From positions 1 through 55,755 of the forward strand of contig JAJYHZ010000001.1 of the NCBI GenBank assembly GCA_021796335.1: a DNA stretch of 55,755 nt, given 5' to 3'. Positions 1 through 55,755 of the stretch are shown piece by piece (positions within the stretch are counted from its first letter, which is position 1; each line of letters opens with the position of its first letter). Source of the DNA: a bacterium. GTDB lineage: Bacteria > Patescibacteriota > Minisyncoccia > UBA6257 > UBA9933. Made by a program: the position numbers and the translations under genes. A model generated the notes under the pieces. It did not search any database. It was not told where the DNA came from and worked only from the letters and a program-made list of their open reading frames with translations.

Positions 1-312
1 CAGGGCGGGAATTTATTCTTACGGCCGGCCGGCAACGGAAACTTATGGGCAAATAATTCAATAACTGCCAGTGGTAATGTTTACGGCAATGACATCTGCA
101 CTTTTGGGGGAAAATGCTTGAGTCAGGGCAGCAATTTGGGACAAAATAACTGTTATTGGACTGGTGGAGTCGGCGGACGAGGCGGCGATTACTCTGGTTT
201 AGGAAATACACAATATTGTAGTCCTGGATATTATGTCGCTGGAATAGGAGCATATGATAACGGTGAGGATGGGTCAATGGTTGCCCCCGGAGTTCTTTGT
301 TGCCATCCTTAA
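1..312 (+). CDS. 5'-partial hypothetical protein, C-terminal Cys-rich domain (PilV/fibre-tip-like)
   Basis: Frame 1 is open from base 1 (QGGNLFLRPAGNGNLWANNSITASGNVYGNDICTFGGKCLSQ...) to TAA at 310-312. It ends in CYW..C.PGYYVAGI...CC. The track's TTG start at 118 is internal. Confidence 0.7.
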   Translation, partial: QGGNLFLRPAGNGNLWANNSITASGNVYGNDICTFGGKCLSQGSNLGQNNCYWTGGVGGRGGDYSGLGNTQYCSPGYYVAGIGAYDNGEDGSMVAPGVLCCHP

Positions 313-360
313 AATAATAAATAAAAGTAATAATATAAAAATAATAAAACTAATAAAACT

Positions 361-906
361 ATGGAACAAACAATCTCAACAGAAAAATCGAAATTGAATA
401 AAGAAATAATTCTTATAGTTATTTTCACCGTATTGGGTTTAATAGTGGGTTATTTTGCGGGTAGTTATATGAATAGACCTAAACAATCTTCAGCGGGAAG
501 TTCAGATACAAGTACGATTGTGAAAGAAATTTTCGCCAATGTACTTTTCACAGATACTTTATCCGGCCAGATTTCGGCAATTAACGGGAATACTTTGACA
601 GTCAAAACCCCTGGGATTTATGGCTTAAACTTTCCCGTAGAATATCAAACAAAGCAGGTATTAGTAGACGGCGCTATGAAAATAAACTTAAAACAAGCCA
701 AAACCCCCGATGAATTCGCCAAAGAATTGCAACAGGCAAGATCTTCCAAAACTTTCACTCCTCCGTTGCCATACTCGGAATCGAATATGGCCGTTTCCGA
801 CCTGAAAGTCGGAGATAATATCAACTTTACCTTTACTCCTGATCAAAATTTGGGAATATTAAATAATCAATTCACGGCCGTTAGTATTTCGGTTACAAGG
901 CAATAA
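361..906 (+). CDS. hypothetical membrane-anchored protein (single N-terminal TM, beta-rich OB-like ectodomain)
   Basis: 181 aa ORF; hydrophobic IILIVIFTVLGLIVGYFAG; SGQISAINGNTLTV and SDLKVGD motifs typical of DUF5666-like barrels. Confidence 0.75.
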   Translation: MEQTISTEKSKLNKEIILIVIFTVLGLIVGYFAGSYMNRPKQSSAGSSDTSTIVKEIFANVLFTDTLSGQISAINGNTLTVKTPGIYGLNFPVEYQTKQVLVDGAMKINLKQAKTPDEFAKELQQARSSKTFTPPLPYSESNMAVSDLKVGDNINFTFTPDQNLGILNNQFTAVSISVTRQ

Positions 907-989
907 ATTTGTATTAATTCCACGTAACTTCTCAAAGATTTTATCTGCGGGAATAAAAATTACTAATTCAGTTGCGATGTAAAACGAAT

Positions 990-1490
990 ATGAAAAAAAA
1001 CGTAAAAAATCCTTTATTCTGGACCGCAATAGCTCTTGTTTTATTGATTGCCGGATTTTTCGAATTCGGTCTTATAAATAGCAATGGCCAGTCTGCTCCG
1101 GCTTATGGCAATGGCATAGCGCATTTCATAGCAAAATGGGCCGGCTTTTATTCGACATCCACCTCCAGTGGGAATAACGGGAATAACGGAGGTAATAATT
1201 CAAATCAAAATCAACTGACATGTTCCGCGTATTTCTCGCCGAGCCAGGTATTAAAAGGAGGAGCCGCTAAATTAAATTGGAATTTTTCCGCTGCCGCCAC
1301 CAGCGCATCTTATACATGCGATGGCGATCTTGGTTCGGGTGATCTTTCCGCGGGATTATCCGGTTTCCGTACTCTTAATCCCAATCAATCCCAGACTTGT
1401 GTTATATTCGGCCAAAACAGCAGTGGATACGGGACCTGTTCGGCTTCTATTCAGGTTTCAAGTGGAAATTTGCAAGAAATCAATCCATAA
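990..1490 (+). CDS. hypothetical exported protein with N/G-rich linker and Ig-like C-terminal domain
   Basis: ATG at 990 (MKKNVK) followed by a TM segment, GNNGNNGGNN linker and a beta-rich domain with paired Cys. Confidence 0.7.
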   Translation: MKKNVKNPLFWTAIALVLLIAGFFEFGLINSNGQSAPAYGNGIAHFIAKWAGFYSTSTSSGNNGNNGGNNSNQNQLTCSAYFSPSQVLKGGAAKLNWNFSAAATSASYTCDGDLGSGDLSAGLSGFRTLNPNQSQTCVIFGQNSSGYGTCSASIQVSSGNLQEINP

Positions 1491-1874
1491 TAAAATACAT
1501 TGTTTATTATAAAGAAACTCCTCAAACAACCCTATTCCATATAAACATAGTTCTTTTACTTCTATTCCTTTTTTTCTGAAAATTATCAATATTAATGCAG
1601 ATTTAGCAGCGGTTATACAACTGTAACGATAAGCAGTGAGTCAATGTTAAATTTATATGGTGGGGGAACACTTATATATCCCGATGCAAGATTTCATAGC
1701 TGTATTAAAAATTAAATTTATTTAAATCTAAGGGGAAAATTATTCAAAAATACGCTTTTCAAAAGTGTATTTTTTTGTTAGATTTGTTTTATGTCTTATA
1801 ATTTTTCAATCCGTAGTTTTTGTAATCGAATTTAATCCTTTCGATTCCCAATCTGTAATCTTGCAATTTGATCC

Positions 1875-4289
1875 ATGCCTTTAAACTTCAAAAAAATCGA
1901 AAACAAGTGGCAAAAAATCTGGAAGGAAGAGCAATTTTTTAAAACCAGAGATGAGGGAAAAAACAAAAAGAATTTTATGCTCTTGACTGAATTTCCCTAT
2001 CCGTCGGGGAATTTGCATATCGGCCATTGGTATGCTTTTGCCGTGCCTGATATTTTTGCGCGCTATTTAAGAATGAATAATAAAAATGTTATGTACCCGA
2101 TTGGCTTTGACGCCTTTGGTTTGCCCGCGGAAAACGCCGCAATTAAAAGAGGAATCAATCCGCGCAAATGGACTGAGAAAAACATTTCATTTATGACCAA
2201 GCAACTTAACAACATGGGAGCTGCCTTTGATTGGAATAGAAAGGTTTCCACGATTGATCCGGAATATTATAAATGGACTCAGTGGATTTTTTTGCAGATG
2301 TTTAAAAAAAATCTTGCATATCGGACAAAAACTTTTGTAAATTGGTGTCCGAAAGATAAAACCGTTTTGGCAAACGAGCAGGTCGTTAACGGGCGCTGCG
2401 AACGCTGCGGCGCCCTTGTTGTCCAGAAAGAGTTTGAACAGTGGATGCTTAGGATAACCAAATACGCCGATCGCCTTATCGATGATATTGAAAAACTGGA
2501 TTGGCCGGAGACAACCAAACTGGCGCAAAAAAACTGGATTGGCAGAAGCCAAGGAATTAATTTCAAGGAAAAAGTTAAAGATTTAAATATTGAATTTGAA
2601 GTTTATGATTCAATCCCGCAGACATTCTTGGCGCAGACATTTACTGTAATTGCTCCTGAACATCCATTAGTTGAAAAATTAATTATTGGTACCGAATATG
2701 AAAAACCCGTAAGGGAATTTGTGGAAAAAATAAAACAAAAAAAAGCAGCTGATAAATTTGAAATAGAAAAAGAATCAGAAGGAATTTTTACGGGCCGTTA
2801 TGTGGACAATCCTTTTGGCACGGGTGATTTTCCTATTTGGGTTGCTTCTTATGTTGTGGCAGACTATGGAACAGGAATTGTTAACTGTAGTGCTCATGAT
2901 GAGCGCGACTTTGCCTTTGCAAAAAAGTATGATATTCCGCTAAAAATTGCTATGTTGCCGTCTGATAAAATAATGGCCGAAAAAGTGAAAAATTTTGAAG
3001 AATGTTATCTTGATCCAAATGGAATTTTACAAAAGCCAGCCGAAGTACGAGGCATGAACTGGACTGAAGCACGTAAACCTGTTATTGAATATATTGAAAA
3101 TAAAGGTTTTGGAAAGAGAACAACGCATTATAGGTTGCGTGACTGGGTTATTTCACGTCAAAGATACTGGGGTGTTCCCATCCCCGTAATTCACTGCGAA
3201 AAATGCGGATACGTTCCTGTTCCTGAAAAAAACCTTCCTGTTGAATTGCCGAAATTAAAAGATTTTCTTCCGACCGGAGAGGGTAAATCTCCTTTGGCAA
3301 AAGCAAAAAAATGGGTGGATGTAGATTGTCCGAAATGTAAGGGCAAGGCTCGGCGTGAAACCGATACCATGGATACTTTTGTTGATTCTTCCTGGTATTT
3401 TATCCGCTACACCGATCCGAAAAATAAAAATAAATTCGCCGATCGCAAAAAAATGAAAAAGTGGCTTCCGGTTCCGCTTTATATCGGAGGCGCGGAACAT
3501 AATACCATGCATCTTTTATATTCCCGTTTTTTCACAAAAGTGCTTTATGATTTGAAACTTGCTCATTTTAACGAGCCGTTTGTCAGCCGAAGAAATCATG
3601 GTACAATCTTGGGTCCTGATGGGCAGAAAATGTCCAAATCAAAAGGCAATGTTATTGATCCGGACGCGGAAGTGAAGAAATACGGCGCGGATAGCGTTAG
3701 AATGTATCTTGCGTTCATGGGCCCCTATGATCAGGGCGGTCCGTGGCAATTCACAGGGATCACCGGAATTTCCCGATTTTTGCAGCGGGTTTTTAATATA
3801 TCAAAAAATTTAAGCGATAAAACTGATAGAGAAATTGAAAAAACTCTTCACCAAATAATAAAAAAAGTGGGAGAAGATATTGAAAGTTTAAGATTTAACA
3901 CCGCTATCAGCGGCTTAATGATATTTCTCAATAAAGCGGAGAAGAATTCAATTAACAAGAAAACTTTTGAAGATTTTTTGAAATTACTCGCGCCCTTTGC
4001 CCCGCATTTATCCGAAGAAATCTGGAAAACGAATTTAAACAATAAAAAATCCATCCATATTCAGCCTTGGCCCAAATACAGCAATAAAATGATTGCGGAA
4101 GAAAATTTTGAATTGGTTATTCAAATAAACGGGAAAGTTCGTGATAAGATTTTAGCAAAAAAGGGAGTCAATCAGGAACAGGCCGAGAAATTGGCTGTAA
4201 AATCATCCAAGATAAAAAACATCATTGCCGGCCGGAATATTAAGAAAACGATTTTTGTTCCCGACAGGCTTATTAATATTATTTTGTAA
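1875..4289 (+). CDS. leuS: leucine--tRNA ligase
   Basis: FPYPSGNLHIGH, GFDAFGLPAENAA, RDWVISRQRYWG, DTMDTFVDSSWY and KMSKSKGN motifs; 804 aa. Confidence 0.97.
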   Translation: MPLNFKKIENKWQKIWKEEQFFKTRDEGKNKKNFMLLTEFPYPSGNLHIGHWYAFAVPDIFARYLRMNNKNVMYPIGFDAFGLPAENAAIKRGINPRKWTEKNISFMTKQLNNMGAAFDWNRKVSTIDPEYYKWTQWIFLQMFKKNLAYRTKTFVNWCPKDKTVLANEQVVNGRCERCGALVVQKEFEQWMLRITKYADRLIDDIEKLDWPETTKLAQKNWIGRSQGINFKEKVKDLNIEFEVYDSIPQTFLAQTFTVIAPEHPLVEKLIIGTEYEKPVREFVEKIKQKKAADKFEIEKESEGIFTGRYVDNPFGTGDFPIWVASYVVADYGTGIVNCSAHDERDFAFAKKYDIPLKIAMLPSDKIMAEKVKNFEECYLDPNGILQKPAEVRGMNWTEARKPVIEYIENKGFGKRTTHYRLRDWVISRQRYWGVPIPVIHCEKCGYVPVPEKNLPVELPKLKDFLPTGEGKSPLAKAKKWVDVDCPKCKGKARRETDTMDTFVDSSWYFIRYTDPKNKNKFADRKKMKKWLPVPLYIGGAEHNTMHLLYSRFFTKVLYDLKLAHFNEPFVSRRNHGTILGPDGQKMSKSKGNVIDPDAEVKKYGADSVRMYLAFMGPYDQGGPWQFTGITGISRFLQRVFNISKNLSDKTDREIEKTLHQIIKKVGEDIESLRFNTAISGLMIFLNKAEKNSINKKTFEDFLKLLAPFAPHLSEEIWKTNLNNKKSIHIQPWPKYSNKMIAEENFELVIQINGKVRDKILAKKGVNQEQAEKLAVKSSKIKNIIAGRNIKKTIFVPDRLINIIL

Positions 4290-4291
4290 TC

Positions 4292-4495
4292 ATGTATAGG
4301 TTAAAACCGCTGATTATTTTTTTTGCCATAATTGGAATTTTGAACTATATAATCGGCCAGCTTCCATCCATAATAAAAGAAGGGGAGAAAGTGACGAAAA
4401 ATCCGCCGAAAATTGCGCAGTATTTTACGCTTTTCCCGGCCGACTCATCCGGCCATCTTCAGGTTAATGCTCGTGAAAATGTCTTTAGCCGATAA
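4292..4495 (+). CDS. small hypothetical protein with N-terminal TM segment
   Basis: ATG 2 nt after the leuS stop; hydrophobic N-terminus; no recognisable domain. Confidence 0.45.
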   Translation: MYRLKPLIIFFAIIGILNYIIGQLPSIIKEGEKVTKNPPKIAQYFTLFPADSSGHLQVNARENVFSR

Positions 4496-4560
4496 AAGAT
4501 TAAAAACAGCTGAATTTGCTTCTTTTGAAGACTATTAAAAGATATTTGGATAACAAATTT

Positions 4561-4592
4561 AATATTTTATCCGTCGCGGCGAATAAAATATT
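4561..4592. terminator. inverted repeat between convergent genes, likely bidirectional terminator
   Basis: AATATTTTAT (4561-4570) / ATAAAATATT (4583-4592) around a GC-rich core. Confidence 0.45.
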
Positions 4593-4657
4593 AACCACCC
4601 AGCCCTTACAGGCGGGGAATTCCCGTATAATTAAACTTTTAAAATTTAATAATTGAC

Positions 4658-5695
4658 TTATTTTCGTTCCGTCAGAGTTATTTCCAGCTCGAAATTATTT
4701 TTGCCTCTTAATCCTTTTATTTTTAAATTTTCTCCGACTTCGCAAATTTCCAAAACGTCATTAATCGTTTTTTCTGTTGAAAGTCTTTCCCCGTTTATTT
4801 CCAGAATAATATCTCCGTTTTTCAATCCGGCCCGAGAAGCGGGGCTTTTTTCTATGACGCTGGGTGAAAAAGGCCTTTCGCTTGTTATAAATGCGCCGCG
4901 GTCGATCGGCAACTTATATTCTTCTTTGATATTTTCATCAATCATCAAGTAATGTACTCCCAATAAAGGAGTTCTTATTCTTCCGAATTTTTTTATATCA
5001 TCCAAATCTCTTTTAATTGCGTTTATCGGCAAGGCGAATCCGATATTCGCCGCTCCTGCTATTACCGCAATATTTATTCCTATTACTTCTCCTTTTAAAT
5101 TCACCAACGGTCCGCCGGAATTTCCCGGATTGATTGCCGCATCGGTTTGAATAAGACCATGGATTTCCTGAAGAGGAGACTTCGTATCGATTTGCGCGGT
5201 TATGGATCGCGAAAGCCCCGAAATAATTCCTGATGAAACTGTATTTTGGAAAATTCCCAATGCGTTTCCGATGGCGATAACCGATTCGCCCAATTCCAAT
5301 ACGGATGAATCTCCCAATCTCAGAAAAGGGAACTCATTGTGATCCTCGATTTTTAAAATTGCAATGTCGGACATGGGGTCGCGCGCAAGAACTGAAGCCT
5401 GAAGCTTTTTATTTTCATTTGTAATAACGGTATATTTGCTGTACGGATCGCTTACTACGTGCCTGTTGCTGATTATTATGCCGGACGAATCGACGATAAA
5501 TCCCGAACCGCTGCCTATTTTTATCATTCCGTTTTGGTCTATATCGGTATTTCGCATGGGCAGATCCTTGTTTTTCCCGAGGGGAACGGGGAATTTAATC
5601 AAGCCGTCCTTTTTTAGCGCTTTATAATCCTTAACCACGATTATATTCACCACCGCCGGCAAAACTTTTTTAATGGTTGTTTTTAAGTCATTCAT
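4658..5695 (-). CDS. htrA: HtrA/DegP-family serine protease with one PDZ domain
   Basis: GSGSGFI, SNRHVV (His), SDIAILKI (Asp), QTDAAINPGNSGGPL (Ser); C-terminal PDZ (SPASRAGLKNGDII). Confidence 0.93.
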   Translation of the reverse strand: MNDLKTTIKKVLPAVVNIIVVKDYKALKKDGLIKFPVPLGKNKDLPMRNTDIDQNGMIKIGSGSGFIVDSSGIIISNRHVVSDPYSKYTVITNENKKLQASVLARDPMSDIAILKIEDHNEFPFLRLGDSSVLELGESVIAIGNALGIFQNTVSSGIISGLSRSITAQIDTKSPLQEIHGLIQTDAAINPGNSGGPLVNLKGEVIGINIAVIAGAANIGFALPINAIKRDLDDIKKFGRIRTPLLGVHYLMIDENIKEEYKLPIDRGAFITSERPFSPSVIEKSPASRAGLKNGDIILEINGERLSTEKTINDVLEICEVGENLKIKGLRGKNNFELEITLTERK

Positions 5696-5777
5696 TGGAA
5701 CTTATTTTAACGGATTTTTTTAATAAACGAAAGCCCGATTTCTTTTCAAAAAGCTTAAAACATTCTAAAATTATTCA

Positions 5778-6659
5778 ATGCAGCTGTATCGTCCCGAAAC
5801 AAACCCAAGAAAAAAATTGTCCTTGAAGAGTAAATTGATTATTTTCGGAATTATTGTCCTTATTTTGGCGTTTATTGCGGGAATAATTTATCTTGTCCGA
5901 TTCTCTTCCGTTTTTAAAATAAAAAAAATAGAAATTTCAGGCTTGCCGGATTATTCCGCAAATGAACTGACTGCGGATCTTAAAGATTTTCTTACCCGTC
6001 AATCTAAAATCTCAAATTGGCTGGGTAATGATAATATTTTAATATGGAATTCCGGAGAATCTGAAAATTTTCTGAAGACACACCCTCAATTTCAGGAAGT
6101 CGACATTTCCAAAAATTACTATAGTCATCAGATTGACATTTCAGCTAAAGAACGGGAAAAATTTGGAATTTGGTGCGCGGCTTCCGGCAATCCGATGCTG
6201 ACGGAATCAAATTCCGCCAGCTCGACTTACGTTGCGTCAAATTCTACAACTGCAAATCCGCCAAGCCAAAATTGTTTCTGGTTTGATAATCAAGGGGTTA
6301 TTTTTTCTCCGGCTCCGGTAATCCAAAGCGAACTTTTTTATCGGGTTAATGATTTGACAAATCGCACGCTCAACTTAGGCGATTCGATTCTGCCTGATGG
6401 CGAATTCTCAAATCTCTCTAAAATTTTCGACCTTTTAAGTCGCGAAGAAATCAATTCCAGAACGGTTTATCTCAAGGATCTGTCTCTAGAAGAAGTTGAT
6501 GTCGAATCGCCTTCCACTCCAAAAATTTATTTCAGCTTGACGTACGATCCCGATTACGCGGCAACGGCAATTGATGCGCTGAAGAAATCCGGCCGCTGGC
6601 AAAAAATCGATTACGTCGATTTTACCGTGGAGAATCGCGCTTATTTCAGGTTTAAATAA
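5778..6659 (+). CDS. ftsQ: FtsQ/DivIB-like cell division protein
   Basis: Basic N-terminus, one TM, POTRA-like FKIKKIEISG; C-terminal YVDFTVENRAY resembling the FtsQ beta domain. Confidence 0.6.
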   Translation: MQLYRPETNPRKKLSLKSKLIIFGIIVLILAFIAGIIYLVRFSSVFKIKKIEISGLPDYSANELTADLKDFLTRQSKISNWLGNDNILIWNSGESENFLKTHPQFQEVDISKNYYSHQIDISAKEREKFGIWCAASGNPMLTESNSASSTYVASNSTTANPPSQNCFWFDNQGVIFSPAPVIQSELFYRVNDLTNRTLNLGDSILPDGEFSNLSKIFDLLSREEINSRTVYLKDLSLEEVDVESPSTPKIYFSLTYDPDYAATAIDALKKSGRWQKIDYVDFTVENRAYFRFK

Positions 6660-8390
6660 TTATACTATCATCTCTTTTTCGGTTCGGGAATGATAACTGC
6701 CATGTTCCAACCTCCTGAATATTTTAAAATCCCAATTTCGCAAAGTTTCGATGATTTTCATTTCCGGGTCAATGGCGATTGATTTGCCGAGATATTGTCC
6801 GGAAGTGAAATGAGGAAAAATAACGTAGTCGGCGCCGTGCTCATAAAGAAGCTTCACTTCTTTTTCGTCGTCGGAGCGCATTATTATTTTGAATTCCGCT
6901 CCATGCCTTTTCAGTTCATGCAATCTTTGCAAAAGCCGCAAATTATCTTTTATGTCCGCGACTGTTGATATTATCAGTTTGGCATGTTCAAAATGCGCCA
7001 TACTGAAGATGTCTTCATCATTTACATCTCCGAACAAATAGGCATAATCGTGCAATTGCAGTTCGCGGATAACTTGAGGATCGAAATCTATTATTAGAAT
7101 ATTTTTGCGGGGGATATTGTAAGCGATACTTTGTCCTAAACGGTGGGACCCTATCAAAATTATCGGCTTGTATATTTCCTCTTCGCTGGAATATTTTTCC
7201 TTCAGGTTTTTCCTTTCGAAAATAGAGATTAGCATTTTTGGAATTTTTTCGTAAATTTCATGCGAAAAAACAATCATATAAGTGGATATGGAAATAGTTA
7301 TAATAGCCACTGCCGTTATCAAAGCGGCAACATCCCCAGTTATATGCCCCAATTCCAAACCGGAAGCGGCCAAAACGAGGCCGAACTCAGAAACCTGAGC
7401 CAGCGTTATTCCAGTTAAAAAACTGGTTTTCTTGCGATAACCCATCAGGCCCATAACTATCAGCATGATTAATGGCGTCCCGATCAGGACAAAAAGCGAT
7501 AAAATAATTATTGGTCCGATTAGTTTGGAAATACTGGAAAGTGAAAGGGATGAACCGAGAATCACAAAAAATATGAGAACGAAAAAATCTCTCAGATATT
7601 TTATTTTTGTGGAGATTTGATGATTCTCCGCCGAATTTGCCAGAGCCAATCCCGCCAATAATCCGCTGATTTCAATCGGGAATCCGATTCTTGGCGAACT
7701 GACTATTGCGGCCAATAAAAAGCACCAGGCCAGGCTGCTTAAGAAAAGCAATTCTTGCGAATAGGCAATCCGGTCAAAAATCAGCGGCAATATTTTTCTT
7801 CCGATAAAAAGTATTAAAGCAAAAATAACAATACCCTTTGCCAAGGCGATTATTAAATTACCCGGAACGATTCCTTGTCCGCTTTTTAGTCCCGATAAAA
7901 ATACTAAAAGCAATACGGCCACCATATCCTGGAGAAGCAGCACTCCGATGGAAATTTTTCCATAAAGACTGTTAAGGTCTTTTTTTTCGGACAAAAGTTT
8001 CACTACGATAACCGTACTTGATAAAGTCAGGGCGATTGAGATATAGGCGGATTGCAGGTAAGTGAAATGAAGCAAGTGCGAGATTATAAATCCCAGAATA
8101 AAACTAATAATAATTTGAGCGGCGCCGATAATTATTGACGGTTTGCCGATCATTTTCAAAGAAGAAAAATCTATTTCCAGCCCGACTAAGAATAACAGGA
8201 ACATTATTCCCAAATCGGAGAAAGTGTTTAAAACATCTTTGTTGTTCAAATGAAAAGCGCCGAAATAACTTATTATGATGCCGGTAAAAATAAAAGCTAA
8301 AATAAGGGGCTGCTTGAAAAGCCGGGCGATTACTCCCAAAACCGTTGCGATTAAAATGACGATTGCCAGTTCGAAAAGTCCGGTACCCAT
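6660..8390 (-). CDS. CPA2 cation:proton antiporter with TrkA-N domain (KefB/KefC-like)
   Basis: About 12 TM segments; LGIMFLLFLVGLE, LLLQD, LRDFFVLIFF, LAQVSEFGLV; C-terminal IGSHRLG/YLFGD Rossmann domain. Confidence 0.92.
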   Translation of the reverse strand: MGTGLFELAIVILIATVLGVIARLFKQPLILAFIFTGIIISYFGAFHLNNKDVLNTFSDLGIMFLLFLVGLEIDFSSLKMIGKPSIIIGAAQIIISFILGFIISHLLHFTYLQSAYISIALTLSSTVIVVKLLSEKKDLNSLYGKISIGVLLLQDMVAVLLLVFLSGLKSGQGIVPGNLIIALAKGIVIFALILFIGRKILPLIFDRIAYSQELLFLSSLAWCFLLAAIVSSPRIGFPIEISGLLAGLALANSAENHQISTKIKYLRDFFVLIFFVILGSSLSLSSISKLIGPIIILSLFVLIGTPLIMLIVMGLMGYRKKTSFLTGITLAQVSEFGLVLAASGLELGHITGDVAALITAVAIITISISTYMIVFSHEIYEKIPKMLISIFERKNLKEKYSSEEEIYKPIILIGSHRLGQSIAYNIPRKNILIIDFDPQVIRELQLHDYAYLFGDVNDEDIFSMAHFEHAKLIISTVADIKDNLRLLQRLHELKRHGAEFKIIMRSDDEKEVKLLYEHGADYVIFPHFTSGQYLGKSIAIDPEMKIIETLRNWDFKIFRRLEHGSYHSRTEKEMIV

Positions 8391-8471
8391 GGGGAAATTA
8401 ATTTTTATAATTATTAATTTTAAGAATCAAAGAATTATCTAAAAATCGCAAAAATTAATAATTTTGGATAA

Positions 8472-9161
8472 TTATATAACTTTCGCTATTTGATTTAAAG
8501 CTGTCCTTGGGTCAATCCGGAATTTGTAAGGTTTAATTGACCATTTTGGTCCGGCATAATCCACGCCTGTCCTTTTTTTCGCCAGAATCTGCGACGGCCG
8601 TATTTTTATCCCGTATTCAAACCACAGGCTGTTTTCCGGTAGCGCTTTTTTCGTGTTGAGTTTCTTATTAATTTTCAGCGTTTTCGTAATCCTTGCCGGC
8701 CCGTTTATAAAATATTTTTTAATCGTTTCTTTTTCTTGTCTACTATCACGCGTGATAGTAAACAAGCCATCCGGAGATATTATCTTTTGTACGCCTTCAT
8801 ATGTGAAAGCATTATCATATGCGGTAATAGACAAAACCGGATTATTGTCCAATAAAATTCCTGCGCGAATTAAGATTGCCGCCGGATAATTTTTCGGCCC
8901 GGTTACGATATTTACCAGCCAGTGCATGCCGTAAGTGAAATAAATATAAAAAACACCGCCCTCCTCAAACATCGGTTTTGTTCTTTCTGTTCTACCGCGA
9001 TTGGCATGCGATGCTTTATCATGCGGCCCGTCATACGCTTCCACTTCCGTAATTAATAATTTCGATTCTTTCCCGCGGTATTTTCGTACCAAAACTTTTC
9101 CAAGTAAATCCTTTGCAGCTCGCAGTGTTTTCCGTTTGAAAAATTTATTTTTTAGAATCAT
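8472..9161 (-). CDS. mpg: DNA-3-methyladenine glycosylase (MPG/AAG family) with internal insertion
   Basis: AKDLLGKVLV, ITEVEAYDG, ASHA, YIYFTYGMHW, AAILIRA, NGPARIT, RTGVDYA motifs. Confidence 0.92.
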   Translation of the reverse strand: MILKNKFFKRKTLRAAKDLLGKVLVRKYRGKESKLLITEVEAYDGPHDKASHANRGRTERTKPMFEEGGVFYIYFTYGMHWLVNIVTGPKNYPAAILIRAGILLDNNPVLSITAYDNAFTYEGVQKIISPDGLFTITRDSRQEKETIKKYFINGPARITKTLKINKKLNTKKALPENSLWFEYGIKIRPSQILAKKRTGVDYAGPKWSIKPYKFRIDPRTALNQIAKVI

Positions 9162-9181
9162 TTATTTATTATATCAAATTT

Positions 9182-9208
9182 AAAAGGGCTTCTTGAGAAA
9201 GCCCTTTT
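9182..9208. terminator. intrinsic terminator hairpin
   Basis: AAAAGGGCTT / AAGCCCTTTT 10-bp arms, immediately downstream of the 9225-9572 minus-strand gene. Confidence 0.7.
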
Positions 9209-9224
9209 GAGATACGAGCGTCAT

Positions 9225-9572
9225 TTATGGTTCAAACCCCATTTTTTTAGCGAATATTTTTCTCCACGCACCGGATTTAATCTGGCGCGCGGTAAAAAAC
9301 ATCACTTTACTAGCGATAACCTCCACGTCTTGCCTAGGGCCGAACTTCTGGAACCCTTTCAGAATTATAGGAACATAATTGTCATCGCTGCTAAAGAGGC
9401 GAAAGTAAGGCATTGGTTTTTGGTTTCTGTCGCAAGACTCCACCCTGCTGGGGACGATGTCCGTGATAGCCTCTTTCTCAATGCCATACATACGCATGCA
9501 ATAATCTATCTCCACTTTAAGATTTTTCGCCCTCTTTTCACCATAACCTCTGAGTTCGATATTAGGCATCAT
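9225..9572 (-). CDS. hypothetical protein
   Basis: 115 aa ORF with GAGGT Shine-Dalgarno 4 nt upstream, an upstream promoter-like site and a downstream terminator. Confidence 0.7.
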   Translation of the reverse strand: MMPNIELRGYGEKRAKNLKVEIDYCMRMYGIEKEAITDIVPSRVESCDRNQKPMPYFRLFSSDDNYVPIILKGFQKFGPRQDVEVIASKVMFFTARQIKSGAWRKIFAKKMGFEP

Positions 9573-9715
9573 ACAACCTCGCTTTCATATTGGAATTTAT
9601 TTTTGTAAAAGCTTGAACGACACAAATGACACATCGGGGAAATAATAAGTATGGCCGCCTTCTTTTTTGTACCAGTTATAAAATTCCTCCTGTATGTAAT
9701 TAAATTGATGCTGAA

Positions 9716-9748
9716 TACAAAATAGCACATTTGTGCTATTTTGTAAAG
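9716..9748 (-). promoter_or_regulatory. sigma70-like promoter overlapped by a 14-bp-arm palindrome
   Basis: Minus strand TTTACA-17 bp-(TGC)TATTTT; TACAAAATAGCACA-TT-TGTGCTATTTTGTA at 9716-9745. Confidence 0.55.
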
Positions 9749-9859
9749 GTTTAAGGAGTAGATCTACCTTCCATAAGCTCACTCCAATAAAATCTAATTT
9801 TCTTCCTCTTTTTATTTGCTATTACTTATAATTAATAACTATCAACTAAAAATTATCTT

Positions 9860-10252
9860 CTATTTGCTTTTTATCTTAATCTTCTTCCCCTCCCTTTTTT
9901 CTTCTGCTTTCGGCATTATTACTTTTAAAATCCCTTTTTCATAGGTGGCATTGATTTTATCTTCGTCAACTGGCATCGGCAAACGGACCATTCTTTCAAA
10001 CGATCCTCGCCTGATTTCTTTTTTATAATATCCCTTTCTTTCCTCTTCGTTTTCTTCTTTGCTTTCTCCGCTTATTATCAAATTATCATTTTCAATTGAA
10101 ATACTGATGTCATCGGGATTGAAATCCGGAATATTCGCTTCCGCCACCAGTTCATTGTCGGTCTCATACAAATCAATTGCCGGTTTCGATCCCAAAATAA
10201 TCGGCATAAACCAATCGTTATTATCGAAAAATGGTCGCGGAAATGGAGGCAT
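9860..10252 (-). CDS. Hsp20/alpha-crystallin small heat-shock protein
   Basis: PAIDLYETD, GSFERMVRLP, ATYEKGILKVIMPK; start chosen at ATG 10252 rather than TTG 10285. Confidence 0.92.
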   Translation of the reverse strand: MPPFPRPFFDNNDWFMPIILGSKPAIDLYETDNELVAEANIPDFNPDDISISIENDNLIISGESKEENEEERKGYYKKEIRRGSFERMVRLPMPVDEDKINATYEKGILKVIMPKAEEKREGKKIKIKSK

Positions 10253-10373
10253 AAAGAAGAAAAATTTCCAATGTCTAATTTCCAATTATTCTTAAAAAAT
10301 TAGAAATTAAAACGATTAACTAATTAGAAATTGTATTTAATCTTATTTATATTATACTAAATTTATCGATATT

Positions 10374-10910
10374 ATGGAAAAAAATACGGATTTATCGGCT
10401 TCGATAGAAGCCCTGCTTTTTGTCCATGGCGAGTCATTGGAGATTAAAAAGATCGCTCAAATATTGAACGAATCTGAATCGTCAATCAAAACAGCTTTGG
10501 AAAATTTAAATGAAATCCTGAAGGATAGGGGACTGACTTTGATTTTTTCCGGTAATCGCGTTCAATTGGCTACCAAGCCGGAATTTGCCCCGTTTCTGGA
10601 AAATTTCATCAAAAATGAGTTTGAAGAGAACTTGACTCCGGCTGCTTTGGAGACTTTATCCCTTGTCGCTTACCTCGGTCCGATTTCGCGCCCTCGCATA
10701 GACTATATTCGCGGGGTCAATTCCGCTTACACCATTCGCAATCTGATGATGCGCGGTTTGATCGAAAAAGTTTTAGATGCAAAAGCTGGCAATTCTTTCC
10801 TTTACCAGGCCAGTTTTGATCTGTTAAAATATCTCGGTATTTCCAGATCCGAAGATTTGCCTGAGTTTGAAAAATACAAATCATTAATTTCGGAAACAGC
10901 CGCCAATTAA
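10374..10910 (+). CDS. scpB: SMC-Scp complex subunit ScpB
   Basis: IEALLFV, VQLATKPE, LTPAALETLSLVAY, IDYIRGVNS, LMMRGLI. Confidence 0.93.
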   Translation: MEKNTDLSASIEALLFVHGESLEIKKIAQILNESESSIKTALENLNEILKDRGLTLIFSGNRVQLATKPEFAPFLENFIKNEFEENLTPAALETLSLVAYLGPISRPRIDYIRGVNSAYTIRNLMMRGLIEKVLDAKAGNSFLYQASFDLLKYLGISRSEDLPEFEKYKSLISETAAN

Positions 10911-11849
10911 ATGAGAAAATTAGGAATTTTTTTTATTTTAATAGCCATTCCCGTCGCTTTCACTTTAATCAAGGCGTCGGGATTAAGCGCCAATGAAATA
11001 ACGGTAAATACCGCCAATGTTGAAGATAAAATCATAAACATTCCGACTGATACAAACTCTCAGCTCAACCAAAATATCCCCGAAATTGTTTCGCAAAATC
11101 CCGTCTCGACCTCTTCCGGCCAGACTTCCAACCAATGCCAGCCCGACATTGGCGCTCAAATCGTCGTTATCAGATATTTAAATAATCCTTATGCCGTTTA
11201 TGAAATGAATTCCGACAGCCGTTGGCCGATTGCTTCCATTACAAAATTAATGACCGCCGTTATCGCTCTTGAAAACGTCGATCAAAATAAAAAAATCACT
11301 CTTACGGCCGACATAATTTCCAAACAGGACAATTACTCCGAATTGAAAAAGGGAGGAATTTACACGGTTAAGGATCTCATAAAGGCAATGATGATGATTT
11401 CCAGCAATAATGCGGCGGACGCAATTGCTCGCGATTTCGGCGAAGAAAATTTTATCGCGTTAATGAACCAAAAAGCCCGGGGTTTGAGTATGTTTAACAC
11501 CCAATATTTCGATCCTACGGGTTTGACTGTTAATAATCAGTCCACTCCCAATGATCTGATCAAGCTGATTACTTATATATATAATAATTACCCGGATTTG
11601 CTTAAAATGACTCGAACGCGCAAAGATTACGTAACCGATTTGAATTCCGATAGAAGGATAACCCTGACGAATATTGATGATTTTGCCGGCCAAGTCGGAT
11701 TTATCGGCGGGAAAACAGGCTATATCGATCAGTCGCAAGGTAATTTAATTTCATTGTTTAAAGAATCGAACGGTCCGGTTGTTTTTGTCGTTATGGGAAG
11801 CCAAAACAGGTTTGGTGATACGCAAAAATTGCTAAACTGCTTGAAATAA
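10911..11849 (+). CDS. D-alanyl-D-alanine carboxypeptidase (peptidase S11)
   Basis: PIASITKLMTA (SxxK), SSNNAA (SxN), GGKTG (KTG); N-terminal signal/anchor. Confidence 0.9.
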   Translation: MRKLGIFFILIAIPVAFTLIKASGLSANEITVNTANVEDKIINIPTDTNSQLNQNIPEIVSQNPVSTSSGQTSNQCQPDIGAQIVVIRYLNNPYAVYEMNSDSRWPIASITKLMTAVIALENVDQNKKITLTADIISKQDNYSELKKGGIYTVKDLIKAMMMISSNNAADAIARDFGEENFIALMNQKARGLSMFNTQYFDPTGLTVNNQSTPNDLIKLITYIYNNYPDLLKMTRTRKDYVTDLNSDRRITLTNIDDFAGQVGFIGGKTGYIDQSQGNLISLFKESNGPVVFVVMGSQNRFGDTQKLLNCLK

Positions 11850-11913
11850 TTTAAAGTAATCAATACGAATCGAATTTTGAGAGTTCTATTTTTTAGAAAT
11901 TAGAAATTTATTT

Positions 11914-12993
11914 ATGTACCTGATTCACGTTTTTTTAATCGTTAAAATACTGAGTTATTTTATTTTTTCATTTTTAGTTGCGGCGGTGTTGGCTCCTGTT
12001 CTCATTCATTTTCTTTACAAATACAAGGCCTGGAAGAAAAAACCGAAGGAAAAATCCATCGGCGGTTATGCCACCCCGATTTTTCAAAAATTTCATTCCA
12101 AAAAAGAAGTTAGCACTCCGCGCATGGGCGGAATTTTAATTTGGGGAACAGTCTTGATTGTTTCCGTTGCTGATTTGATTTTGACGAACGTCCTGCCTCT
12201 TCATGCCGCAGAAAACATAAATTTTTTAAGCCGTTCCGAAACTTGGCTTCCGTTTTTTACGCTGATTGCCGCCTCTGTTCTTGGATTAATAGATGATCTG
12301 ATGACTGTTAAGGATAACGGCAAATACATCAGTGGGGGAATGCGATTCAAAACCAGACTGCTTCTAGTCACTATTATCGCTTTAATCGGCGCCTGGTGGT
12401 TTCATTATAAGCTGGGCTGGAGCAGTATTTATATTCCTTTCCATGGGGATGTGTTTATTGACGGTTTTTATATTGTTCTTTTCGTCTTGGCCATTTTAGC
12501 CACCTTTTCCAGTGGAGTTGTCGATGGCTTGGACGGATTGTCCGCCGGTGTCATGGCGCCGATTTTTACGGCTTTTGCTATTATTGCTTATGCAAGAGGA
12601 AAATACGATTTGGCCACCTTTATAGTTATTATTATCGGCGCATTGGTAACTTATTTATGGTTTAATGTTCCGCCCGCCAAATTTTACATGGGGGAAACCG
12701 GAATTTTGGGCTTAACAACCACTTTGGCCGTTATCGCGTTCTTAACAAATTCCATTTTTTTCCTTCCGATTATCGGCATGGTCTTGGTTATCGAAGCGGC
12801 TTCGGTTATCATTCAACTGACTTCCAAAAAATTACGTCATGGCCAAAAAGTCTTTTTAGCCGCGCCGATTCACCATCATTTTGAGGCAAAAGGTTGGTCG
12901 GAAAGCCAGATCACAATGCGTTTCTGGATTATCTCAGCCGTGTTTTCCGGTTTAGGATTAATTCTTTATTTTTTGAGCAAGTTTTTGGTTTAA
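11914..12993 (+). CDS. mraY: phospho-N-acetylmuramoyl-pentapeptide transferase
   Basis: TPRMGG, GLIDD, DGLDGL, FNVPPAKFYMG, APIHHHFE; about 10 TM segments. Confidence 0.9.
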   Translation: MYLIHVFLIVKILSYFIFSFLVAAVLAPVLIHFLYKYKAWKKKPKEKSIGGYATPIFQKFHSKKEVSTPRMGGILIWGTVLIVSVADLILTNVLPLHAAENINFLSRSETWLPFFTLIAASVLGLIDDLMTVKDNGKYISGGMRFKTRLLLVTIIALIGAWWFHYKLGWSSIYIPFHGDVFIDGFYIVLFVLAILATFSSGVVDGLDGLSAGVMAPIFTAFAIIAYARGKYDLATFIVIIIGALVTYLWFNVPPAKFYMGETGILGLTTTLAVIAFLTNSIFFLPIIGMVLVIEAASVIIQLTSKKLRHGQKVFLAAPIHHHFEAKGWSESQITMRFWIISAVFSGLGLILYFLSKFLV

Positions 12994-13012
12994 TAATTAG
13001 TTTGGAGTATAA

Positions 13013-13048
13013 GCGGGGATTGCCCGCTGAAGCTTCAGCAAAGGCGGG
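13013..13048. repeat. palindromic element immediately 5' of tRNA-Gly
   Basis: GCGGG-GATTG-CCCGC hairpin (13013-13027) and perfect 14-bp palindrome GCTGAAGCTTCAGC (13026-13039). Confidence 0.6.
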
Positions 13049-13117
13049 ATTCGTATAGTGGCAGTACGTGACCTTCCCAAGGTTAAAGCGCCAGTCCGAT
13101 TCTGGTATCCCGCTCCA
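13044..13117 (+). tRNA. tRNA-Gly (anticodon CCC), CCA encoded
   Basis: Acceptor GCGGGAT/ATCCCGC, anticodon arm TGACC-TTCCCAA-GGTTA, T-arm GCCAG-TCCGATT-CTGGT, discriminator T then CCA. Confidence 0.93.
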
Positions 13118-13158
13118 TTGTTTTTGACAATATTTTTAGATTCTTGAATAATATATTT

Positions 13159-13635
13159 ATGTCCGAAGCATGTAAAAAGGAATTGCCTCCTAATAGAGAT
13201 ATCTCCAAACAATTTTTTGTTAATGAAGAAGAAATAATAGAAAAGCTAAATTTGTTAAGCATTAATTTTAAATATTTTAAAAATAAAGAGGATAGAATAG
13301 AATACATTTTCTTAAATGTCCAAAAAGTAGAAGGAACTAATGCTTTTTATCTTGATACAAAAGATAAAAAAGTCATTTATTTTCATTTTCACTTTAATGG
13401 CAACAATATATTGCATCCAAAAGATAAACACGTAATTTCCGCAGAAGAATTACTTGAATATATGAATGATAATTTTGAAGATGTTGATGAAATTGTTTAT
13501 GGGTGTTGTTATCCAGATAGAGCAAGAAAAATTATTCGAAAACCAGTCTTTATTATTGGTTCAGGATTTTCTAGTGAATACAGGACTAAATACAATAGTA
13601 GAAAAAAATCCGTTACTATTTCGCCAGCTGCATAA
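13159..13635 (+). CDS. AT-rich hypothetical protein
   Basis: 158 aa from ATG 13159; visibly more AT-rich than the flanking core genes; HFHFNG...GCCYP motif. Confidence 0.7.
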   Translation: MSEACKKELPPNRDISKQFFVNEEEIIEKLNLLSINFKYFKNKEDRIEYIFLNVQKVEGTNAFYLDTKDKKVIYFHFHFNGNNILHPKDKHVISAEELLEYMNDNFEDVDEIVYGCCYPDRARKIIRKPVFIIGSGFSSEYRTKYNSRKKSVTISPAA

Positions 13636-13773
13636 TTTAGAAATAAAAAATTAATTAATATACTTAAAATATGCCTGACCTTGCGGATTGTTGATTGTTA
13701 CATTGTCTAATGTAAAATTAGGTAAATAAAGCGGTTCGGACGAGTTTTGATAAAAATTTTAAAATATCATCCG

Positions 13774-14109
13774 CTACCCCGCCCGTAAATAAAAATTTCC
13801 AGCGAATCGTTGGAAATTTTTATTTATATTAAGAGTAGTCGAGGAATCGAACACAAATATTACAAGGCAACATATGGTGAGCTTAAATTCGTGTATGAAA
13901 TGAAACTCATTTTTGTTATACCCGGCCGCAACCTTTTTGATGATGGGATTAAGACCACCAACCTCCACCACCTTCAATAGGTCTTCGGCAAGTGCGTTGT
14001 TCTTGGATTGGATAATCCGCTGAGCAAGCTCTGCCTGAAAACCAACTGCTTCCAGTTTGTTTAAAAGCTCGTTTCCTTGCCCTCTTCCGATTGGCTCACG
14101 ATTTTCCAT
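13774..14109 (-). CDS. hypothetical protein, possibly 3'-truncated
   Basis: GGAGGT SD 5 nt upstream of ATG; the N-terminus (GQGNELLNKLEAVG...IIQSKNNALA) looks like a CPR-type family, while the C-terminus looks non-coding. Confidence 0.55.
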   Translation of the reverse strand: MENREPIGRGQGNELLNKLEAVGFQAELAQRIIQSKNNALAEDLLKVVEVGGLNPIIKKVAAGYNKNEFHFIHEFKLTICCLVIFVFDSSTTLNINKNFQRFAGNFYLRAG

Positions 14110-14196
14110 CGCATACCTCCGAAACTGGCTTGATTGCTAACTATTTTTGAGATTTAAAGGATTGCAAGTTATTTCAATTTTGCAAAATAAATTGAT

Positions 14197-15201
14197 TTAA
14201 AAGTCGCCGGGATCCAAATGTGTGGAATACTTATCAAGATAGGGCAGAGGCGTGTCCGCGCATATGAATGTGGCTACCACTTCTCCTTTGGAATTTCTGA
14301 ATTTATCAAAATCAGCCGAATTATTTTTTAGAAATTTAAGAAGTCCCGCCAGGGCAAGGCCGGAGCTAGGGCCGGCCATAATTCCGGCTCTGCACAATTC
14401 CAGGCTGTTTTTGAACGATTCTCTTGTTTCTGCTTCAATTTTATAATCTATCGCCTTATTCCAATCCAATTTGATTTCTTTCAGTCTTTTCTCGTTTCGC
14501 ACTCCTGGAACCGCATGTTTGGGCGCGCAAAGCGTTCCGACAATGGCTATGTTTTTCGATTTTTTTCTGAAATAATTGCTGGCTCCGACAACCGTTCCCG
14601 AAGTCCCGAGGGCCGCGCAGAAAATCGTAAGATCACTTCCCAATTGATTCCAAATTTGATGAGTTGTCCATTTCTCATGCGCCGATCCGTTTGCTTTATT
14701 TTCGTACTGCGCCGGATTGAAATGATTTTTCTTTTTGCCCATTCGGCGCGCCTTTTCTATTCCGCTTGGCTTACCGGGCAATTCTTCGTTGAATACTAGC
14801 TCCGCTCCAAAAAGCCGCAGTAATTCCAATTTCCCCGGAGCGATATCTTTTGGAACAATTGCTTTTACGTTGTTTATTCCAAACAGCGGAGCGATAGCCG
14901 CAAGCGAAAAAGCCGTATTCCCCGAAGAATGTTCCACTATCGTATCCACTCCCTTGAGTTCTCCCGCTTTTTTCGCTTCGAAAAGCATGTTTAAAGCAGT
15001 TAATGACTTTAAATTTAAAAGCGGCAGAAGATACATCAGTTTCGCAAAAATCCTGACTTTGTTTTTGGCAAAAGGGTTTAAACGCCCCGGTAATTCCACA
15101 AGCGGCGTTGGCAGATTATTGTCCGGATTCAAAAAATCAAGAATTGCGCGCGATCCCTTAAAAACATTTGAAGACTCTCTTTTTTTATTTCCGTTTTTCA
15201 T
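14197..15201 (-). CDS. PLP-dependent cysteine synthase-like enzyme (divergent subfamily)
   Basis: PTPLVEL, AKLMYLLPLLNLKS (PLP Lys), SSGNT, NPAQYEN, LGTSGT, GPSSGLA; ATG at 15201. Confidence 0.87.
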   Translation of the reverse strand: MKNGNKKRESSNVFKGSRAILDFLNPDNNLPTPLVELPGRLNPFAKNKVRIFAKLMYLLPLLNLKSLTALNMLFEAKKAGELKGVDTIVEHSSGNTAFSLAAIAPLFGINNVKAIVPKDIAPGKLELLRLFGAELVFNEELPGKPSGIEKARRMGKKKNHFNPAQYENKANGSAHEKWTTHQIWNQLGSDLTIFCAALGTSGTVVGASNYFRKKSKNIAIVGTLCAPKHAVPGVRNEKRLKEIKLDWNKAIDYKIEAETRESFKNSLELCRAGIMAGPSSGLALAGLLKFLKNNSADFDKFRNSKGEVVATFICADTPLPYLDKYSTHLDPGDF

Positions 15202-15208
15202 AATAAAA

Positions 15209-16264
15209 TTATTTTTTCCGCACAATGCAAAACGGCGTCATCTCATCCGACTGGCCCAGGGGATTATCCTTAAAAAGCTTGCCGATGAAATTTTCGCTGA
15301 TTTTTCCCGTTGATTTTCCCAAAGAAAATGCTCCACGGTAATTTGCATCCAGAATAACAGCCTCGCATCCGATTTCATTCTTTATGCGTCTCGCAGCTCC
15401 GTTTGGATTATTCGGCGCAAGTTTTACCGAATGAGCGTATTCTAAAATAAGAAAAGACATCGGACAATCGACTGATTTCGCCAGTTTCCCGGAAATCCTG
15501 TAAAACAAACCGCGAATGCCAAGCGGCCGCGTTATAGCTGAAACGACTGCGGCCAAAAAAATACGCAAATACCCGGCTTCTCCTATGAATGATTGCATTG
15601 CGATGGCGGTGCCATGGCCGAATCCCCGGAATTCATTTGAGCCGTAATAATTGCCGACATTTCGGGCAAGAAATCGCGCGAATGATGTTGGCTTTATTTC
15701 ACTCATATCAATCACACGTCCCTGGGTAATTGTAAGCGCCTTTTCGCTTACAAAAAGGATGTCGCCTGGTTTAATATAAGGATGGACGTACTCTTTAATA
15801 ATCGGCAGGATATCTTTGTCTTGCATGGTGATAAGCCGGGTTTTTACCGGTAACCGTTGATAAATAATCCCGTCAACGTCAATGTCGATTTTTTTGCCGG
15901 GATTCGGGATAAATTCACCGGATGGCGAAGGCGATTGTTTGTCAGGTTTTTCAAAAATGACTTTTTCTCCCCGGAAAAGAGCGAATAATTTTTCTACAAG
16001 GGTTTTTATATTATTCGGGTTATCGTGAATAGCTGTTCGAGATTGCAAAAGTTCCGTTGCTTCCATATATAAGATATGCGCCTCATCTGCGGTATTTGTT
16101 GTAAATATGGCTTCTGCCAAAACTGCATTATTGCTTGCCGATAAAACTCGCATAATTATCGAACCGTTTTCTCTGGACAGGTAATTAATAATCAAACCAG
16201 TCTGATCTTTTACTTCGTCATAGACCAAGGGTTTTTCCATAATTTTTATATTATCATCTGCCAT
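15209..16264 (-). CDS. CofE-like (F420-0:gamma-glutamyl ligase family) protein with extra N-terminal domain
   Basis: LPVKTRLI, GDILFVSEKA...QGR, ILDAN, DNPLGQSDEMTP; about 120 aa unassigned N-terminal extension. Confidence 0.75.
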   Translation of the reverse strand: MADDNIKIMEKPLVYDEVKDQTGLIINYLSRENGSIIMRVLSASNNAVLAEAIFTTNTADEAHILYMEATELLQSRTAIHDNPNNIKTLVEKLFALFRGEKVIFEKPDKQSPSPSGEFIPNPGKKIDIDVDGIIYQRLPVKTRLITMQDKDILPIIKEYVHPYIKPGDILFVSEKALTITQGRVIDMSEIKPTSFARFLARNVGNYYGSNEFRGFGHGTAIAMQSFIGEAGYLRIFLAAVVSAITRPLGIRGLFYRISGKLAKSVDCPMSFLILEYAHSVKLAPNNPNGAARRIKNEIGCEAVILDANYRGAFSLGKSTGKISENFIGKLFKDNPLGQSDEMTPFCIVRKK

Positions 16265-16406
16265 TTTTTTGCACAAATAATATTTAAGCTGATGAGTATG
16301 GCTGTGTTATCGGAAACTTAAATCATCCCCGATGCCCTATTTCCGCGGCGGACTAAATTTATTTTAAATCTTGCTAATTCGTCCGCAATGGTTAATAATA
16401 ATAACA

Positions 16407-16784
16407 ATGCTTATACGTGTTTGCACGGGAAAAATTCACAGGGCGACAGTTACGCAAGCCGAACTACACTATGTCGGTTCCGTTACCATCGACGAAGAAC
16501 TGATTGAAAAAGCCGGTCTTAGACCGTTTCAAATGGTAAATATCAACAATCTGTCAAATGGCACTTTTTGGCAGACATATATTGTTGCCGGGAAAAGGCA
16601 TAGCGGTGACGTGTGTTTGAACGGACCGCCGGCCAGGCATTTTCATCCAGGAGATAAAGTCATAATATTGGGGGAATCGTATGTTGATCCGGCCGAAATG
16701 GATGATCTTAATCCCGTTGTGGTATTCGTTGATGACAATAATAAAATAACCGAAATAAAAAAACATAAAACGATTCGCAATTAA
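16407..16784 (+). CDS. panD: aspartate 1-decarboxylase (pyruvoyl-dependent)
   Basis: K9-I-H11-RATVT, self-cleavage site G24-S25 (YVGSVTID), T57-Y58, LNGPPAR, GDKVII. Confidence 0.93.
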   Translation: MLIRVCTGKIHRATVTQAELHYVGSVTIDEELIEKAGLRPFQMVNINNLSNGTFWQTYIVAGKRHSGDVCLNGPPARHFHPGDKVIILGESYVDPAEMDDLNPVVVFVDDNNKITEIKKHKTIRN

Positions 16785-16830
16785 ATCTTGCGTGGTGGAC
16801 AATCCGATGTCGAACCGTTAAAATTATCCA

Positions 16831-17277
16831 ATGAGAGAAAAACCCCTTGTTTTAATAGTAGATGACGAACCTGATATCAGGGATTTGCTTAAATTTAAAT
16901 TAAGCGGCAACGGCTTTGACGTCGCTGAAGCCGGCGACGGCGTCGAAGGCGTTGAAATGGCTCGCAAAACCAAACCCGATATTATAATTATGGACCTTGT
17001 CATGCCGAGAATGGATGGCGCGGCAGCATTATTTAAAATCAAAGAAGATGAGGATCTTAAAGACATAAAGATATTCATGTTTACCGGCAAAGGCGATCCT
17101 CGTCCCGAATTCGCCGAAGTAAACCGCAAATTCGCTCGTGAAAGCGGTGCTGTTGATTTTATCCGGAAAGAAAGCGATCTTAATGAATTGGTCGCCAAGC
17201 TTCAACACACGGTTCAGGAAACAAGAGATGACGAAAAGTTTAAAGAGGAAAGAGAAAAGCTCCAAGAAGGAATTTAA
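16831..17277 (+). CDS. single-domain response regulator 1 (CheY-like)
   Basis: IVDDE, MDLVMP (phospho-Asp), FTGKG, FIRKE; short charged C-terminal tail. Confidence 0.92.
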   Translation: MREKPLVLIVDDEPDIRDLLKFKLSGNGFDVAEAGDGVEGVEMARKTKPDIIIMDLVMPRMDGAAALFKIKEDEDLKDIKIFMFTGKGDPRPEFAEVNRKFARESGAVDFIRKESDLNELVAKLQHTVQETRDDEKFKEEREKLQEGI

Positions 17278-17318
17278 TTTTCGCAAAATTCTTCGCGCTT
17301 GCCGCGAAGAAATTTACT

Positions 17319-17990
17319 ATGTCTCCGAAAACATTTCAGCAAATCGTCTATTGGCCTATTTTTGCAACGCTTAAATTATTTTTTAATTTTCAAATATACG
17401 GCCGGGAAAATATAAAAGGCTTGGAAAATAAGCCCGTTATTTTTGCCTCCAATCATGCTAACAGGATCGACGGCGTAATCTGCGGCATGGCTTTGCCCCG
17501 GAATAGTTTTGTTCCTCAGAAATTCTTTCCGATCAGATTTCTCGCCGATCATCAGTTTTGCAATTGGGAAAAAAGTCCATTTCCGTTTCCGCTGTCGATT
17601 TTATCTGCGGATTTTGTGAATATGGCCGGTTCGATTCCGGTTATTTCTGGCACCAAGCAGCCGCTTGATGTTGTTTTGGCCGAACCTATCAAGGTCTTAA
17701 AAAATGACGGAAAATTCTGGATCTTTCCCGAAGGCAGAATGACGCGGGACGGAAAACTTCAACCCGGAAAACGCGGCGCAGTTTTTATTCATCAAAAAAC
17801 CGATGCGATTCTCGTACCGGTCGGCCTGATTAACAGCTATAAAATGTTCAGCCTAAGAAATCTGATTAATTTTCTGTTTAAAAAGAAAAAACTGGAATTA
17901 AAATTCGGAAAGCCGATTAATCTGAAAAGCGAATCGGTCGAAACAGGAACGGAAAAATTAATGGCGGAAATTGCTCGGCTTATCAGCTGA
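17319..17990 (+). CDS. PlsC-like (lysophospholipid) acyltransferase 1
   Basis: SNHANRID (HX4D), IFPEGRMT, GKRGA, VPVGL. Confidence 0.88.
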   Translation: MSPKTFQQIVYWPIFATLKLFFNFQIYGRENIKGLENKPVIFASNHANRIDGVICGMALPRNSFVPQKFFPIRFLADHQFCNWEKSPFPFPLSILSADFVNMAGSIPVISGTKQPLDVVLAEPIKVLKNDGKFWIFPEGRMTRDGKLQPGKRGAVFIHQKTDAILVPVGLINSYKMFSLRNLINFLFKKKKLELKFGKPINLKSESVETGTEKLMAEIARLIS

Positions 17991-18106
17991 TTACAGTTAA
18001 GCGGGTTAAGCAATCATTCTGGGCGGAGCGAAGAACTCGATTTTATCCGATTGATTGTTGATTGCAAAACAACGGTTAAACTGTTTTAATTAAAAATAAA
18101 TTAATT

Positions 18107-18505
18107 ATGGATAAAAAACCTTTGGTTTTGATAATCGACGACGAAGAAGACATCCGCACTATGGTCAAATTAAAGCTGCAGGCTAACGGTTTTGATGTCA
18201 GAGAAGCCGGCGACGGGATCGAAGGATTCGATTTAGCCAAAGAAACAAAACCGAATTTGATTCTGCTTGATCTTGTCATGCCGACATTAAACGGCGTCGA
18301 AACTCTTTCCCGACTTAAAACCGAAGATTCCACCAAGGACATCAAGGTATTCCTATTCACCGGAAAAGGCGACCCGCGTCCGGATATAAATGAAGCCAGT
18401 AAACAATTTGCCATTCAAAACGGCGCCGTTGACTTCATCCGCAAAGAAACCGACTTAAATGAAATCGTCAATATCCTTAAAAAAGCAATCGGCATCAATG
18501 CTTAA
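18107..18505 (+). CDS. single-domain response regulator 2
   Basis: IIDDE, LDLVMP, FTGKGDPRP, FIRKE. Confidence 0.92.
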   Translation: MDKKPLVLIIDDEEDIRTMVKLKLQANGFDVREAGDGIEGFDLAKETKPNLILLDLVMPTLNGVETLSRLKTEDSTKDIKVFLFTGKGDPRPDINEASKQFAIQNGAVDFIRKETDLNEIVNILKKAIGINA

Positions 18506-18884
18506 ACAGCCCCTGGTTCTTATTGTGGATGATGAAGAATACATCCGCGAAATCATAAAAATTAAACTGGAAGCTAATGGCATAGAAGTAAAAGAAGCTG
18601 GTAACGGATCGGAAGGCTTAATTTTAGCCGTTAGATATATTCCCAATGTCATCCTATTGGATTTGATTATGCCGATTATGGGAGGGGTTGAAACTTTAGC
18701 TAAACTTCAGGCAAACGAAAAAACCAAGGACATCAAGGTATTCCTATTCACCGGAAAAGGCGACCCGCGTCCGGATATTACCGAAATGAGTAAAAAATTT
18801 GCCATTGACAGCGGCGCCGTTGACTTCATCCGCAAAGAAACCGACTTAAATGACATACTTAAGGAAATCCAAAAGTATATTTAA
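18498..18884 (+). CDS. single-domain response regulator 3
   Basis: ATG 18498 overlaps the RR2 stop; IVDDE, LDLIMP, FTGKGDPRP, FIRKE. Confidence 0.92.
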   Translation: MLKQPLVLIVDDEEYIREIIKIKLEANGIEVKEAGNGSEGLILAVRYIPNVILLDLIMPIMGGVETLAKLQANEKTKDIKVFLFTGKGDPRPDITEMSKKFAIDSGAVDFIRKETDLNDILKEIQKYI

Positions 18885-18894
18885 TAACCAAAAC

Positions 18895-19083
18895 ATGGAG
18901 ATAAAATTTTCAAAACTAGAGACAGTTTCCGGAGCGCCTTTGTGGGTTTTAAATATGCCATTCGCGGAATCGGTTGCGGCAGGCGTGTTTGTTCATACTG
19001 GAAAGAGTTATTATTGTGAAGCAAGGAAAGAGATTTTCGCGTACTTGCAAGAAAAAATTAAGCAGCTTGGATACAGACTTTAA
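18895..19083 (+). pseudogene. chimeric gene remnant: M16 peptidase N-terminus fused to an unrelated C-terminus (SPASM-like)
   Basis: MEIKFSKLETVSGAPLWVLNMPFAESVAAGVFVHTG matches M16 N-termini but HXXEH never follows; the ORF ends KSYYCEARKEIFAYLQEKIKQLGYRL. Confidence 0.55.
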
Positions 19084-19098
19084 GAAAGGAGGACTGCC

Positions 19099-19221
19099 AT
19101 GGAGGCTATTGCAGGCGTACTTGAAAGATCAGTAAGAAATGCCTGGAGTAACTGGCCGGATTGGGAAAACGATGACGAGTTCCCTGATTGGGAAAATGTT
19201 GGCGGAAATCCGCCTAGTTGA
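19099..19221 (+). CDS. 40-aa Trp/acid-rich peptide, putative RiPP precursor (not in ORF track)
   Basis: AAGGAGG at 19086-19092, ATG 6 nt later; MEAIAGVLERSVRNAWSNWPDWENDDEFPDWENVGGNPPS; TGA TAA double stop; terminator follows. Confidence 0.8.
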   Translation: MEAIAGVLERSVRNAWSNWPDWENDDEFPDWENVGGNPPS

Positions 19222-19225
19222 TAAA

Positions 19226-19255
19226 AAGGGCTGCCCTGGTTTGTGGGCAGCCCTT
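19226..19255 (+). terminator. intrinsic terminator-like hairpin after the peptide gene
   Basis: AAGGGCTGCCC-TGGTTTGT-GGGCAGCCCTT, a perfect 11-bp stem, followed by CCTCTTATTTT. Confidence 0.75.
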
Positions 19256-19361
19256 CCTCTTATTTTAACATTGAATAAATCTGTCTTATATAAAAGCAAA
19301 GTATTTACTTGGCTGAAAATTTTTTGGAAAAACATGGGGGAAAATGGTATATTTTCATTAA

Positions 19362-20165
19362 ATGGCTAATTTTTTTATTTTAAATAAATTAAAAAAACTA
19401 TTTGGGAAAACGGAAAAAAAAGCAGAGGCCGATGTAATTAAAATTGAAAAAGCAGTTAAAAAGGAGGCAGGAGAATTTATTGAGGAATATAAAGAAACAA
19501 AATTAGCCAAATACGGCTATTCTTTTTTAAAAAAAATCATAAGTCCCATCATTAAATTTTTTTGGGTGGCTGAAATCGAAGGACTTCATAATATTCCTAA
19601 AGACGGAGCTGTTATAATAGCATCCAATCATGAAAGTTACTTTGATTTCCTGTGTTTTGCTTCTATTTCTCCCAGAAAAGTTCATTATCTTGCGGCTGAA
19701 AAGTTTTTTGAAAATAAAATTTGGAATGTCTTAATGCAATTAACCGGTCAAATTAAAGTAGATCGAAAAAACCATAACAAATCGAAAGTCCATCAACAAG
19801 TTTATTCTGCGCTGTATCAGGGAAGGGTAATAGGAATTTTCCCCGAAGGGACCAGATCTCCGGACGGGAAGCTTTTAAAAGCTTTTACCGGGGTTGCTAA
19901 ATTCGCGTTGAATTCCAAAACGCCGGTTATTCCAGTCGGTATGACGGGAACTTACGAAATAATGTCTCGCCACGATAAATTTCCTAAATTTAAAAAAGCA
20001 AAAATAAAAATAGGAGAACCCATGCATTTCAAAGAATTTTACGATATGGAACACGCCGATGATCATTTTCAGGCCGTTACTGATAAGATTATGCTAAAAA
20101 TCGCAGAATTAACCGGAGAAGAATACGTTCATGCGCGATTTAATAAAATTAAAGATAAAAAATGA
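19362..20165 (+). CDS. PlsC-like acyltransferase 2
   Basis: SNHESYFD (HX4D), IFPEGTRSPDG, AFTGVA, IPVGMTG. Confidence 0.92.
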   Translation: MANFFILNKLKKLFGKTEKKAEADVIKIEKAVKKEAGEFIEEYKETKLAKYGYSFLKKIISPIIKFFWVAEIEGLHNIPKDGAVIIASNHESYFDFLCFASISPRKVHYLAAEKFFENKIWNVLMQLTGQIKVDRKNHNKSKVHQQVYSALYQGRVIGIFPEGTRSPDGKLLKAFTGVAKFALNSKTPVIPVGMTGTYEIMSRHDKFPKFKKAKIKIGEPMHFKEFYDMEHADDHFQAVTDKIMLKIAELTGEEYVHARFNKIKDKK

Positions 20166-20815
20166 AAAACCTGGTTATTTTTGATTTGGACAATACTTTA
20201 ATTAAAGGGCAAAGCCAGAGATTATTGCTTATCTATATGTTTAAAAAGAGGGAGATAAAATTATTCCCCTTTTTAAAAATTCTTTTATGGTTTGTTTTCT
20301 ATAAACTGGATTTTGTCAAAAATCCCAAAGAAATAATGGAATATAGTTTTCAATTTCTAAAAAATAGAAACGTGAATGAATTTGAAAAAAAAATAGGCGA
20401 TTTTTTCGAAAAAAAATTAAAAAATAAATTTTTTAAAGAGTCGCTGGATTTAATAGAAAAACACAAAAAGGAAGGCAGGGAAATTATAATAGTCTCCAAT
20501 GCAATAGAACCGTTGGTAAAAAGAGCGGCTTCGTTTTTGGGGTTGAATAATTTTATCGGAACAAAGTTAGAATACCAAGACGGCTTTTTTACGGGAAGAA
20601 TAGACGGAAATATTATCACGGGGAAAAATAAAGTTATTGAGATTGAAAAATTTTTAAAAAGCGATGATTTTAAAGAAATTTGGGCGTATGGGGATCAGAT
20701 TACGGATTTGCCGTTTCTGGAAATATCAACAAAACCGTTTGTGGTAAACCCTGACAGCTTATTAAGAAAGGTGGCGAAGGAAAGAAATTGGCCAATACTC
20801 AATTTTAAATTATAA
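20162..20815 (+). CDS. HAD-IB family phosphatase (SerB-like)
   Basis: IFDLDNTL (motif I), IVSNA (II), GKNK (III), YGDQITD (IV); ATGA overlap with acyltransferase 2. Confidence 0.9.
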   Translation: MKNLVIFDLDNTLIKGQSQRLLLIYMFKKREIKLFPFLKILLWFVFYKLDFVKNPKEIMEYSFQFLKNRNVNEFEKKIGDFFEKKLKNKFFKESLDLIEKHKKEGREIIIVSNAIEPLVKRAASFLGLNNFIGTKLEYQDGFFTGRIDGNIITGKNKVIEIEKFLKSDDFKEIWAYGDQITDLPFLEISTKPFVVNPDSLLRKVAKERNWPILNFKL

Positions 20816-20827
20816 TTAGTTAATTCC

Positions 20828-23029
20828 ATGAATTTTTTTGCACTGACAGGCTTGGCTAATGCGATAACAAGTACCGTTTTGGGTCTTTTTGTTTTCTTCA
20901 GAAAAAAAGAATTGGTTAATAAACTTTTTGCCTTTTTTTGTTTTGTAATCGCTTTTTGGGGATATAGCTATTATTTTCAAGACATTACAGCTATCCCATC
21001 TGAAGCGTTTATTTTGGCCAAATTATTAATTGCTGGAGCTATTTTTATACCAATTTCTTATTTGCATTTTGTCCTTGCTTTTACGGATTCTATTAAAAGC
21101 CACAAAAAAATTATTTGGTTCGGCTATATTTTCTTCGTAGTAATATTTTTGCTGGATATTTTTACTAAACTGGTTGTTAGAGGAGTCGGCCCTAAATTGG
21201 TTTTCGAATTTTGGCCCGAGCCCGGAGCTATTTTCCATCCGTTTCTGTTTATCTGGGGGTCATTTATGATCTACACGGTATATATACTCATAAAAAATTA
21301 CAAAATTTCTGAAGGGATTAAGAGAAAACAGGTACAGCTTATTCTAATCGGAACCATAATAGGGTATTTGGGTGGGGCTACCAATTATTTTCTTTATTAC
21401 AATATTCCGATCTTGCCTATCGGTAATTGGGCAATTGTCTTTTATTTGGGAATAGTCGCATACGTTATTTTAAAATATCAATTATTCAATATAAAAGTTA
21501 TTGCCACGGAAGCCATAACTTTTATAATATGGGCTTTTTTGTCCATCAGATTTCTGCTGGATACAGCCATAAGCGAAAGAATAGTTGACGGCGCTATTTT
21601 ATTTTTAGTCATAATATTCGGGATTCTTTTAATTCGCAGCGTTTTAAAGGAAGTCTCCCAGCGTGAAGAAATGGAAAAGCTGACCCATTCTCTCGAAGCC
21701 AGCAATATCAAACTCAGCACTGAAACGCGTTATTTAACCGATTTACAGGAATTCACAACTTCCATTATGGAAGATATAGATTTCAAAAAAGTTATCCAGG
21801 CAATTGTGGACGAAGTAAGCCAAAGATTTGGCTATATCGGAGCGGTTCTTTTTCTGGTCTCCGATGACAATAAAAAAATATCTCCTGTTGCAGTTTCCGG
21901 TGGGACGGCTTCGAAAATCGCTTTCAAATTGCTGCCCAAACAAATTGATCACTTTGATTCTCTATTGGAGAAAGATGCCACTTTGTCTTCTTTGGCAATC
22001 AAATCAAATCAGATAGAGATAGACGAAGATTTCTCAAAGTTCTTTTCAATTATTCCGCAAAATATTTTAATCGCAATTCAAAAAGTTTTAGGCGTAAAAA
22101 CCACTATTGCCATCCCGGTCAAATCAAAGGGAAAGGCATGGGGCGTTTTGGATGTCGCTTCTAAAAAGTTCAGAGAGGAATTTTCCAGCGAAGAACTGGA
22201 TGTTCTGACAATTTTAGCCAACCAAATCGGAATTATTCTCGACAATGTCGATCTTTTCGAACAGACCAAACAGTTAAGCTCTTATAAAACCGAACTTCTT
22301 TCCATTGTCGCTCACCAGCTCAAAAATCCTTTGGTTGTAATTAAGGGATATTCTTCTTTAGTTGATGATCAGACTATTAATGACATAGCTACCATGAAAG
22401 AAGTTTTCAAAAAGATTAAACTTTCTTCCGATAAGCTAATTATGCTCTTAAATAACCTTCTTGATCTTCACCATATTGAAGAGGGCAAGATGCATTATGA
22501 AATGCAGCCGGTTGAATTAAATAAAATGCTTAAAGATATTGTGGATAACTTCCAAATTGTCGCGAAGCAGAGAAAACTAAATTTGATTTTTAAGCCATTT
22601 CCCAAGGATGTGAACATAAATGCCGATCCGTATAAAATAAGCCAGGTATTTCAAAATTTGATCGACAATTCTTTAAAATACACTCCCGAAGGATGGGTTG
22701 AAATCGATATTTTAAACGATGCGGAAGAAAATTCCATCCTTGTTAAGATATTCGATTCCGGTTTGGGTATGAGCAAGGAATTGGTCGGGAAATTATTCCA
22801 AAAATTTTCCCGCGGGGTGGAAGAACAGCAAATTTTAGGAACTGGTCTGGGGCTTTATATCAGCAAAGAAATCGTTGAAATGCACGGAGGAAAAATTTGG
22901 GCTGAATCCGACGGCGAAGGAAAGGGCAGTAGGTTTTTTGTTAAATTACCTATAATAATCGGGTCCGTTACTGCTGTTCCAATAACTCAAAATAATTCCG
23001 CTCAAGAGCAAAAAACAGCAGTAAAATAA
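20828..23029 (+). CDS. sensor histidine kinase: N-terminal 7TM (HisKA_7TM-like) - GAF - HisKA - HATPase
   Basis: Multi-TM N-terminus; GAF (IAIPVKSKGKAWGVLDV); H-box VAHQLKNP; N-box NLIDNSLKY; DSGLG and GTGLGL. Confidence 0.93.
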   Translation: MNFFALTGLANAITSTVLGLFVFFRKKELVNKLFAFFCFVIAFWGYSYYFQDITAIPSEAFILAKLLIAGAIFIPISYLHFVLAFTDSIKSHKKIIWFGYIFFVVIFLLDIFTKLVVRGVGPKLVFEFWPEPGAIFHPFLFIWGSFMIYTVYILIKNYKISEGIKRKQVQLILIGTIIGYLGGATNYFLYYNIPILPIGNWAIVFYLGIVAYVILKYQLFNIKVIATEAITFIIWAFLSIRFLLDTAISERIVDGAILFLVIIFGILLIRSVLKEVSQREEMEKLTHSLEASNIKLSTETRYLTDLQEFTTSIMEDIDFKKVIQAIVDEVSQRFGYIGAVLFLVSDDNKKISPVAVSGGTASKIAFKLLPKQIDHFDSLLEKDATLSSLAIKSNQIEIDEDFSKFFSIIPQNILIAIQKVLGVKTTIAIPVKSKGKAWGVLDVASKKFREEFSSEELDVLTILANQIGIILDNVDLFEQTKQLSSYKTELLSIVAHQLKNPLVVIKGYSSLVDDQTINDIATMKEVFKKIKLSSDKLIMLLNNLLDLHHIEEGKMHYEMQPVELNKMLKDIVDNFQIVAKQRKLNLIFKPFPKDVNINADPYKISQVFQNLIDNSLKYTPEGWVEIDILNDAEENSILVKIFDSGLGMSKELVGKLFQKFSRGVEEQQILGTGLGLYISKEIVEMHGGKIWAESDGEGKGSRFFVKLPIIIGSVTAVPITQNNSAQEQKTAVK

Positions 23030-23277
23030 AATTAGAATGGAAAAATTAATTTCGAAAAAGAAGGATTAAAAATTGATAAAGAAAGAGTCTTAACATATTC
23101 AGAATTAAGTTGCCCCTTAGAGGGGATAAGCGGCTTTAAAAAAATAAGTAAATCTTACAGCGATTTACTCCTAAAAAATCAATAAATATTGGTTAATTCC
23201 CGATTATTTTTGCATTGTTTTTATCTTAATTTCTGCTATAATAAAAGTGCCATATTGGTGGCGATTTTTATTAAACT

Positions 23278-25323
23278 ATGCCTAAAAAATCAGACAAAAA
23301 AGAAGAAAAAGAAACCAAATCAATTGCAAATGGCAGTGCGTCTTACGGCGCAAAAGACATTTATGTTTTGGAAGGGCTAGAACCAGTTCGCAAAAGACCG
23401 GGCATGTATATCGGCTCAACCGGCATTGACGGGCTCCACCATCTTATTTGGGAAGTTGTCGACAATTCTTTGGATGAAGCAATGGCCGGTTATGCCACTC
23501 AAATCAAAATAGAACTTCTGCCGGATAGCCGCATTGCCGTAACCGACAACGGCCGCGGTATTCCGGTTGACATTCATCCGCAGACAAAAAAATCCGCCTT
23601 GGAAACCGTTATGTGTACTCTGCACGCAGGGGGTAAATTCGGCGGAGATTCTTATAAAGTCTCCGGAGGTTTGCACGGTGTCGGCGTTTCTGTCGTTAAT
23701 GCTCTTTCCAAATGGGTGAAAGTTGAAGTTTGTAAAGACGGCGGATTGTACACGCAGGAATACGAAAGGGGAAAACCTAAATATAATGTCAAAAAAACCG
23801 GCAAATGCGATTATAACGGAACCAAAGTTGTCTTTGAGCCTGATCCGGAAATTTTCCAAAAAATAGAATTTAATCGCAAGACCGTTCTTGATCATTTGCG
23901 CCAGCAGGCGTTCCTGATTAAAGGCGTCCGGATTGATATTGTCGACACTCGCGAAGAAAGACCTTTTTCATATTCGTTTTATTTTGAAGGCGGTTTGATT
24001 TCGTTTATCCAGTACCTTAACCGCAGCCACAAGCCGGTTCAGAAAGAAATTTTTTATGCCGATAAAACTTATGAAGGAATAGAGGTGGAAACCGCTTTTA
24101 TTTATGATGAAGACAACGAAACCCGCGAAATGGGGTTCGCGAATAATATCGTGACGCCCGAGGGCGGAACTCATATTACCGGATTCAGAACCGCTCTAAC
24201 CAGGGTTTTGAACGATTACGCCAGATCAAATAATTACATTAAAAATTCCGATGATAATTTGACTGGTGATGACATTCGCGAGGGATTGACAGCTATAGTT
24301 TCCGTTAAGATCACCAACTCCGAACTTCAATTTGAAGGACAGACCAAAGCCAAATTGGGAAATCCGGCTGCGCGTACCGCCGTTGAATCGGTTATCGGCG
24401 AAGCCCTGAAAGAATTTTTAGAAAAATATTCCAGCGACGGTCGTGCTGTTGTGGAAAAAGCTTTGCTTGCTCAAAAAGCCCGTAAGGCCGCAAAAGCAGC
24501 CAAAGATACGGTTTTACGAAAAGGAGCCCTGGAAGGAATGACTCTGCCGGGAAAGCTTGCCGATTGTTCAAGTCGCAATGCCGATGAATCGGAACTGTTC
24601 ATTGTCGAAGGAGATTCCGCTGGAGGAAGCGCGAAGCAAGGCCGTGACAGAAAATTCCAGGCAATTTTACCTTTGCGCGGTAAGATTTTAAACGTTGAAA
24701 AATCCCGTCTTGACAAAATGCTTTTAAATAATGAAATAAAATCGTTGACTATTGCTTTGGGAACTGCTATCAGTGACAGCTTCGATATTTCCAAATTACG
24801 CTACAATAAAATCGTTATTATGACTGATGCTGATACCGATGGCGCCCACATCAGGACTTTGCTTTTGACTTTGTTTTACAGATTTTTCAGGCCAGTAATT
24901 GAAAACAGCCATCTTTATATTGCTCAGCCGCCCTTGTATCGCATCCAATCCGGAAAGGAAATCCGCTATGCTTACAGCGATTCTGAAAAAGAAAAAGTCA
25001 TGGAAGATATGGGCAAAACGCAAAACGCAAAACGTGAAGCGAAAAAGGTGAAGGAGATAAAAACCGAATCAATGGAAACCGAACCGGAAACAATAAGCGA
25101 CAAAAAATTTAACATCCAGAGATATAAAGGTTTAGGAGAAATGAATCCGGAGCAGCTTTGGGAAACGACAATGAATCCGGAAAATCGCGTTTTGAAATTG
25201 GTTGCCATAGATGATGCCGAAGAAGCCGACCGCTTATTTGAAATTCTTATGAGTGATCAGGTTGAGCCGAGAAAACAGTTTATTCAGTCCAAGGCCACAA
25301 TGGTAAAAAATCTTGATATTTAA
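23278..25323 (+). CDS. gyrB: DNA gyrase subunit B
   Basis: VRKRPGMYIG, EVVDNS, DNGRGIP, LHAGGKF, EGDSAGG, PLRGKILNV, RYKGLGEMNP. Confidence 0.98.
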   Translation: MPKKSDKKEEKETKSIANGSASYGAKDIYVLEGLEPVRKRPGMYIGSTGIDGLHHLIWEVVDNSLDEAMAGYATQIKIELLPDSRIAVTDNGRGIPVDIHPQTKKSALETVMCTLHAGGKFGGDSYKVSGGLHGVGVSVVNALSKWVKVEVCKDGGLYTQEYERGKPKYNVKKTGKCDYNGTKVVFEPDPEIFQKIEFNRKTVLDHLRQQAFLIKGVRIDIVDTREERPFSYSFYFEGGLISFIQYLNRSHKPVQKEIFYADKTYEGIEVETAFIYDEDNETREMGFANNIVTPEGGTHITGFRTALTRVLNDYARSNNYIKNSDDNLTGDDIREGLTAIVSVKITNSELQFEGQTKAKLGNPAARTAVESVIGEALKEFLEKYSSDGRAVVEKALLAQKARKAAKAAKDTVLRKGALEGMTLPGKLADCSSRNADESELFIVEGDSAGGSAKQGRDRKFQAILPLRGKILNVEKSRLDKMLLNNEIKSLTIALGTAISDSFDISKLRYNKIVIMTDADTDGAHIRTLLLTLFYRFFRPVIENSHLYIAQPPLYRIQSGKEIRYAYSDSEKEKVMEDMGKTQNAKREAKKVKEIKTESMETEPETISDKKFNIQRYKGLGEMNPEQLWETTMNPENRVLKLVAIDDAEEADRLFEILMSDQVEPRKQFIQSKATMVKNLDI

Positions 25324-25432
25324 ATAAAATGACTATAGACTACCAATTTGCAGCTGACAGTTAAGAATAATTAGAGTTGACGAATCGAGTATTTTACCGT
25401 AGTCTGTAAGCTGTAGTCAGTAAACTCGTTCT

Positions 25433-25618
25433 ATGTTCAGTAAATTAGCATCATATATCCAGGAATCGCGGATTGAATTAAAGAAGGTTAATTGGCCGAC
25501 CAGGCAGGAAGCAGTTCGGCTGACAATAATTGTTATTATAACTTCTTTAGTTTTTGCCGCTTTTTTAGGTTTACTTGATATTCTATTCCATTATTTATTA
25601 GGTAAATTTATAATTTAA
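25433..25618 (+). CDS. secE: preprotein translocase subunit SecE
   Basis: ELKKVNWPTRQE plus one TM segment; directly upstream of nusG. Confidence 0.93.
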   Translation: MFSKLASYIQESRIELKKVNWPTRQEAVRLTIIVIITSLVFAAFLGLLDILFHYLLGKFII

Positions 25619-25668
25619 ATTAAAAGAACGCGAAAAAATAAAAAATAAATCGCAATTCTACCACCGGG

Positions 25669-26259
25669 ATGACGGAACAAAAAGAAAAAAAAGAAGAGGC
25701 TAAAAAAAATAAAAATGAACTTTCTAAAAAAGGAGAGCGGCATTGGTATGCCGTTCATACCTATGCCGGATACGAAGACGCAGTTGCCCGTTATTTAAAG
25801 CAGCGCGTTGATTCCTTGGAAATGCAGGATAAGATTTTCAATGTCATTGTTCCCAAAGAAAAGAAAATAAAAATAAAAAACGGTAAAAGAAAAGAAGTCG
25901 AAGAAAAACTTTATCCCGGCTATGTTCTGGTTGATATGACTATGGATGAAAATTCCTGGTATATCGTCAGAAACACTCCGCGGGTTATGGGCTTCGTCGG
26001 AGCGGATTCCACGGAACCAGCGCCTCTTTCAAAAGAAGAAGTGGATTTTTTGCTTGCCAAAACGCGCGGTGAAGAAAAGAAATTTAAGATTGAGTATCGC
26101 ATCGGCGAAACCGTAAAAATTATCGACGGACCGTTTCGGGAAGCCGAAGGGAAAATTGCCGCTATCGACGAAGAACAAGGAAAAGTAAAAGTTATGGTGC
26201 CGATTTTCGGCCGCGAAACTCCGGTTGAGTTAGATTCACTTCAAATTCAGAAATTATAA
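25669..26259 (+). CDS. nusG: transcription termination/antitermination factor NusG
   Basis: WYAVHTYAGYE, LYPGYVLV, VRNTPRVMGFVG, KOW GPF..FGRETPVEL. Confidence 0.97.
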   Translation: MTEQKEKKEEAKKNKNELSKKGERHWYAVHTYAGYEDAVARYLKQRVDSLEMQDKIFNVIVPKEKKIKIKNGKRKEVEEKLYPGYVLVDMTMDENSWYIVRNTPRVMGFVGADSTEPAPLSKEEVDFLLAKTRGEEKKFKIEYRIGETVKIIDGPFREAEGKIAAIDEEQGKVKVMVPIFGRETPVELDSLQIQKL

Positions 26260-26338
26260 ACAGATTTTGGTTATTAGTTTCTAGATTTTAGAATTTAATA
26301 CCTCTGCTAATAACTGAAGACTAATAACTATTTCAAAT

Positions 26339-26761
26339 ATGGCAAAACCAATTAAAACAGTATTAAAATTGCAAATTCCGGCAGGAGCTGCAAATCCGGC
26401 TCCTCCAGTCGGTCCGGCTTTAGGCCAGCATGGAGTCAATATCCAGCAATTTTGTATGCAATTTAATGAAGCTACAAAAACCATGGCAGGGGACATTGTT
26501 CCTGCTGAAATCACCGTTTACGAAGATCGAACCTTCGATTTTAAATTAAAAACTCCGCCTGCTTCGGATATGCTTAGAAAAGCGGCCGGAGTCCAAAAGG
26601 GCGCAGGCAATCCTTTAAAGAATAAAGTCGGAAAAGTTACCAAAGATCAGATTCGCCAGATTGCCGAAAGGAAAATGGCCGATTTGAACGCCAATAATAT
26701 TGATGCGGCAATAAAAATTATTGAAGGAACCGCACGCTCAATGGGGATTGAAATAAAGTAA
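26339..26761 (+). CDS. rplK: 50S ribosomal protein L11
   Basis: [32 protein letters not shown]. Confidence 0.98.
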
Positions 26762-26785
26762 AAAACGTTAGAAAATTTAAGTAAC

Positions 26786-26812
26786 AAAAGAAGCGCTTGA
26801 AGCGCTTCTTTT
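26786..26812 (+). terminator. terminator after rplK
   Basis: AAAAGAAGCGCTT-G-AAGCGCTTCTTTT followed by a T-run. Confidence 0.8.
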
Positions 26813-26877
26813 TGACTTTTGAAATTTCTGAAATATAATTTTTCCAGGACTGAAAAATTTTATAAGGAGGAAATGAT

Positions 26878-27162
26878 TTGGAGAAAATTAAATTCCGTTG
26901 GGCGTGGCTGGGGAGTGCCATGTTTATTGCAATAATTTTCAGCATTATGTGTTTGGGCATTCTCGCTTTTCGGGAAAAAGCCCAAACCTTGCCGTGGCTA
27001 TGGAAGGTTCTGACATCCAGTCCGGCAGTTTTAAGGCTGGGCGAATGGATGATATCTATTCTTAGAAACTACTTTACAAAAGTATTTTTATACGGAATTA
27101 TGCCAATTTCAATATTCCTAGGATTCTTCTTGGGAATTGTTATTGTCGTTGTATTTGAATAA
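26878..27162 (+). CDS. small membrane protein, hypothetical
   Basis: AAGGAGG 7 nt upstream of TTG; 2-3 hydrophobic segments; terminator downstream. Confidence 0.65.
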   Translation: MEKIKFRWAWLGSAMFIAIIFSIMCLGILAFREKAQTLPWLWKVLTSSPAVLRLGEWMISILRNYFTKVFLYGIMPISIFLGFFLGIVIVVVFE

Positions 27163-27172
27163 ACAGTATAAG

Positions 27173-27200
27173 GGGCGGCCAAAGGCCGCCCGTATTTTTT
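27173..27200 (+). terminator. intrinsic terminator
   Basis: GGGCGGCC-AAA-GGCCGCCC then GTATTTTTT. Confidence 0.75.
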
Positions 27201-27239
27201 TAAATTAATCCGCCAATTCTAATAACTAGAGACTAACAA

Positions 27240-27965
27240 CTATGAACTATTTCCATTCTTCTTGATAATAATTTCCGAGAATCCTTCAGTCTGTTCCGCC
27301 TCGATTGCCTGTTCTCGCAATAAATGCAGCAGCGCCAAAAACATTACAATTATTTCTTTTTTAGATTTTTCTTTTATTAAATTTCCGAAATTGCTTATTC
27401 CGCTTGAAACTTTTTGGATTATTTCCTCTATTTTTTCCTCTAATTTTATCAAGGTTGTTTCAATCGTCTGGAATTCCAATGATATTTTTTTGAGATTTTC
27501 AAAAAGAGCGGTTAAGGAATTCGATAATAAAATTGGAGTCAAATTTTTTGGCGGATAAAAAATCGCTTTTCGTCCCAAAAGCAACGGTCTTGAGGCCATT
27601 TTGTTTTTATCCGCATACATTTCCTTGACCGAATTTATTGCCGGCTTAAATTGCTGATAAAAAGCCAGACGCATCTCCAAATCTTTTATATCCTCCTCCT
27701 CTTCTTGCGAAAGTTCCAGGGTGGGGAGCAGTGCTTTTGATTTTATTAATAGCAGCCGGGAAGCTACGACCAAGAAATCCGCCAAAAGGCGCACTTCTTG
27801 GTCTGTTTTTTGTCTTCCTTCGGATTTCAGTCCCTCCAGGTGTTTTAAAAAATCATCCGTGACCAAAGCCAAATTGACCTGAGTCACTTCGAGTTTTCTC
27901 TCTTCGATAAGTTCGAGTAATTTTTCAAGAGGGCCGCTGTATTGTTCTGTGTTGACGTTATACAT
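27240..27965 (-). CDS. scpA: segregation and condensation protein ScpA
   Basis: YSGPLEKLLELIE, LADFLVVASRLLLIKSKALLP, IIVMFLALLHL. Confidence 0.93.
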   Translation of the reverse strand: MYNVNTEQYSGPLEKLLELIEERKLEVTQVNLALVTDDFLKHLEGLKSEGRQKTDQEVRLLADFLVVASRLLLIKSKALLPTLELSQEEEEDIKDLEMRLAFYQQFKPAINSVKEMYADKNKMASRPLLLGRKAIFYPPKNLTPILLSNSLTALFENLKKISLEFQTIETTLIKLEEKIEEIIQKVSSGISNFGNLIKEKSKKEIIVMFLALLHLLREQAIEAEQTEGFSEIIIKKNGNSS

Positions 27966-27971
27966 CGATTT

Positions 27972-29252
27972 TTATAAATTATTGAAATCAATCTGTTCAA
28001 GCTGGCTGTTGTCTATGAAATAAAATAAGTTTGAATCCGGGCTGTAAACAAATGAAAAGTTTCCGTCCAAAAATCTATAAATATTGAGAGGCGCTCTGTC
28101 ATCTATTTCCATAAAATCAAAACCGTCTGAAAATTTTACGAAAAGATGATATGAATCTTTATACCATTCCATTGCTTGGACATCATCTTTATCTTCCAGG
28201 TTGAACCTTATGATATCTCCGGCTTTTTTTCGTATATCGCCGTCAAAATCTTTCAGAAATAAAATATTTATTTGCCCGTTTCGGTCTAGAAAAGCCAATT
28301 TTTTACTGTCAGGAGAAAAAGAAAAATCTTTTACGGCATCCCCGATTTTCTTAGTCGACTTATCATTAGGAGAATAAAGATACAGGTCGCCGTTATTTTC
28401 GGAAAAAGCGATTGTGCCGTCGCCGTTTGCTTTTATATCCGTCAGATTTGCCGTATTGATGCTTTTCGGTACAGTGGTTAAAATATTTTCATTTCTGAAA
28501 ACTAAATCAAATGAGGCCAAAACCAGTCCTCCTTTGGGATCATCGGACTTCCTAATATAAAAAAGCGTAGATCCCGTTCTGTTCCATATAATCGGCGTAA
28601 TTTTTATTAAATTATCATAAGTCAGCTCTTTAGTGTCGAACAGTTCTAATCCGCCCTGATCTTGAATGATCAACTGTGCCGGATTAAACGGCAAAATGGC
28701 CGCTTTTTTTATCTTTGTGCCTTTTTTAAGATTATTAAGCGCGCCGTTTATATTTAAAGTACTCGAAGCATCGTTTAGGTTATAAAGATATTCGGCTTTC
28801 GTCGCGGTGTTTCCCACCAAAAGATTTTTTGAGTCATTCGTAATGTCGGTAAAAATGTTGCCTTTAAGAAGGATTGACGGATTAATTTTTAACTTCTGAG
28901 GCAGAAGCACGACATTTAGAAATCTTGTAACCAGAGATGATTCCACTTCCGTTGTTTTGTAATAGGGCTGGTATCCTTCTTTGGAAATTTCAACTTTATA
29001 TGTTTTGGGAAGAAGGTTCGTTATTAGAGTTTCGCTTTGGATTATGTTTGAAGTATCCGGATAATCTTTATTGTTTATTTTTATATCCACTCCTCGGGGA
29101 GAAGTTCTTATCGAAATAGCTCCCGTTTTTTGGATTTTAAAATTATCGAAATTAATTCTCCATCCCATTGAGTAAAGAACGATTCCGGACCCGATTAGTA
29201 TAAACAATAAAAGAAAAAAGCCGAATAACAGCCTTCGTTTTGTAACACTCAT
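27972..29252 (-). CDS. membrane-anchored PEGA-domain / beta-propeller protein
   Basis: One TM, TGAISIRTSPRG...LLPKTYKVEISKEGY (PEGA), FSFSPDSKKLAF propeller repeats. Confidence 0.8.
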   Translation of the reverse strand: MSVTKRRLLFGFFLLLFILIGSGIVLYSMGWRINFDNFKIQKTGAISIRTSPRGVDIKINNKDYPDTSNIIQSETLITNLLPKTYKVEISKEGYQPYYKTTEVESSLVTRFLNVVLLPQKLKINPSILLKGNIFTDITNDSKNLLVGNTATKAEYLYNLNDASSTLNINGALNNLKKGTKIKKAAILPFNPAQLIIQDQGGLELFDTKELTYDNLIKITPIIWNRTGSTLFYIRKSDDPKGGLVLASFDLVFRNENILTTVPKSINTANLTDIKANGDGTIAFSENNGDLYLYSPNDKSTKKIGDAVKDFSFSPDSKKLAFLDRNGQINILFLKDFDGDIRKKAGDIIRFNLEDKDDVQAMEWYKDSYHLFVKFSDGFDFMEIDDRAPLNIYRFLDGNFSFVYSPDSNLFYFIDNSQLEQIDFNNL

Positions 29253-29348
29253 ATCAAATTATAATTATATATCAGAGGGAACGTTTTTATCAATCTAAGT
29301 AAAACTTCTCAAGTTGCTTTAAAATAGTTAGCTTATACAATTATAGTT

Positions 29349-29801
29349 ATGAAAATAAGACCGATAAAACAAAAAGAAATAAAATTTGCCTCCAAAATTG
29401 TGGGCAAGAACTACTCTAAAGAATACGAAAAGATAGCTTCCAAGGAAATTGGGGAAATGTTTAGAAATGTTATTACCAGGCCAAATTATATTGTTGCCGA
29501 AGAAAAAGGAGAAGTTCTTGGATTTGGCGGTTACATACAGTCTTGGATGGATTACAATGTCTATCATATTTTTTGGGTTAATGTCCGGCCGGATAAACAA
29601 AGAAAAGGAATCGGAACTGCGATTGTAAAAAAATTAATAGAAATAATCAATAATAAAAAAGCATTTATGATACTTTTGACAACTTCCAAGCCAAAATTTT
29701 ATGCCAAAAAATTTAAATTCAAAACCTTGGTTAAATTTAAAAATAATAAATATAATTTAATGGGACTGATTTTGAGAAAGAGTGATAACGTCATTGATTG
29801 A
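29349..29801 (+). CDS. GNAT family N-acetyltransferase
   Basis: VNVRPDKQRKGIG acetyl-CoA-binding motif A; FY...F.F motif B. Confidence 0.88.
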   Translation: MKIRPIKQKEIKFASKIVGKNYSKEYEKIASKEIGEMFRNVITRPNYIVAEEKGEVLGFGGYIQSWMDYNVYHIFWVNVRPDKQRKGIGTAIVKKLIEIINNKKAFMILLTTSKPKFYAKKFKFKTLVKFKNNKYNLMGLILRKSDNVID

Positions 29802-29875
29802 TAGCCTATAATAATATTGTTGAAATTTTTCCCGAATCCCTATATTCTAAATTCTATATTATAAATCCTATTTTT

Positions 29876-30883
29876 ATGTTTATTCGCAAAATTGGAATTG
29901 ATCTGGGGACTGCCAATACGATTGTATTTGTGCCGGGTCGAGGCTTTGTTATTAATGAGCCGACCATTGTCGCTTTAAGCGTGCCGGATAATACTGTGTT
30001 GGCTGTCGGGAAAGAAGCTAAGGAAATGATTGGCCGTACTCCCAGCGATATTCGCGCATATCAGCCGCTTCGCGAAGGCGTTATTGCCGATTATTACATA
30101 ACTAAGGCGATGCTCAGGTATTTCATTCGAAAGTCAGTCGGTTCTTTTAACGTTTCCAAGCCGGATGTCGTTATCTCCGTTCCTGCGGGAATAACTCAGA
30201 CGGAAAGACGGGCGGTTGTTAATGCCGCCAGAGAAGCGGGTGCCAAGGAGGCTTATATCGTCCGTGAGCCGATTCTGGCCGCTTTGGGAGCCGGAATTCC
30301 CATCAATTCCCATTCGGGAAATATGATTATCAATATTGGCGGCGGAACTTGCGAAGCCGCGGTTATTTCTCTCGGCGGAATTGTTTCCTGGTCGTCGCTT
30401 CGCATTGCCGGAAATAAATTCGACCAGGCAATCGTTGATTTCATTAAAAAGAAATATTCGCTTTCCATCGGCCAGCAAACCGCCGAATCCATTAAAATAA
30501 ATATCGGATCCGCAATGCCGACCAAAGAAAAAAAAACAATGGAAGTCCGCGGCCGCGATTTGATTTCCGGTTTGCCAAAAGATATCGTCATAAACTCCAA
30601 TGAGGTTGCCGAAGCGCTTCATCCTTATTTGCTGGATATTGCCGGCGCGGTCCAGAACGTTTTTAACGAAACGCCTCCCGAGCTGGTTGCCGACGTTATG
30701 GAAAAAGGGATCATTATTTCCGGCGGCGGCGCTCAGATTCCGCACTTGACCGAATTTTTCAAACGTATGCTCGGCGTCAATGCTTATGTCGCCGAAGAGC
30801 CGCTTTTCTGCGTCGCCAAAGGTGCCGGCTTGATTCTTACGCACCTTGAAGTTTATAAGAGAACTTTATTGAATAAGCGCTAA
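29876..30883 (+). CDS. mreB: rod shape-determining protein MreB
   Basis: IGIDLGTANT, EPTIVA, PLREGVIADY, NIGGGTCE, ISGGGA; ATG at 29876. Confidence 0.95.
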   Translation: MFIRKIGIDLGTANTIVFVPGRGFVINEPTIVALSVPDNTVLAVGKEAKEMIGRTPSDIRAYQPLREGVIADYYITKAMLRYFIRKSVGSFNVSKPDVVISVPAGITQTERRAVVNAAREAGAKEAYIVREPILAALGAGIPINSHSGNMIINIGGGTCEAAVISLGGIVSWSSLRIAGNKFDQAIVDFIKKKYSLSIGQQTAESIKINIGSAMPTKEKKTMEVRGRDLISGLPKDIVINSNEVAEALHPYLLDIAGAVQNVFNETPPELVADVMEKGIIISGGGAQIPHLTEFFKRMLGVNAYVAEEPLFCVAKGAGLILTHLEVYKRTLLNKR

Positions 30884-30919
30884 ATACGTTTGTTTAAATT
30901 TACAATTATCAATATCTAA

Positions 30920-31870
30920 ATGATAAATTCTTACCAGAAATCTTACGTAAATTTTTTATCAAAATATCTTAAGTCGCAGTCCTGCGACAAACTCAGGGAA
31001 AGAAGGCTAAAAGTAGTTTTTGACTGTTCTAATGGCAGTTCCGGAGAAGTAATCCGCCAGCTAACAACTAAGAACAAACAACTGGAAACTTTTATCATAA
31101 ATTCTATCCCCGATGGTAATTTTCCCAATCACAGCCCCAATCCGCTCGTTAAAAGTGCGACAAGCCAATTACGCGAAGAAGTTTTTAAAAGAAAATCTGA
31201 TGTTGGAATTATTTTCGATGGCGATGGAGATAGGATGTGTCTGGTCGATAACAAAGGCAGATTTGTCGAAACCGATGTCACGGCTGCGCTTTTAGTCTGG
31301 CATTTAAAGCCGAAAAAAATCGTAATCGATAGTACAATCGGCTGGTCTTTAAATAAATCATTGTCTAAAAATTGCCGGGTGTATGAAAGCCCCGTGGGTG
31401 ATTTTCATCTGCTAAATTCAATGGAAAAATATTCCGCTGATTTCGGCTGCGAACATTCCGGTCACTATTATTTCAAAATAAAAAAATCAAAAAATAATTT
31501 TTATCTCAATTCCGGAATTTTGGGGGCGCTTCACGCCATTAATGCCGTTTCCCGACTGCCGTATAAGTTATCTGATTTTGTTGATCTGCTTCCAAAATAT
31601 TTTAGGAAAGAAGTCAATATAAAAATCAATGGAAAAAATAATTTTGGAGACTTATCAAAAAAAATTGAAAGTTTTTTCCTAAATCCCAAATCCTATATTC
31701 TAAATTCTGCCCATATCGACGGTTTGAAAATGGAGTTCCAATTTCCCAATCCGTGGTGGTTCAGTATAAGGCCTTCGAATACAGAGCCTCTTATTCGCGT
31801 CAGTATCGAATCTGAAAATAAAAAAACTTTGGAAACAAATCTCAATAAAATTATGGCATTGATCAGATAA
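30920..31870 (+). CDS. phosphomannomutase/phosphoglucomutase-like protein lacking domain I
   Basis: DCSNG, PDGNFPNHSPNP, FDGDGDR (metal loop), GCEHSGH (sugar loop), RPSNTEPLIR; no TASHNP catalytic-Ser motif. Confidence 0.85.
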   Translation: MINSYQKSYVNFLSKYLKSQSCDKLRERRLKVVFDCSNGSSGEVIRQLTTKNKQLETFIINSIPDGNFPNHSPNPLVKSATSQLREEVFKRKSDVGIIFDGDGDRMCLVDNKGRFVETDVTAALLVWHLKPKKIVIDSTIGWSLNKSLSKNCRVYESPVGDFHLLNSMEKYSADFGCEHSGHYYFKIKKSKNNFYLNSGILGALHAINAVSRLPYKLSDFVDLLPKYFRKEVNIKINGKNNFGDLSKKIESFFLNPKSYILNSAHIDGLKMEFQFPNPWWFSIRPSNTEPLIRVSIESENKKTLETNLNKIMALIR

Positions 31871-31953
31871 CGATTTCATTTATTTTTAATCCGTCTTCAC
31901 GGAATTTTTCGATCGTCCACTCGCTTAAAATGCCTGCGTGTTATAGTTTTTAT

Positions 31954-31999
31954 TTGCCAATCGTATATTTTAACGATCGTCAGGATATACGATTGGCAA
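31954..31999. repeat. 15-bp perfect inverted repeat in a 420-bp intergenic region
   Basis: TTGCCAATCGTATAT (31954-31968) / ATATACGATTGGCAA (31985-31999). Confidence 0.8.
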
Positions 32000-32290
32000 G
32001 AATATGTTTAATCCGCTCCACTGGATTTCCCAGTCTATTAAGAAGACAGGGCAAGCCGTATTAACTTCTTACAAAAAGGTATACAAATTTAACGATCGTT
32101 GAAATTGCATACTTTTTAATTATGAAATTTCATAATTAAAAATGTTAGATTTATTATTCACGAATCCCATATCCTAATTTCCAATTTCTATATCCTGATT
32201 ACTCCGGCACTTGAAAAATAAAGCAAAAACCTGTTTAAATTAGTAAAGAGTTGAATACGGCGGATAAATCCGTACACTTGAACTCATTTA

Positions 32291-32770
32291 ATGGAGCATC
32301 TTTTTTTTGACCATTCCGGCAAAAAACTTAAAATTCAGGAAATCGTTTTCGAAATGGCAGCTTTCATGAAGGAGGATGAAAGGCGTCGGTACAGAATTAC
32401 CGTTGGCACGGATTCCCAAAGACTGGAAGACAATACCGCGGAATTCGCGACTGCCATTGTCATCCATCGCATAGGTAACGGCGCCCGATACTTTTGGAAA
32501 CGTCATGAAATCGGCAAATTTTTTACCCTTCGCGACCGCATAATCCAGGAGGCTTTATATTCCATCGATATCGCAAAAGAAATTTTAACTGCGCTGAAAA
32601 AGGCGGATACGCCGCTGTTCAGCTTTGAAGTTCACGTCGATGTCGGAGAAAAAGGGGAAACCAAAGCCGTTATTCAGGAAGTTACCGGCATGGTAACTGC
32701 CAACAATTTTCAGGTAAGGATTAAACCGAATAGTTATGCCGCCAGCAATGTCGCTGACCGTCATGTGTAA
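32291..32770 (+). CDS. RNase H-like YkuK/DUF458 family protein
   Basis: ITVGTDSQ, FATAIVIHRIGNG, EVHVDVG, YAASNVAD. Confidence 0.85.
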   Translation: MEHLFFDHSGKKLKIQEIVFEMAAFMKEDERRRYRITVGTDSQRLEDNTAEFATAIVIHRIGNGARYFWKRHEIGKFFTLRDRIIQEALYSIDIAKEILTALKKADTPLFSFEVHVDVGEKGETKAVIQEVTGMVTANNFQVRIKPNSYAASNVADRHV

Positions 32771-32846
32771 ATAAAACTAATAGAAGAAACTAATTGCTAA
32801 TCGCCGAATAATTATGCGCGATAAGCGAATTACCATTTGCAATTCT

Positions 32847-33419
32847 ATGAAAGACTTTGTTGTTATAGATATAGAAACTAAAAACACCTTTTTCGACGTA
32901 GGAAGGGATAATTTTGACAAGCTGGAAGTTTCTTTCGTCGGCGCTTATTCTTACGCGCAAAACAAATATTTTTCTTTCTTCGAAAATGAAATGGATGAAG
33001 CTGAAGAATTTTTTAAAAATGCCGGATTAATTGTCGGTTTCAGCATTAATCGCTTCGACGTTCCGGTTTTAAAAAAACATTTTGATCTTTTTCCGGTTCG
33101 GCGCTTTGATATTCTAGATGAAATAGAAATGCAGCTTGGCAGGCGAATCAGCCTGAATCTTCTAGCTAAGACCAATTTAGGAGTCCAAAAAACCCATCAC
33201 GGCCTTGAAGCTCCCATCTTATATAAAGACGGCAAATTCGACGAACTGCGCGATTACTGTCTCAATGATGTTAAAATAACCAAAGAACTTTACGACCTTG
33301 CTAAAAAACGGGGATTTTTATTGGTTCCTATTAAGGGCTGCGATGAATTCGAAAAGGCTTTTTTTAATTTTGCCGGCACGCTTTTCGCTGTTTGCTTCAT
33401 TTTATTTTTCGTTGTGTAA
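32847..33419 (+). CDS. RNase H-like / DEDD-type exonuclease domain protein
   Basis: VIDIETKN, VGFSINRFD, RISLNLLA, YCLNDV. Confidence 0.85.
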   Translation: MKDFVVIDIETKNTFFDVGRDNFDKLEVSFVGAYSYAQNKYFSFFENEMDEAEEFFKNAGLIVGFSINRFDVPVLKKHFDLFPVRRFDILDEIEMQLGRRISLNLLAKTNLGVQKTHHGLEAPILYKDGKFDELRDYCLNDVKITKELYDLAKKRGFLLVPIKGCDEFEKAFFNFAGTLFAVCFILFFVV

Positions 33420-33878
33420 AACACCTCTATTATTGTCTGTCACTAATCATAAATAAAACAATAGTAGACGGCTAGTTTGCGGATAGTCGGTATAGTTCGA
33501 ATTACTTCTCTATGGAAAAGCAATTCGGGCAAGCGAAGTATAATAAATAAAGCGATTCGCTGAAGTGGAGGAATATTCATGCAATTTTATGCAGAGCTAA
33601 ATGCCGCCGCCATAGAGCCGTGGAAATTCACTTCGCAACCCAAAATACTCCGTTCACAAACGCAGAAATAAACGGTTTAAATATAAAAAACGAATAAATT
33701 TATCAGCCGATCTTGATTTAATTTCTTAAAGTTGGTATTTTATTTTTTAATAAATTCCGCATATAACTTCTGACAATTTATTGTGGATATTTATGAATTT
33801 TAATTTATTTAAAAAACTTCGCATTTGGAATTACTAAATATTTTAATCAGTATTTCCAATTAGGAAGTTATGTAATGG

Positions 33879-35147
33879 ATGAAAAAATATCCGGGAAGAT
33901 ATTTATCGATCATTATAATTATAGCCGTTGCGGCGCTTATTTTTATCTGGCCGTTTCCAAAACCGGTCGGCTTAAATAATTTCAGCAAAAATAACGGTCC
34001 CTGGAGATTAGGGTTGGATCTTGTGGGAGGGACTCATTTGGTTTACGACGTTGACATGAGCCAGGTTGCGGCAGGAGACCGCGATTCCGTGATGAACGGA
34101 CTGAAAGACGTTATTGAAAAACGGGTCAATTTGTTCGGAGTCAGTGAACCGCAGGTTGTTACGGCCAATCAGGGAGGAAATTACCGGCTTATTGTAGATC
34201 TTGCCGGAGTTAAGAATATCAGTTCCGCCTTGAATGAAATCGGAGCCACTCCGTTTTTGGATTTTCGGTTGGTTTCCGGGACCGGCACGTCCACTCAGTA
34301 TATTCCAACCGGCATTACTGGACGATATCTTACAAGCGCGACAATGGATTTCGACCAAACCACCGGCTTGCCGTTTTTAAGCCTGACGTTTAATGGTGAC
34401 GGCGCAAAACTATTTGAAAATATGACCGCTCAGAATGTCGGAAAAGTTCTTTGTACTTTTATCGATAATCAGCCGACTGATTGCGCCACCATTCAGGAAA
34501 AGATTCCCGGAGGGCATGCGCGGATAACGGGGAACTTTACAACCGACCAGGTTCAAGCAATGGCTGCCCGCTTTAATGCCGGAGCTTTACCCGCTCCGAT
34601 AAAACTTAACAGTCAGCAGACTATCGGCGCCAGCTTGGGTCAAGAATCACTTAAAAAAGCGGTTTTTGCCGGAATCATCGGGACTCTTGCGGTTCTTTTG
34701 TTTATGCTTTTATATTACCGCCGCTTTGGAATTTACGCAGATATGGCTTTGATTATTTATATTATTCTGACCGCTGCCATCTTCAAACTTTTTGTTACTA
34801 TGAGTCTTGCAGGTATTGCCGGTTATATTTTGTCTATTGGCATGGCTGTTGACGCCAATATCCTCATCTTTGAAAGGACAAAAGAAGAAATTAAAAAAGG
34901 CTTATCAAAAGCGGCTGCGGTCGAGGAAGGTTTTCGCCGAGCTTGGCCGTCCATCCGCGATTCGAATTCCTCGACTTTGATCACCGCCGCGATTCTATAT
35001 TTCTTCACCTCCAGTTTTGTAAAAGGATTTGCTTTGACGCTTGGCATCGGTGTTTTGGTCAGTATGTTCTCGGCAATCACAATCACAAGATTATTGATGC
35101 GAGTATTCAGTAGTAAAAGTGATGTGAATTCACTTGCTACCCACTAA
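33879..35147 (+). CDS. secD: protein translocase subunit SecD
   Basis: LGLDLVGG, IEKRVNLFGVSEP, GALPAP, IGASLG, GMAVDANILIFER, SIRDSN. Confidence 0.96.
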   Translation: MKKYPGRYLSIIIIIAVAALIFIWPFPKPVGLNNFSKNNGPWRLGLDLVGGTHLVYDVDMSQVAAGDRDSVMNGLKDVIEKRVNLFGVSEPQVVTANQGGNYRLIVDLAGVKNISSALNEIGATPFLDFRLVSGTGTSTQYIPTGITGRYLTSATMDFDQTTGLPFLSLTFNGDGAKLFENMTAQNVGKVLCTFIDNQPTDCATIQEKIPGGHARITGNFTTDQVQAMAARFNAGALPAPIKLNSQQTIGASLGQESLKKAVFAGIIGTLAVLLFMLLYYRRFGIYADMALIIYIILTAAIFKLFVTMSLAGIAGYILSIGMAVDANILIFERTKEEIKKGLSKAAAVEEGFRRAWPSIRDSNSSTLITAAILYFFTSSFVKGFALTLGIGVLVSMFSAITITRLLMRVFSSKSDVNSLATH

Positions 35148-35186
35148 TAAATAACAACTATTAACTAACAACTAATCATTGTTCCT

Positions 35187-36080
35187 ATGAACATCATCGG
35201 CCACAAAAAAATATTTCTGACATTTTCCGGGATTCTGGTTCTTGCCAGTATTCTTGCAATCGCAATTTTCGGTTTCAGGACAGGGATCGATTTCAAAGGA
35301 GGAACTTTGTGGCAAATTAAATTTAACCAAACCGTAACCGAAAGCGAGATTCAGAATGTTTTTATCAGCGATCTTAAAGTAAAAGACGCGACGATTTATC
35401 CTTCTGATAACGGCAGTTACCTGATTCGTTTGGGAAATATTTCAGAAAAAGACCACCAAAACTTCAAAAATATTCTCAGTCAAAAATTCAATGGGTTGGA
35501 TGAGCTTCAATACCAGTCAATCGGTCCCACGATCGGGGATGAATTGAGACATAACGCTTATTGGGCGATTATTTTGGTACTTTTGGGAATTTCCCTTTAT
35601 GTCGCCTATGCGTTTCGTAAGGTTTCTTATCCGATTAAATCATGGAAGTACGGAATAATTACACTCGGAACCTTATTCCACGATGTCATTGTGCCTGCGG
35701 GACTGTTGGCTGTTCTGGGCTGGAAACTCGGAATAGAAGTGGATAGTAATTTCGTTGTGGCGCTTTTGGTTGTAATGGGTTTTTCCGTGCATGACACCAT
35801 TGTCGTATTCGACAGAATCAGAGAAAATCTGCTGAATCAAAAAGGGAAATCCGAATTTTCGGAAATTGTTAATACCAGCGTCAATCAGACTTTGGCCAGA
35901 TCGATAAACACGTCTTTGGCCTTGATTTTGGTGCTTTTGGCCATGTTTTTCTTCGGTCCGACCACATTAAAATATTTCATCCTAACCATTTTAGTTGGAA
36001 CAACTGTGGGGACATATTCGTCGATTTTCGTCGCCAGCCCTCTATTGACAATTTGGCAAAAATTTAGTAAAGTTAAATAA
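35187..36080 (+). CDS. secF: protein translocase subunit SecF
   Basis: GIDFKGG, IGPTIG, GFSVHDTIVVFDRIREN, GTYSSIFVASP. Confidence 0.96.
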   Translation: MNIIGHKKIFLTFSGILVLASILAIAIFGFRTGIDFKGGTLWQIKFNQTVTESEIQNVFISDLKVKDATIYPSDNGSYLIRLGNISEKDHQNFKNILSQKFNGLDELQYQSIGPTIGDELRHNAYWAIILVLLGISLYVAYAFRKVSYPIKSWKYGIITLGTLFHDVIVPAGLLAVLGWKLGIEVDSNFVVALLVVMGFSVHDTIVVFDRIRENLLNQKGKSEFSEIVNTSVNQTLARSINTSLALILVLLAMFFFGPTTLKYFILTILVGTTVGTYSSIFVASPLLTIWQKFSKVK

Positions 36081-36176
36081 TATAATTTATATACAGGCGG
36101 AAATTAATTGAAGATCTTTCTCTTGCTATAACGCATAATATATGTTATAGAAATATAAATAATTTAGATTTGAACT

Positions 36177-37205
36177 ATGACCAAATTAAGCCAGATAGTC
36201 AACAACTTAACGAAAAATCTGACTTCTCGCCAAAAGGAATTTTTAGAGGAGCGCTTCGGAGTCAGGGACGGCCAAAAGAAAACCCTTCAGGAATTGGGTG
36301 ATCGTTACAATATCACTCGTGAAAGAGTCAGGCAGATAGAATCCGAAGGATTAAAAATCGCAAAAGAAAATTTCAAAAAAGGCGACGCGGGTAAAATCGC
36401 TTTTGTCGCAAAAAATCATTTGGAAGTCGTCGGAGGTATTCAGAAAGAAGATAATTTTATTGAAAATTTAAAGCATATTTTAAAAGACGAAAGCTTGAAT
36501 AAATATCAGGCGAGGCTTTTGTTCGAAATTTCCGGCCAGCCTTTCTTTTCTCCCGAAAATGATGATTTCCATAATTTTTGGTATACCGATAAAAGCGTTT
36601 TGAAAAAGGCGGGTTCGTTTATCGATAAAGCGGGCAAAACTTTTTCCAAAAGCAAAGAACAGCTTATTTTCCAGAATAAAGCCGGAGAAATTATGGCCGG
36701 CTTGATAAGTTCGGCAAGCCTTGATGATTTTTCAGCTTCCAATTATTTAGCCGTTTCCAAAAAATTCGGCATTAATCCCTACAACGATTTCGGCTTGAGC
36801 GAATGGGAAGAAATAAACCCCAAAACTGCCAGAGCTAAAGCTTACTTGGTTTTAAAAAAACACGGCAAACCGCTTCATTTTCGGGATATAGCTTCTACGA
36901 TCAATAAAACAGGATTCAATCATAAGACTGTTTATCCGCAAACGATTCACAATGAGCTGATCAAGGATAATAGGTTTGTTTTGGTTGGACGCGGAATTTA
37001 TGCGCTTCGGGAACAAGGATATTATCCGGGTACGGCCAAGGAAGTGATTCAAAAAATATTGAAAGAAAATGGGCCTTTACTTCAGCAGGAGATAATTGAA
37101 ACAATCGCCAAGCAAAGATTTTTAAAGGAAAATACGATTCTTTTAAATCTCCAGAATAAAAAATATTTCAAACGGCTCCCCAATGGCCGTTACCACATTG
37201 CTTAA
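36177..37205 (+). CDS. sigma-70 region 4 HTH fused to HARE-HTH/RpoE(delta)-like winged-helix domains
   Basis: RFG...TLQELGDRYNITRERVRQIE at the N-terminus; GKPLHFRDIA, QTIHNELIKDNRFVLVGRGIYAL toward the C-terminus. Confidence 0.8.
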   Translation: MTKLSQIVNNLTKNLTSRQKEFLEERFGVRDGQKKTLQELGDRYNITRERVRQIESEGLKIAKENFKKGDAGKIAFVAKNHLEVVGGIQKEDNFIENLKHILKDESLNKYQARLLFEISGQPFFSPENDDFHNFWYTDKSVLKKAGSFIDKAGKTFSKSKEQLIFQNKAGEIMAGLISSASLDDFSASNYLAVSKKFGINPYNDFGLSEWEEINPKTARAKAYLVLKKHGKPLHFRDIASTINKTGFNHKTVYPQTIHNELIKDNRFVLVGRGIYALREQGYYPGTAKEVIQKILKENGPLLQQEIIETIAKQRFLKENTILLNLQNKKYFKRLPNGRYHIA

Positions 37206-37210
37206 ATCTG

Positions 37211-37240
37211 AAAACCGTCCGCCACGGCGGACGGTTTTTT
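37211..37240 (+). terminator. intrinsic terminator
   Basis: AAAACCGTCCGCC-AC-GGCGGACGGTTTT plus T-run. Confidence 0.8.
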
Positions 37241-37370
37241 TGTCAACCAGGAAACCCCGGGCGCAGCGAAGCGGAACCCGGAAAGGGGGTCATTAAAAAC
37301 GATTCGATATCTTGTGAATTTTCGGCTTAATGGTAAAATTCAATTATAATTTGAACGTGCATTTAAAATT

Positions 37371-38681
37371 ATGGATCTATCCGAGATAACAAACATCCCC
37401 GTTTTCGGGACTCTGTATGGATTACTGGCCAGTGTAGTACAGGTCTTCTCTTATGTCTGGTGGTTTCTTTTGCCACTGGCCTTGATTTTCATCTTATGGG
37501 ATATTCGCCTTAAATACATTCAACTTAAATTCATTAAAAGCATAAAATGGACGATCTTGGAAATGCGAGTTCCCAAAGAAAATCTCAAATCTCCCAAAGC
37601 CATGGAGCAGGTGTTTGCTTCTTTGTATGCTACTTACTCGGGAAAAATAAAAGGTTACGACAAAATTATCAAGGGAAAAGTCGAGGGCTGGACTTCCTGG
37701 GAGATGGTCGGTCATGAAGGCGGAGTGCATTTTTACATTAGAACTCCCGTCGATCACCGAAACTTGATTGAGTCCGCAATTTTCTCCCAATATCCTGACG
37801 CCGAAATAAACGAAGTTGAAGATTACACCGATTATTATCCGGCCATTTTGCCGAACGCCAATCTCGATCTTTACGGCGTCGATATTATTCTTGATAAAGA
37901 AAGCGCTTATCCTATCCAGACTTATCCGTATTGGGAAGAAAAAGACAAGGAAAAAAGATTGGATCCTTTGGCAACGCTCGCCGAAGTGATGTCGAAATTG
38001 AAAAGCGGCGAAACGATCTGGATTCAATTTTTACTTAAACCTACCGGAAACAAAACAAGCGATTGGAAAAAAGAAGGAAAGGCGATTGTGGATAAAATGC
38101 TGGGACGAGAAAAGAAAGAAGATAAAAAAATGGGAGTCGGCGATCATGCGGCCATGTGGGCTAAAAATTTGGCCAAAGCTCCCTTTGCCGCACCTACCTG
38201 GGAAGAACCGAAAAAAGAATCCGAAAAAAAATCTCCCCAGCTTAGCTCAGGAGACCACGATGTTATCAAGGCAATTGAAAATAAATTGTCCAAGCCGGGT
38301 TTTGAAACGATAATCCGTTTTCTTTATATTGATCGCAGGGAGACCTTTTCCCGGGCGAATGTCGGTGCTGTTATGGGAGCGCTTAAGCAGTTTAACACCG
38401 ACAATATGAATTCGCTGAAAAACAATTCCGCTATCGCGACTTCGAAAGGCGGATGGATTGCCAATTTATTTCCTTTTTATAAAAAGAAAGTGGAATATGG
38501 CCGCAAAAGGAAAATTTATGAGCGGTACAAACTGCGGATGGTTTTGCCTAAAACGTCTGTTTTAAACACCGAAGAACTGGCCACTCTTTACCATGTTCCG
38601 ACAACTATGGTTGAGGCGCCGCGGCTGCGAAGGCTGGAGGCTAAGAAAGCCGAACCCCCGCCGGGATTGCCGATCGAATAG
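37371..38681 (+). CDS. conserved CPR-type membrane-anchored protein upstream of the VirD4/HerA-like ATPase
   Basis: N-terminal TM; LEMRVPKE...SPKAMEQVF, ESAIFSQYPDAEI, LNTEELATLYHVP motifs. Confidence 0.75.
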   Translation: MDLSEITNIPVFGTLYGLLASVVQVFSYVWWFLLPLALIFILWDIRLKYIQLKFIKSIKWTILEMRVPKENLKSPKAMEQVFASLYATYSGKIKGYDKIIKGKVEGWTSWEMVGHEGGVHFYIRTPVDHRNLIESAIFSQYPDAEINEVEDYTDYYPAILPNANLDLYGVDIILDKESAYPIQTYPYWEEKDKEKRLDPLATLAEVMSKLKSGETIWIQFLLKPTGNKTSDWKKEGKAIVDKMLGREKKEDKKMGVGDHAAMWAKNLAKAPFAAPTWEEPKKESEKKSPQLSSGDHDVIKAIENKLSKPGFETIIRFLYIDRRETFSRANVGAVMGALKQFNTDNMNSLKNNSAIATSKGGWIANLFPFYKKKVEYGRKRKIYERYKLRMVLPKTSVLNTEELATLYHVPTTMVEAPRLRRLEAKKAEPPPGLPIE

Positions 38682-38762
38682 CACGGAACTGATAGCTAAT
38701 GGCTTATAGTAATGCAAATCAAATTTTGAGTTATCCATTGTCATTAGCAATACGCAATTATC

Positions 38763-40298
38763 ATGAATAAAAATAATAATACAAACTTTTTCGCTCAAAC
38801 TGATTTCAGGAATCAAAAAGTTAAATTTGGAATTAAACCCGAAGACCGCACTCGCCACATGTATGTTATCGGTCAGACCGGAACCGGTAAAACTTCATTT
38901 ATAGAAAATATTGCCATAAATGATATTTTAGCCGGCCGGGGATTGGCTATAATCGACCCGCACGGAGAGTTTGCCGACAAAATGCTTAACTTTGTTCCCG
39001 AAGAGCGAATAGACGATGTTATTTATTTCGACCCGGCGGATATGAAATACCCGATTGCTTTTAATCCCATAGAACAGGTATCCGAAGAATACCGTCACTT
39101 GATTGCGTCTTCCATGATGGGCGTGTTCAAAAAAATCTGGCCGGATGTCTGGTCCCCCCGCATGGAGTATATTTTAAACAACACTATTTTGGCCTTGCTT
39201 GAATTGCCGAACTCGACCATTTTAAGCATTATCCGAATGCTTTCCGAAAAAGATTATCGCGATAAAGTCGTCGCTAATCTGAAAGATCCCGTCATTAAAG
39301 CTTTTTGGGTCAATGAATTCGCTAAATACACGGAAAGATTTTCAACCGAAGCTGTGGCTGCCATTCAAAACAAAGTCGGCCAGTTTGTTTCCAACCCGCT
39401 TATCAGAAACATAATCGGTCAGCCTAATTCCACTATTAATATGAGAGAAATTATGGACAGCGGGAAAATTCTGATTGCCAATCTTTCTAAGGGGAAAATC
39501 GGAGAAGACAATTCACGCCTCCTCGGAGCGATGCTTATAACCAAAATTCAGCTTGCCGCCATGAGCCGCGTTTATGTCGATCCGAATGAACGCAGAGATT
39601 TTTATTTATACGTTGATGAATTCCAAAATTTTTCAACGGAATCATTCGCCACAATTTTATCAGAAGCCAGAAAATATCGTTTGAGTTTGATAATGGCTCA
39701 TCAATATATTGAACAGCTGGATGAAAAAGTAAAAGCCGCGGTTTTCGGAAACGTAGGAACTTTGGTGACATTCCGGGTGGGTGCGGAAGATGCCGAATTT
39801 CTGGAAAAGTGGTTTGAGCCGGAATTTATGGTTAACGATCTTATTAACTTGGCAAATCGACATATTTATCTTAAGCTGATGATTGACGGTATTGCTTCTC
39901 GTCCGTTTTCCGCAGAATCTCTGACTCAATCTCCGGTTCCCGAAGAAAATTATCGGGACATTATAATCGAAAATTCCCGGAATAAATACGCGTTGCCGAA
40001 GTCCGCGGTTGAAGAAAAAATTGCCAAGGAATGGACCGGTAGTTCCAATGTGGTTCAGGAAAAAGTCCAGCGCAGAAGCGAAAGGTCTTTGCAGTCGGTT
40101 TTAACGCCTCGCGAACCGGCCGTCAGAAAAGAAAATCATATTCAGAGAGAAAAAAAGGATATTAATATCGATGATTTAAAAAAAGCCATTTCTGAATCAT
40201 TGGAAAAGATAAAAGAACTTAAAGAAAAAGAAAAACCGAACAAACCGGATAATTCGATAATCTTCGAAGAAAATGGAAACGAAAATAAAAAAGAATAA
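38763..40298 (+). CDS. VirD4/TraD/HerA-like P-loop ATPase (DUF87 / T4SS coupling-protein-like)
   Basis: Walker A GQTGTGKT, IIDPHGE, Walker B LYVDEFQNF, SEARKY..L..AHQY. Confidence 0.88.
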   Translation: MNKNNNTNFFAQTDFRNQKVKFGIKPEDRTRHMYVIGQTGTGKTSFIENIAINDILAGRGLAIIDPHGEFADKMLNFVPEERIDDVIYFDPADMKYPIAFNPIEQVSEEYRHLIASSMMGVFKKIWPDVWSPRMEYILNNTILALLELPNSTILSIIRMLSEKDYRDKVVANLKDPVIKAFWVNEFAKYTERFSTEAVAAIQNKVGQFVSNPLIRNIIGQPNSTINMREIMDSGKILIANLSKGKIGEDNSRLLGAMLITKIQLAAMSRVYVDPNERRDFYLYVDEFQNFSTESFATILSEARKYRLSLIMAHQYIEQLDEKVKAAVFGNVGTLVTFRVGAEDAEFLEKWFEPEFMVNDLINLANRHIYLKLMIDGIASRPFSAESLTQSPVPEENYRDIIIENSRNKYALPKSAVEEKIAKEWTGSSNVVQEKVQRRSERSLQSVLTPREPAVRKENHIQREKKDINIDDLKKAISESLEKIKELKEKEKPNKPDNSIIFEENGNENKKE

Positions 40299-40332
40299 CA
40301 CCCCATTATCCAAATAACTAATAACTATTTTT

Positions 40333-40899
40333 ATGGAATACACAGAATTAAAACCAGGAACATTTATAATAGTGGATGGCCAGCCTGCCGTTGTTTTGGA
40401 ATATGATTTTGTCCGGATGCAGCAAAGAAAACCGGTTGTAAAAACCAAAATAAAAAATTTAATCACTGGCTCGGTTTCTGAAAAATCCTGGCAGCCCAGC
40501 GATGATATTGAAGAAGCTGAGATAGAAAAAATGCCATCGAAATTTTTGTATCAGCACAGAGGAGAATATTGGTTTTCGGAAATTTCCAGCCCGCAAAATC
40601 GTTTCAATCTTAAAGAAGAAAGCTTGGGATCTATTAAAAATTTTTTAAAGCCGAATCTTGAAATTACCGCTTTAAAATTTGATGATAAAATATTTAATAT
40701 CGAAATTCCGGTAAAAGCCGATTTTAAAGTGACGGAAGCTCCACCCGCGCTTAAAGGCAATACGGCTCAAGGCGGAACCAAAACCGTTATCATCGAGACC
40801 GGCGCAAAAGTCAATACACCGTTGTTTATCAACGAAGGAGACATAATAAGAGTAAATACCGGCAACGGAGAATACGTTGAGCGTGTCGAGAAGAAATAA
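40333..40899 (+). CDS. efp: elongation factor P
   Basis: ELKPG, KNLITG, GNTAQGGTK, ETGAKVNTPLFINEGDIIRVNT..GEYVER. Confidence 0.95.
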   Translation: MEYTELKPGTFIIVDGQPAVVLEYDFVRMQQRKPVVKTKIKNLITGSVSEKSWQPSDDIEEAEIEKMPSKFLYQHRGEYWFSEISSPQNRFNLKEESLGSIKNFLKPNLEITALKFDDKIFNIEIPVKADFKVTEAPPALKGNTAQGGTKTVIIETGAKVNTPLFINEGDIIRVNTGNGEYVERVEKK

Positions 40900-40940
40900 A
40901 AATCTTCGGGATTGTTTTTAGGTCAAGCAATCTCCTCAAA

Positions 40941-41558
40941 ATGAATAATTTTTTTGTAAATCTTTTGTATTTTTGGCTGCCGTTTGTGATTTCTTTTTTG
41001 GCGTTGATTCTCGCGATTTTGCGCAATTTGTACAAAAATTCCAGGGTTAAGTTTTTTCAAAAAATGACTTATTGGAAAATCATCGGATTTTTTATGGGAT
41101 TTCGTCTGATTTACGCTTTATTTAAGACAGCCGTTCAATATCATATTTGGGAACAGGCTGGCGGATTAAGCAGATTTTTACTGCCTCCTTACCGTCCAAT
41201 CAGTTATTTCATCGGCTATTCCATCACTCATTTTTGGCTGAGCACTTTAATTGATATTTTGATTGCCGCGATATTTTACGCATTTTTACGATTACTGAAA
41301 AAGTATAATTCGAGATTTTTTGAGAAAGATGAACCCGAACTGGGTTTTTTAACCGCTTTAATTGTCGGATGGCCGAACGTTGTCTTAATTATTCCATTCG
41401 CTTTTATTTTTGTCGCGATCTTGGGTATTTTGAGGGGAATTTTTCTGAAAGAGCAGTATACGGCCCTGAGTTGGCCGCTTATAATTTCCGCTTTCATTAT
41501 TTTATTTTTCGGGTCTTACTTGATTAATCTTTTTCATTTAAAAACTCTTGTCGTTTGA
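40941..41558 (+). CDS. polytopic membrane protein, C-terminal half resembles prepilin peptidase A24
   Basis: About 6 TM segments; DEPELGFLTALIVGWP resembles a degenerate GxGDxKL..G..GW motif. Confidence 0.55.
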   Translation: MNNFFVNLLYFWLPFVISFLALILAILRNLYKNSRVKFFQKMTYWKIIGFFMGFRLIYALFKTAVQYHIWEQAGGLSRFLLPPYRPISYFIGYSITHFWLSTLIDILIAAIFYAFLRLLKKYNSRFFEKDEPELGFLTALIVGWPNVVLIIPFAFIFVAILGILRGIFLKEQYTALSWPLIISAFIILFFGSYLINLFHLKTLVV

Positions 41559-41648
41559 CTCTGAAATATTTTTTCCATTTTGCCCGCATTAAAAACATGC
41601 GAGGTGATTGAAATTTATCTCAAGATCTAATAATTTAATACAATAAAA

Positions 41649-42875
41649 ATGCAAAAAAACAGAAAAAAAATTTCCACAACGGCATCTTCGGAAAAATCGC
41701 GAACGGTTAAACGAAGCAAGGTGCCGACCTCTAAAAATATTAAAAAGCGGATTTTCGTAATGATGTCGGGAGGCGTTGATAGTTCAACCGTCGCTTTTTT
41801 GCTGTCGAAAAATAAAAAATACGAAGTTTTCGGATCTTTTATAAAAGGCTATAACATTGACGGGTGCCAGGAAAAAGAAGCTGAAGACGCCAGGCGGGTC
41901 GCCGAATTTTTAAACATCCCTTTTTACGTCATTAATTTGGAAGAAGAGTATAGAAAATTAGTTGTTGACTACATGATTAAAGGATATAAAAACGGCATCA
42001 CTCCCAATCCGGACGTAATGTGCAACAAAGAAATAAAATTCGGCCTTTTTTTAAAAAAGGCTTTGGAATTGGGAGCCGATTATGTCGCCACGGGACACTA
42101 TGTCCGACTGAGTCGTAAAACTTCAAATTCAAAACACCAAATCTCAAACAAAGTCGAATTACCGATTGTTAATTATCAATTGATTATTGCAAAAGATAAG
42201 AATAAAGACCAATCATATTTTCTCTGGACATTGACTCAGGATCAATTAAAACATTGCCTGTTTCCGATCGGAGAATATACCAAGCCGGAAATAAGAAAAA
42301 TCGCCGCCAAAGCCAATTTACCGACGGCCGGAAAAAAAGACTCCCAAGGCATTTGTTTTTTGGGAAAAATAAGCATCAAAGAATTTTTAAAGCAGCATTT
42401 GCCGGTTGAAAAAGGGAATATTATAGATGTAAATGGAAAGAAAATCGGCAAACATGACGGAGCTTGGTTTTATACTATCGGCCAAAGGCACGGGCTTGAT
42501 ATTGGAGAAAGAAACAAAGGACAGGGGATAAAAAATTCAAACTTTAAGCCGTATTATGTTGTAGGCAAAAATGTCAAAAAAAATCTGATTATTGTCGCCG
42601 AAGGAGAAAAAAATCCGGAGTTGTGCAAAAAAGAAATTGAAATTTCAGATTGCAATTTTAATCCGTTATTGTTTGGTTTGAAAAGATTTCCGGACGAAAT
42701 TTACGTGCGTATCAGATACAGACAAGTCCTCGCTCCAGCTTTCCTTCACAGCCTATCCAGCGGAAAATACGGAATAAATTTCGAAAAACCACAAAAATTC
42801 GTCGCACCCGGCCAATCCGCTGTTTTCTACGATAAAAATGGGAAAATGTTGGGCGGTGGAATAATCTGCTCTTAA
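41649..42875 (+). CDS. mnmA: tRNA 2-thiouridine(34) synthase MnmA
   Basis: SGGVDSS, TPNPDVMCNKEIKFG, ATGHY, KDQSYFL, KKDSQGICF, GQRHGL, PGQSAVFY. Confidence 0.96.
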   Translation: MQKNRKKISTTASSEKSRTVKRSKVPTSKNIKKRIFVMMSGGVDSSTVAFLLSKNKKYEVFGSFIKGYNIDGCQEKEAEDARRVAEFLNIPFYVINLEEEYRKLVVDYMIKGYKNGITPNPDVMCNKEIKFGLFLKKALELGADYVATGHYVRLSRKTSNSKHQISNKVELPIVNYQLIIAKDKNKDQSYFLWTLTQDQLKHCLFPIGEYTKPEIRKIAAKANLPTAGKKDSQGICFLGKISIKEFLKQHLPVEKGNIIDVNGKKIGKHDGAWFYTIGQRHGLDIGERNKGQGIKNSNFKPYYVVGKNVKKNLIIVAEGEKNPELCKKEIEISDCNFNPLLFGLKRFPDEIYVRIRYRQVLAPAFLHSLSSGKYGINFEKPQKFVAPGQSAVFYDKNGKMLGGGIICS

Positions 42876-42925
42876 TTTGTACAATAAAAGTAGGGAATAG
42901 TCGGCCCGTAAAAATTTTCTAAAAT

Positions 42926-43189
42926 ATGCCTTATTACTATAATTGTCCGGGGTACGGATTTATGGATTCCGGATTCGGAATTTTGGGAGGAATTTTTTCC
43001 ATAATCGTGTTCGTCTTTATAGTTCTGCTGATTGTGATGATTATAAGGTGGATTGCCAGAGGTTCGAGAGGGAGAGGTATGGGCATGATGTGGAAGAATT
43101 CTTTGAATATTCTGAAGGAACGGTATGCCAAAGGAGAGATCACAAAAGAAGAGTTCGACCGCGTAAAGAAAGATTTAGAAGAAAAATAA
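42926..43189 (+). CDS. SHOCT-domain small membrane protein 1
   Basis: TM segment plus ILKERYAKGEITKEEF. Confidence 0.88.
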   Translation: MPYYYNCPGYGFMDSGFGILGGIFSIIVFVFIVLLIVMIIRWIARGSRGRGMGMMWKNSLNILKERYAKGEITKEEFDRVKKDLEEK

Positions 43190-43192
43190 AAT

Positions 43193-43426
43193 ATGTGGGA
43201 ATGGCTTATAGCTTTGCCGCTCGGCATCGGACTTATCTGGCTTTTAATCAATATCTTATGGTGGGTTTTCGTAATTTTCTTAATAATTTATTTGTTCAGA
43301 TGGTTACGCAAACAATTTCACAAAGGCGGAATGTTCCATCATGAGCCTATTGATATTTTACGCGAACGGTATGCCAAAGGAGAGATCACAAAAGAAGAGT
43401 TCGAAAGAATAAAAAAAGATTTATAA
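43193..43426 (+). CDS. SHOCT-domain small membrane protein 2
   Basis: TM segment plus ILRERYAKGEITKEEF. Confidence 0.88.
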   Translation: MWEWLIALPLGIGLIWLLINILWWVFVIFLIIYLFRWLRKQFHKGGMFHHEPIDILRERYAKGEITKEEFERIKKDL

Positions 43427-43430
43427 TTTT

Positions 43431-43471
43431 AAAAGCAACAACCACCCGCATCGCGGGCGGTTGTTGCTTTT
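43431..43471. terminator. intrinsic terminator
   Basis: AAAAGCAACAACC-A-CCCGC-ATC-GCGGG-C-GGTTGTTGCTTTT. Confidence 0.8.
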
Positions 43472-43545
43472 ATTATTTCTGAAAAATTGCTTTAATAATC
43501 CCGTTTTTTGTGCTAAATTATTTTTAAATTAAGATTTTTAATCAA

Positions 43546-44796
43546 ATGGATTTATTTTCCGAGTTAAAAGAAAGAGGCGTCATATATCAGGCGACCAACG
43601 AGAAAGAAATCGGCAAGATTCTTCAGAAAAAAGAAACCGGTTTTTTTATCGGTTTTGATCCGACTGCGGCCAGCTTGCATATCGGCAATTTATTCCAGAT
43701 TATTACCATGAAAAGATTGGAAAAAGCTGGGCTTAAACCGATTGTTCTTATAGGGGGAGCGACTGGCTTGATCGGCGATCCGAGCGGAAAATCGCAGGAA
43801 AGACAATTAAAAACGGAAGTGGAAGTTAAAAAAGACGCCGATTTGTTCAAAAAACAGCTTGGCAAATTCTTTGACTTCGCGAGAAATGCCAAACTTGTCA
43901 ACAATTATGATTGGCTCAAAAAATTCTCGCTGATCGAATTTCTGCGGGATATCGGGAAATATTTCACCGTAAATGAAATGATTAAAAAAGAATCGGTTGA
44001 AACAAGAATGCAAGCCGGCATTTCTTTCACCGAATTCAGCTATATGCTTTTGCAGGCCGTTGATTTTCTGAATCTTTTTAAAAAATACGATTGTCGACTT
44101 CAGATTGGCGGATCGGATCAGTGGGGAAATATTACGGCCGGAATTGAATTAATCAGAAAGACGGCAAATAAGGAAGCGTTGGGATTTACGATTCCATTGG
44201 TTACGACTGTTGACGGGAAAAAAATGGGCAAAAGCGAAAGTGGCGCGGTTTGGCTGGATTCGAAACTCACATCGCCGTACCGATTCTATCAATTTTGGGT
44301 AAATACCGACGATCGGGATGTGATTAGATTTTTAAATTTCTATTCATTCCTTTCTCTTAATCAAATTAAAGAATTAAAAAAATCTTTGGAAGCTGAACCG
44401 GGAAAAAGAGAAGCGCAAAAAACTTTAGCCAGAGAGATGACCATATTTGTTCACGGCAAGGCCGCGTATGAAAAAACTCAAAAAATATCCCGGGCTTTAT
44501 TCAGCGGAAATATTAAAAATCTCGCCAAAACCGAACTCGAAGAAGCGTTTTCAAATGTCCTTCCGAAAGAAATTGAAAAATTTTCAAAATTAAATATCGT
44601 CGATTTTCTTGTCTTATCGGGTGTTTCTTATTCAAAGCGTCAGGCAAGAGAGGATATTCAAAACAATGCTATTGAAATAAACGGAAGCAAAATTACTGAT
44701 TTGGAGCATACTATAACGCTCAAAGATTTTTTGTTCGGCAGATACGTTATTATAAAACGGGGCAAACGGGATTATTTTTTCATCAATATAAAATGA
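43546..44796 (+). CDS. tyrS: tyrosine--tRNA ligase
   Basis: GFDPTAASLHIGN, GGATGLIGDPSG, EFSYMLLQAVD, QIGGSDQWGNI, KMGKS; C-terminal S4 domain. Confidence 0.97.
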   Translation: MDLFSELKERGVIYQATNEKEIGKILQKKETGFFIGFDPTAASLHIGNLFQIITMKRLEKAGLKPIVLIGGATGLIGDPSGKSQERQLKTEVEVKKDADLFKKQLGKFFDFARNAKLVNNYDWLKKFSLIEFLRDIGKYFTVNEMIKKESVETRMQAGISFTEFSYMLLQAVDFLNLFKKYDCRLQIGGSDQWGNITAGIELIRKTANKEALGFTIPLVTTVDGKKMGKSESGAVWLDSKLTSPYRFYQFWVNTDDRDVIRFLNFYSFLSLNQIKELKKSLEAEPGKREAQKTLAREMTIFVHGKAAYEKTQKISRALFSGNIKNLAKTELEEAFSNVLPKEIEKFSKLNIVDFLVLSGVSYSKRQAREDIQNNAIEINGSKITDLEHTITLKDFLFGRYVIIKRGKRDYFFINIK

Positions 44797-44925
44797 CGCT
44801 GTTCTAAAAGCGTTATTCGGAACTTATTTTAGGATCCTAATGGTTGATTTTTTCAGATGTCGGAATAATTTTAGCATAACAAAACCGCGAGCGTGTGAGT
44901 CCGTGGATAGCCCTTTATAACCAAC

Positions 44926-45004
44926 AATGCTTCTACATGTAGAAGCATTATAAACAAGTAAAAACCGGATTCAAATAATTCCATGGTTGGTACCATGGAA
45001 TTAT
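44926..45004. repeat. two adjacent strong inverted repeats between convergent genes
   Basis: 24-bp perfect palindrome AATGCTTCTACATGTAGAAGCATT (44926-44949); ATAATTCCATGGT-TGGT-ACCATGGAATTAT (44975-45004). Confidence 0.8.
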
Positions 45005-45032
45005 CACATATTATAAAAGCATAAAAACCGAA

Positions 45033-45899
45033 TTAAGGCGTGCTTGTCGAAGTTGTTCCCGTTGAAGTGCTGGCAGTGGTTGATGCAGTTGTTGTGCCAG
45101 TCATTGGAGTGCTTGTAGTCGTTGCTCCGGTTACAGGAGTGCTGGTGGTGGTTGTGCTTGTCATTGGCGTGCTTGTTGTAGTTGTATTTGCTGAAGGCGT
45201 ACTTGTGGTAGTCGTACTTGTGTTTGGAGTCGTTGTTGTAGTTGTGGCCGTAGAGCAACCCGTAGTCCATCCGCGCGGAACAACACATGGATTTTCGAAC
45301 TCAACGCATTCTCCCGTCGATGGATTTACCGCCCGAGTCGGAACTTGGATACAAATCGTTTGCGGTGTCAGTGTTAAATTCCTTATAGTCCGCACTCGTA
45401 CCGCGCCCGGAACATTTGGATCTTGAATTCCATATATGTTAACCTGATCGCCGGTCGCGAAATTGGATAAAGAAATTGATAGCCAGTTTTGATTTAAAAT
45501 CTTGCTGTCTGGCATAATCTCGGCTTTGCCGGTCAAACCGAAAACTTTTACATAAACGATTTTATTCGCGGTATCAATACTGGTTACGAGACCGTCGCGC
45601 ACGTATACTTCCGCATCTCCGTTTAAAAGTTGAGTTACGGAAATGGAACTTAACCCCGGAGCGGTGACATCCGTGGGGCTGTTTGGAAAAAGAAAAACGT
45701 CTTTTTCCGATTGCATGTTTAAAAATTCGCTGACTTGGTCGCGAAGCCCTAGAAATGTTTCCTGAATTTGATTGAGCTGGTTTTGTATTTGTTCCAGGGA
45801 AGAAGTGCCTGTTGAGGTTGTTTGGGCAAGACCGTAATTCGCCATGGAAAGGCCTGAAATGGTGATCGCCATCAAAAGGCCTATGATTACTTTTTTCAT
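45033..45899 (-). CDS. secreted protein with DUF5666-like barrel, Cys motif and Thr-rich repeat tail
   Basis: Signal peptide (AQT); GLVTSID...GDQVNIYG; CIQVPTRAVNPSTGECVEFENPCVVPRGW; (TTTSTP)n tail. Confidence 0.8.
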   Translation of the reverse strand: MKKVIIGLLMAITISGLSMANYGLAQTTSTGTSSLEQIQNQLNQIQETFLGLRDQVSEFLNMQSEKDVFLFPNSPTDVTAPGLSSISVTQLLNGDAEVYVRDGLVTSIDTANKIVYVKVFGLTGKAEIMPDSKILNQNWLSISLSNFATGDQVNIYGIQDPNVPGAVRVRTIRNLTLTPQTICIQVPTRAVNPSTGECVEFENPCVVPRGWTTGCSTATTTTTTPNTSTTTTSTPSANTTTTSTPMTSTTTTSTPVTGATTTSTPMTGTTTASTTASTSTGTTSTSTP

Positions 45900-46206
45900 T
45901 TGGCAATTTAAAGAGTTTTAAAATTCGACCTTTTAAGCTCTGGGAAAATTTCAAATAAGGAGAAAAAATTGGAGCTCCCGCGATCTTATCCTTATGGTCG
46001 GGGAATCTCTATTCATATGCTTCGGTGAAGCTGAAATCCGTCGAAGCGGGGGATGACTTTGCATCATCCGATCTTATCGATCAGATAATTTCGCGAAGAA
46101 AGATTAAAATTCGTAAGGTATTTATCTTATTTAAATTATAACGGATTTATTCTTATGCTTCAATTTTCTTTTAAAATAGACGGATCTCCCCTATAATTTA
46201 AAAATC

Positions 46207-46280
46207 GGGCCCATAGTTAAGTGGCATAACGGTGCATTCGCATTGCACAGGCGCGAGTTCGATTCTCGCTGGGTCCACCA
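46207..46280 (+). tRNA. tRNA-Ala (anticodon CGC), CCA encoded
   Basis: Acceptor GGGCCCA/TGGGTCC with G3:U70 Ala identity pair; anticodon arm GTGCA-TTCGCAT-TGCAC; TTCGA T-loop. Confidence 0.95.
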
Positions 46281-46304
46281 AAGTTCATCTCTCTCAAAAA
46301 TATT

Positions 46305-46712
46305 TTGGAGAAGGTTTGGCTAACACTTGGTAGGCAACCATTTTATGGTGAAATGGTAATGCCACTCTCAAAATATACTCCCAAACCTTATACCGCACGT
46401 TTTGGTGGTTGGATGAATGCTTGCACAGCCTTTATTAAGTATAAAAAGAGCGACCCAGAATTTGAGAAATTATTAAATGAAAAAAGCACCGCTAAGACAA
46501 GGGCAATAAATGAAAAAATCCGCTTGCAAGTTTTTAAGCGAGATAATTATGCGTGTGTGATTTGCGGCAAAAGTCCTGCTAATAATCGAGGCATCATTTT
46601 GCACTTAGACCATAAGCTTCCTTTTTCAAAGGGTGGCGACAACAGCCCCGAAAACCTGCGGACACTTTGCAGTAAGTGCAATCTTGATAAAGGCAATGAT
46701 AGCAATCTATAA
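46305..46712 (+). CDS. HNH endonuclease, probably 5'-truncated
   Basis: RLQVFKRDNYACVICG...LHLDHKLPFSKGG...ENLRTLCSKCNLDKG; the N-terminal part resembles a homing-endonuclease-associated repeat. Confidence 0.85.
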   Translation: MEKVWLTLGRQPFYGEMVMPLSKYTPKPYTARFGGWMNACTAFIKYKKSDPEFEKLLNEKSTAKTRAINEKIRLQVFKRDNYACVICGKSPANNRGIILHLDHKLPFSKGGDNSPENLRTLCSKCNLDKGNDSNL

Positions 46713-47959
46713 TGAGGCAAATGGATGAGCCGTGCCCATTAGTTGGAGTTCATAACCGACTTAGCGAAGTACATAAATTCTGGCACGATATGCTCTCCGA
46801 CTATCAAAAGCCGGAGTCTTTTCGTATAGATTTGAATGCAGCTATACAAGCCTCTCGAAATACCACATTCCTTCTTCAAAGCAATAAATCATCCATCCCG
46901 AATTTTGATGAATGGTATGGAAATTATCAAAAATCAATGAAGGCAGACGAAATTTTGGAATGGCTACACCAAGCTAGGAATGTGATTGTTAAACAAAAGG
47001 ATTTGGAATTGCATAGCATAGCATCTGCGCGTGTTCGAGCATGGGGCGATGTAAGCCGCTTAGAATTCCAAATCTCGCCATTTATAACGACGGAACAAAT
47101 AGCCAAAGACCTCGTGCGATTACACGCGGTACAAGCTCCGAAGCAGATTGCCGAACATGCCATATTGAATGTTGAAAGGCGATGGGTGGTAAATGATTTA
47201 CCCAATCACGAACTCTTGGATGTGATAGCTCGCGGATATAAGTTCCTTGAAAAGATGCTTTGGGATGCTCACAAACAAGCTCATCTTGATATAAAAACAT
47301 GCGAAGCAAAATATGTCCCCACGCACGAAGGCACATTATTTATTCCCTGCATGTCCATCACTAGGGATGACCGAAGTGCAAATATAAAACTTAGTAATGA
47401 AGAATTGCTCCCAAAAGTCGAGATGATAGATGTCAAAAAATCGGAGCCTGAGAAGTATCAAGAGAGTCTAGAGCGATACTCGGAGATTAAACCTCCACTA
47501 CCCAATCACGTCGGCGACATTTTTGAGTTTGTGAAAATTATAAATGAGAGAGCGCGGCAAATGTTAATTCTTGATGGTCACCACTCCACCATTTTTATTT
47601 TGTGTTACCCAGATGGATGGTATAACCCTTTAGAGGTGCGCCTAGATGACCAATCTTCAAAGTATGTTTTGATTAGGAGTGTGGCTGACCAAGTTAAACG
47701 AACCGGAGCGAATGGAGTTGTAGCCATATCAGAAGTTTGGGTCATCCGTGAAGACGAGCGCATCGGAAATAAACTGCCAGCCGAACATCCGAACAAGTCA
47801 GAGGCACTCCAAGTCAGTGCAATAAGTAAAGATGGAATTGCCATCTATTCTACTTTCTTTGAAAAAAATGAGCGAGGGGAAATAGTGTTGAGCGATACTC
47901 ACGAAATGAAACCAAATAGTTTTGACTTGATGAAGCCGATAATTGATGCATTGAGTTAA
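46712..47959 (+). CDS. hypothetical protein with HEPN-like helical N-terminal domain
   Basis: LNAAIQASRNTTFLLQ...FDEWY...WLHQARNVIVK; TAATG overlap with the HNH gene; codon style differs from core genes. Confidence 0.7.
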   Translation: MRQMDEPCPLVGVHNRLSEVHKFWHDMLSDYQKPESFRIDLNAAIQASRNTTFLLQSNKSSIPNFDEWYGNYQKSMKADEILEWLHQARNVIVKQKDLELHSIASARVRAWGDVSRLEFQISPFITTEQIAKDLVRLHAVQAPKQIAEHAILNVERRWVVNDLPNHELLDVIARGYKFLEKMLWDAHKQAHLDIKTCEAKYVPTHEGTLFIPCMSITRDDRSANIKLSNEELLPKVEMIDVKKSEPEKYQESLERYSEIKPPLPNHVGDIFEFVKIINERARQMLILDGHHSTIFILCYPDGWYNPLEVRLDDQSSKYVLIRSVADQVKRTGANGVVAISEVWVIREDERIGNKLPAEHPNKSEALQVSAISKDGIAIYSTFFEKNERGEIVLSDTHEMKPNSFDLMKPIIDALS

Positions 47960-48167
47960 GGGATTTTGAATGCCAGGGGTGCCAAAAGGAGGGGTTAGGG
48001 GAGGAATTTTGGACACGCCATGATGCGAAGCCCCGAAAGCCACGAGCACCCTCTGACCAATCCAAAGAGCGAGTGGCTTGAGGGGCTGAGCAAACAGCCA
48101 AAAGAGCATATAGTCGTGTTCAGGTTCGGAGAAAAAAGTGAGGTCTAATGGGTCAAAAAACGCATGA

Positions 48168-48225
48168 GGGTAGTCGTTGCGAAACGACTACCCCAACGAC
48201 TACCCCCATGACCTAATTTGGGTCA
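48168..48225. repeat. nested inverted/direct repeat cluster at the islet end
   Basis: GGGTAGTCGTT-GCGA-AACGACTACCC (48168-48193), AACGACTACCCC repeated (48183-48194, 48195-48206), TGACC-TAATTTG-GGTCA. Confidence 0.75.
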
Positions 48226-48231
48226 GGAATT

Positions 48232-48260
48232 TTGCTTGAAATGCGTCCGAACGTTATGAT
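48232..48260 (+). promoter_or_regulatory. sigma70-like promoter
   Basis: TTGCTT-17 bp-TATGAT. Confidence 0.45.
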
Positions 48261-48473
48261 ACAAACACCACCATAAAACTAAAGAATAAAACGGACGTGA
48301 TAACAGCCGCTTCATTCTGATAAACTGGCAAATTCCGCAGAACCAAATATTATTGCATTAAAGTTATCCCCATTTTTTTCTTTTATAAATTGTTGATTTT
48401 TATTAAAATTAAATTTAAATAGGAGCTTATATATTCGCCCTGAAAAATTAAATTCATCAATATGCGTAACAGT

Positions 48474-50699
48474 ATGAAAAAATTAAGCAATTTATCCCTA
48501 GTCGTTATTTTAATTATAATTGGAAATTTTTTTATAAGCGCGCAAACAAAGGCGGCCACAATCATTCCGCTTACAAGCTGCGGAATATTAAATCAGACTG
48601 GCGCCACTTATCAGCTTCAAAATAATGTTGATGCGACAGGTACCTGTTTTTCTATACAAGCGGATAATATTACTCTTGATTTAAATAACCATACGGTAAC
48701 TTACGGCGATCAAGCTCCAATAACGATACCGAACGGCAGTTTTGAAAACGGAACCGCGAACTGGGATTTTTCCAAAGCTCCCAACGCTTCCGTTCGGGCG
48801 GGAACTTTCATTCCTCCGACCGTCTGGGATGGAAATTATTCAGCCGCTTTCAAACTTCCGATTACCGCAACAAATACTATTGTCAGTGCTCCTGTTACGC
48901 TTTTGGCTGGAGTAACTTATGTGCCTTCGGCCATGTTTTACAATCAAGCCGATGGGAATTTGTCCCAGACGATTGAAATCGACGATGCTTCCACTGGCCA
49001 AGTCCTTTCGACATTTTCCAAACCGGGATTTATGAGTTGGCGAGGTTTTCAGCTTATGTATCCCAATTCTTATAAACCAACCGTAACCGAGAGCGTTGTT
49101 ATGAAATTGTCAGTAGGAAACGGCAGTCCGACAGCCACGGGTTACGCTTACTGGGATGACGCGAGAATTTTACTCGGTCCCACAAATGGAATCGCCGCGC
49201 GCGCGTGTTTTAATTCAAGTGAAATAACTTGGAGCGGCAGGATTACGTACGATCAGCCTTGCGGCGGGTCGGCAAATAACTTCATTCTTAAAAACGGGAC
49301 AATAACTCAGGGCGCCGGCTATGGCATCGCAAGCCATGCCATCGGAATATACCAGGTCAATTACGCCGACAACTGGCAAGTCTTCAACAACACGCTTACG
49401 GTTTCTGGCCCGAAATCGCAGGACTTCTGGGCTTATGAATCCGATCCGAACCTTATCATTCACGACAATAAACTCATCAGCAACGTTACGACCATTGAGC
49501 GCCGCGACGGTTTTGAAGGCGATCTTATTTATAATGCGGTCTATTCCAATCAACAAGGGGCGACTATTTATAACAATACTTTGATCGGCGGCCCGCAAGG
49601 CGGCATATTTTCCACCGGAAACGGCGGCGATATTTATAATAACGATATAAGTATGAACGGCAAATACACTAATGACTTCGGCATAGCGGTAGGAACCAAT
49701 AACTCCAATGTTTATGGAAATAATATCCATCCTGCGAGTGGAAGAGGAATAGTGGTTTCCGGCGTCAATGATAAAATTTACAACAACACGATTTCCGTCA
49801 AAGAACTTCCCCAAAATCAGGAATATTTCGGTTGCGAAGGATCCGGCGCTTACGGCATCCAGTTGCGTTCCTCGACAAATACGGAAGTTTACGGCAATAC
49901 GGTAACTTCCTATGCCGATCAGTGCGAGGCGCGCGGAATCGGTTTACGCACAGACCCGCCGCTGACTTTAAATAATATTAATGTTCACAATAACACCTTT
50001 ACCGCGATTCGAGTCGGTTCTAGTTCTCAAAAAATTTCTAATATTGATCCGTACACCGCAACCGGGACAAACGTATTATTAAGCAACAACACTTTTACTT
50101 CCGATGAATATAATTATTTGGATTACTGGAACGGATTTTACGGTTTAACGTTGGATTCCAATACTTTTGTAAAAGGGAACAATCCGGACTCAAATTATGC
50201 GACATTCGCTTTTATAACTGGAGGAGCGTCTGATTTGGGAATGCGCAATATCGATGCCGCTTATCAAAACGGCGCTTCCGGTTCCAGTGTTTACGCAAGC
50301 GATAATTTGGCTAATGGCTATCCATATAGCTTTACAAACGAATGGCGTTTGCACCTTGCTGTAAAAGATCCGAACAATAACCCGATTTCCAATGCTAATG
50401 TTGCGGTCAATGATAGCACCGGCGTCACGGTTGTTTCCACGACTACTGCTTCCGACGGCACCGCGGTTTTTCCTCTTATTCAAAATAGATTTTATAATTC
50501 AACCAGCGCGATAATAAATACGGCTGTTTACACTCCGCATACGATTACCGTTTCTTATCCGGGCTATGCCACATACTCCACAACTCTGACCATGGACAGC
50601 CCAAAGACATTATCAGTGACTCTTAGTGCGGGTAGCGGAGGTTCAGGCTCTCTTGACACCACCCCTCCCGCCGCTCCGACGGGATTGAAAGTGATATGA
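48474..50699 (+). CDS. secreted right-handed beta-helix protein with CBM-like insert, Cna-B/carboxypeptidase-regulatory-like domain and C-terminal DTTPPAAPTGLKVI tail
   Basis: Signal peptide (TKA|A); Asn-ladder repeats (IYNNTL, VYGNNI, IYNNTI); NGSFENG..W; VKDPNNNPISNANV; GSGGSGS linker before the tail. Confidence 0.85.
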   Translation: MKKLSNLSLVVILIIIGNFFISAQTKAATIIPLTSCGILNQTGATYQLQNNVDATGTCFSIQADNITLDLNNHTVTYGDQAPITIPNGSFENGTANWDFSKAPNASVRAGTFIPPTVWDGNYSAAFKLPITATNTIVSAPVTLLAGVTYVPSAMFYNQADGNLSQTIEIDDASTGQVLSTFSKPGFMSWRGFQLMYPNSYKPTVTESVVMKLSVGNGSPTATGYAYWDDARILLGPTNGIAARACFNSSEITWSGRITYDQPCGGSANNFILKNGTITQGAGYGIASHAIGIYQVNYADNWQVFNNTLTVSGPKSQDFWAYESDPNLIIHDNKLISNVTTIERRDGFEGDLIYNAVYSNQQGATIYNNTLIGGPQGGIFSTGNGGDIYNNDISMNGKYTNDFGIAVGTNNSNVYGNNIHPASGRGIVVSGVNDKIYNNTISVKELPQNQEYFGCEGSGAYGIQLRSSTNTEVYGNTVTSYADQCEARGIGLRTDPPLTLNNINVHNNTFTAIRVGSSSQKISNIDPYTATGTNVLLSNNTFTSDEYNYLDYWNGFYGLTLDSNTFVKGNNPDSNYATFAFITGGASDLGMRNIDAAYQNGASGSSVYASDNLANGYPYSFTNEWRLHLAVKDPNNNPISNANVAVNDSTGVTVVSTTTASDGTAVFPLIQNRFYNSTSAIINTAVYTPHTITVSYPGYATYSTTLTMDSPKTLSVTLSAGSGGSGSLDTTPPAAPTGLKVI

Positions 50700-50709
50700 T
50701 AAAAAACAA

Positions 50710-51917
50710 ATGATTCAAAAAGCAAAAACAAAAATTATTTTTCTTGTCCTGGCTATTCTAATTTTGGGATTTTTATCTTTTCCATTTTTGGAACCAATCT
50801 CAAAATCGAAAAAGTTGAAGCTTCGGGAGTCACCATCGATTCCGTTTCAGGGAGTATCTCTGACGGCCAAAACATTACCATTAACGGTTCCGGGTTCGGA
50901 GCGAACGGTCCGACCATTGCTCTTTATGACAATTTCGGCGGCGGTACGGCCGGACAAGCGATTAAAACAGGTTCCGGATCAGCTAATATTGGCCAGTGGA
51001 CAAGCGACACTGGCGGCGGTTGCAATGCGCCAATATATGATAGTACCTATTCTATAAATGCAAACGGACTATCTATGAGAGATGATTTTGCCAACCAACA
51101 AAGTTGTGTGGCAAAAGCGACACTTCCGACTTTCACGGATGCTTTTATTTCATATTGGATTTATATGCCTACCACTTCATGCTGGCCTAGCAACATGAAA
51201 ACATCTTGGGTTTTGTGGTATGGTGCCAGTTCTCCCTACGCAGATAACGATGTGATTCCTGGCATACAGCTTGGCGGCACTCCTAATCCTACATACGATC
51301 CGTCTCATAACTGGTCTGATCAATGCGATCATTGCAAAATACATAACCAATATTTTGCCAACCTATATAAACTTAATGCGTACAAAGGACAATGGTACCG
51401 CATTTCAACATATGTTCACGATGACATAAATTTGGATGGAACCGGAAAAGTTAACACCTGGGTTCTTAGTCCTGGCAGTTTGGCTAATACGCAAACGGTT
51501 AATTATACAGGAGCGATTATGGAAGATAATACTTATTTGCCTAACACTTTTCAGCTCGGCTATGGGAATCCCGATAATAATATACCGGGTTGCAGTGAAG
51601 AAGCGCCTCGTTACGATAACGTCTACCTTGCCACCGGTCCCGACGCCCAAGCCCGCGTCGAAATCGGCAACGCTTCCACCTATGCCTCAAGCACCGACCT
51701 TTCTATAGCTACTATCACTTCTTGGAGCGATAATTCCATCACCGCTACTGTCAGACAAGGCTCCTTTTCCAACAACTCCCGGGACTATCTCTATGTCATC
51801 GACGCCAACGGCAATGTCAACGCCAGTGGTTATCCTATTACCGTGGGGTCAACGTATTCCACTATTCAAACTGACACCACCCCTCCCGCCGCTCCGACGG
51901 GATTGAAAGTGACATAA
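50710..51917 (+). pseudogene. secreted IPT/TIG + lectin-like protein with DTTPPAAPTGLKVT tail, split by a 1-nt frameshift near 50770
   Basis: The signal peptide starts in the frame of 50710. The frame of 51075 is open back to 50703 with no start codon. One extra T in the T5 run at 50770-50774 joins them (GFFIFSIFGTNLKIEKVEA|SGVTI...). Confidence 0.8.
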
Positions 51918-51924
51918 TAAAAAA

Positions 51925-52308
51925 ATGACTAAACAAAAAAATAAAATTGCAATAGGAACGATAATAGTTTTGGCATTTATTTTATTTTTTATTTTTCATA
52001 AATCCCAAAATACGCATATTCCCAAAAATGAATTTTCAAATAATAACGGAACAGGAACGGCTTTTTTAGAATGGAATCACAATAAAGAAAACGATCTGGG
52101 CGGTTATAAAATATATTACGGAACCGCTCCGCGAACAAGCAGCTGTCCTCCGGGCGGATATCAAAATAAAATAGACATAGAAAATAAAACGGAATATAAT
52201 TTTAATAATTTAGAAAAAGGGGGAATATACTATTTTTCCGTTTCCGCTTACAATAAAAGCGGAAAAGAAAGTTGTTTTTCACAAGAGGTCGCGAAAAAAA
52301 TTAATTAA
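51925..52308 (+). CDS. membrane-anchored single fibronectin type III-like domain protein
   Basis: N-terminal TM; AFLEW..N.E.DLGGYKIYYG...NL..G.IYYFSVSAY...ES..S.EV. Confidence 0.88.
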   Translation: MTKQKNKIAIGTIIVLAFILFFIFHKSQNTHIPKNEFSNNNGTGTAFLEWNHNKENDLGGYKIYYGTAPRTSSCPPGGYQNKIDIENKTEYNFNNLEKGGIYYFSVSAYNKSGKESCFSQEVAKKIN

Positions 52309-52442
52309 GATTAAATAAAATAATCCCGCACATAACTTTTTAAAAGTTCATTGCGGGAAAACTAAAATTAATTTAATTTCCTGTTTGAATTACATAAAAA
52401 ATAAGTTTTTTATGTAATTATAACAAAGAAATTATGTGCGGG

Positions 52443-54110
52443 ATGAAAAAAACATTAACTGTAATTTTAACTTTTGTCGGTCTGTTTGTGCTATTACCTT
52501 ATGCATTTGCGTCCGGTTCGGCAACTCTTACTTGGAATTCAAACACAGAATCAGATCTTGCGGGTTATAAAATTTATTATGGGACTGCTTCACGCGGCAG
52601 CATAACAAATCCTCCCTCTGGTTATACCAATGTAATCGATCTCCATAATACTTCCACAAGCTATACCATAAATAATCTTGCCGACGGCACATATTATTTT
52701 GCCGTAACCGCCTACGATACTTCAAACAATGAAAGTGCTTACTCTGCCGAAGTTTCTAAAACCATTAATGCAACCGCCCCCCCCATTCTCTCCAATGGCT
52801 CTCCTTCAGGCTCTCTTTCAGCAGGCACGACCAAGGCAATATTATCGGTAACCACAAATGAAAGCGCCACCTGCAAATATTCCACCACTCCCAATACTGA
52901 TTACAATTCCATAACAAATACTTTCTCCACCACCGGAGGAACAACCCATTCTTCGATAATATCCGGACTGGTTAACGGAAGCTCTTATTCCTACTATGTC
53001 CGCTGTCAGGACAATTCCGGCAATGCGGACACTTCTGACTATCAGATAAGCTTCTCAGTTGCTTCAGCCAATAGCATATCGGGAAAAACATTCTACATAT
53101 CCGATTCCGGAAGCGATTCCAATACGGGATATAACATATCTTATCCCTGGCTCACAATAAACAAATTTATTCTTTATCCGGGCGCAATAACTCCTTCTTC
53201 CGGCACCCCCACCTCTACAAACCGGATAACAATCAATAATCAGGTTCAGATAAATCTCCGGAATGGAGCAGTTATAACAATTCCAGCCAATACCGTAATG
53301 ACAGCCGGTTCAACCATAGATTTCAGCCAACTGATGGCGACTTCCACTGTATCCACCTCCGATATTCCTTCAAATTATTCTTCCCTGGGGGCAATATCCT
53401 TCGGCCACCCATCGTATCCTCTTTCTACAGATAATTCCGTTGTTATTCGGATTCCAGTAAACTTCTCCTATAACGATAAAACTCTTTCCGTATTCGCAAA
53501 AGAACCCGGAAATTCATCTTGGGCTGACACTGGAAAAACCTGTATGGTGCTAAACAGTTCCTGCCAATTCTCCGCAACCCAGTTCTCCCAATTTGCGGCC
53601 GTCATCCAGAATTCAAGCTCCAATACCAATACCAATACTAATACTAATACTAACAATTCCATTGGTGCAGGAACTTATGTCCCTTCAAGCACATCAATTG
53701 CCGCTTCAGGCGCATCAACTTCTCAACCAGCCGCATCGTCAACTGCCTCGACCTCCAATTCTTCAACCGCCGCAACTTCTTCTTCCATTTCCTCTTCTGA
53801 TCAAACAAAGCTTCTGATAATAAATCTTATTAATGAACTCAAATCCCTTCTTTCCCAATATCTGTCCATGACAAACACGACTCTGAAGCTCGGTTCCAGA
53901 GGCGCTGACGTGGGAATGCTTCAGAACTACCTTATCCTTGAAAATACGGGATTTTATTCCGGATTGCTTTCCAAATACGGAGTAACCGGATATTTCGGGG
54001 CTGTTACCAGAAACGCCTTATCAGAATTCCAGAAATCGCATCATATTTATCCGTCTTTTGGAGTATTCGGACCTATTACAAAGTCTTATTTGAGGAATAA
54101 TGCGAGATAA
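52443..54110 (+). CDS. secreted multidomain surface protein: N-terminal FN3-like, Ig-like, stalk, Ser/Thr linker, C-terminal peptidoglycan-binding domain
   Basis: Signal peptide AFA|SGSATLTW; DLAGYKIYYG; YYFAVTAYD; (NT)n repeat; LKLGSRGADVGMLQNYL...GYFGAVTRNALSEFQK. Confidence 0.88.
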   Translation: MKKTLTVILTFVGLFVLLPYAFASGSATLTWNSNTESDLAGYKIYYGTASRGSITNPPSGYTNVIDLHNTSTSYTINNLADGTYYFAVTAYDTSNNESAYSAEVSKTINATAPPILSNGSPSGSLSAGTTKAILSVTTNESATCKYSTTPNTDYNSITNTFSTTGGTTHSSIISGLVNGSSYSYYVRCQDNSGNADTSDYQISFSVASANSISGKTFYISDSGSDSNTGYNISYPWLTINKFILYPGAITPSSGTPTSTNRITINNQVQINLRNGAVITIPANTVMTAGSTIDFSQLMATSTVSTSDIPSNYSSLGAISFGHPSYPLSTDNSVVIRIPVNFSYNDKTLSVFAKEPGNSSWADTGKTCMVLNSSCQFSATQFSQFAAVIQNSSSNTNTNTNTNTNNSIGAGTYVPSSTSIAASGASTSQPAASSTASTSNSSTAATSSSISSSDQTKLLIINLINELKSLLSQYLSMTNTTLKLGSRGADVGMLQNYLILENTGFYSGLLSKYGVTGYFGAVTRNALSEFQKSHHIYPSFGVFGPITKSYLRNNAR

Positions 54111-54153
54111 AATCTTTATATTTATGGAGACTTCTCCTATAATATAAAATGAA

Positions 54154-55755
54154 ATGAAAAAACACTTTTTTCTATTAATTTTTTTTGCAGGTATTTTCAT
54201 TTTGATTCCGAGCGCAAAAGCCGCCACCAATGTTTATTACTCCGTAGGCCAGGCCACAACAACTCTTCAAACGGGTTCTCCGACCCTATCGATTTCAAAC
54301 GGAACGGGCACGTTCTCCACGGCCCAAACGGGAAATATAGGCGTGGGAGACGAAGTTACTTATAACACAAATTCCATAGCTTTTATTTCGGGTAAAATTT
54401 CCCAAACTCAATGGACTCTAATTACCGCTGTCGGAGCGACACCAGCCGATATCACAAACGCTTCCGTCAATTCGATCACCAGGGCGTTTACCTCGTTATA
54501 TGCCGCTTTAAGCAATGGCGTGTCCGGCAACGCCACCAGCGCCAATTTTCTTAATACTTCCGATTTGGTTTCCGGGAATTTTGTTTTAAATATCCCTTGC
54601 TATTATGATTCCGGACCGGATGCGTCAGCGCTTGTAAATATTAGTAATTACACAACCGGACCGAATAATTATATTAAAATTTATACGCCAACCAGCACTT
54701 CAACCGAAGCCAACAATAGCCAAAGGCATAATGGCAAGTGGGATCCTGCAAAATATAACATGCAGTATACTTTTGCGAACGCAAGCAGCACGAATTATTT
54801 TATAAATATTAGCGTTCCTTATATTAAAATCGAAGGGCTCCAATTTTATGGTCTGTCGTCGACACAAATCTCAACTCTTCCTTATCAGCCTCATTTTATT
54901 AATATTGGCAGTCCGGTTACCGGAGATCTGTATATATCTTCAAATATTATCAAAGCTTCTTTATCTAACGGCGCTACGGCTATCGCCATAATGAACGCTC
55001 CTATCACTAATTTAAACGAATACATTTATAATAATATCATTTATAATTTTATTGACAGTACTATGGGCACAGGAATTACAGCAAAGACCGCTGCTTCCTC
55101 CACGATTTACATATATAATAATACTATTTTTAACAATTATATCGGTATAACAGCCAATTCCAATGGAAATATTTTAATAAAAAATAACATCGCCAATGGA
55201 AATACCACAGACTACAGTAACATCCCTTATTTTAGTAGTTCTTCTGTTAACAATATTTCTCAAGACGGCACTTCCCCCAACACATCTTTTCAATATAAAA
55301 CTGTTTCTTTCGTTTCTACTTCCACGGAAGATTTTCATCTTTCTTCTTCAGACACGGCCGCGATAGACCAAGGGGTGGATTTATCCGCCGATCCTTATCT
55401 GCCCTTTAATACTGATATAGATGGAGATACCCGTCCTCAAGGTTCCGCCTGGGATATTGGCGCGGATGAATATGTAACGCTTCCCGATACCACGCCTCCT
55501 GCCATCGCTTCTTTTTCCATGCCCGCAACAGCGGCTTCCACCACTGTCAGCGTTTCTTCCTTTACCGCCACTGACAATGTTGGCGTCACCGGCTATCTCA
55601 TCAACGAATCTTCTTCCACGCCTTCATTATCAGATCCCAACTGGTCAGGATCTGCTCCCGCTACCTATACTTTTTCCGGAAGCGGAAGCAGAACCGCCTA
55701 TGCCTGGGCCAAGGACGGAGCGGGGAATATTTCAAGTAGCGCCAGCGCAACTGTG
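54154..55755 (+). CDS. 3'-partial large secreted beta-helix/adhesin-like protein (not in ORF track, runs off the window)
   Basis: MKKHFFLLIFFAGIFILIPSAKA|ATNVYYSVGQ; open to the window end at every stretch I translated; SQRHNGKW, IYNNTIF, DIDGDTRPQGSAWDIGADEY, DTTPPAIASF. Confidence 0.88.
   Translation, partial: MKKHFFLLIFFAGIFILIPSAKAATNVYYSVGQATTTLQTGSPTLSISNGTGTFSTAQTGNIGVGDEVTYNTNSIAFISGKISQTQWTLITAVGATPADITNASVNSITRAFTSLYAALSNGVSGNATSANFLNTSDLVSGNFVLNIPCYYDSGPDASALVNISNYTTGPNNYIKIYTPTSTSTEANNSQRHNGKWDPAKYNMQYTFANASSTNYFINISVPYIKIEGLQFYGLSSTQISTLPYQPHFINIGSPVTGDLYISSNIIKASLSNGATAIAIMNAPITNLNEYIYNNIIYNFIDSTMGTGITAKTAASSTIYIYNNTIFNNYIGITANSNGNILIKNNIANGNTTDYSNIPYFSSSSVNNISQDGTSPNTSFQYKTVSFVSTSTEDFHLSSSDTAAIDQGVDLSADPYLPFNTDIDGDTRPQGSAWDIGADEYVTLPDTTPPAIASFSMPATAASTTVSVSSFTATDNVGVTGYLINESSSTPSLSDPNWSGSAPATYTFSGSGSRTAYAWAKDGAGNISSSASATV

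Follow-up and report, generated by a model that had tools for sequence, protein, structure and literature searches.

The question raised by this locus is whether two acyltransferases, a HAD-type phosphatase, a membrane-embedded histidine kinase and three receivers, all encoded close together in a tiny-genome CPR bacterium, could make a lipid and sense it, as an earlier note had proposed. We analyzed the whole stretch of 55,755 nucleotides, hereafter the window, and compared the locus with its relatives in other genomes. The domain assignments of the earlier note were all reproduced by Pfam, and direct reading of the sequence verified both the ATGA overlap between PlsC2 and the phosphatase gene and the 12-nt gap between the phosphatase and kinase genes. 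The shared orientation of the genes is also true, but it is uninformative on its own because every neighbor within 16371-27000 of the window lies on the + strand as well. The features are as follows.

16831..17277, + strand: RR1, a stand-alone receiver of 148 aa without an output domain (Pfam Response_reg, 9.6e-25)
17319..17990, + strand: PlsC1, a group-A LPLAT/PlsC-family acyltransferase of 223 aa (PF01553, 1.7e-15, 57.4 bits, cutoff 23)
18107..18505, + strand: RR2, a stand-alone receiver of 132 aa (Response_reg, 1.2e-22)
18498..18884, + strand: RR3, a stand-alone receiver of ~128 aa (Response_reg, 1.6e-19)
18885..19361, + strand: degenerate spacer, read directly from the sequence, bounding the variable block on its 5′ side
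18895-19083: ORF fragment of 62 aa, in the degenerate spacer
19099-19221: Trp-rich ORF of 40 aa with a Shine-Dalgarno site, in the degenerate spacer
19226-19255: strong terminator-like hairpin (11 bp, 8 GC)
19324-19353: promoter-like site, in the degenerate spacer
19362..20165, + strand: PlsC2, a group-B LPLAT/PlsC-family acyltransferase of 267 aa (PF01553, 4.6e-28, 98.1 bits, cutoff 23)
20162..20815, + strand: HAD-IB phosphatase of 217 aa (PF12710, 2.2e-31; TIGR01490, 143.6 bits, cutoff 98.3)
20828-23029, + strand: kinase gene (Pfam HisKA_7TM at aa 12-222, GAF at aa 320-471, HisKA and HATPase_c)
20828..21445, + strand: variable HisKA_7TM (PF16927) sensor part of the kinase, residues 1 to ~205, TM1-6/7
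21446..23029, + strand: kinase residues ~206-733, with the last TM helices, linker, GAF, DHp domain (H496) and ATPase core

The enzymes and the kinase are intact. PlsC1 retains H46ANRID (HX4D) and FPEG at 136, PlsC2 retains H90ESYFD and FPEGTR, and the phosphatase retains D8LDNT and GDQITD, with all four HAD motifs invariant in the orthologue alignment (D8, D10, S112, K157, D178 and D182). Both acyltransferases score below the NCBIfam cutoff of 102.95 for TIGR00530, the model for bona fide 1-acylglycerol-3-phosphate O-acyltransferase (PlsC2 just under it at 94.2 bits and PlsC1 at 43.3), and their substrate is therefore not assignable by sequence. Comparison with solved structures revealed no characterized close relative of the phosphatase, as the closest one, 3fvv, is an uncharacterized protein and phosphoserine phosphatases come next. 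Assignment as SerB (39 vs a cutoff of 144) or as a histidinol-phosphatase (117 vs 280 and 90 vs 400 for the models) was rejected, and the YfhB-type (PgpC/YfhB) model was not among the profile matches of the protein.

The hallmarks of two-component signaling are present, with a HisKA H-box and N/G1/F/G2 ATPase boxes in the kinase and the DD-D-T-K residues in the receivers. The kinase matches HisKA_7TM at 52.6 bits against a Pfam gathering cutoff of 28.6, HisKA at 4.5e-11 and HATPase_c at 7e-25, has multiple hydrophobic segments from aa 6 to 273, and carries its H-box at H496; H496, N610, N614, D643, G645 and G647 are invariant in the alignment. In RR1, residues D11/D12, D55, T85 and K113 are all conserved in the alignment, and an insertion of six residues of the FTGKGDPRP type is found. 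RR2 is 55% identical to RR1 and has relatives at 56-66% identity in ~35 clusters in public data, while the RR3 ORF spans 18459-18884, with a likely start at 18498, inside the 3′ end of RR2. According to Pfam, all receivers in the window and beside the kinases of relatives are single-domain proteins, and a DNA-binding domain is absent from them.

The terminator-like hairpin and the promoter-like site in the spacer, which the earlier note had missed, divide the receivers and PlsC1 from PlsC2, the phosphatase and the kinase, and the locus is best explained as two transcription units, RR1-PlsC1-RR2-RR3 and PlsC2-HAD-kinase. The receivers had been counted as members of one module with the enzymes and the kinase, which did not hold, as RR1-3 and PlsC1 form a separate conserved block beyond the terminator. 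PlsC1 groups with proteins of L131, L001 and L003 (support 100/98) and is 50% identical to PlsCa of L136, the closest syntenic genome, and 47% identical to PlsC of L137. RR1 orthologues lie directly 5′ of a PlsC1-type acyltransferase in these two genomes as well (64% and 63% identity, respectively), and this adjacency in three genomes suggests feedback of the output on acylation.

The coupling of the enzymes to the kinase is conserved. We collected 10 distinct neighborhoods of phosphatase orthologues (35-56% identity, clade support 100/100), whose flanking genes all differ, and a HisKA_7TM kinase lies directly 3′ of the phosphatase gene, at -8 to +12 nt, in nine of them (the window, L124, L127, L129, L130, L131, L133, L134 and L083); the exception, L132, has PlsC-HAD without the kinase. 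In the control, neither a PlsC nor a kinase neighbor was found in 38 distant HAD-IB loci (0/38), so the arrangement exceeds chance. A group-B PlsC of the PlsC2 type is adjacent to the phosphatase (the window, L127, L130, L132, L133 and L134) or fused with it in 7/10 neighborhoods, the fusion being a single 445-aa protein of L083 with both PF01553 and PF12710, and a group-B PlsC lies <5 kb away in L124 and L131. The PlsC2 orthologues form a clade with support 95/96 (L124, L127, L130, L131, L132, L133, L134 and the L083 fusion). Absence of a conserved linkage across genomes had been named as the outcome that would count against the proposal; PlsC2, the phosphatase and the 7TM kinase are instead kept as a unit, and the proposal is not refuted on this point.

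The kinase type is paired with acyl-tailoring enzymes throughout its family. We analyzed 75 loci from CPR, Omnitrophota, Nitrospirota, Binatota and others, taking as upstream partner a same-strand gene ending no more than ~100 nt 5′ of the kinase. At least 54 of these loci have a SAM methyltransferase directly upstream, sometimes fused with LuxD-like, START, PilZ or PlsC domains, and 13/75 have a fusion of a LuxD-like acyl transferase and a methyltransferase, which in some cases includes a PilZ or START lipid-binding domain. Group-A PlsC proteins are present in HAD-type loci, beside the methyltransferase-type kinases of L001, L003 and L029, and fused to the methyltransferase in L038. The methyltransferase of these relatives is absent from the window (55 kb) and from the HAD-type loci. 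Given the methyltransferases upstream of the kinase across the family, the PlsC/HAD arrangement of the window is a variant of a widespread cassette.

Comparison with L136 (gyrB 79% identical) revealed that the enzyme block and the sensor domain turn over jointly. L136 keeps the kinase core, PlsC1 and 1:1 orthologues of the three receivers at 59-64% identity (63% between RR2 and RRb, 59% between RR3 and RRc), but PlsC2 and the phosphatase are absent from 20 kb of its locus, indicating that the pair is dispensable there. In their place, a GDSL lipase, a GNAT and an AONS/SPT/CqsA-family enzyme are encoded upstream of the kinase, the last of these, a CqsA-superfamily (PLP) gene, 16 nt 5′ of it; its scores (220 bits for NF005526 and 370-410 bits for the Kbl, BioF and SPT models) are all below the family cutoffs. 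The kinase core is 71% identical between the two genomes and the GAF domain 49%; identity is 13-40% over residues 1-195, where the 7TM sensor is unalignable, and 45-93% beyond about residue 205. Thus, enzymes and sensor vary together, which fits the logic of LuxM/LuxN, PhcB/PhcS or CqsA/CqsS. GC3 is low in the same block (PlsC2 0.28, phosphatase 0.335 and the sensor part of the kinase 0.338, against a background of 0.41 +/- 0.04), suggesting joint arrival of enzymes and sensor, although in the 7TM part a low GC could partly stem from hydrophobic codon usage.

The match of enzymes and sensor is nevertheless imperfect in this genome. As judged from its sequence, the sensor of the window is of a type otherwise paired with methyltransferases: its identity is 46-50% to sensors that accompany methyltransferases in L028, L042 and L072, but only 29-34% to the eight remaining HAD-linked sensors, which group in a clade of their own (support 100/99). 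The window falls inside that clade in 0% of bootstrap trees, but a single clade of the window and the other HAD-linked sensors was not rejected by the AU test (p = 0.10-0.18).

Since the enzyme-kinase wiring recurs in relatives, this is probably a lipid-making and lipid-sensing system. We give a probability of about 0.45 to the specific reading in which a neutral acylglycerol made by the enzymes is read by the membrane domain of the kinase. PlsC2 and the phosphatase, probably with PlsC1, would acylate an acceptor of the glycerol-phosphate type and then remove the phosphate, yielding a mono- or diacylglycerol. This product, or a lipid pool altered by it, would partition into the membrane, where the 7TM domain at the N-terminus of the co-transcribed kinase would detect it; the kinase would autophosphorylate on H496 and pass the phosphate to stand-alone receivers, for which the RR1-PlsC1-RR2-RR3 unit would be the source of candidates. 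Feedback on acylation would then run through protein-protein contact instead of transcription, and the product could be either a signal between cells or a report of the cell's own lipid supply. We infer the substrate, the identity of the product, its role as ligand and the role of RR1-3 as phosphoacceptors. The synthase/receptor logic of the earlier note is thus partly supported, by the conserved linkage, by the acyl-tailoring enzymes found upstream across the family and by the joint change of enzymes and sensor, but not in its receivers, which lie outside the conserved unit.

That the kinase instead controls the remodeling of scavenged lipids, the alternative already raised in the earlier note, is a live rival, although we consider it rather unlikely. 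PlsC1, PlsC2 and the phosphatase would be ordinary enzymes that assemble phospholipids or re-acylate scavenged lysolipids, and the kinase would sense the bulk membrane as DesK does, through its lysolipid fraction, curvature or fluidity, and tune the enzymes via the receivers without recognizing a specific product. CPR bacteria have incomplete lipid synthesis and abundant lysolipids, and they possess PlsC and PlsY (PMC7242380), which agrees with this idea, as do the position of RR1 immediately 5′ of a group-A PlsC in three genomes (the window, L136 and L137), the housekeeping genes that surround the locus (ScpB, PBP, a MraY-like gene, gyrB, nusG and L11) and a generic sensor type shared with methyltransferase-linked kinases, as expected of a general reader of membrane state. 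However, a generic sensor hardly explains why its first ~200 residues are swapped along with the enzyme block between kinases with 71% identical cores, and the enzymes upstream of the kinase across the family (BioC-like methyltransferases, LuxD-like acyl transferases with PilZ or START domains and a CqsA/SPT-family enzyme) are not enzymes of the bulk membrane. The receivers also lack DNA-binding domains, and a DNA-binding response regulator over the lipid-enzyme gene, as in DesK/DesR, was not found among them, all being single-domain.

The imperfect match of the sensor could also mean that the locus is a product of rearrangement, functionally unlinked here, in which a methyltransferase-type kinase lost its partner and PlsC2-HAD was placed in front of it by deletions and insertions that left their marks in 18885-19361. 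Both the sensor and the core of the kinase are nearest to methyltransferase-linked or L136-type kinases instead of HAD-linked ones, gene fragments and a stray terminator mark the spacer 5′ of PlsC2 as degenerate, the GC3 of PlsC2-HAD is deviant, and the locus tolerates very different contents, as in L136. We find this improbable, as chance would hardly put the same pair of enzymes, with intact genes, in the same position as beside eight other kinases of the family, 12 nt away; moreover, the low-GC3 block includes the stretch of the kinase gene that encodes the sensor, and the AU test is compatible with a single origin of the HAD linkage. Very little credence is given to a different ligand, such as a peptide modified by rSAM/SPASM enzymes and read in an AgrC-like manner, or to a phosphatase whose substrate is a phosphoprotein of the relay or a phosphate ester other than a lipid. 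rSAM/SPASM genes, small ORFs and GNATs do occur near the kinase or the RR-PlsC pair (L001, L003, L129, L131 and L137), the window retains the Trp-rich ORF with its Shine-Dalgarno site and a terminator, and phosphoserine phosphatases are the nearest characterized relatives of the phosphatase. Yet the window, L124, L127, L130, L133 and L134 keep the HAD-kinase coupling without rSAM genes, none of the fetched loci contained a relative of the 40-aa peptide, the SerB and histidinol-phosphatase models score far under their cutoffs, and the L083 fusion ties the phosphatase to acyl chemistry.

For the reading that we prefer, in which a neutral acylglycerol is made and sensed, several known systems offer a comparison. 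DesK/DesR of Bacillus subtilis shares a kinase sensor wholly embedded in the membrane and linked to the gene of a lipid-modifying enzyme, but DesR binds DNA and des is a separate unit, whereas the receivers of the window have no output domain, its enzymes are probably co-transcribed 5′ of the kinase and its sensor belongs to the HisKA_7TM fold family. In the alpha-hydroxyketone systems CqsA/CqsS (Vibrio) and LqsA/LqsS (Legionella), an enzyme for an acyl-derived signal is encoded beside a multi-pass sensor kinase. The window has no such enzyme, and the gene 16 nt 5′ of the orthologous kinase in L136 belongs to the PLP superfamily of CqsA, with scores below the family cutoffs. A HisKA_7TM domain is not known from CqsS or LqsS.

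On the enzyme side, PlsC-HAD operons or fusions of Rhodococcus (RHA1 plsC) and Mycobacterium tuberculosis (Rv2483c), in which a phosphatidate phosphatase has been proposed (PMC4850399), are of the same kind as the L083 fusion, and plant GPAT4/6 make 2-monoacylglycerol, according to Yang 2010 as cited in PMC10593935. As these sources present them, both the actinobacterial Kennedy-pathway proteins and GPAT4/6 pair or fuse an acyltransferase with a HAD-type phosphatase, for a proposed conversion of (lyso)phosphatidate to acylglycerol; unlike the locus studied here, they supply storage lipid or cutin synthesis and lack a kinase partner, and the role of the HAD is itself putative. The quorum-sensing operon phcBSRQ of Ralstonia encodes the methyltransferase PhcB, which produces methyl 3-hydroxy fatty-acid esters, the kinase PhcS (residue H230) and the receivers PhcR/PhcQ, so that a synthase, a kinase and several receivers without a DNA-binding domain share one operon (PMC11960443, PMC6989110). 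The window differs in that PlsC2 and the phosphatase replace the methyltransferase and in having no PhcA-type regulator. It resembles phcBSRQ in the enzyme gene directly 5′ of a polytopic sensor kinase in the same predicted operon (12 nt from the phosphatase gene to the kinase, with the ATGA overlap), in several receivers without DNA-binding domains and in the neutral fatty-acyl ester that we propose as its product, and most relatives of its kinase have a methyltransferase at the very position of PhcB.

All proteins encoded in the stretch under study have intact catalytic motifs, and its features are arranged as follows.

16831-23029, + strand: the whole stretch, comprising RR1, PlsC1 (group-A acyltransferase), RR2, RR3 (like RR1 and RR2, a stand-alone receiver), a 480-nt degenerate spacer (18885-19361), PlsC2 (group-B acyltransferase), a HAD-IB hydrolase (HAD) and a kinase
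Last gene of the stretch, + strand: the kinase, 733 aa, with HisKA_7TM, two further TM helices, GAF, HisKA and HATPase_c
19226-19255: a strong terminator-like hairpin
19324-19353: a promoter-like site

The earlier note had reported an ATGA overlap between PlsC2 and HAD and a kinase start 12 nt past the HAD stop, and both were confirmed. The co-orientation it remarked on is real, as all genes lie on the + strand, but it is nothing special, since everything from panD through L11 shares that strand. The hairpin and the promoter-like site likely split the locus into two predicted transcription units, RR1-PlsC1-RR2-RR3 and PlsC2-HAD-kinase, in a housekeeping context (ScpB, a PBP, an MraY-like gene, panD, gyrB, nusG and L11). 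Upstream, at 14197-16784, panD adjoins two divergent genes, one F420-ligase-like (a weak Pfam match of 33 bits) and the other CysK-like with a PALP fold; this group is unrelated to the cassette. The window comes from a mine-drainage metagenome, and its nearest relatives are Patescibacteria/Parcubacteria MAGs. Nothing of the stretch was found in the metatranscriptomes of that study, the runs containing it being DNA runs only.

Two acyltransferases and a phosphatase form the enzyme set for turning glycerol-3-phosphate or lysophosphatidate into a neutral acylglycerol. We favour, with a probability of roughly 45%, a make-and-sense cassette in which PlsC1, PlsC2 and HAD would carry out this conversion, the 7TM domain of the kinase would read the product, and the kinase would then signal to the stand-alone receivers. 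Such a molecule might act between cells or might report the cell's own lipid supply. For Rhodococcus, and for M. tuberculosis Rv2483c, the pairing of an acyltransferase with a HAD has been proposed to supply the phosphatidate-phosphatase step (PMC4850399), and an acyltransferase-phosphatase pairing yielding 2-monoacylglycerol is cited in PMC10593935 as demonstrated in plant GPAT4/6.

Close relatives of HAD are few, with 19 clusters among 5.8 billion proteins. We compared ten distinct neighbourhoods, the window included, with orthologues at 35-56% identity, and nine of the ten have a HisKA_7TM kinase at -8 to +12 nt after HAD (window, L124, L127, L129, L130, L131, L133, L134 and L083), L132 being the only one without a kinase. 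An orthologue of PlsC2 lies immediately 5' of HAD in six of the ten and a group-B acyltransferase within 5 kb in two more, while most of these loci also have a group-A, PlsC1-like enzyme. L133 is a clean PlsC-PlsC-HAD-kinase operon, and in L083 a PlsC2-type domain and HAD are fused in a single protein of 445 aa. The genes on either side change from one locus to the next (rpsB, a tRNA synthetase, GreA, nusA and others), which means that the unit has been retained in differing surroundings. A metagenome scan with the HAD profile, for which the generic DxDxT pattern was used, returned mostly distant HAD-IBs, with L083 as the only orthologue; the others served as a control, and PlsC and kinase were both absent beside HAD in all 38 of these distant loci. 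The orthologues form a clade apart from them (100/100 support). HAD itself is a TIGR01490 member without a characterised close relative, and the closest solved structure, 3fvv, is also uncharacterised; NCBIfam scores ruled out PgpC, SerB and histidinol-phosphatase. In L124, an MsbA-like ABC exporter (ABC_membrane plus ABC_tran, 3485-5182) lies between the two acyltransferase genes, and it could possibly export the product.

Seen from the kinase side, the picture differs. The conserved linkage of PlsC and HAD to the kinase, implied by the earlier note, holds when HAD orthologues are the starting point but not when kinase relatives are: among 80 genome loci and one assembly locus with such relatives, PlsC occurred within 8 kb in few and HAD in none. 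Instead, a same-strand gene of ~290-360 aa ends within ~100 nt of the kinase start in nearly every locus, and Pfam assigns it to the SAM methyltransferases in at least 54 of the 75 loci. In 13 loci the upstream gene joins a LuxD-like acyl transferase and a BioC/UbiE-like methyltransferase in one protein, some of these fusions having N-terminal PilZ or START lipid-binding domains, and in L038 (Falkowbacteria) a PlsC domain and a methyltransferase form one fused protein before the kinase. Because such fusions and methyltransferases recur, the family as a whole is, judging from gene order, wired to acyl-tailoring enzymes. Multidomain enzymes of this kind occur in Omnitrophota, Nitrospirota and Thermodesulfobacteriota, and four loci (L033, L034, L059 and L067) share the order PilZ, START, LuxD-like acyl transferase, BioC-like methyltransferase before 7TM-GAF kinases. 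The glyceryl ester predicted for the window would be chemically akin to the methyl ester that methyltransferase-type cassettes are expected to make, since both would be neutral, membrane-soluble fatty-acyl esters.

Kinase relatives usually have a single-domain receiver gene after them. RR1, RR2 and RR3, which are 53-55% identical to one another, are merely 19-32% identical to those receivers; orthology was ruled out, so relocation of those genes does not account for them. Each of the three has a 1:1 orthologue in L136 (GCA_041642995.1), the closest syntenic relative of the window, and the receivers of L137 also match. In L137-139, too, an RR1 orthologue precedes a group-A PlsC, at a distance of 10 nt, so that the receiver followed by PlsC-A is a conserved pair in three genomes. 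That this pairing has been kept is a hint that the phosphorylated receiver may act on the acyltransferase. All receivers lack output domains. Between RR1 and PlsC1, which are paired also in L136 and L137, there is a GC-rich hairpin of 9 bp (17289-17311), lacking a T-run, that may have a regulatory role.

The comparison with L136 bears most directly on whether enzymes and sensor belong together. Its gene order is RR-RR-PlsC-PlsC-RR, then the kinase, then gyrB-nusG (79% and 78% identical to those of the window), and by synteny the two kinases are orthologous. They are 71% identical in the ATPase/DHp core, 49% in GAF and 54% in TM8-9 plus linker, whereas the 7TM sensors (residues 1-195) reach only 13-40% and give no BLASTP alignment, the break falling near residue 205. 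In place of PlsC2-HAD, L136 has a GDSL lipase (574 aa), a GNAT and an AONS/Kbl/SPT/CqsA-family PLP enzyme, the last of these 16 nt upstream of the kinase, making the locus (7302-10737) a candidate cassette variant of the CqsA/CqsS type. Against L028, a methyltransferase-linked locus, the pattern is reversed (sensor 50%, core 34%). This mosaic, L136-like in the core and L028-like in the sensor, shows, at the level of alignment, joint turnover of the enzyme block with the six or seven TM helices at the start of the kinase, the remainder of which stayed. The window also has a low-GC3 block at ~19300-21450 (PlsC2 0.28, HAD 0.335, kinase residues 1-210 0.338) against a background of 0.41 +/- 0.04 and 0.41-0.48 in the adjoining receivers and PlsC1.

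Such co-variation is what a synthase/receptor pair predicts, and it fits poorly with membrane-lipid homeostasis, in which the kinase would sense the bulk membrane state. That explanation draws on the incomplete lipid synthesis and lysolipid-rich composition of CPR bacteria (PMC7242380), and we regard it as unlikely, though deserving of serious attention. A rearrangement accident, which would make the window a hybrid locus and weaken the case for function, is improbable in our judgement, even though the scarred spacer (18885-19361) shows, as far as its sequence can be read, past remodelling of the locus. The kinases of the eight other HAD-linked loci group in a single long-stemmed clade (100/99 support), and every bootstrap tree places the window kinase outside that clade, next to methyltransferase-linked kinases. 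In the sensor, identity is 46-50% to L028, L042 and L072, all three methyltransferase-linked, and 29-34% to HAD-linked sensors. With the kinase tree, AU tests did not reject a single origin of the HAD linkage (p = 0.18 and 0.10); the HAD tree did not separate single from double origin either (p = 0.15). It is possible that PlsC2-HAD was coupled twice to this kinase family, one of two options for the window, and this would strengthen the case for function.

A peptide or other non-lipid ligand is the reading to which we give the least credence. The spacer does contain a 40-aa Trp-rich ORF (19099-19221, MEAIAGVLERSVRNAWSNWPDWENDDEFPDWENVGGNPPS) preceded at 6 nt by an AAGGAGG site and closed by a double stop, with the strong hairpin right behind it, and relatives of the peptide were found in none of the fetched loci. 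A fragment in an overlapping frame (19139-19215) encodes a Mur-ligase-like P-loop, VTGRIGKTMTSSLIGKML, matching L035-L043 at sites that precede their kinases by ~3 kb (E ~0.01, small database), and the first residues of a 62-aa ORF at 18895-19083 resemble the N-terminus of an M16 peptidase, which in L131 is intact and stands next to PlsC-A and PlsC-B. Within this CPR clade, rSAM/SPASM genes, small ORFs and GNATs recur near the RR-PlsC-A pair or the kinase (rSAM/SPASM-bearing regions: L137 10001-19538, L001 4813-8051, L003 2892-6824 and L129 379-7432), which suggests a RiPP-like cluster possibly lost from the window.

The prevailing view of CPR bacteria is that they live on other cells and scavenge their lipids, and to our knowledge almost nothing is known of how they sense a partner or their membrane supply. 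A conserved lipid-enzyme/membrane-kinase operon offers a testable entry point, with three small enzymes, one kinase and three receivers, and the window/L136 pair is a natural experiment, with a common kinase core and unlike sensors and enzymes, that can be used to map ligand specificity. More speculatively, and with considerable doubt on our part, HisKA_7TM domains could be intramembrane receptors for self-made fatty-acyl derivatives in exchangeable "synthase + sensor" cassettes, the window's dialect being two PlsC enzymes and HAD making a mono-/diacylglycerol signal for CPR cell-cell or host-contact sensing. If so, bacteria would have acylglycerol signalling with a histidine kinase as its reader, a dialect previously unseen. 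Through the conserved operon, a widespread, uncharacterised "enzyme then 7TM kinase" family from many uncultured phyla gains a chemically different member, whose predicted chemistry is acylation and dephosphorylation, not methylation.

Full-text literature searches returned no account of PlsC/HAD coupling to HisKA_7TM kinases and none of comparable systems in Patescibacteria. HisKA_7TM itself appeared, within the searched literature, in two surveys only, where it is listed among sensor domains with no ligand given. By their logic, the nearest known systems are phcBSRQ and CqsA/CqsS. The methyltransferase-kinase-receiver arrangement of the window's kinase relatives resembles Ralstonia phcB-phcS-phcR/Q, but the window lacks the methyltransferase; likewise, the AONS-family gene that recalls CqsA/CqsS is present in L136 and absent from the window. 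By its layout the window's cassette would be of the known signal-enzyme/sensor-kinase kind, and its coupling to PlsC/HAD is what is new.

Follow-up and report, generated by a model that had tools for sequence, protein, structure and literature searches.

In dynobactin and darobactin, tryptophan is linked to the C-beta of a residue two positions downstream. The aromatic-X-X3 triplet is the defining substrate motif of the triceptides (PMC11499958). Graspetide RiPP clusters were reported from CPR bacteria in 2022 (PMC8939145), so that the sequence-only reading of the present locus overstated its case in calling the lineage one not known for natural products. Here we describe a family of precursor peptides from Patescibacteria whose cores are built of such triplets, together with one copy that has probably been orphaned from its enzyme in the recent past. 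That copy lies in the window, by which we mean the whole 55,755-nucleotide (55.7-kb) stretch of DNA analysed, and it had been put forward as a multi-cyclophane RiPP precursor. For the family the proposal is upheld by adjacency to radical SAM/SPASM genes and by selection, with a chemistry that is predicted; for this locus it is not, as the maturase has been deleted, the HExxH partner is missing and the window holds no CxxxCxxC enzyme.

The precursor ORF itself is well formed (Table 1). Every sequence feature previously ascribed to it was found again, namely the ORF, its Shine-Dalgarno sequence and spacing, the double stop, the 11-pair stem, the internal near-duplication in which both WPDWEN and FPDWEN occur, and the five aromatic-X-(N/D) triplets (W16-S-N, W19-P-D, W22-E-N, F28-P-D and W31-E-N). 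The leader retains the A-I-x-G-x-L-x-R helix motif, whose A3, I4, G6, L8 and R10 are conserved in the family alignments, and lacks about 19 residues by comparison with most family members. The ORF had also been described as hidden and unannotated. Gene callers do find it: six public contigs of the same organism carry a called but unnamed protein identical to the 40-aa product.

Table 1. Features of the window around the tryptophan-rich ORF, in order of position.
Feature	Position	Strand	Details and basis
Receiver	16831	+	5' of the 62-aa ORF
Acyltransferase	17319	+	5' of the 62-aa ORF
Receivers (two)	18107, 18459	+	5' of the 62-aa ORF
62-aa ORF, deletion scar	18895-19083	+	Directly upstream of the peptide
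M16 (pitrilysin-type) peptidase remnant, codons 1 to ~36	18895-19002	+	5' half of the 62-aa ORF; BLASTP, tblastn
Radical SAM/SPASM maturase remnant, last ~27 codons and stop	19000-19083	+	3' half of the 62-aa ORF; BLAST, tblastn
Shine-Dalgarno AAGGAGG	19086-19092	+	6-nt spacer to the ATG at 19099; read from sequence
Trp-rich peptide ORF	19099-19221	+	40 codons; product MEAIAGVLERSVRNAWSNWPDWENDDEFPDWENVGGNPPS; read from sequence
Leader, residues 1-15	19099-19143	+	MEAIAGVLERSVRNA; family alignments
Core, residues 16-40, then TGA TAA	19144-19224	+	WSN WPD WEN DDE FPD WEN VGGNPPS
Double stop TGA TAA of the peptide ORF	19219-19224	+	
Intrinsic-terminator-like hairpin	19226-19255	+	11 pairs (8 G-C), 8-nt loop, then T-rich tail CCTCTTATTT; consensus scan
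Acyltransferase	19362	+	3' of the peptide
HAD hydrolase	20162	+	3' of the peptide
7TM-GAF histidine kinase	20828	+	3' of the peptide
gyrB		+	3' of the peptide

That this is a gene at all could be doubted at the outset. A word-indexed search with the peptide matched nothing beyond the peptide itself, Pfam and NCBIfam models matched neither it nor the 62-aa ORF upstream, and a literature search for the core motif strings returned no relevant paper; together with a length of only 40 codons, the lack of any Pfam, NCBIfam or literature match would suit an ORF that arose by chance, or a spacer without coding function in which a Shine-Dalgarno sequence happens to occur. That explanation is refuted, and we attach next to no probability to it, given some 20 homologues, invariant residues written with varied codons and a fixed position behind a maturase gene. 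The homologues came from a phmmer search of 1.84 billion representative proteins, which returned four short proteins (53-62 aa, E 5.7e-7 to 7.4e-4), and from a profile built on these, which extended the family to 21 members of 40-66 aa (the roughly 20 homologues spanning 50-66 aa). Against this profile the window peptide scores E 1.5e-11, with all nine invariant residues present.

Those nine residues, invariant across the 21-sequence alignment, are W16, N18, W19, P20, W22, F28, W31, E32 and G35; A3, G6, R10, D21, P29, N30, G36, P38 and P39 are near-invariant. The triplet aromatics are thus fixed, with N or D as X3 in almost every one of the 21 members. Purifying selection on the W/F-X-N/D positions, which the sequence-only reading had named as a point on which its proposal could fall, is strong: over the 20-codon core, ten independent loci give a pN of 0.15 against a saturated pS of 0.87, and the invariant residues are encoded by two to four different codons among the same loci, for which pN/pS in the leader is 0.46. 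Judged by sequence, then, the family is a genuine, conserved leader-plus-core precursor of Patescibacteria. More divergent relatives preserve the pattern in altered form. The peptide of locus L028 reads WRN-WED-WDD-YEN...WRE, and that of L032 (42 aa, 9156-9284) has the Tyr-based triplets YDD-YDD-WEN...WND; since the latter was missed by the peptide profile search, the family is broader than 21 sequences. The L032 contig comes from an ENA assembly numbered near the assemblies that contain the window locus.

The family also keeps constant company. In every homologue locus with enough flank (L007/L008/L012, L013, L015/16, L017, L020, L021, L024, L025/26, L027, L028, L030, L031 and L032), a Radical_SAM+SPASM gene ends 5-50 nt before the start of the peptide gene or slightly overlaps it, which answers in the affirmative the earlier suggestion to look for homologues near such genes. 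The adjacent enzymes are 361-397 aa long, with Pfam Radical_SAM and SPASM domains confirmed, and their cluster motifs are well kept (CxxxCxxC in 117 of 123 family enzymes, Cx2Cx5Cx3C in 121 of 123). They belong to a subfamily of 687 proteins at E <=1e-30, the best 120 of which share at least 49% identity with the query, and all of its named members are from Patescibacteria or Candidatus Wolfebacteria. We consider it very probable that the family consists of radical SAM-modified precursors.

A third gene completes the cassette. In 12 distinct cassettes across 16 loci, a convergent gene for a protein of 295-309 aa lies 3' of the peptide; its H197, E198, H201 and E229 are invariant and form an HExxH...E motif. 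The AlphaFold2 model of the protein is a confident one, with a pLDDT of 90.6, and a fold search with it against the PDB gave nothing significant (best E 1.2), M1 and M61 gluzincins being found only among the non-significant matches; a profile search against PDB sequences gave no match. We infer that the protein is a zinc leader peptidase. The cassette of peptide, maturase and HExxH protein is apparently undescribed in the family libraries and the literature searched.

Further genes accompany the cassette at some loci, for example an M16 peptidase or an ABC exporter, the ABC gene being confined to L027. At L024 (266-7707) a radical SAM gene without SPASM, the second of its kind at the locus, comes first; next are an M16 peptidase, the maturase, the peptide and the HExxH protein, and then a transglutaminase-like protein and a second HExxH paralogue that is 19% identical to the first and has the same invariant H, E, H and E. 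A Peptidase_M50 (site-2 protease) gene stands divergently upstream of the maturase in L020, L026 and L028, which may be plain synteny among relatives or mark an accessory protease. In L007/L008 (1700-4402) the cassette sits between integrase/transposase genes (rve, HTH) and is thus IS-flanked, and in place of the HExxH gene it has one for an unrelated protein of 262 aa without family match; these flanks and the replaced third gene suggest that the cassette moves horizontally. The 262-aa gene 3' of the L007 peptide was considered as the common third gene and set aside, as it has only 17% identity to the 299-aa HExxH family and belongs to this IS-flanked variant.

From these components a maturation route can be proposed, based on the pattern of triplets, on what defines a triceptide in the literature (PMC11499958) and on the resemblance of the enzymes, by HMM, to DynA, DarE and triceptide synthases (below). 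The A-I-x-G-x-L-x-R helix of the leader would guide the precursor to the radical SAM/SPASM enzyme, which would abstract a hydrogen from the side chain of X3 (N or D) and join X3 to the aromatic ring two residues upstream, to give up to five small rings; the leader would then be removed by the HExxH protein or, in some loci, by the M16 peptidase. On balance we would predict that the cross-links of the family are three-residue cyclophanes, running from the aromatic residue to C-beta, an expectation held with distinctly less confidence than that of radical SAM modification as such.

What distinguishes the window copy is the ORF immediately upstream of it, at the place where relatives have their maturase. 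As judged from the alignments that follow, this 62-aa ORF is a deletion scar, in which codons 1 to about 36 of an M16 peptidase run on, in frame, into the final ~27 maturase codons. On the M16 side, BLASTP aligns residues 1-48 of the ORF with residues 5-46 of the L024 M16 peptidase (40% identity, E 6e-9), of which residues 1 to about 36 are the M16-derived part; tblastn of the L024 M16 protein against the window gives E 4e-6, and Pfam leaves the M16 fragment undetected. On the maturase side, GKSYYCEARKEIFAYLQEKIK in the ORF matches the extreme C-terminus of family maturases (GKYYYCE[AT]RKxIFxYLKEK), and residues 36-57 (GKSYYCEARKEIFAYLQEKIKQ) align with residues 345-366 of the maturase P0025 at 64% identity (E 1e-9). 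Searched with a whole maturase by tblastn, the window yields a sole match at 19000-19065, a tail that also matches the L024 and L027 enzymes, and at the DNA level 18999-19056 shares 76% identity with the 3' end of the enzyme gene in L030. The closest maturase tail is that of P0067 (ending in GKYYYCEARKEIFEYLKKKLSLMGYVL and the stop), which terminates at the same position and reads ...LMGYVL where the window reads ...QLGYRL. The C-terminal tail of the L032 maturase is the one most similar to the window scar. The gene order of L024, M16 then maturase then peptide, is the order implied by the scar, and with L024 as ruler the loss comes to about 2.6-2.65 kb, beginning at codon 37 of M16 and reaching codon ~345 of the maturase. 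Because both segments of the scar are still near the family consensus, the deletion would be recent.

We therefore picture the history of the locus as follows. Intact cassettes hold three genes, with the radical SAM/SPASM gene upstream, the peptide in the middle and the convergent HExxH gene downstream; in this genome a single in-frame deletion would have removed most of the M16 gene and nearly the whole maturase, and the HExxH gene and exporter are absent as well. With the maturase cut down to its last ~27 codons, by a deletion of apparently recent date, the peptide would most likely be a leftover, and a recently orphaned relic is the account that we judge probable. The ORF could still be transcribed and translated by read-through from the receiver (response-regulator) operon, with a product that would be unmodified at the locus. 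What speaks against a relic is that scar and short leader are both in frame and that the peptide gene is without damage, its invariant residues, ribosome-binding site, double stop and terminator all being kept; because the deletion appears recent, however, an intact ORF says little either way. The short leader was weighed as a sign of decay and rejected as one: members of 53 aa (L030), 55 aa (L031) and 42 aa (L032) adjoin intact maturases, and the short leader of the window copy is for this reason best taken as natural length variation.

The same intactness could be read differently, as that of a functional precursor matured in trans by a radical SAM/SPASM enzyme encoded elsewhere, in a second cassette or by a paralogue. 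The gene is whole, with a perfect ribosome-binding site and a terminator; neither the N-terminal motif of the leader nor any invariant residue of the core is lost; other loci pair short-leader members with intact enzymes; and the two radical SAM genes near one cassette in L024 offer a precedent for more than one enzyme. We nevertheless think this unlikely, for the enzyme adjoins the peptide in all of the at least 13 intact loci, and no radical SAM enzyme is encoded within the 55.7-kb window, in which the CxxxCxxC motif occurs in no real ORF. Among the best 120 of the 687 maturase homologues, none lies on the 420,705-bp contig (420.7 kb) that carries the peptide. In four mine-drainage metagenomes that contain the organism, the locus is present without variants and no second copy of peptide or scar was found at >=80% identity; in one mine-drainage sample (run X2) the depth of the organism is about 235x. 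The HExxH partner and the exporter are likewise missing from the window: tblastn with maturase, HExxH, ABC and NUDIX proteins recovered only the 25-residue maturase tail, and the L027 HExxH protein had no match in the window at E 1e-3, where the peptide and the next gene are a mere 140 nt apart. Three metatranscriptomes from the same study were uninformative on expression of the ORF, as the organism itself went undetected in them, even by gyrB and nusG.

The neighbourhood supplies a further line of evidence for loss. The nearest syntenic relative of the window is a Candidatus Wolfebacteria MAG (GCA_024654025.1, locus L027), which agrees with the assignment of the host to the CPR made earlier, and its proteins are 67.6% (acyltransferase), 49% (HAD), 47% (7TM kinase) and 61% (receiver) identical to those of the window. 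In L027 (2281-11674) an intact maturase-peptide-HExxH cassette is bordered by acyltransferase-HAD-7TM-GAF kinase genes and, at its opposite end, by NUDIX-ABC exporter-acyltransferase-receiver genes, a signalling and lipid module that the window shares. Because the L027 cassette is whole and stands between these same genes, the window locus would be a decayed version of a cassette already in this neighbourhood; enzyme and peptide, as a unit, are oriented differently in the two genomes. The L027 locus begins with an MvdD-type ATP-grasp (graspetide-like) gene. In the window, the stand-alone receiver genes of 18107-18884, and also of 16831-17277, are recent duplicates that have blocks of identical DNA in common. 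Breaks in metagenome contigs fall at 18723-18752, and in one contig a joint goes back 391 nt (18811 to 18421), as would fit a tandem repeat that recombines or misleads the assembly. Further upstream, at 14197-16784, panD lies beside a pair of enzyme genes, one CofE-like (F420_ligase, a weak match) and one PALP, an odd small biosynthetic island for a reduced genome.

The signalling genes around the peptide invite two other readings. By the first, the peptide has been co-opted unmodified, as a small acidic Trp-rich protein that acts, for example, on the receivers or on the 7TM-GAF kinase and is kept by selection. It would fit that the peptide shares its orientation with three receiver genes and immediately precedes the acyltransferase-HAD-kinase module, that the same module houses the cassette in L027 and that the ORF and its signals are intact. 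However, the emphasis of the sequence-only reading on a signalling cluster is accurate for the window and L027 and does not extend to cassettes generally: these two are the only loci with the cassette inside the kinase module, most others lie in unrelated neighbourhoods (ribosomal genes, tRNA synthetases and IS elements, for example), and L005 and L006, which were found through the downstream acyltransferase, have the kinase module without any peptide. Furthermore, the well-preserved scar suggests that too little time has passed for intactness to mean selection, and the core pN of the window copy is somewhat raised (0.205 against 0.134 in the other members, a weak signal). We rate co-option as rather improbable. 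By the second, more speculative reading, the family would serve Patescibacteria as a diffusible signal that the adjacent 7TM-GAF kinase and receivers read. The organism of the window would then be a 'listener' or 'cheater', no longer a producer (maturase, peptidase and exporter being lost) but still in possession of its sensing genes and the precursor, or it would now use the unmodified peptide. The thought that the signal is read there comes from the placement of the cassette within the same kinase module in the window and in L027, and we regard the whole scenario as a long shot.

With the orphaned relic as the preferred account, the window becomes a clean example of cassette loss, in which one in-frame deletion would have left a precursor intact and orphaned, and it carries a warning that a convincing precursor ORF alone is no proof of a product being made. 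Beyond the window, the 687 enzyme homologues (E <=1e-30) indicate a widespread cassette in bacteria generally held to be biosynthetically poor, one that may yield peptides with up to five contiguous Trp/Phe rings.

How the family stands to characterized systems is best seen from its enzymes. The top-ranking HMM for them is that of the anaerobic sulfatase maturases (anSME, TIGR03942), which they match over the full length at 278-281 bits, and with which they share the CxxxCxxC and Cx2Cx5Cx3C motifs. They differ in falling below its cut-off of 349.45 and in having as neighbour a Cys-free peptide without the C/S-x-P-x-R sulfatase motif; no sulfatase gene was found near the family maturases in the loci examined.

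With the triceptides (XyeB/XncB, GrrM/OscB, FxsB, YhhB, AmcB, HtkB and HaaB synthases) the family shares a core of repeated aromatic-X-X3 triplets and, in the relatives of the window, a leader-plus-core precursor gene beside a radical SAM/SPASM gene; its enzymes match the triceptide-synthase HMMs at E 1e-27 to 1e-45. The corresponding scores are 96-154 bits, however, against cut-offs of 310-450, so that the enzymes of the relatives fail to join the curated cyclophane-synthase families (XyeB, GrrM/OscB, FxsB, YhhB and AmcB). The family is also set apart by an X3 that is N or D throughout, by three contiguous triplets (WxN-WPD-WxN), by a new HExxH protein as partner and by hosts among the Patescibacteria. 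In the window, unlike in the homologue loci, the synthase gene itself has been deleted to its last 22-27 codons.

Closest among the peptide maturases are the enzymes of dynobactin and darobactin, BamA-targeting peptides of Proteobacteria. DynA, DarE and DarW are, like the family enzymes, short RRE-less radical SAM/SPASM proteins (about 360-380 aa), the cores are Trp-rich in both cases, and the DynA model (NF041298) is the best peptide-maturase HMM for the family, matched over the full length at 230-252 bits. DarW, DarE, AmcB, GrrM/OscB, YhhB, XyeB and FxsB follow after anSME and DynA, all far under their cut-offs. As for the differences, the equivalog cut-offs of DynA (450) and of DarE and DarW (650 each) are missed, DarE (NF038005) being matched at 134-157 bits; the core, acidic and with five motifs, has no sequence relationship with WNWSKSF or the core of dynobactin; and the family has other taxonomy and lacks a DarBCD-type transporter set. 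Because every curated cut-off is missed, the maturases would form an uncurated lineage among the RRE-less peptide-cross-linking radical SAM/SPASM enzymes, placed between the sulfatase maturases and the dynobactin/darobactin synthases and with a previously unseen HExxH protein as its constant partner.

Follow-up and report, generated by a model that had tools for sequence, protein, structure and literature searches.

How might two secreted proteins of otherwise unrelated sequence, encoded side by side and ending in the same short peptide, be held at the cell surface? The question arises in a 55,755-nt stretch of DNA (the window) from the CPR genome of an uncultured mine-drainage bacterium, in which protein searches cover the six proteins of 48462-55755 (Table 1). 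Our reading of the sequence points to a split pairing that recurs in several phyla, with a 14-residue tail on secreted passengers (genes A and B) as one half and an anchored fibronectin-III (FN3) domain made without strand A (genes C and D) as the putative other half. Such tail/FN3 pairing probably serves to tether enzymes at the cell surface; we found no description of this docking mode in the literature, and a split-FN3 tag/catcher is not a published family.

Table 1. Features of the passenger and candidate catcher genes, in window coordinates
Feature	Position	Strand	Basis
Gene A, secreted passenger 1, 745 aa	48462..50699	+	ORF; Pfam
41-nt repeat, copy 1, tail-encoding	50654..50694	+	Identical DNA
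Gene A tail DTTPPAAPTGLKVI, then TGA TAA	50655..50702	+	ORF, sequence
Gene B, secreted passenger 2, frameshifted	50710..51917	+	ORFs, three-frame translation
A5 run in GAAAAAG, likeliest site of the 1-nt frameshift of gene B	50809..50813	+	Three-frame translation, sequence; exact site inferred
41-nt repeat, copy 2, tail-encoding	51872..51912	+	Identical DNA
Gene B tail DTTPPAAPTGLKVT, then TAA TAA; its end lies 7 nt upstream of the start codon of gene C	51873..51920	+	ORF, sequence
Gene C, small catcher candidate, 127 aa	51925..52308	+	Pfam fn3; family alignment
Stable branched RNA/DNA structure between genes C and D	52323..52444	+	Inverted repeats I2, I4
Gene D, large catcher candidate, 558 aa	52434..54110	+	Pfam fn3, PG_binding_1
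Gene D signal peptide, cleavage between AFA and SGS	52434-52511	+	
Gene D A-less FN3	52512-52769	+	
Gene D Ig-like 'CKYS' domain	52770-53069	+	
Gene D PG_binding_1	53898-54080	+	Pfam
Next secreted surface protein of the cluster, open at its 3' end	54154..55755	+	ORF; NCBIfam NF041518

Gene A encodes a signal peptide, a right-handed beta-helix, CarboxypepD_reg/PEGA Ig-like domains (Pfam: Beta_helix, NosD, CarboxypepD_reg, and PEGA), a G/S linker, and the tail. The body of gene B is ordered IPT, alginate-lyase-like jelly-roll, IPT, linker, and tail; it has 388 homologues (length about 380 aa), and its AF2 model (pLDDT 88) matches PL36/PL14 alginate lyases, an ulvan lyase, and legume lectins in Foldseek. 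The preliminary description took gene B for one intact ORF, a claim that has to be abandoned: the signal peptide starts at ATG 50710 and the body lies in a different frame, open from 50703 to 51917, with the change of frame located around 50790-50830 by three-frame translation. The simplest cause, and from the sequence the most likely one, is a single A missing from the A5 run; four metagenome runs all have the same state, with no indel variant. Because gene B is frameshifted in this genome, only the gene A product may currently be displayed. The protein encoded beyond gene D, which may belong to the same system, has a choice-of-anchor Q motif followed by DTTPP and an Ig-like domain, and carries no tail within the window.

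Both passengers do terminate in a common tail, as had been proposed, each ending in DTTPPAAPTGLKV(I/T) followed by two stops. The two copies of the underlying 41-nt repeat are 100% identical in DNA, where chance would yield none, and read depth in the four metagenome runs is 446 over the repeat against 240 in the flanks, or about twofold, and therefore indicates two copies. Because they are identical at the DNA level, the two window tails count as one recent event and not as two independent ones; independent support for the tail comes from other genomes. The 14-residue consensus is D-T-T-P-P-x-x-P-x-G-L-x-V-x-COOH, and the sequences of the A and B ends contain no transmembrane (TM) segment, no LPXTG-like motif, and no folded CTD. 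AF2, with an alignment of 91 sequences, leaves the tail of gene B as coil that is not built into the protein's own fold; its middling confidence (pLDDT 70-79) means that it may lie on its own protein.

Elsewhere the tail behaves as an exchangeable part. A strict C-terminal P..P..[LIVF].[LIVAMF] ends 49 of 119 gene B homologues, and a looser form ends 56; at the same position other homologues have a T9SS type A domain (L106, L113, and L122) or CFI-box-CTERM (P0030 and P0118). Proteins of unrelated folds bear the tail in L004, L007, L010, L088/L134, L099, and L135, with at least 17 tail genes in succession in L088/L134, and the L088 tails differ at 242 synonymous versus 190 non-synonymous codons. 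Sequence comparison supports a conserved, modular C-terminal element on unrelated secreted proteins, which very probably acts as a tag for sorting or anchoring, whatever its kind.

The candidate catchers are short of one strand. Gene C has an N-terminal TM helix (~51946-51999), a spacer of 20 residues (HKSQNTHIPKNEFSNNNGTGT) that is unconserved in the family alignment, and an FN3 domain that runs from strand B (~52048-52305) and includes a CPPGGY...ESCFS cysteine pair. Gene D continues behind its A-less FN3 and 'CKYS' domain with one further domain without assignment and an S/T-rich stretch, before the C-terminal PG_binding_1 domain detected by Pfam, in keeping with the peptidoglycan anchor previously suggested for it. 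The FN3 domains of genes C and D are 56% identical and share, as described earlier, the motifs W..N.E.DL.GYKIYYG and YYF.V.AY..ES..S.EV.K.IN. That both start at strand B is borne out by Pfam: the fn3 match begins at profile position 7 in gene C (32.5 bits) and 13 in gene D (25.7 bits), so that both pass the PF00041 cut-off of 25, yet each has only strands B-G of the seven-strand A-G sandwich. The segment THIPKNEF, which might have served gene C as a strand A of its own and so spoken against a split domain, can largely be discounted. It is unconserved in the gene C family, whose alignment contains no conserved strand A, and the AF2 model of the L007 member (49% identical to gene C) has six strands B-G at pLDDT >90 and nothing before B, while matching FN3 structures with probability 1.0 in Foldseek.

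Can the tail be the absent strand? Within this FN3 subfamily, the strand-A motif lies in cis upstream of 463 of 556 internal domains (83%) and of 13 of 70 N-terminal domains (19%), and the A-less N-terminal copies are anchored by a TM helix, a lipobox, a PG-binding domain, or dockerin. Sequence comparison supports a match between the tail and the cis strand A of this same subfamily (W..N.E.DLAGYKIYYG). Joined in silico to gene C or D, the tail moved the start of the Pfam fn3 match from 15-16 to 2 and added 2.9-5.3 bits, and reversed or shuffled tails used as controls added 0-1 bit. In an AF2 single-chain read-through of L007 (tail, 13 residues, TM helix, and FN3), the tail had pLDDT <50, formed no strand, and stayed undocked. 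The result counts only as a weak negative, given that the tail lacked alignment depth and the chain included the TM helix. In this subfamily, N-terminal FN3 domains without strand A are far commoner than tails and also head giant multi-FN3 proteins whose C-termini look like T9SS sorting domains, and starting at strand B may perhaps simply be this domain's way of beginning a protein.

Gene neighborhoods link the two halves. Tail genes have A-less FN3 genes with a membrane or lipid anchor as neighbors, both in CPR and in proteobacteria-like loci, and L004 and L007 share one arrangement, in which tail genes are followed by a small TM-FN3 and then by a signal-peptide-FN3-anchor gene. Immediately upstream of a tailed B gene, L005, L137, and L138 carry a lipoprotein-FN3 gene and L002 a TM-anchored FN3 gene; in L089 a lipoprotein-FN3 gene likewise immediately precedes a B gene, whose tail is degenerate. 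In loci retrieved by their catcher only, the tail terminates 13 of 288 ORFs (0.45 expected); of the loci with tailed B genes, 6 of 17 have a catcher no more than 5 kb away, versus 2 of 33 with untailed ones (p = 0.013). The large tail arrays (L088/L134, L099, and L135) have no catcher within 8-10 kb. Dockerin-like repeats, recognized by eye, end the A-less FN3 proteins of L004, L006, L009, and L013, and proteins with cohesin-like N-termini, also recognized by eye, are found beside A-less FN3 proteins in L004, L006, and L009.

A sister MAG (GCA_021788015.1) provides a fused counterpart. Its gene A orthologue P0001 (83% identical) is without the tail and runs in cis into an Ig-like 'SNGSPS...CKYS' module, to which L105, a protein with a B-like domain, is also fused in cis. 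The same module sits just behind the A-less FN3 in gene D, whose residues 109-212 share 71% identity with the segment that follows the passenger in P0001. No FN3 is present at the junction in the fused proteins; the fusions tie passenger to anchor module, not tail to FN3 specifically.

The split-FN3 interpretation put forward in the preliminary description is therefore upheld in part. The C-terminal strand-A peptide, conserved and modular and resembling strand A in cis, the anchored A-less FN3, the genetic linkage, and the sister fusion all speak for it, and physical complementation was negative in the AF2 cis construct, where the tail did not dock. The best reading, to which we give an even chance, is a modular non-covalent split-FN3 docking tag. 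The portable tag would correspond to strand A of a single bacterial FN3 subfamily, split off together with the Pro-rich stretch that usually leads into it. The beta-helix passenger A and the polysaccharide-lyase- or lectin-like passenger B, each tagged via a flexible linker, would be exported by Sec; outside the membrane, the tag would insert beside strand B of an FN3 made without strand A, this acceptor being held to the cell by the N-terminal TM helix of gene C or the peptidoglycan-binding domain of gene D. We infer that the tag binds FN3, and that it does so in the strand-A position. The outcome would be a non-covalent, interchangeable surface display achieved by fold complementation.

A genuine C-terminal sorting or anchoring signal could instead address a receptor other than the A-less FN3 (for example a processing enzyme, the S-layer, or a cell-wall component), the FN3 neighbors being merely co-functional proteins of surface or EPS loci. 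The tail does hold the position of T9SS and CFI-box signals in homologues, arrays of it exist with no nearby catcher, it was undocked on FN3 in AF2, and L135 has a sortase gene close to its tail genes. We nevertheless consider this reading rather unlikely, since no conserved receptor candidate besides FN3 recurs beside tail genes, a TM segment and an LPXTG-like motif are missing from the tail, and its match to the very strand that the adjoining domain lacks would be a coincidence. Improbable, too, is a functionless tail, consisting of the linker and first-strand stub of FN3 C-terminal modules that were swapped or lost at DxxPP linkers, with N-terminal FN3 domains of the subfamily just beginning at strand B. 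A stub is unlikely to be conserved in about half of a family only 30-45% identical, with the same end residue after L.V, through many synonymous changes, and the unsplit form (a B domain followed by this FN3 in cis) occurs in 0 of 119 B homologues. What such a stub would explain is the shuffling visible at precisely this linker between window and sister genome, the wide occurrence of A-less N-terminal FN3, also on proteins for which we see no tailed partner, and the origin of the two window tails in one recent DNA event.

The shared 3' end might also be mainly a DNA-level recombination box, at which passenger cassettes lying ahead of a constant anchor operon undergo exchange or conversion, with protein docking secondary or absent. 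The assembly graph branches at the 41 nt, which are fully identical in otherwise unrelated genes, and contigs of the sister MAG end within or just past the shared C-terminal module; however, tails of other genomes are conserved as amino acids with differing codons, and the box leaves unexplained why the peptide is the strand A missing from its neighbor. As the main account it is quite improbable, and a recombination box and protein docking can hold together. Highly improbable is fibre building, a pilus-like head-to-tail polymerization by donor-strand exchange in place of single-enzyme display: no window protein has both ends (A and B bear the tail only, C and D the acceptor only) and the locus shows no chaperone-like gene, although some proteins elsewhere do combine an A-less FN3 at the N-terminus with the tail at the C-terminus (L026:848-2152, L075:7547-8800, and the 120-aa L025:10004-10363) and donor-strand exchange pili are known in CPR (PMC13278184) and Bacillota (10.64898/2026.10.17.759780). 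The covalent link entertained earlier, a spontaneous isopeptide bond between tail and catcher in the SpyTag/SpyCatcher manner, fared worst and is extremely unlikely. Only the D and K in the window tail, with conserved E and D in the catcher, point to it, but S, T, N, G, or R takes the place of the tail Lys in most tails, CPxCPxxP-type tails are without the Asp of DTTPP, the Lys of the catcher GYK alternates with Arg, and the FN3 fold is not CnaB.

Several known systems resemble the proposed docking in part. SpyTag/SpyCatcher was engineered from CnaB2 and forms a covalent Lys-Asp isopeptide bond with a catalytic Glu; the likeness is that a short, portable peptide from one beta-sandwich strand rebuilds a domain in trans, whereas here the pair is natural, the isopeptide residues are unconserved, and the link would be non-covalent. 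Identity with a CnaB-type isopeptide tag/catcher was rejected, with tail Lys and catcher Lys both variable across homologues. Substrates of sortase carry an LPXTG-like motif, then a hydrophobic segment and a basic tail; genes A and B end ...GLKV(I/T)-stop with neither such motif nor segment, and were rejected as sortase substrates. The tail is like the T9SS type A CTD (TIGR04183) and CFI-box-CTERM (NF041770) in that members of the B family bear these at its position; none of the NCBIfam models for T9SS, CFI-box-CTERM, PEP-CTERM, or LPXTG sorting signals matches A or B.

Dockerin is a calcium-binding module of about 70 residues whose partner, cohesin, sits on a scaffold. As in that system, many secreted glycan-active enzymes would share one small C-terminal docking module and an anchored receptor; the tag here, in contrast, has 14 residues, and binding would be fold completion, not contact of two folded domains. 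Gene D uses PG_binding_1 instead of a dockerin, and Pfam finds no dockerin or cohesin in the window's six proteins, which excludes identity with that system. Chaperone-usher pili (Pap/Fim) comprise a PapD-like periplasmic chaperone, an outer-membrane usher, and pilins that are without strand G and have an N-terminal extension. Identity with these was likewise rejected: no chaperone or usher matches the six proteins of 48462-55755 in Pfam or NCBIfam, and it is strand A that is absent, with the donor at the C-terminus. What the pairing would have in common with donor-strand pili (Pap/Fim, Pam, and Elr) is an Ig-like beta-sandwich minus one edge strand, completed by another polypeptide; it differs in that the fold is FN3, the absent strand is the N-terminal A and not the C-terminal G, the donor is a 14-residue C-terminal enzyme tag and not a pilin extension or linker, and what should form is a 1:1 display complex and not a fibre. 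The Pam pili of CPR have two-domain pilins (PamA/B) with a donated linker strand, a nine-strand N-terminal domain, and a truncated Ig C-terminal domain, together with TM-anchored PamC/D chaperones (PMC13278184), published architectures that differ from those of the proteins here. In the Enterococcus Elr WxL pilus, an invariant attachment module bears variable payloads (10.64898/2026.10.17.759780), and acceptors anchored in the membrane function without an outer membrane in both CPR (PMC13278184) and Bacillota (10.64898/2026.10.17.759780).

It is conceivable, though we lean somewhat against it, that a natural split-FN3 tag/catcher serves as a general means of surface display without sortase or a dedicated secretion system, CPR relying on TM-, peptidoglycan-, or dockerin-linked acceptors and diderms on lipoprotein acceptors in EPS loci. 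Any Sec-exported enzyme would then be pluggable into an anchored six-strand FN3, and the L025, L026, and L075 proteins would polymerize head to tail into FN3 fibres. If true, this would supply a ready-made non-covalent tag for protein engineering, attractive for its small size and for the robustness of the fold.

Two further observations concern the surroundings of gene D. The second domain of the protein encoded downstream resembles a domain in a cohesin-bearing protein of the syntenic locus L004. The branched structure between genes C and D, which matches no Rfam family, folds at -40.9 kcal/mol (z = -7.0), and its outer stem spans the gene D start codon.

Four closely spaced, co-oriented genes encode two secreted passengers (genes A and B) and two proteins with a fibronectin type III (FN3) domain (genes C and D), the candidate acceptors, or catchers. 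Both passengers terminate in the same 14 residues, SLDTTPPAAPTGLKVI (the tail): gene A ends in DTTPPAAPTGLKVI followed by TGA TAA, and gene B in DTTPPAAPTGLKVT followed by TAA TAA. The two stops after each tail, together with a downstream gene that opens in another frame with its own signal or transmembrane (TM) segment, rule out a truncation artefact or an alternative genetic code. The catcher domains (56% identical) had been described as beginning at strand B, and this holds: the Pfam fn3 match starts only at profile position 7 in C and 13 in D, and in D the domain begins three residues downstream of signal peptide cleavage between AFA and SGS. We propose that the tail is a detached FN3 strand A; it would act as a non-covalent docking tag that fixes interchangeable secreted enzymes onto anchored six-strand FN3 acceptors.

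Coordinates of genes A to D and associated features
Feature	Position	Description
Gene A	48462-50699	745 aa: signal peptide, right-handed beta-helix, CarboxypepD_reg/PEGA-type Ig-like domains (Pfam), Gly/Ser linker, tail
41-nt repeat, first copy	50654-50694	beneath tail of gene A
Gene B	ATG at 50710, 10 nt past gene A	signal or TM segment; body in a different frame, open 50703-51917
Gene B frameshift site	50790-50830	between signal peptide and first IPT domain
A5 run	50809-50813	candidate site of the frameshift
41-nt repeat, second copy	51872-51912	beneath tail of gene B
Gene C	start 7 nt past gene B	127 aa: TM helix, 20-residue spacer, FN3
C-D spacer fold	52323-52444	branched, -40.9 kcal/mol, z = -7.0
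Gene D	52434-54110, behind a 125-nt spacer	558 aa: signal peptide, FN3, Ig-like domain, unknown domain, S/T-rich stretch, PG_binding_1
(Asn-Thr)n tract of gene D	about 53600-53640	dipeptide repeat from a short tandem DNA repeat

The DNA beneath both tails is an identical 41-nt repeat, a match not expected by chance. The locus is present in four mine-drainage metagenome runs, whose de Bruijn contigs break at the repeat (depth 446 versus 240 in the flanks), indicating two copies in this genome. The two tails of the window are the result of a single recent duplication or conversion event, so functional evidence must come from other genomes. All four runs carry the same frameshifted gene B, with no indel variant (contigs can hide rare variants), and the frameshift is thus not a one-off assembly error. 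It would be most simply explained by the loss of one A from the A5 run; gene B may be a pseudogene, may be phase-variable or may be read by a -1 frameshift. The sequence TCG AAA AAG in this stretch looks like a shifty Lys-Lys site. In an AF2 model of gene B (pLDDT 88, pTM 0.88, from an alignment of 91 sequences) the last 18 residues are coil (pLDDT 70-79) and contribute no strand to the fold of the protein itself. For the central jelly-roll, the structural matches are PL36 and PL14 alginate lyases, an ulvan lyase and legume lectins, a likeness that makes gene B a predicted secreted protein that binds or cleaves glycans.

Gene C was searched against 1.84 billion representative proteins and gave 8,614 matches (E-value up to 0.001). 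Among the top 150 of these, 463 of 556 internal FN3 domains (83%) have a strand-A motif (P..P..L) no more than 24 residues upstream, compared with 13 of 70 N-terminal ones (19%); the N-terminal copies usually sit directly behind a signal peptide (...AFA, then G(S/T)A.L.W). Where this subfamily has strand A in the same polypeptide, the strand reads DTTPPxxPxLxx, the same as the tail, which supports at the sequence level the earlier identification of the tail as the missing strand. When the tail is joined in silico to C or D, the Pfam fn3 match begins at profile position 2 instead of 15-16 and gains 2.9 and 5.3 bits, compared with 0-1 bit for a reversed or shuffled tail.

The small gene C family is anchored by an N-terminal TM helix, and the stretch from anchor to strand B, 0 to about 50 residues, is unconserved, so the family has no conserved strand A of its own. 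A relative at 49% identity was modelled by AF2 with six strands, B-G (pLDDT above 90), and the model matches FN3 structures; a search for solved structures of this subfamily gave only distant eukaryotic FN3 domains. THIPKNEF in gene C was considered as an intrinsic strand A. Its spacing to the Trp is right, yet it is unconserved in the family, raises the fn3 score by no more than about 2 bits (5.3 for the tail), and corresponds to no strand before B in the model of the relative at 49% identity. In diderm-type loci (L005, L089, L137, L138 and the homologous protein P0196) a lipobox with a Gly/Ser linker behind it takes the place of the TM helix in this family. Of the larger acceptors, gene D has the PG_binding_1 domain, and others, as judged by eye only, have at their end dockerin-like repeats, a coiled coil or a helical '...AYSGAKR' domain.

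The 388 homologues of gene B are typically about 380 aa long and come from CPR, Nitrospirota, Desulfobacterota-like bacteria, Myxococcota, Elusimicrobia, Omnitrophota, Bacteroidota and others. Among the best 119, the strict motif P..P..[LIVF].[LIVAMF], no more than four residues from the C-terminus, occurs in 49 and a looser motif in 56 (52 of the 96 that are no longer than 430 aa); examples are DTTPPSAPTGLVVM, APAAPTNLTVQ and CPDCPGNPTGLTVQ. A scan of genome contigs for the exact peptide TPPAAPTGLKV gave no match. At the same C-terminal position, homologues from contigs L106, L113 and L122 have a T9SS type A sorting domain, and P0030 and P0118 a CFI-box-CTERM domain. By this 'choice-of-anchor' argument the tail belongs among sorting or anchoring signals, and it is probably a functional tag of some such kind. 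A recent remnant of a lost FN3 was rejected for the B family, as the B domain and this FN3 occur in cis in 0 of 119 homologues; it is also contradicted by conservation of the tail among homologues of 30-45% identity.

The preliminary description placed the tail on unrelated secreted folds, which is also the case elsewhere: in L004 (one beta-helix protein and three B-like proteins), L007 and L010 (two tailed genes each, at least one beta-helix-like as judged by eye only), L099 (five tailed genes), L135 (three) and a Moraniibacteriota MAG (GCA_013336225.1). This MAG has at least 17 consecutive genes for secreted proteins with a tail (L088:4057-20818 and L134:12512-20658) of the form D-x-x-[AP]-P-x-A-P-x-G-L-x-V-L-stop. 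Among their products are Pel9A-like beta-helices, members of the B family and a polysaccharide lyase, and between the genes lie a Fic/RhuM gene and a MazE gene. Pairwise codon differences among the L088 tails are 242 synonymous versus 190 non-synonymous, and conserved tail residues use different codons in other genomes, which argues for selection on the peptide.

Tails and FN3 genes lacking strand A (A-less) are neighbours in several lineages, as had been anticipated: a catcher lies within 5 kb in 6 of 17 tailed compared with 2 of 33 untailed B loci (Fisher p = 0.013; 0.002 counting the degenerate tail of L089), and next door in 5 of 7 tailed homologues chosen on contig size with neighbours unseen. 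In 80 loci fetched by the catcher profile alone, the tail ends 13 of 288 complete ORFs of at least 150 aa, against 0.45 expected if the motif were as frequent at ORF ends as it is internally (Poisson p about 3e-15); near-versus-far enrichment within these loci was not significant (9/147 vs 4/141). The CPR-like contig L004 mirrors the window order, with a tailed beta-helix gene, three tailed B-like genes and a 129-aa TM-FN3, and continues with a 177-aa signal-peptide-FN3-dockerin and then a cohesin-like protein. In L007, two tailed genes are accompanied by a 134-aa TM-FN3 and a large signal-peptide-FN3 protein, and tailed genes are also paired with an A-less FN3 gene in L010, L012, L017, L032, L076 and L078. 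A lipoprotein-FN3 gene lies 17-110 nt upstream of the B gene in L005, L137, L138 and L089; the B protein of this two-gene module ends in CPxCPxxPxxLxVx in L005 and L137, in a weaker variant in L138 and in a degenerate one in L089. The L005, L137 and L138 modules lie in EPS-biosynthesis loci among glycosyltransferase and flippase genes, with a Wzy polymerase gene also near those of L137 and L138; L002 has a TM-anchored FN3 gene upstream of the B gene and no EPS locus.

Beside the small TM-FN3 in L004:11865-13820, L006:1347-4373 and L009:11197-15392 are dockerin-like ends on signal-peptide-FN3 proteins and cohesin-like N-termini, and a second, cohesin-dockerin layer of surface assembly is suggested for CPR loci. 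In L006, L009 and L010 the small FN3 gene is followed by a gene for a conserved TM protein, about 215 aa long, with the C-terminus ...GAKIFID.

A fused equivalent is found in the sister MAG GCA_021788015.1. Its gene A orthologue (P0001; 83% identity over 737 residues) has no tail and, past '...SSDVNPP', runs into 'TLSGGSPSG...DENAICKYS...', which is 71% identical to gene D residues 109-212, the Ig-like domain directly behind the FN3 of D (the CKYS module). A second protein, whose last IPT domain is 76% identical to that of gene B, continues past '...GYPVTFGSTYTPP' into the same module, where the contig stops. The two contigs (L001 and L105) end inside or right after this C-terminal module common to two passenger genes, so in the sister genome, too, a single 3' module serves several genes, a 390-aa covalent module in place of the 14-aa tail of the window. 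Passengers joined to the module there are separate genes in the window, with the tail on one side and the A-less FN3 on the other, and the gene-fusion ('Rosetta stone') argument points to joint action of A and B with D. At the junction the fused proteins lack an FN3, so the fusion does not prove the contact site.

Non-covalent docking of a strand-A tag to an anchored six-strand FN3 is the best-supported reading of the tail, with about an even chance of being correct. Against it, tails are far rarer than A-less N-terminal FN3 domains, which are also found at the start of giant multi-FN3 proteins with C-terminal ends that, by appearance, resemble T9SS sorting domains. No catcher is within reach of three tail arrays; none lies beside the Moraniibacteriota array even after the locus was extended, or within 8 kb of the three tailed genes of L135, a CPR-like contig. 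(A sortase gene, L135:12094-12690, is 3 kb from these genes.) AF2 also left the tail undocked, below pLDDT 50, in a natural read-through chain from L007 (tail, 13 residues, TM helix, FN3), in which tail gene and catcher share a frame and stops were read as Gly; this is a weak test because the TM helix was included and the tail had no alignment depth, the added tail fragments having been misplaced by MAFFT. The covalent isopeptide link raised earlier is unlikely, since the required residues are unconserved.

Docking would follow the same principle as donor-strand complementation in chaperone-usher pili, the CPR Pam pili (PMC13278184) and the Enterococcus Elr WxL pilus (10.64898/2026.10.17.759780), but the proposed system differs in its FN3 fold with strand A missing, in a donor that is a 14-residue C-terminal tag on enzymes, and in the apparent lack of a chaperone. 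Cohesin-dockerin display has a like logic, with one small module common to many enzymes. A full-text literature search found no paper describing a split-FN3 tag or a CPR sorting signal of this kind. If docking is correct, the rule P..P..L.V.-COOH behind a linker would flag cargo displayed on the surface among thousands of unannotated proteins, such as the arrays of 17 or more polysaccharide-degrading enzymes, and would name the receptors of tagged cargo; fold complementation would extend from pilus building to modular enzyme display, and the abundance of bacterial proteins opening with an FN3 that lacks its first strand would be explained. To our knowledge, the surface proteins of CPR/Patescibacteria and of many other uncultured bacteria mostly have no recognised anchors, and little is understood of how these organisms retain enzymes and adhesins on the cell.

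An A-less FN3 at the N-terminus and a strand-A-like tail at the C-terminus occur in one protein in L026:848-2152, L075:7547-8800 and L025:10004-10363, the last and smallest being a single domain of 120 aa; these are candidates for head-to-tail FN3 fibres. The C-D spacer has a highly stable branched fold, with the start-codon region of gene D paired in its outer stem; it matched no Rfam family, and may regulate gene D or be a small mobile element with inverted repeats. The (Asn-Thr)n tract of gene D lies within a long S/T-rich linker and could be a site of length variation.
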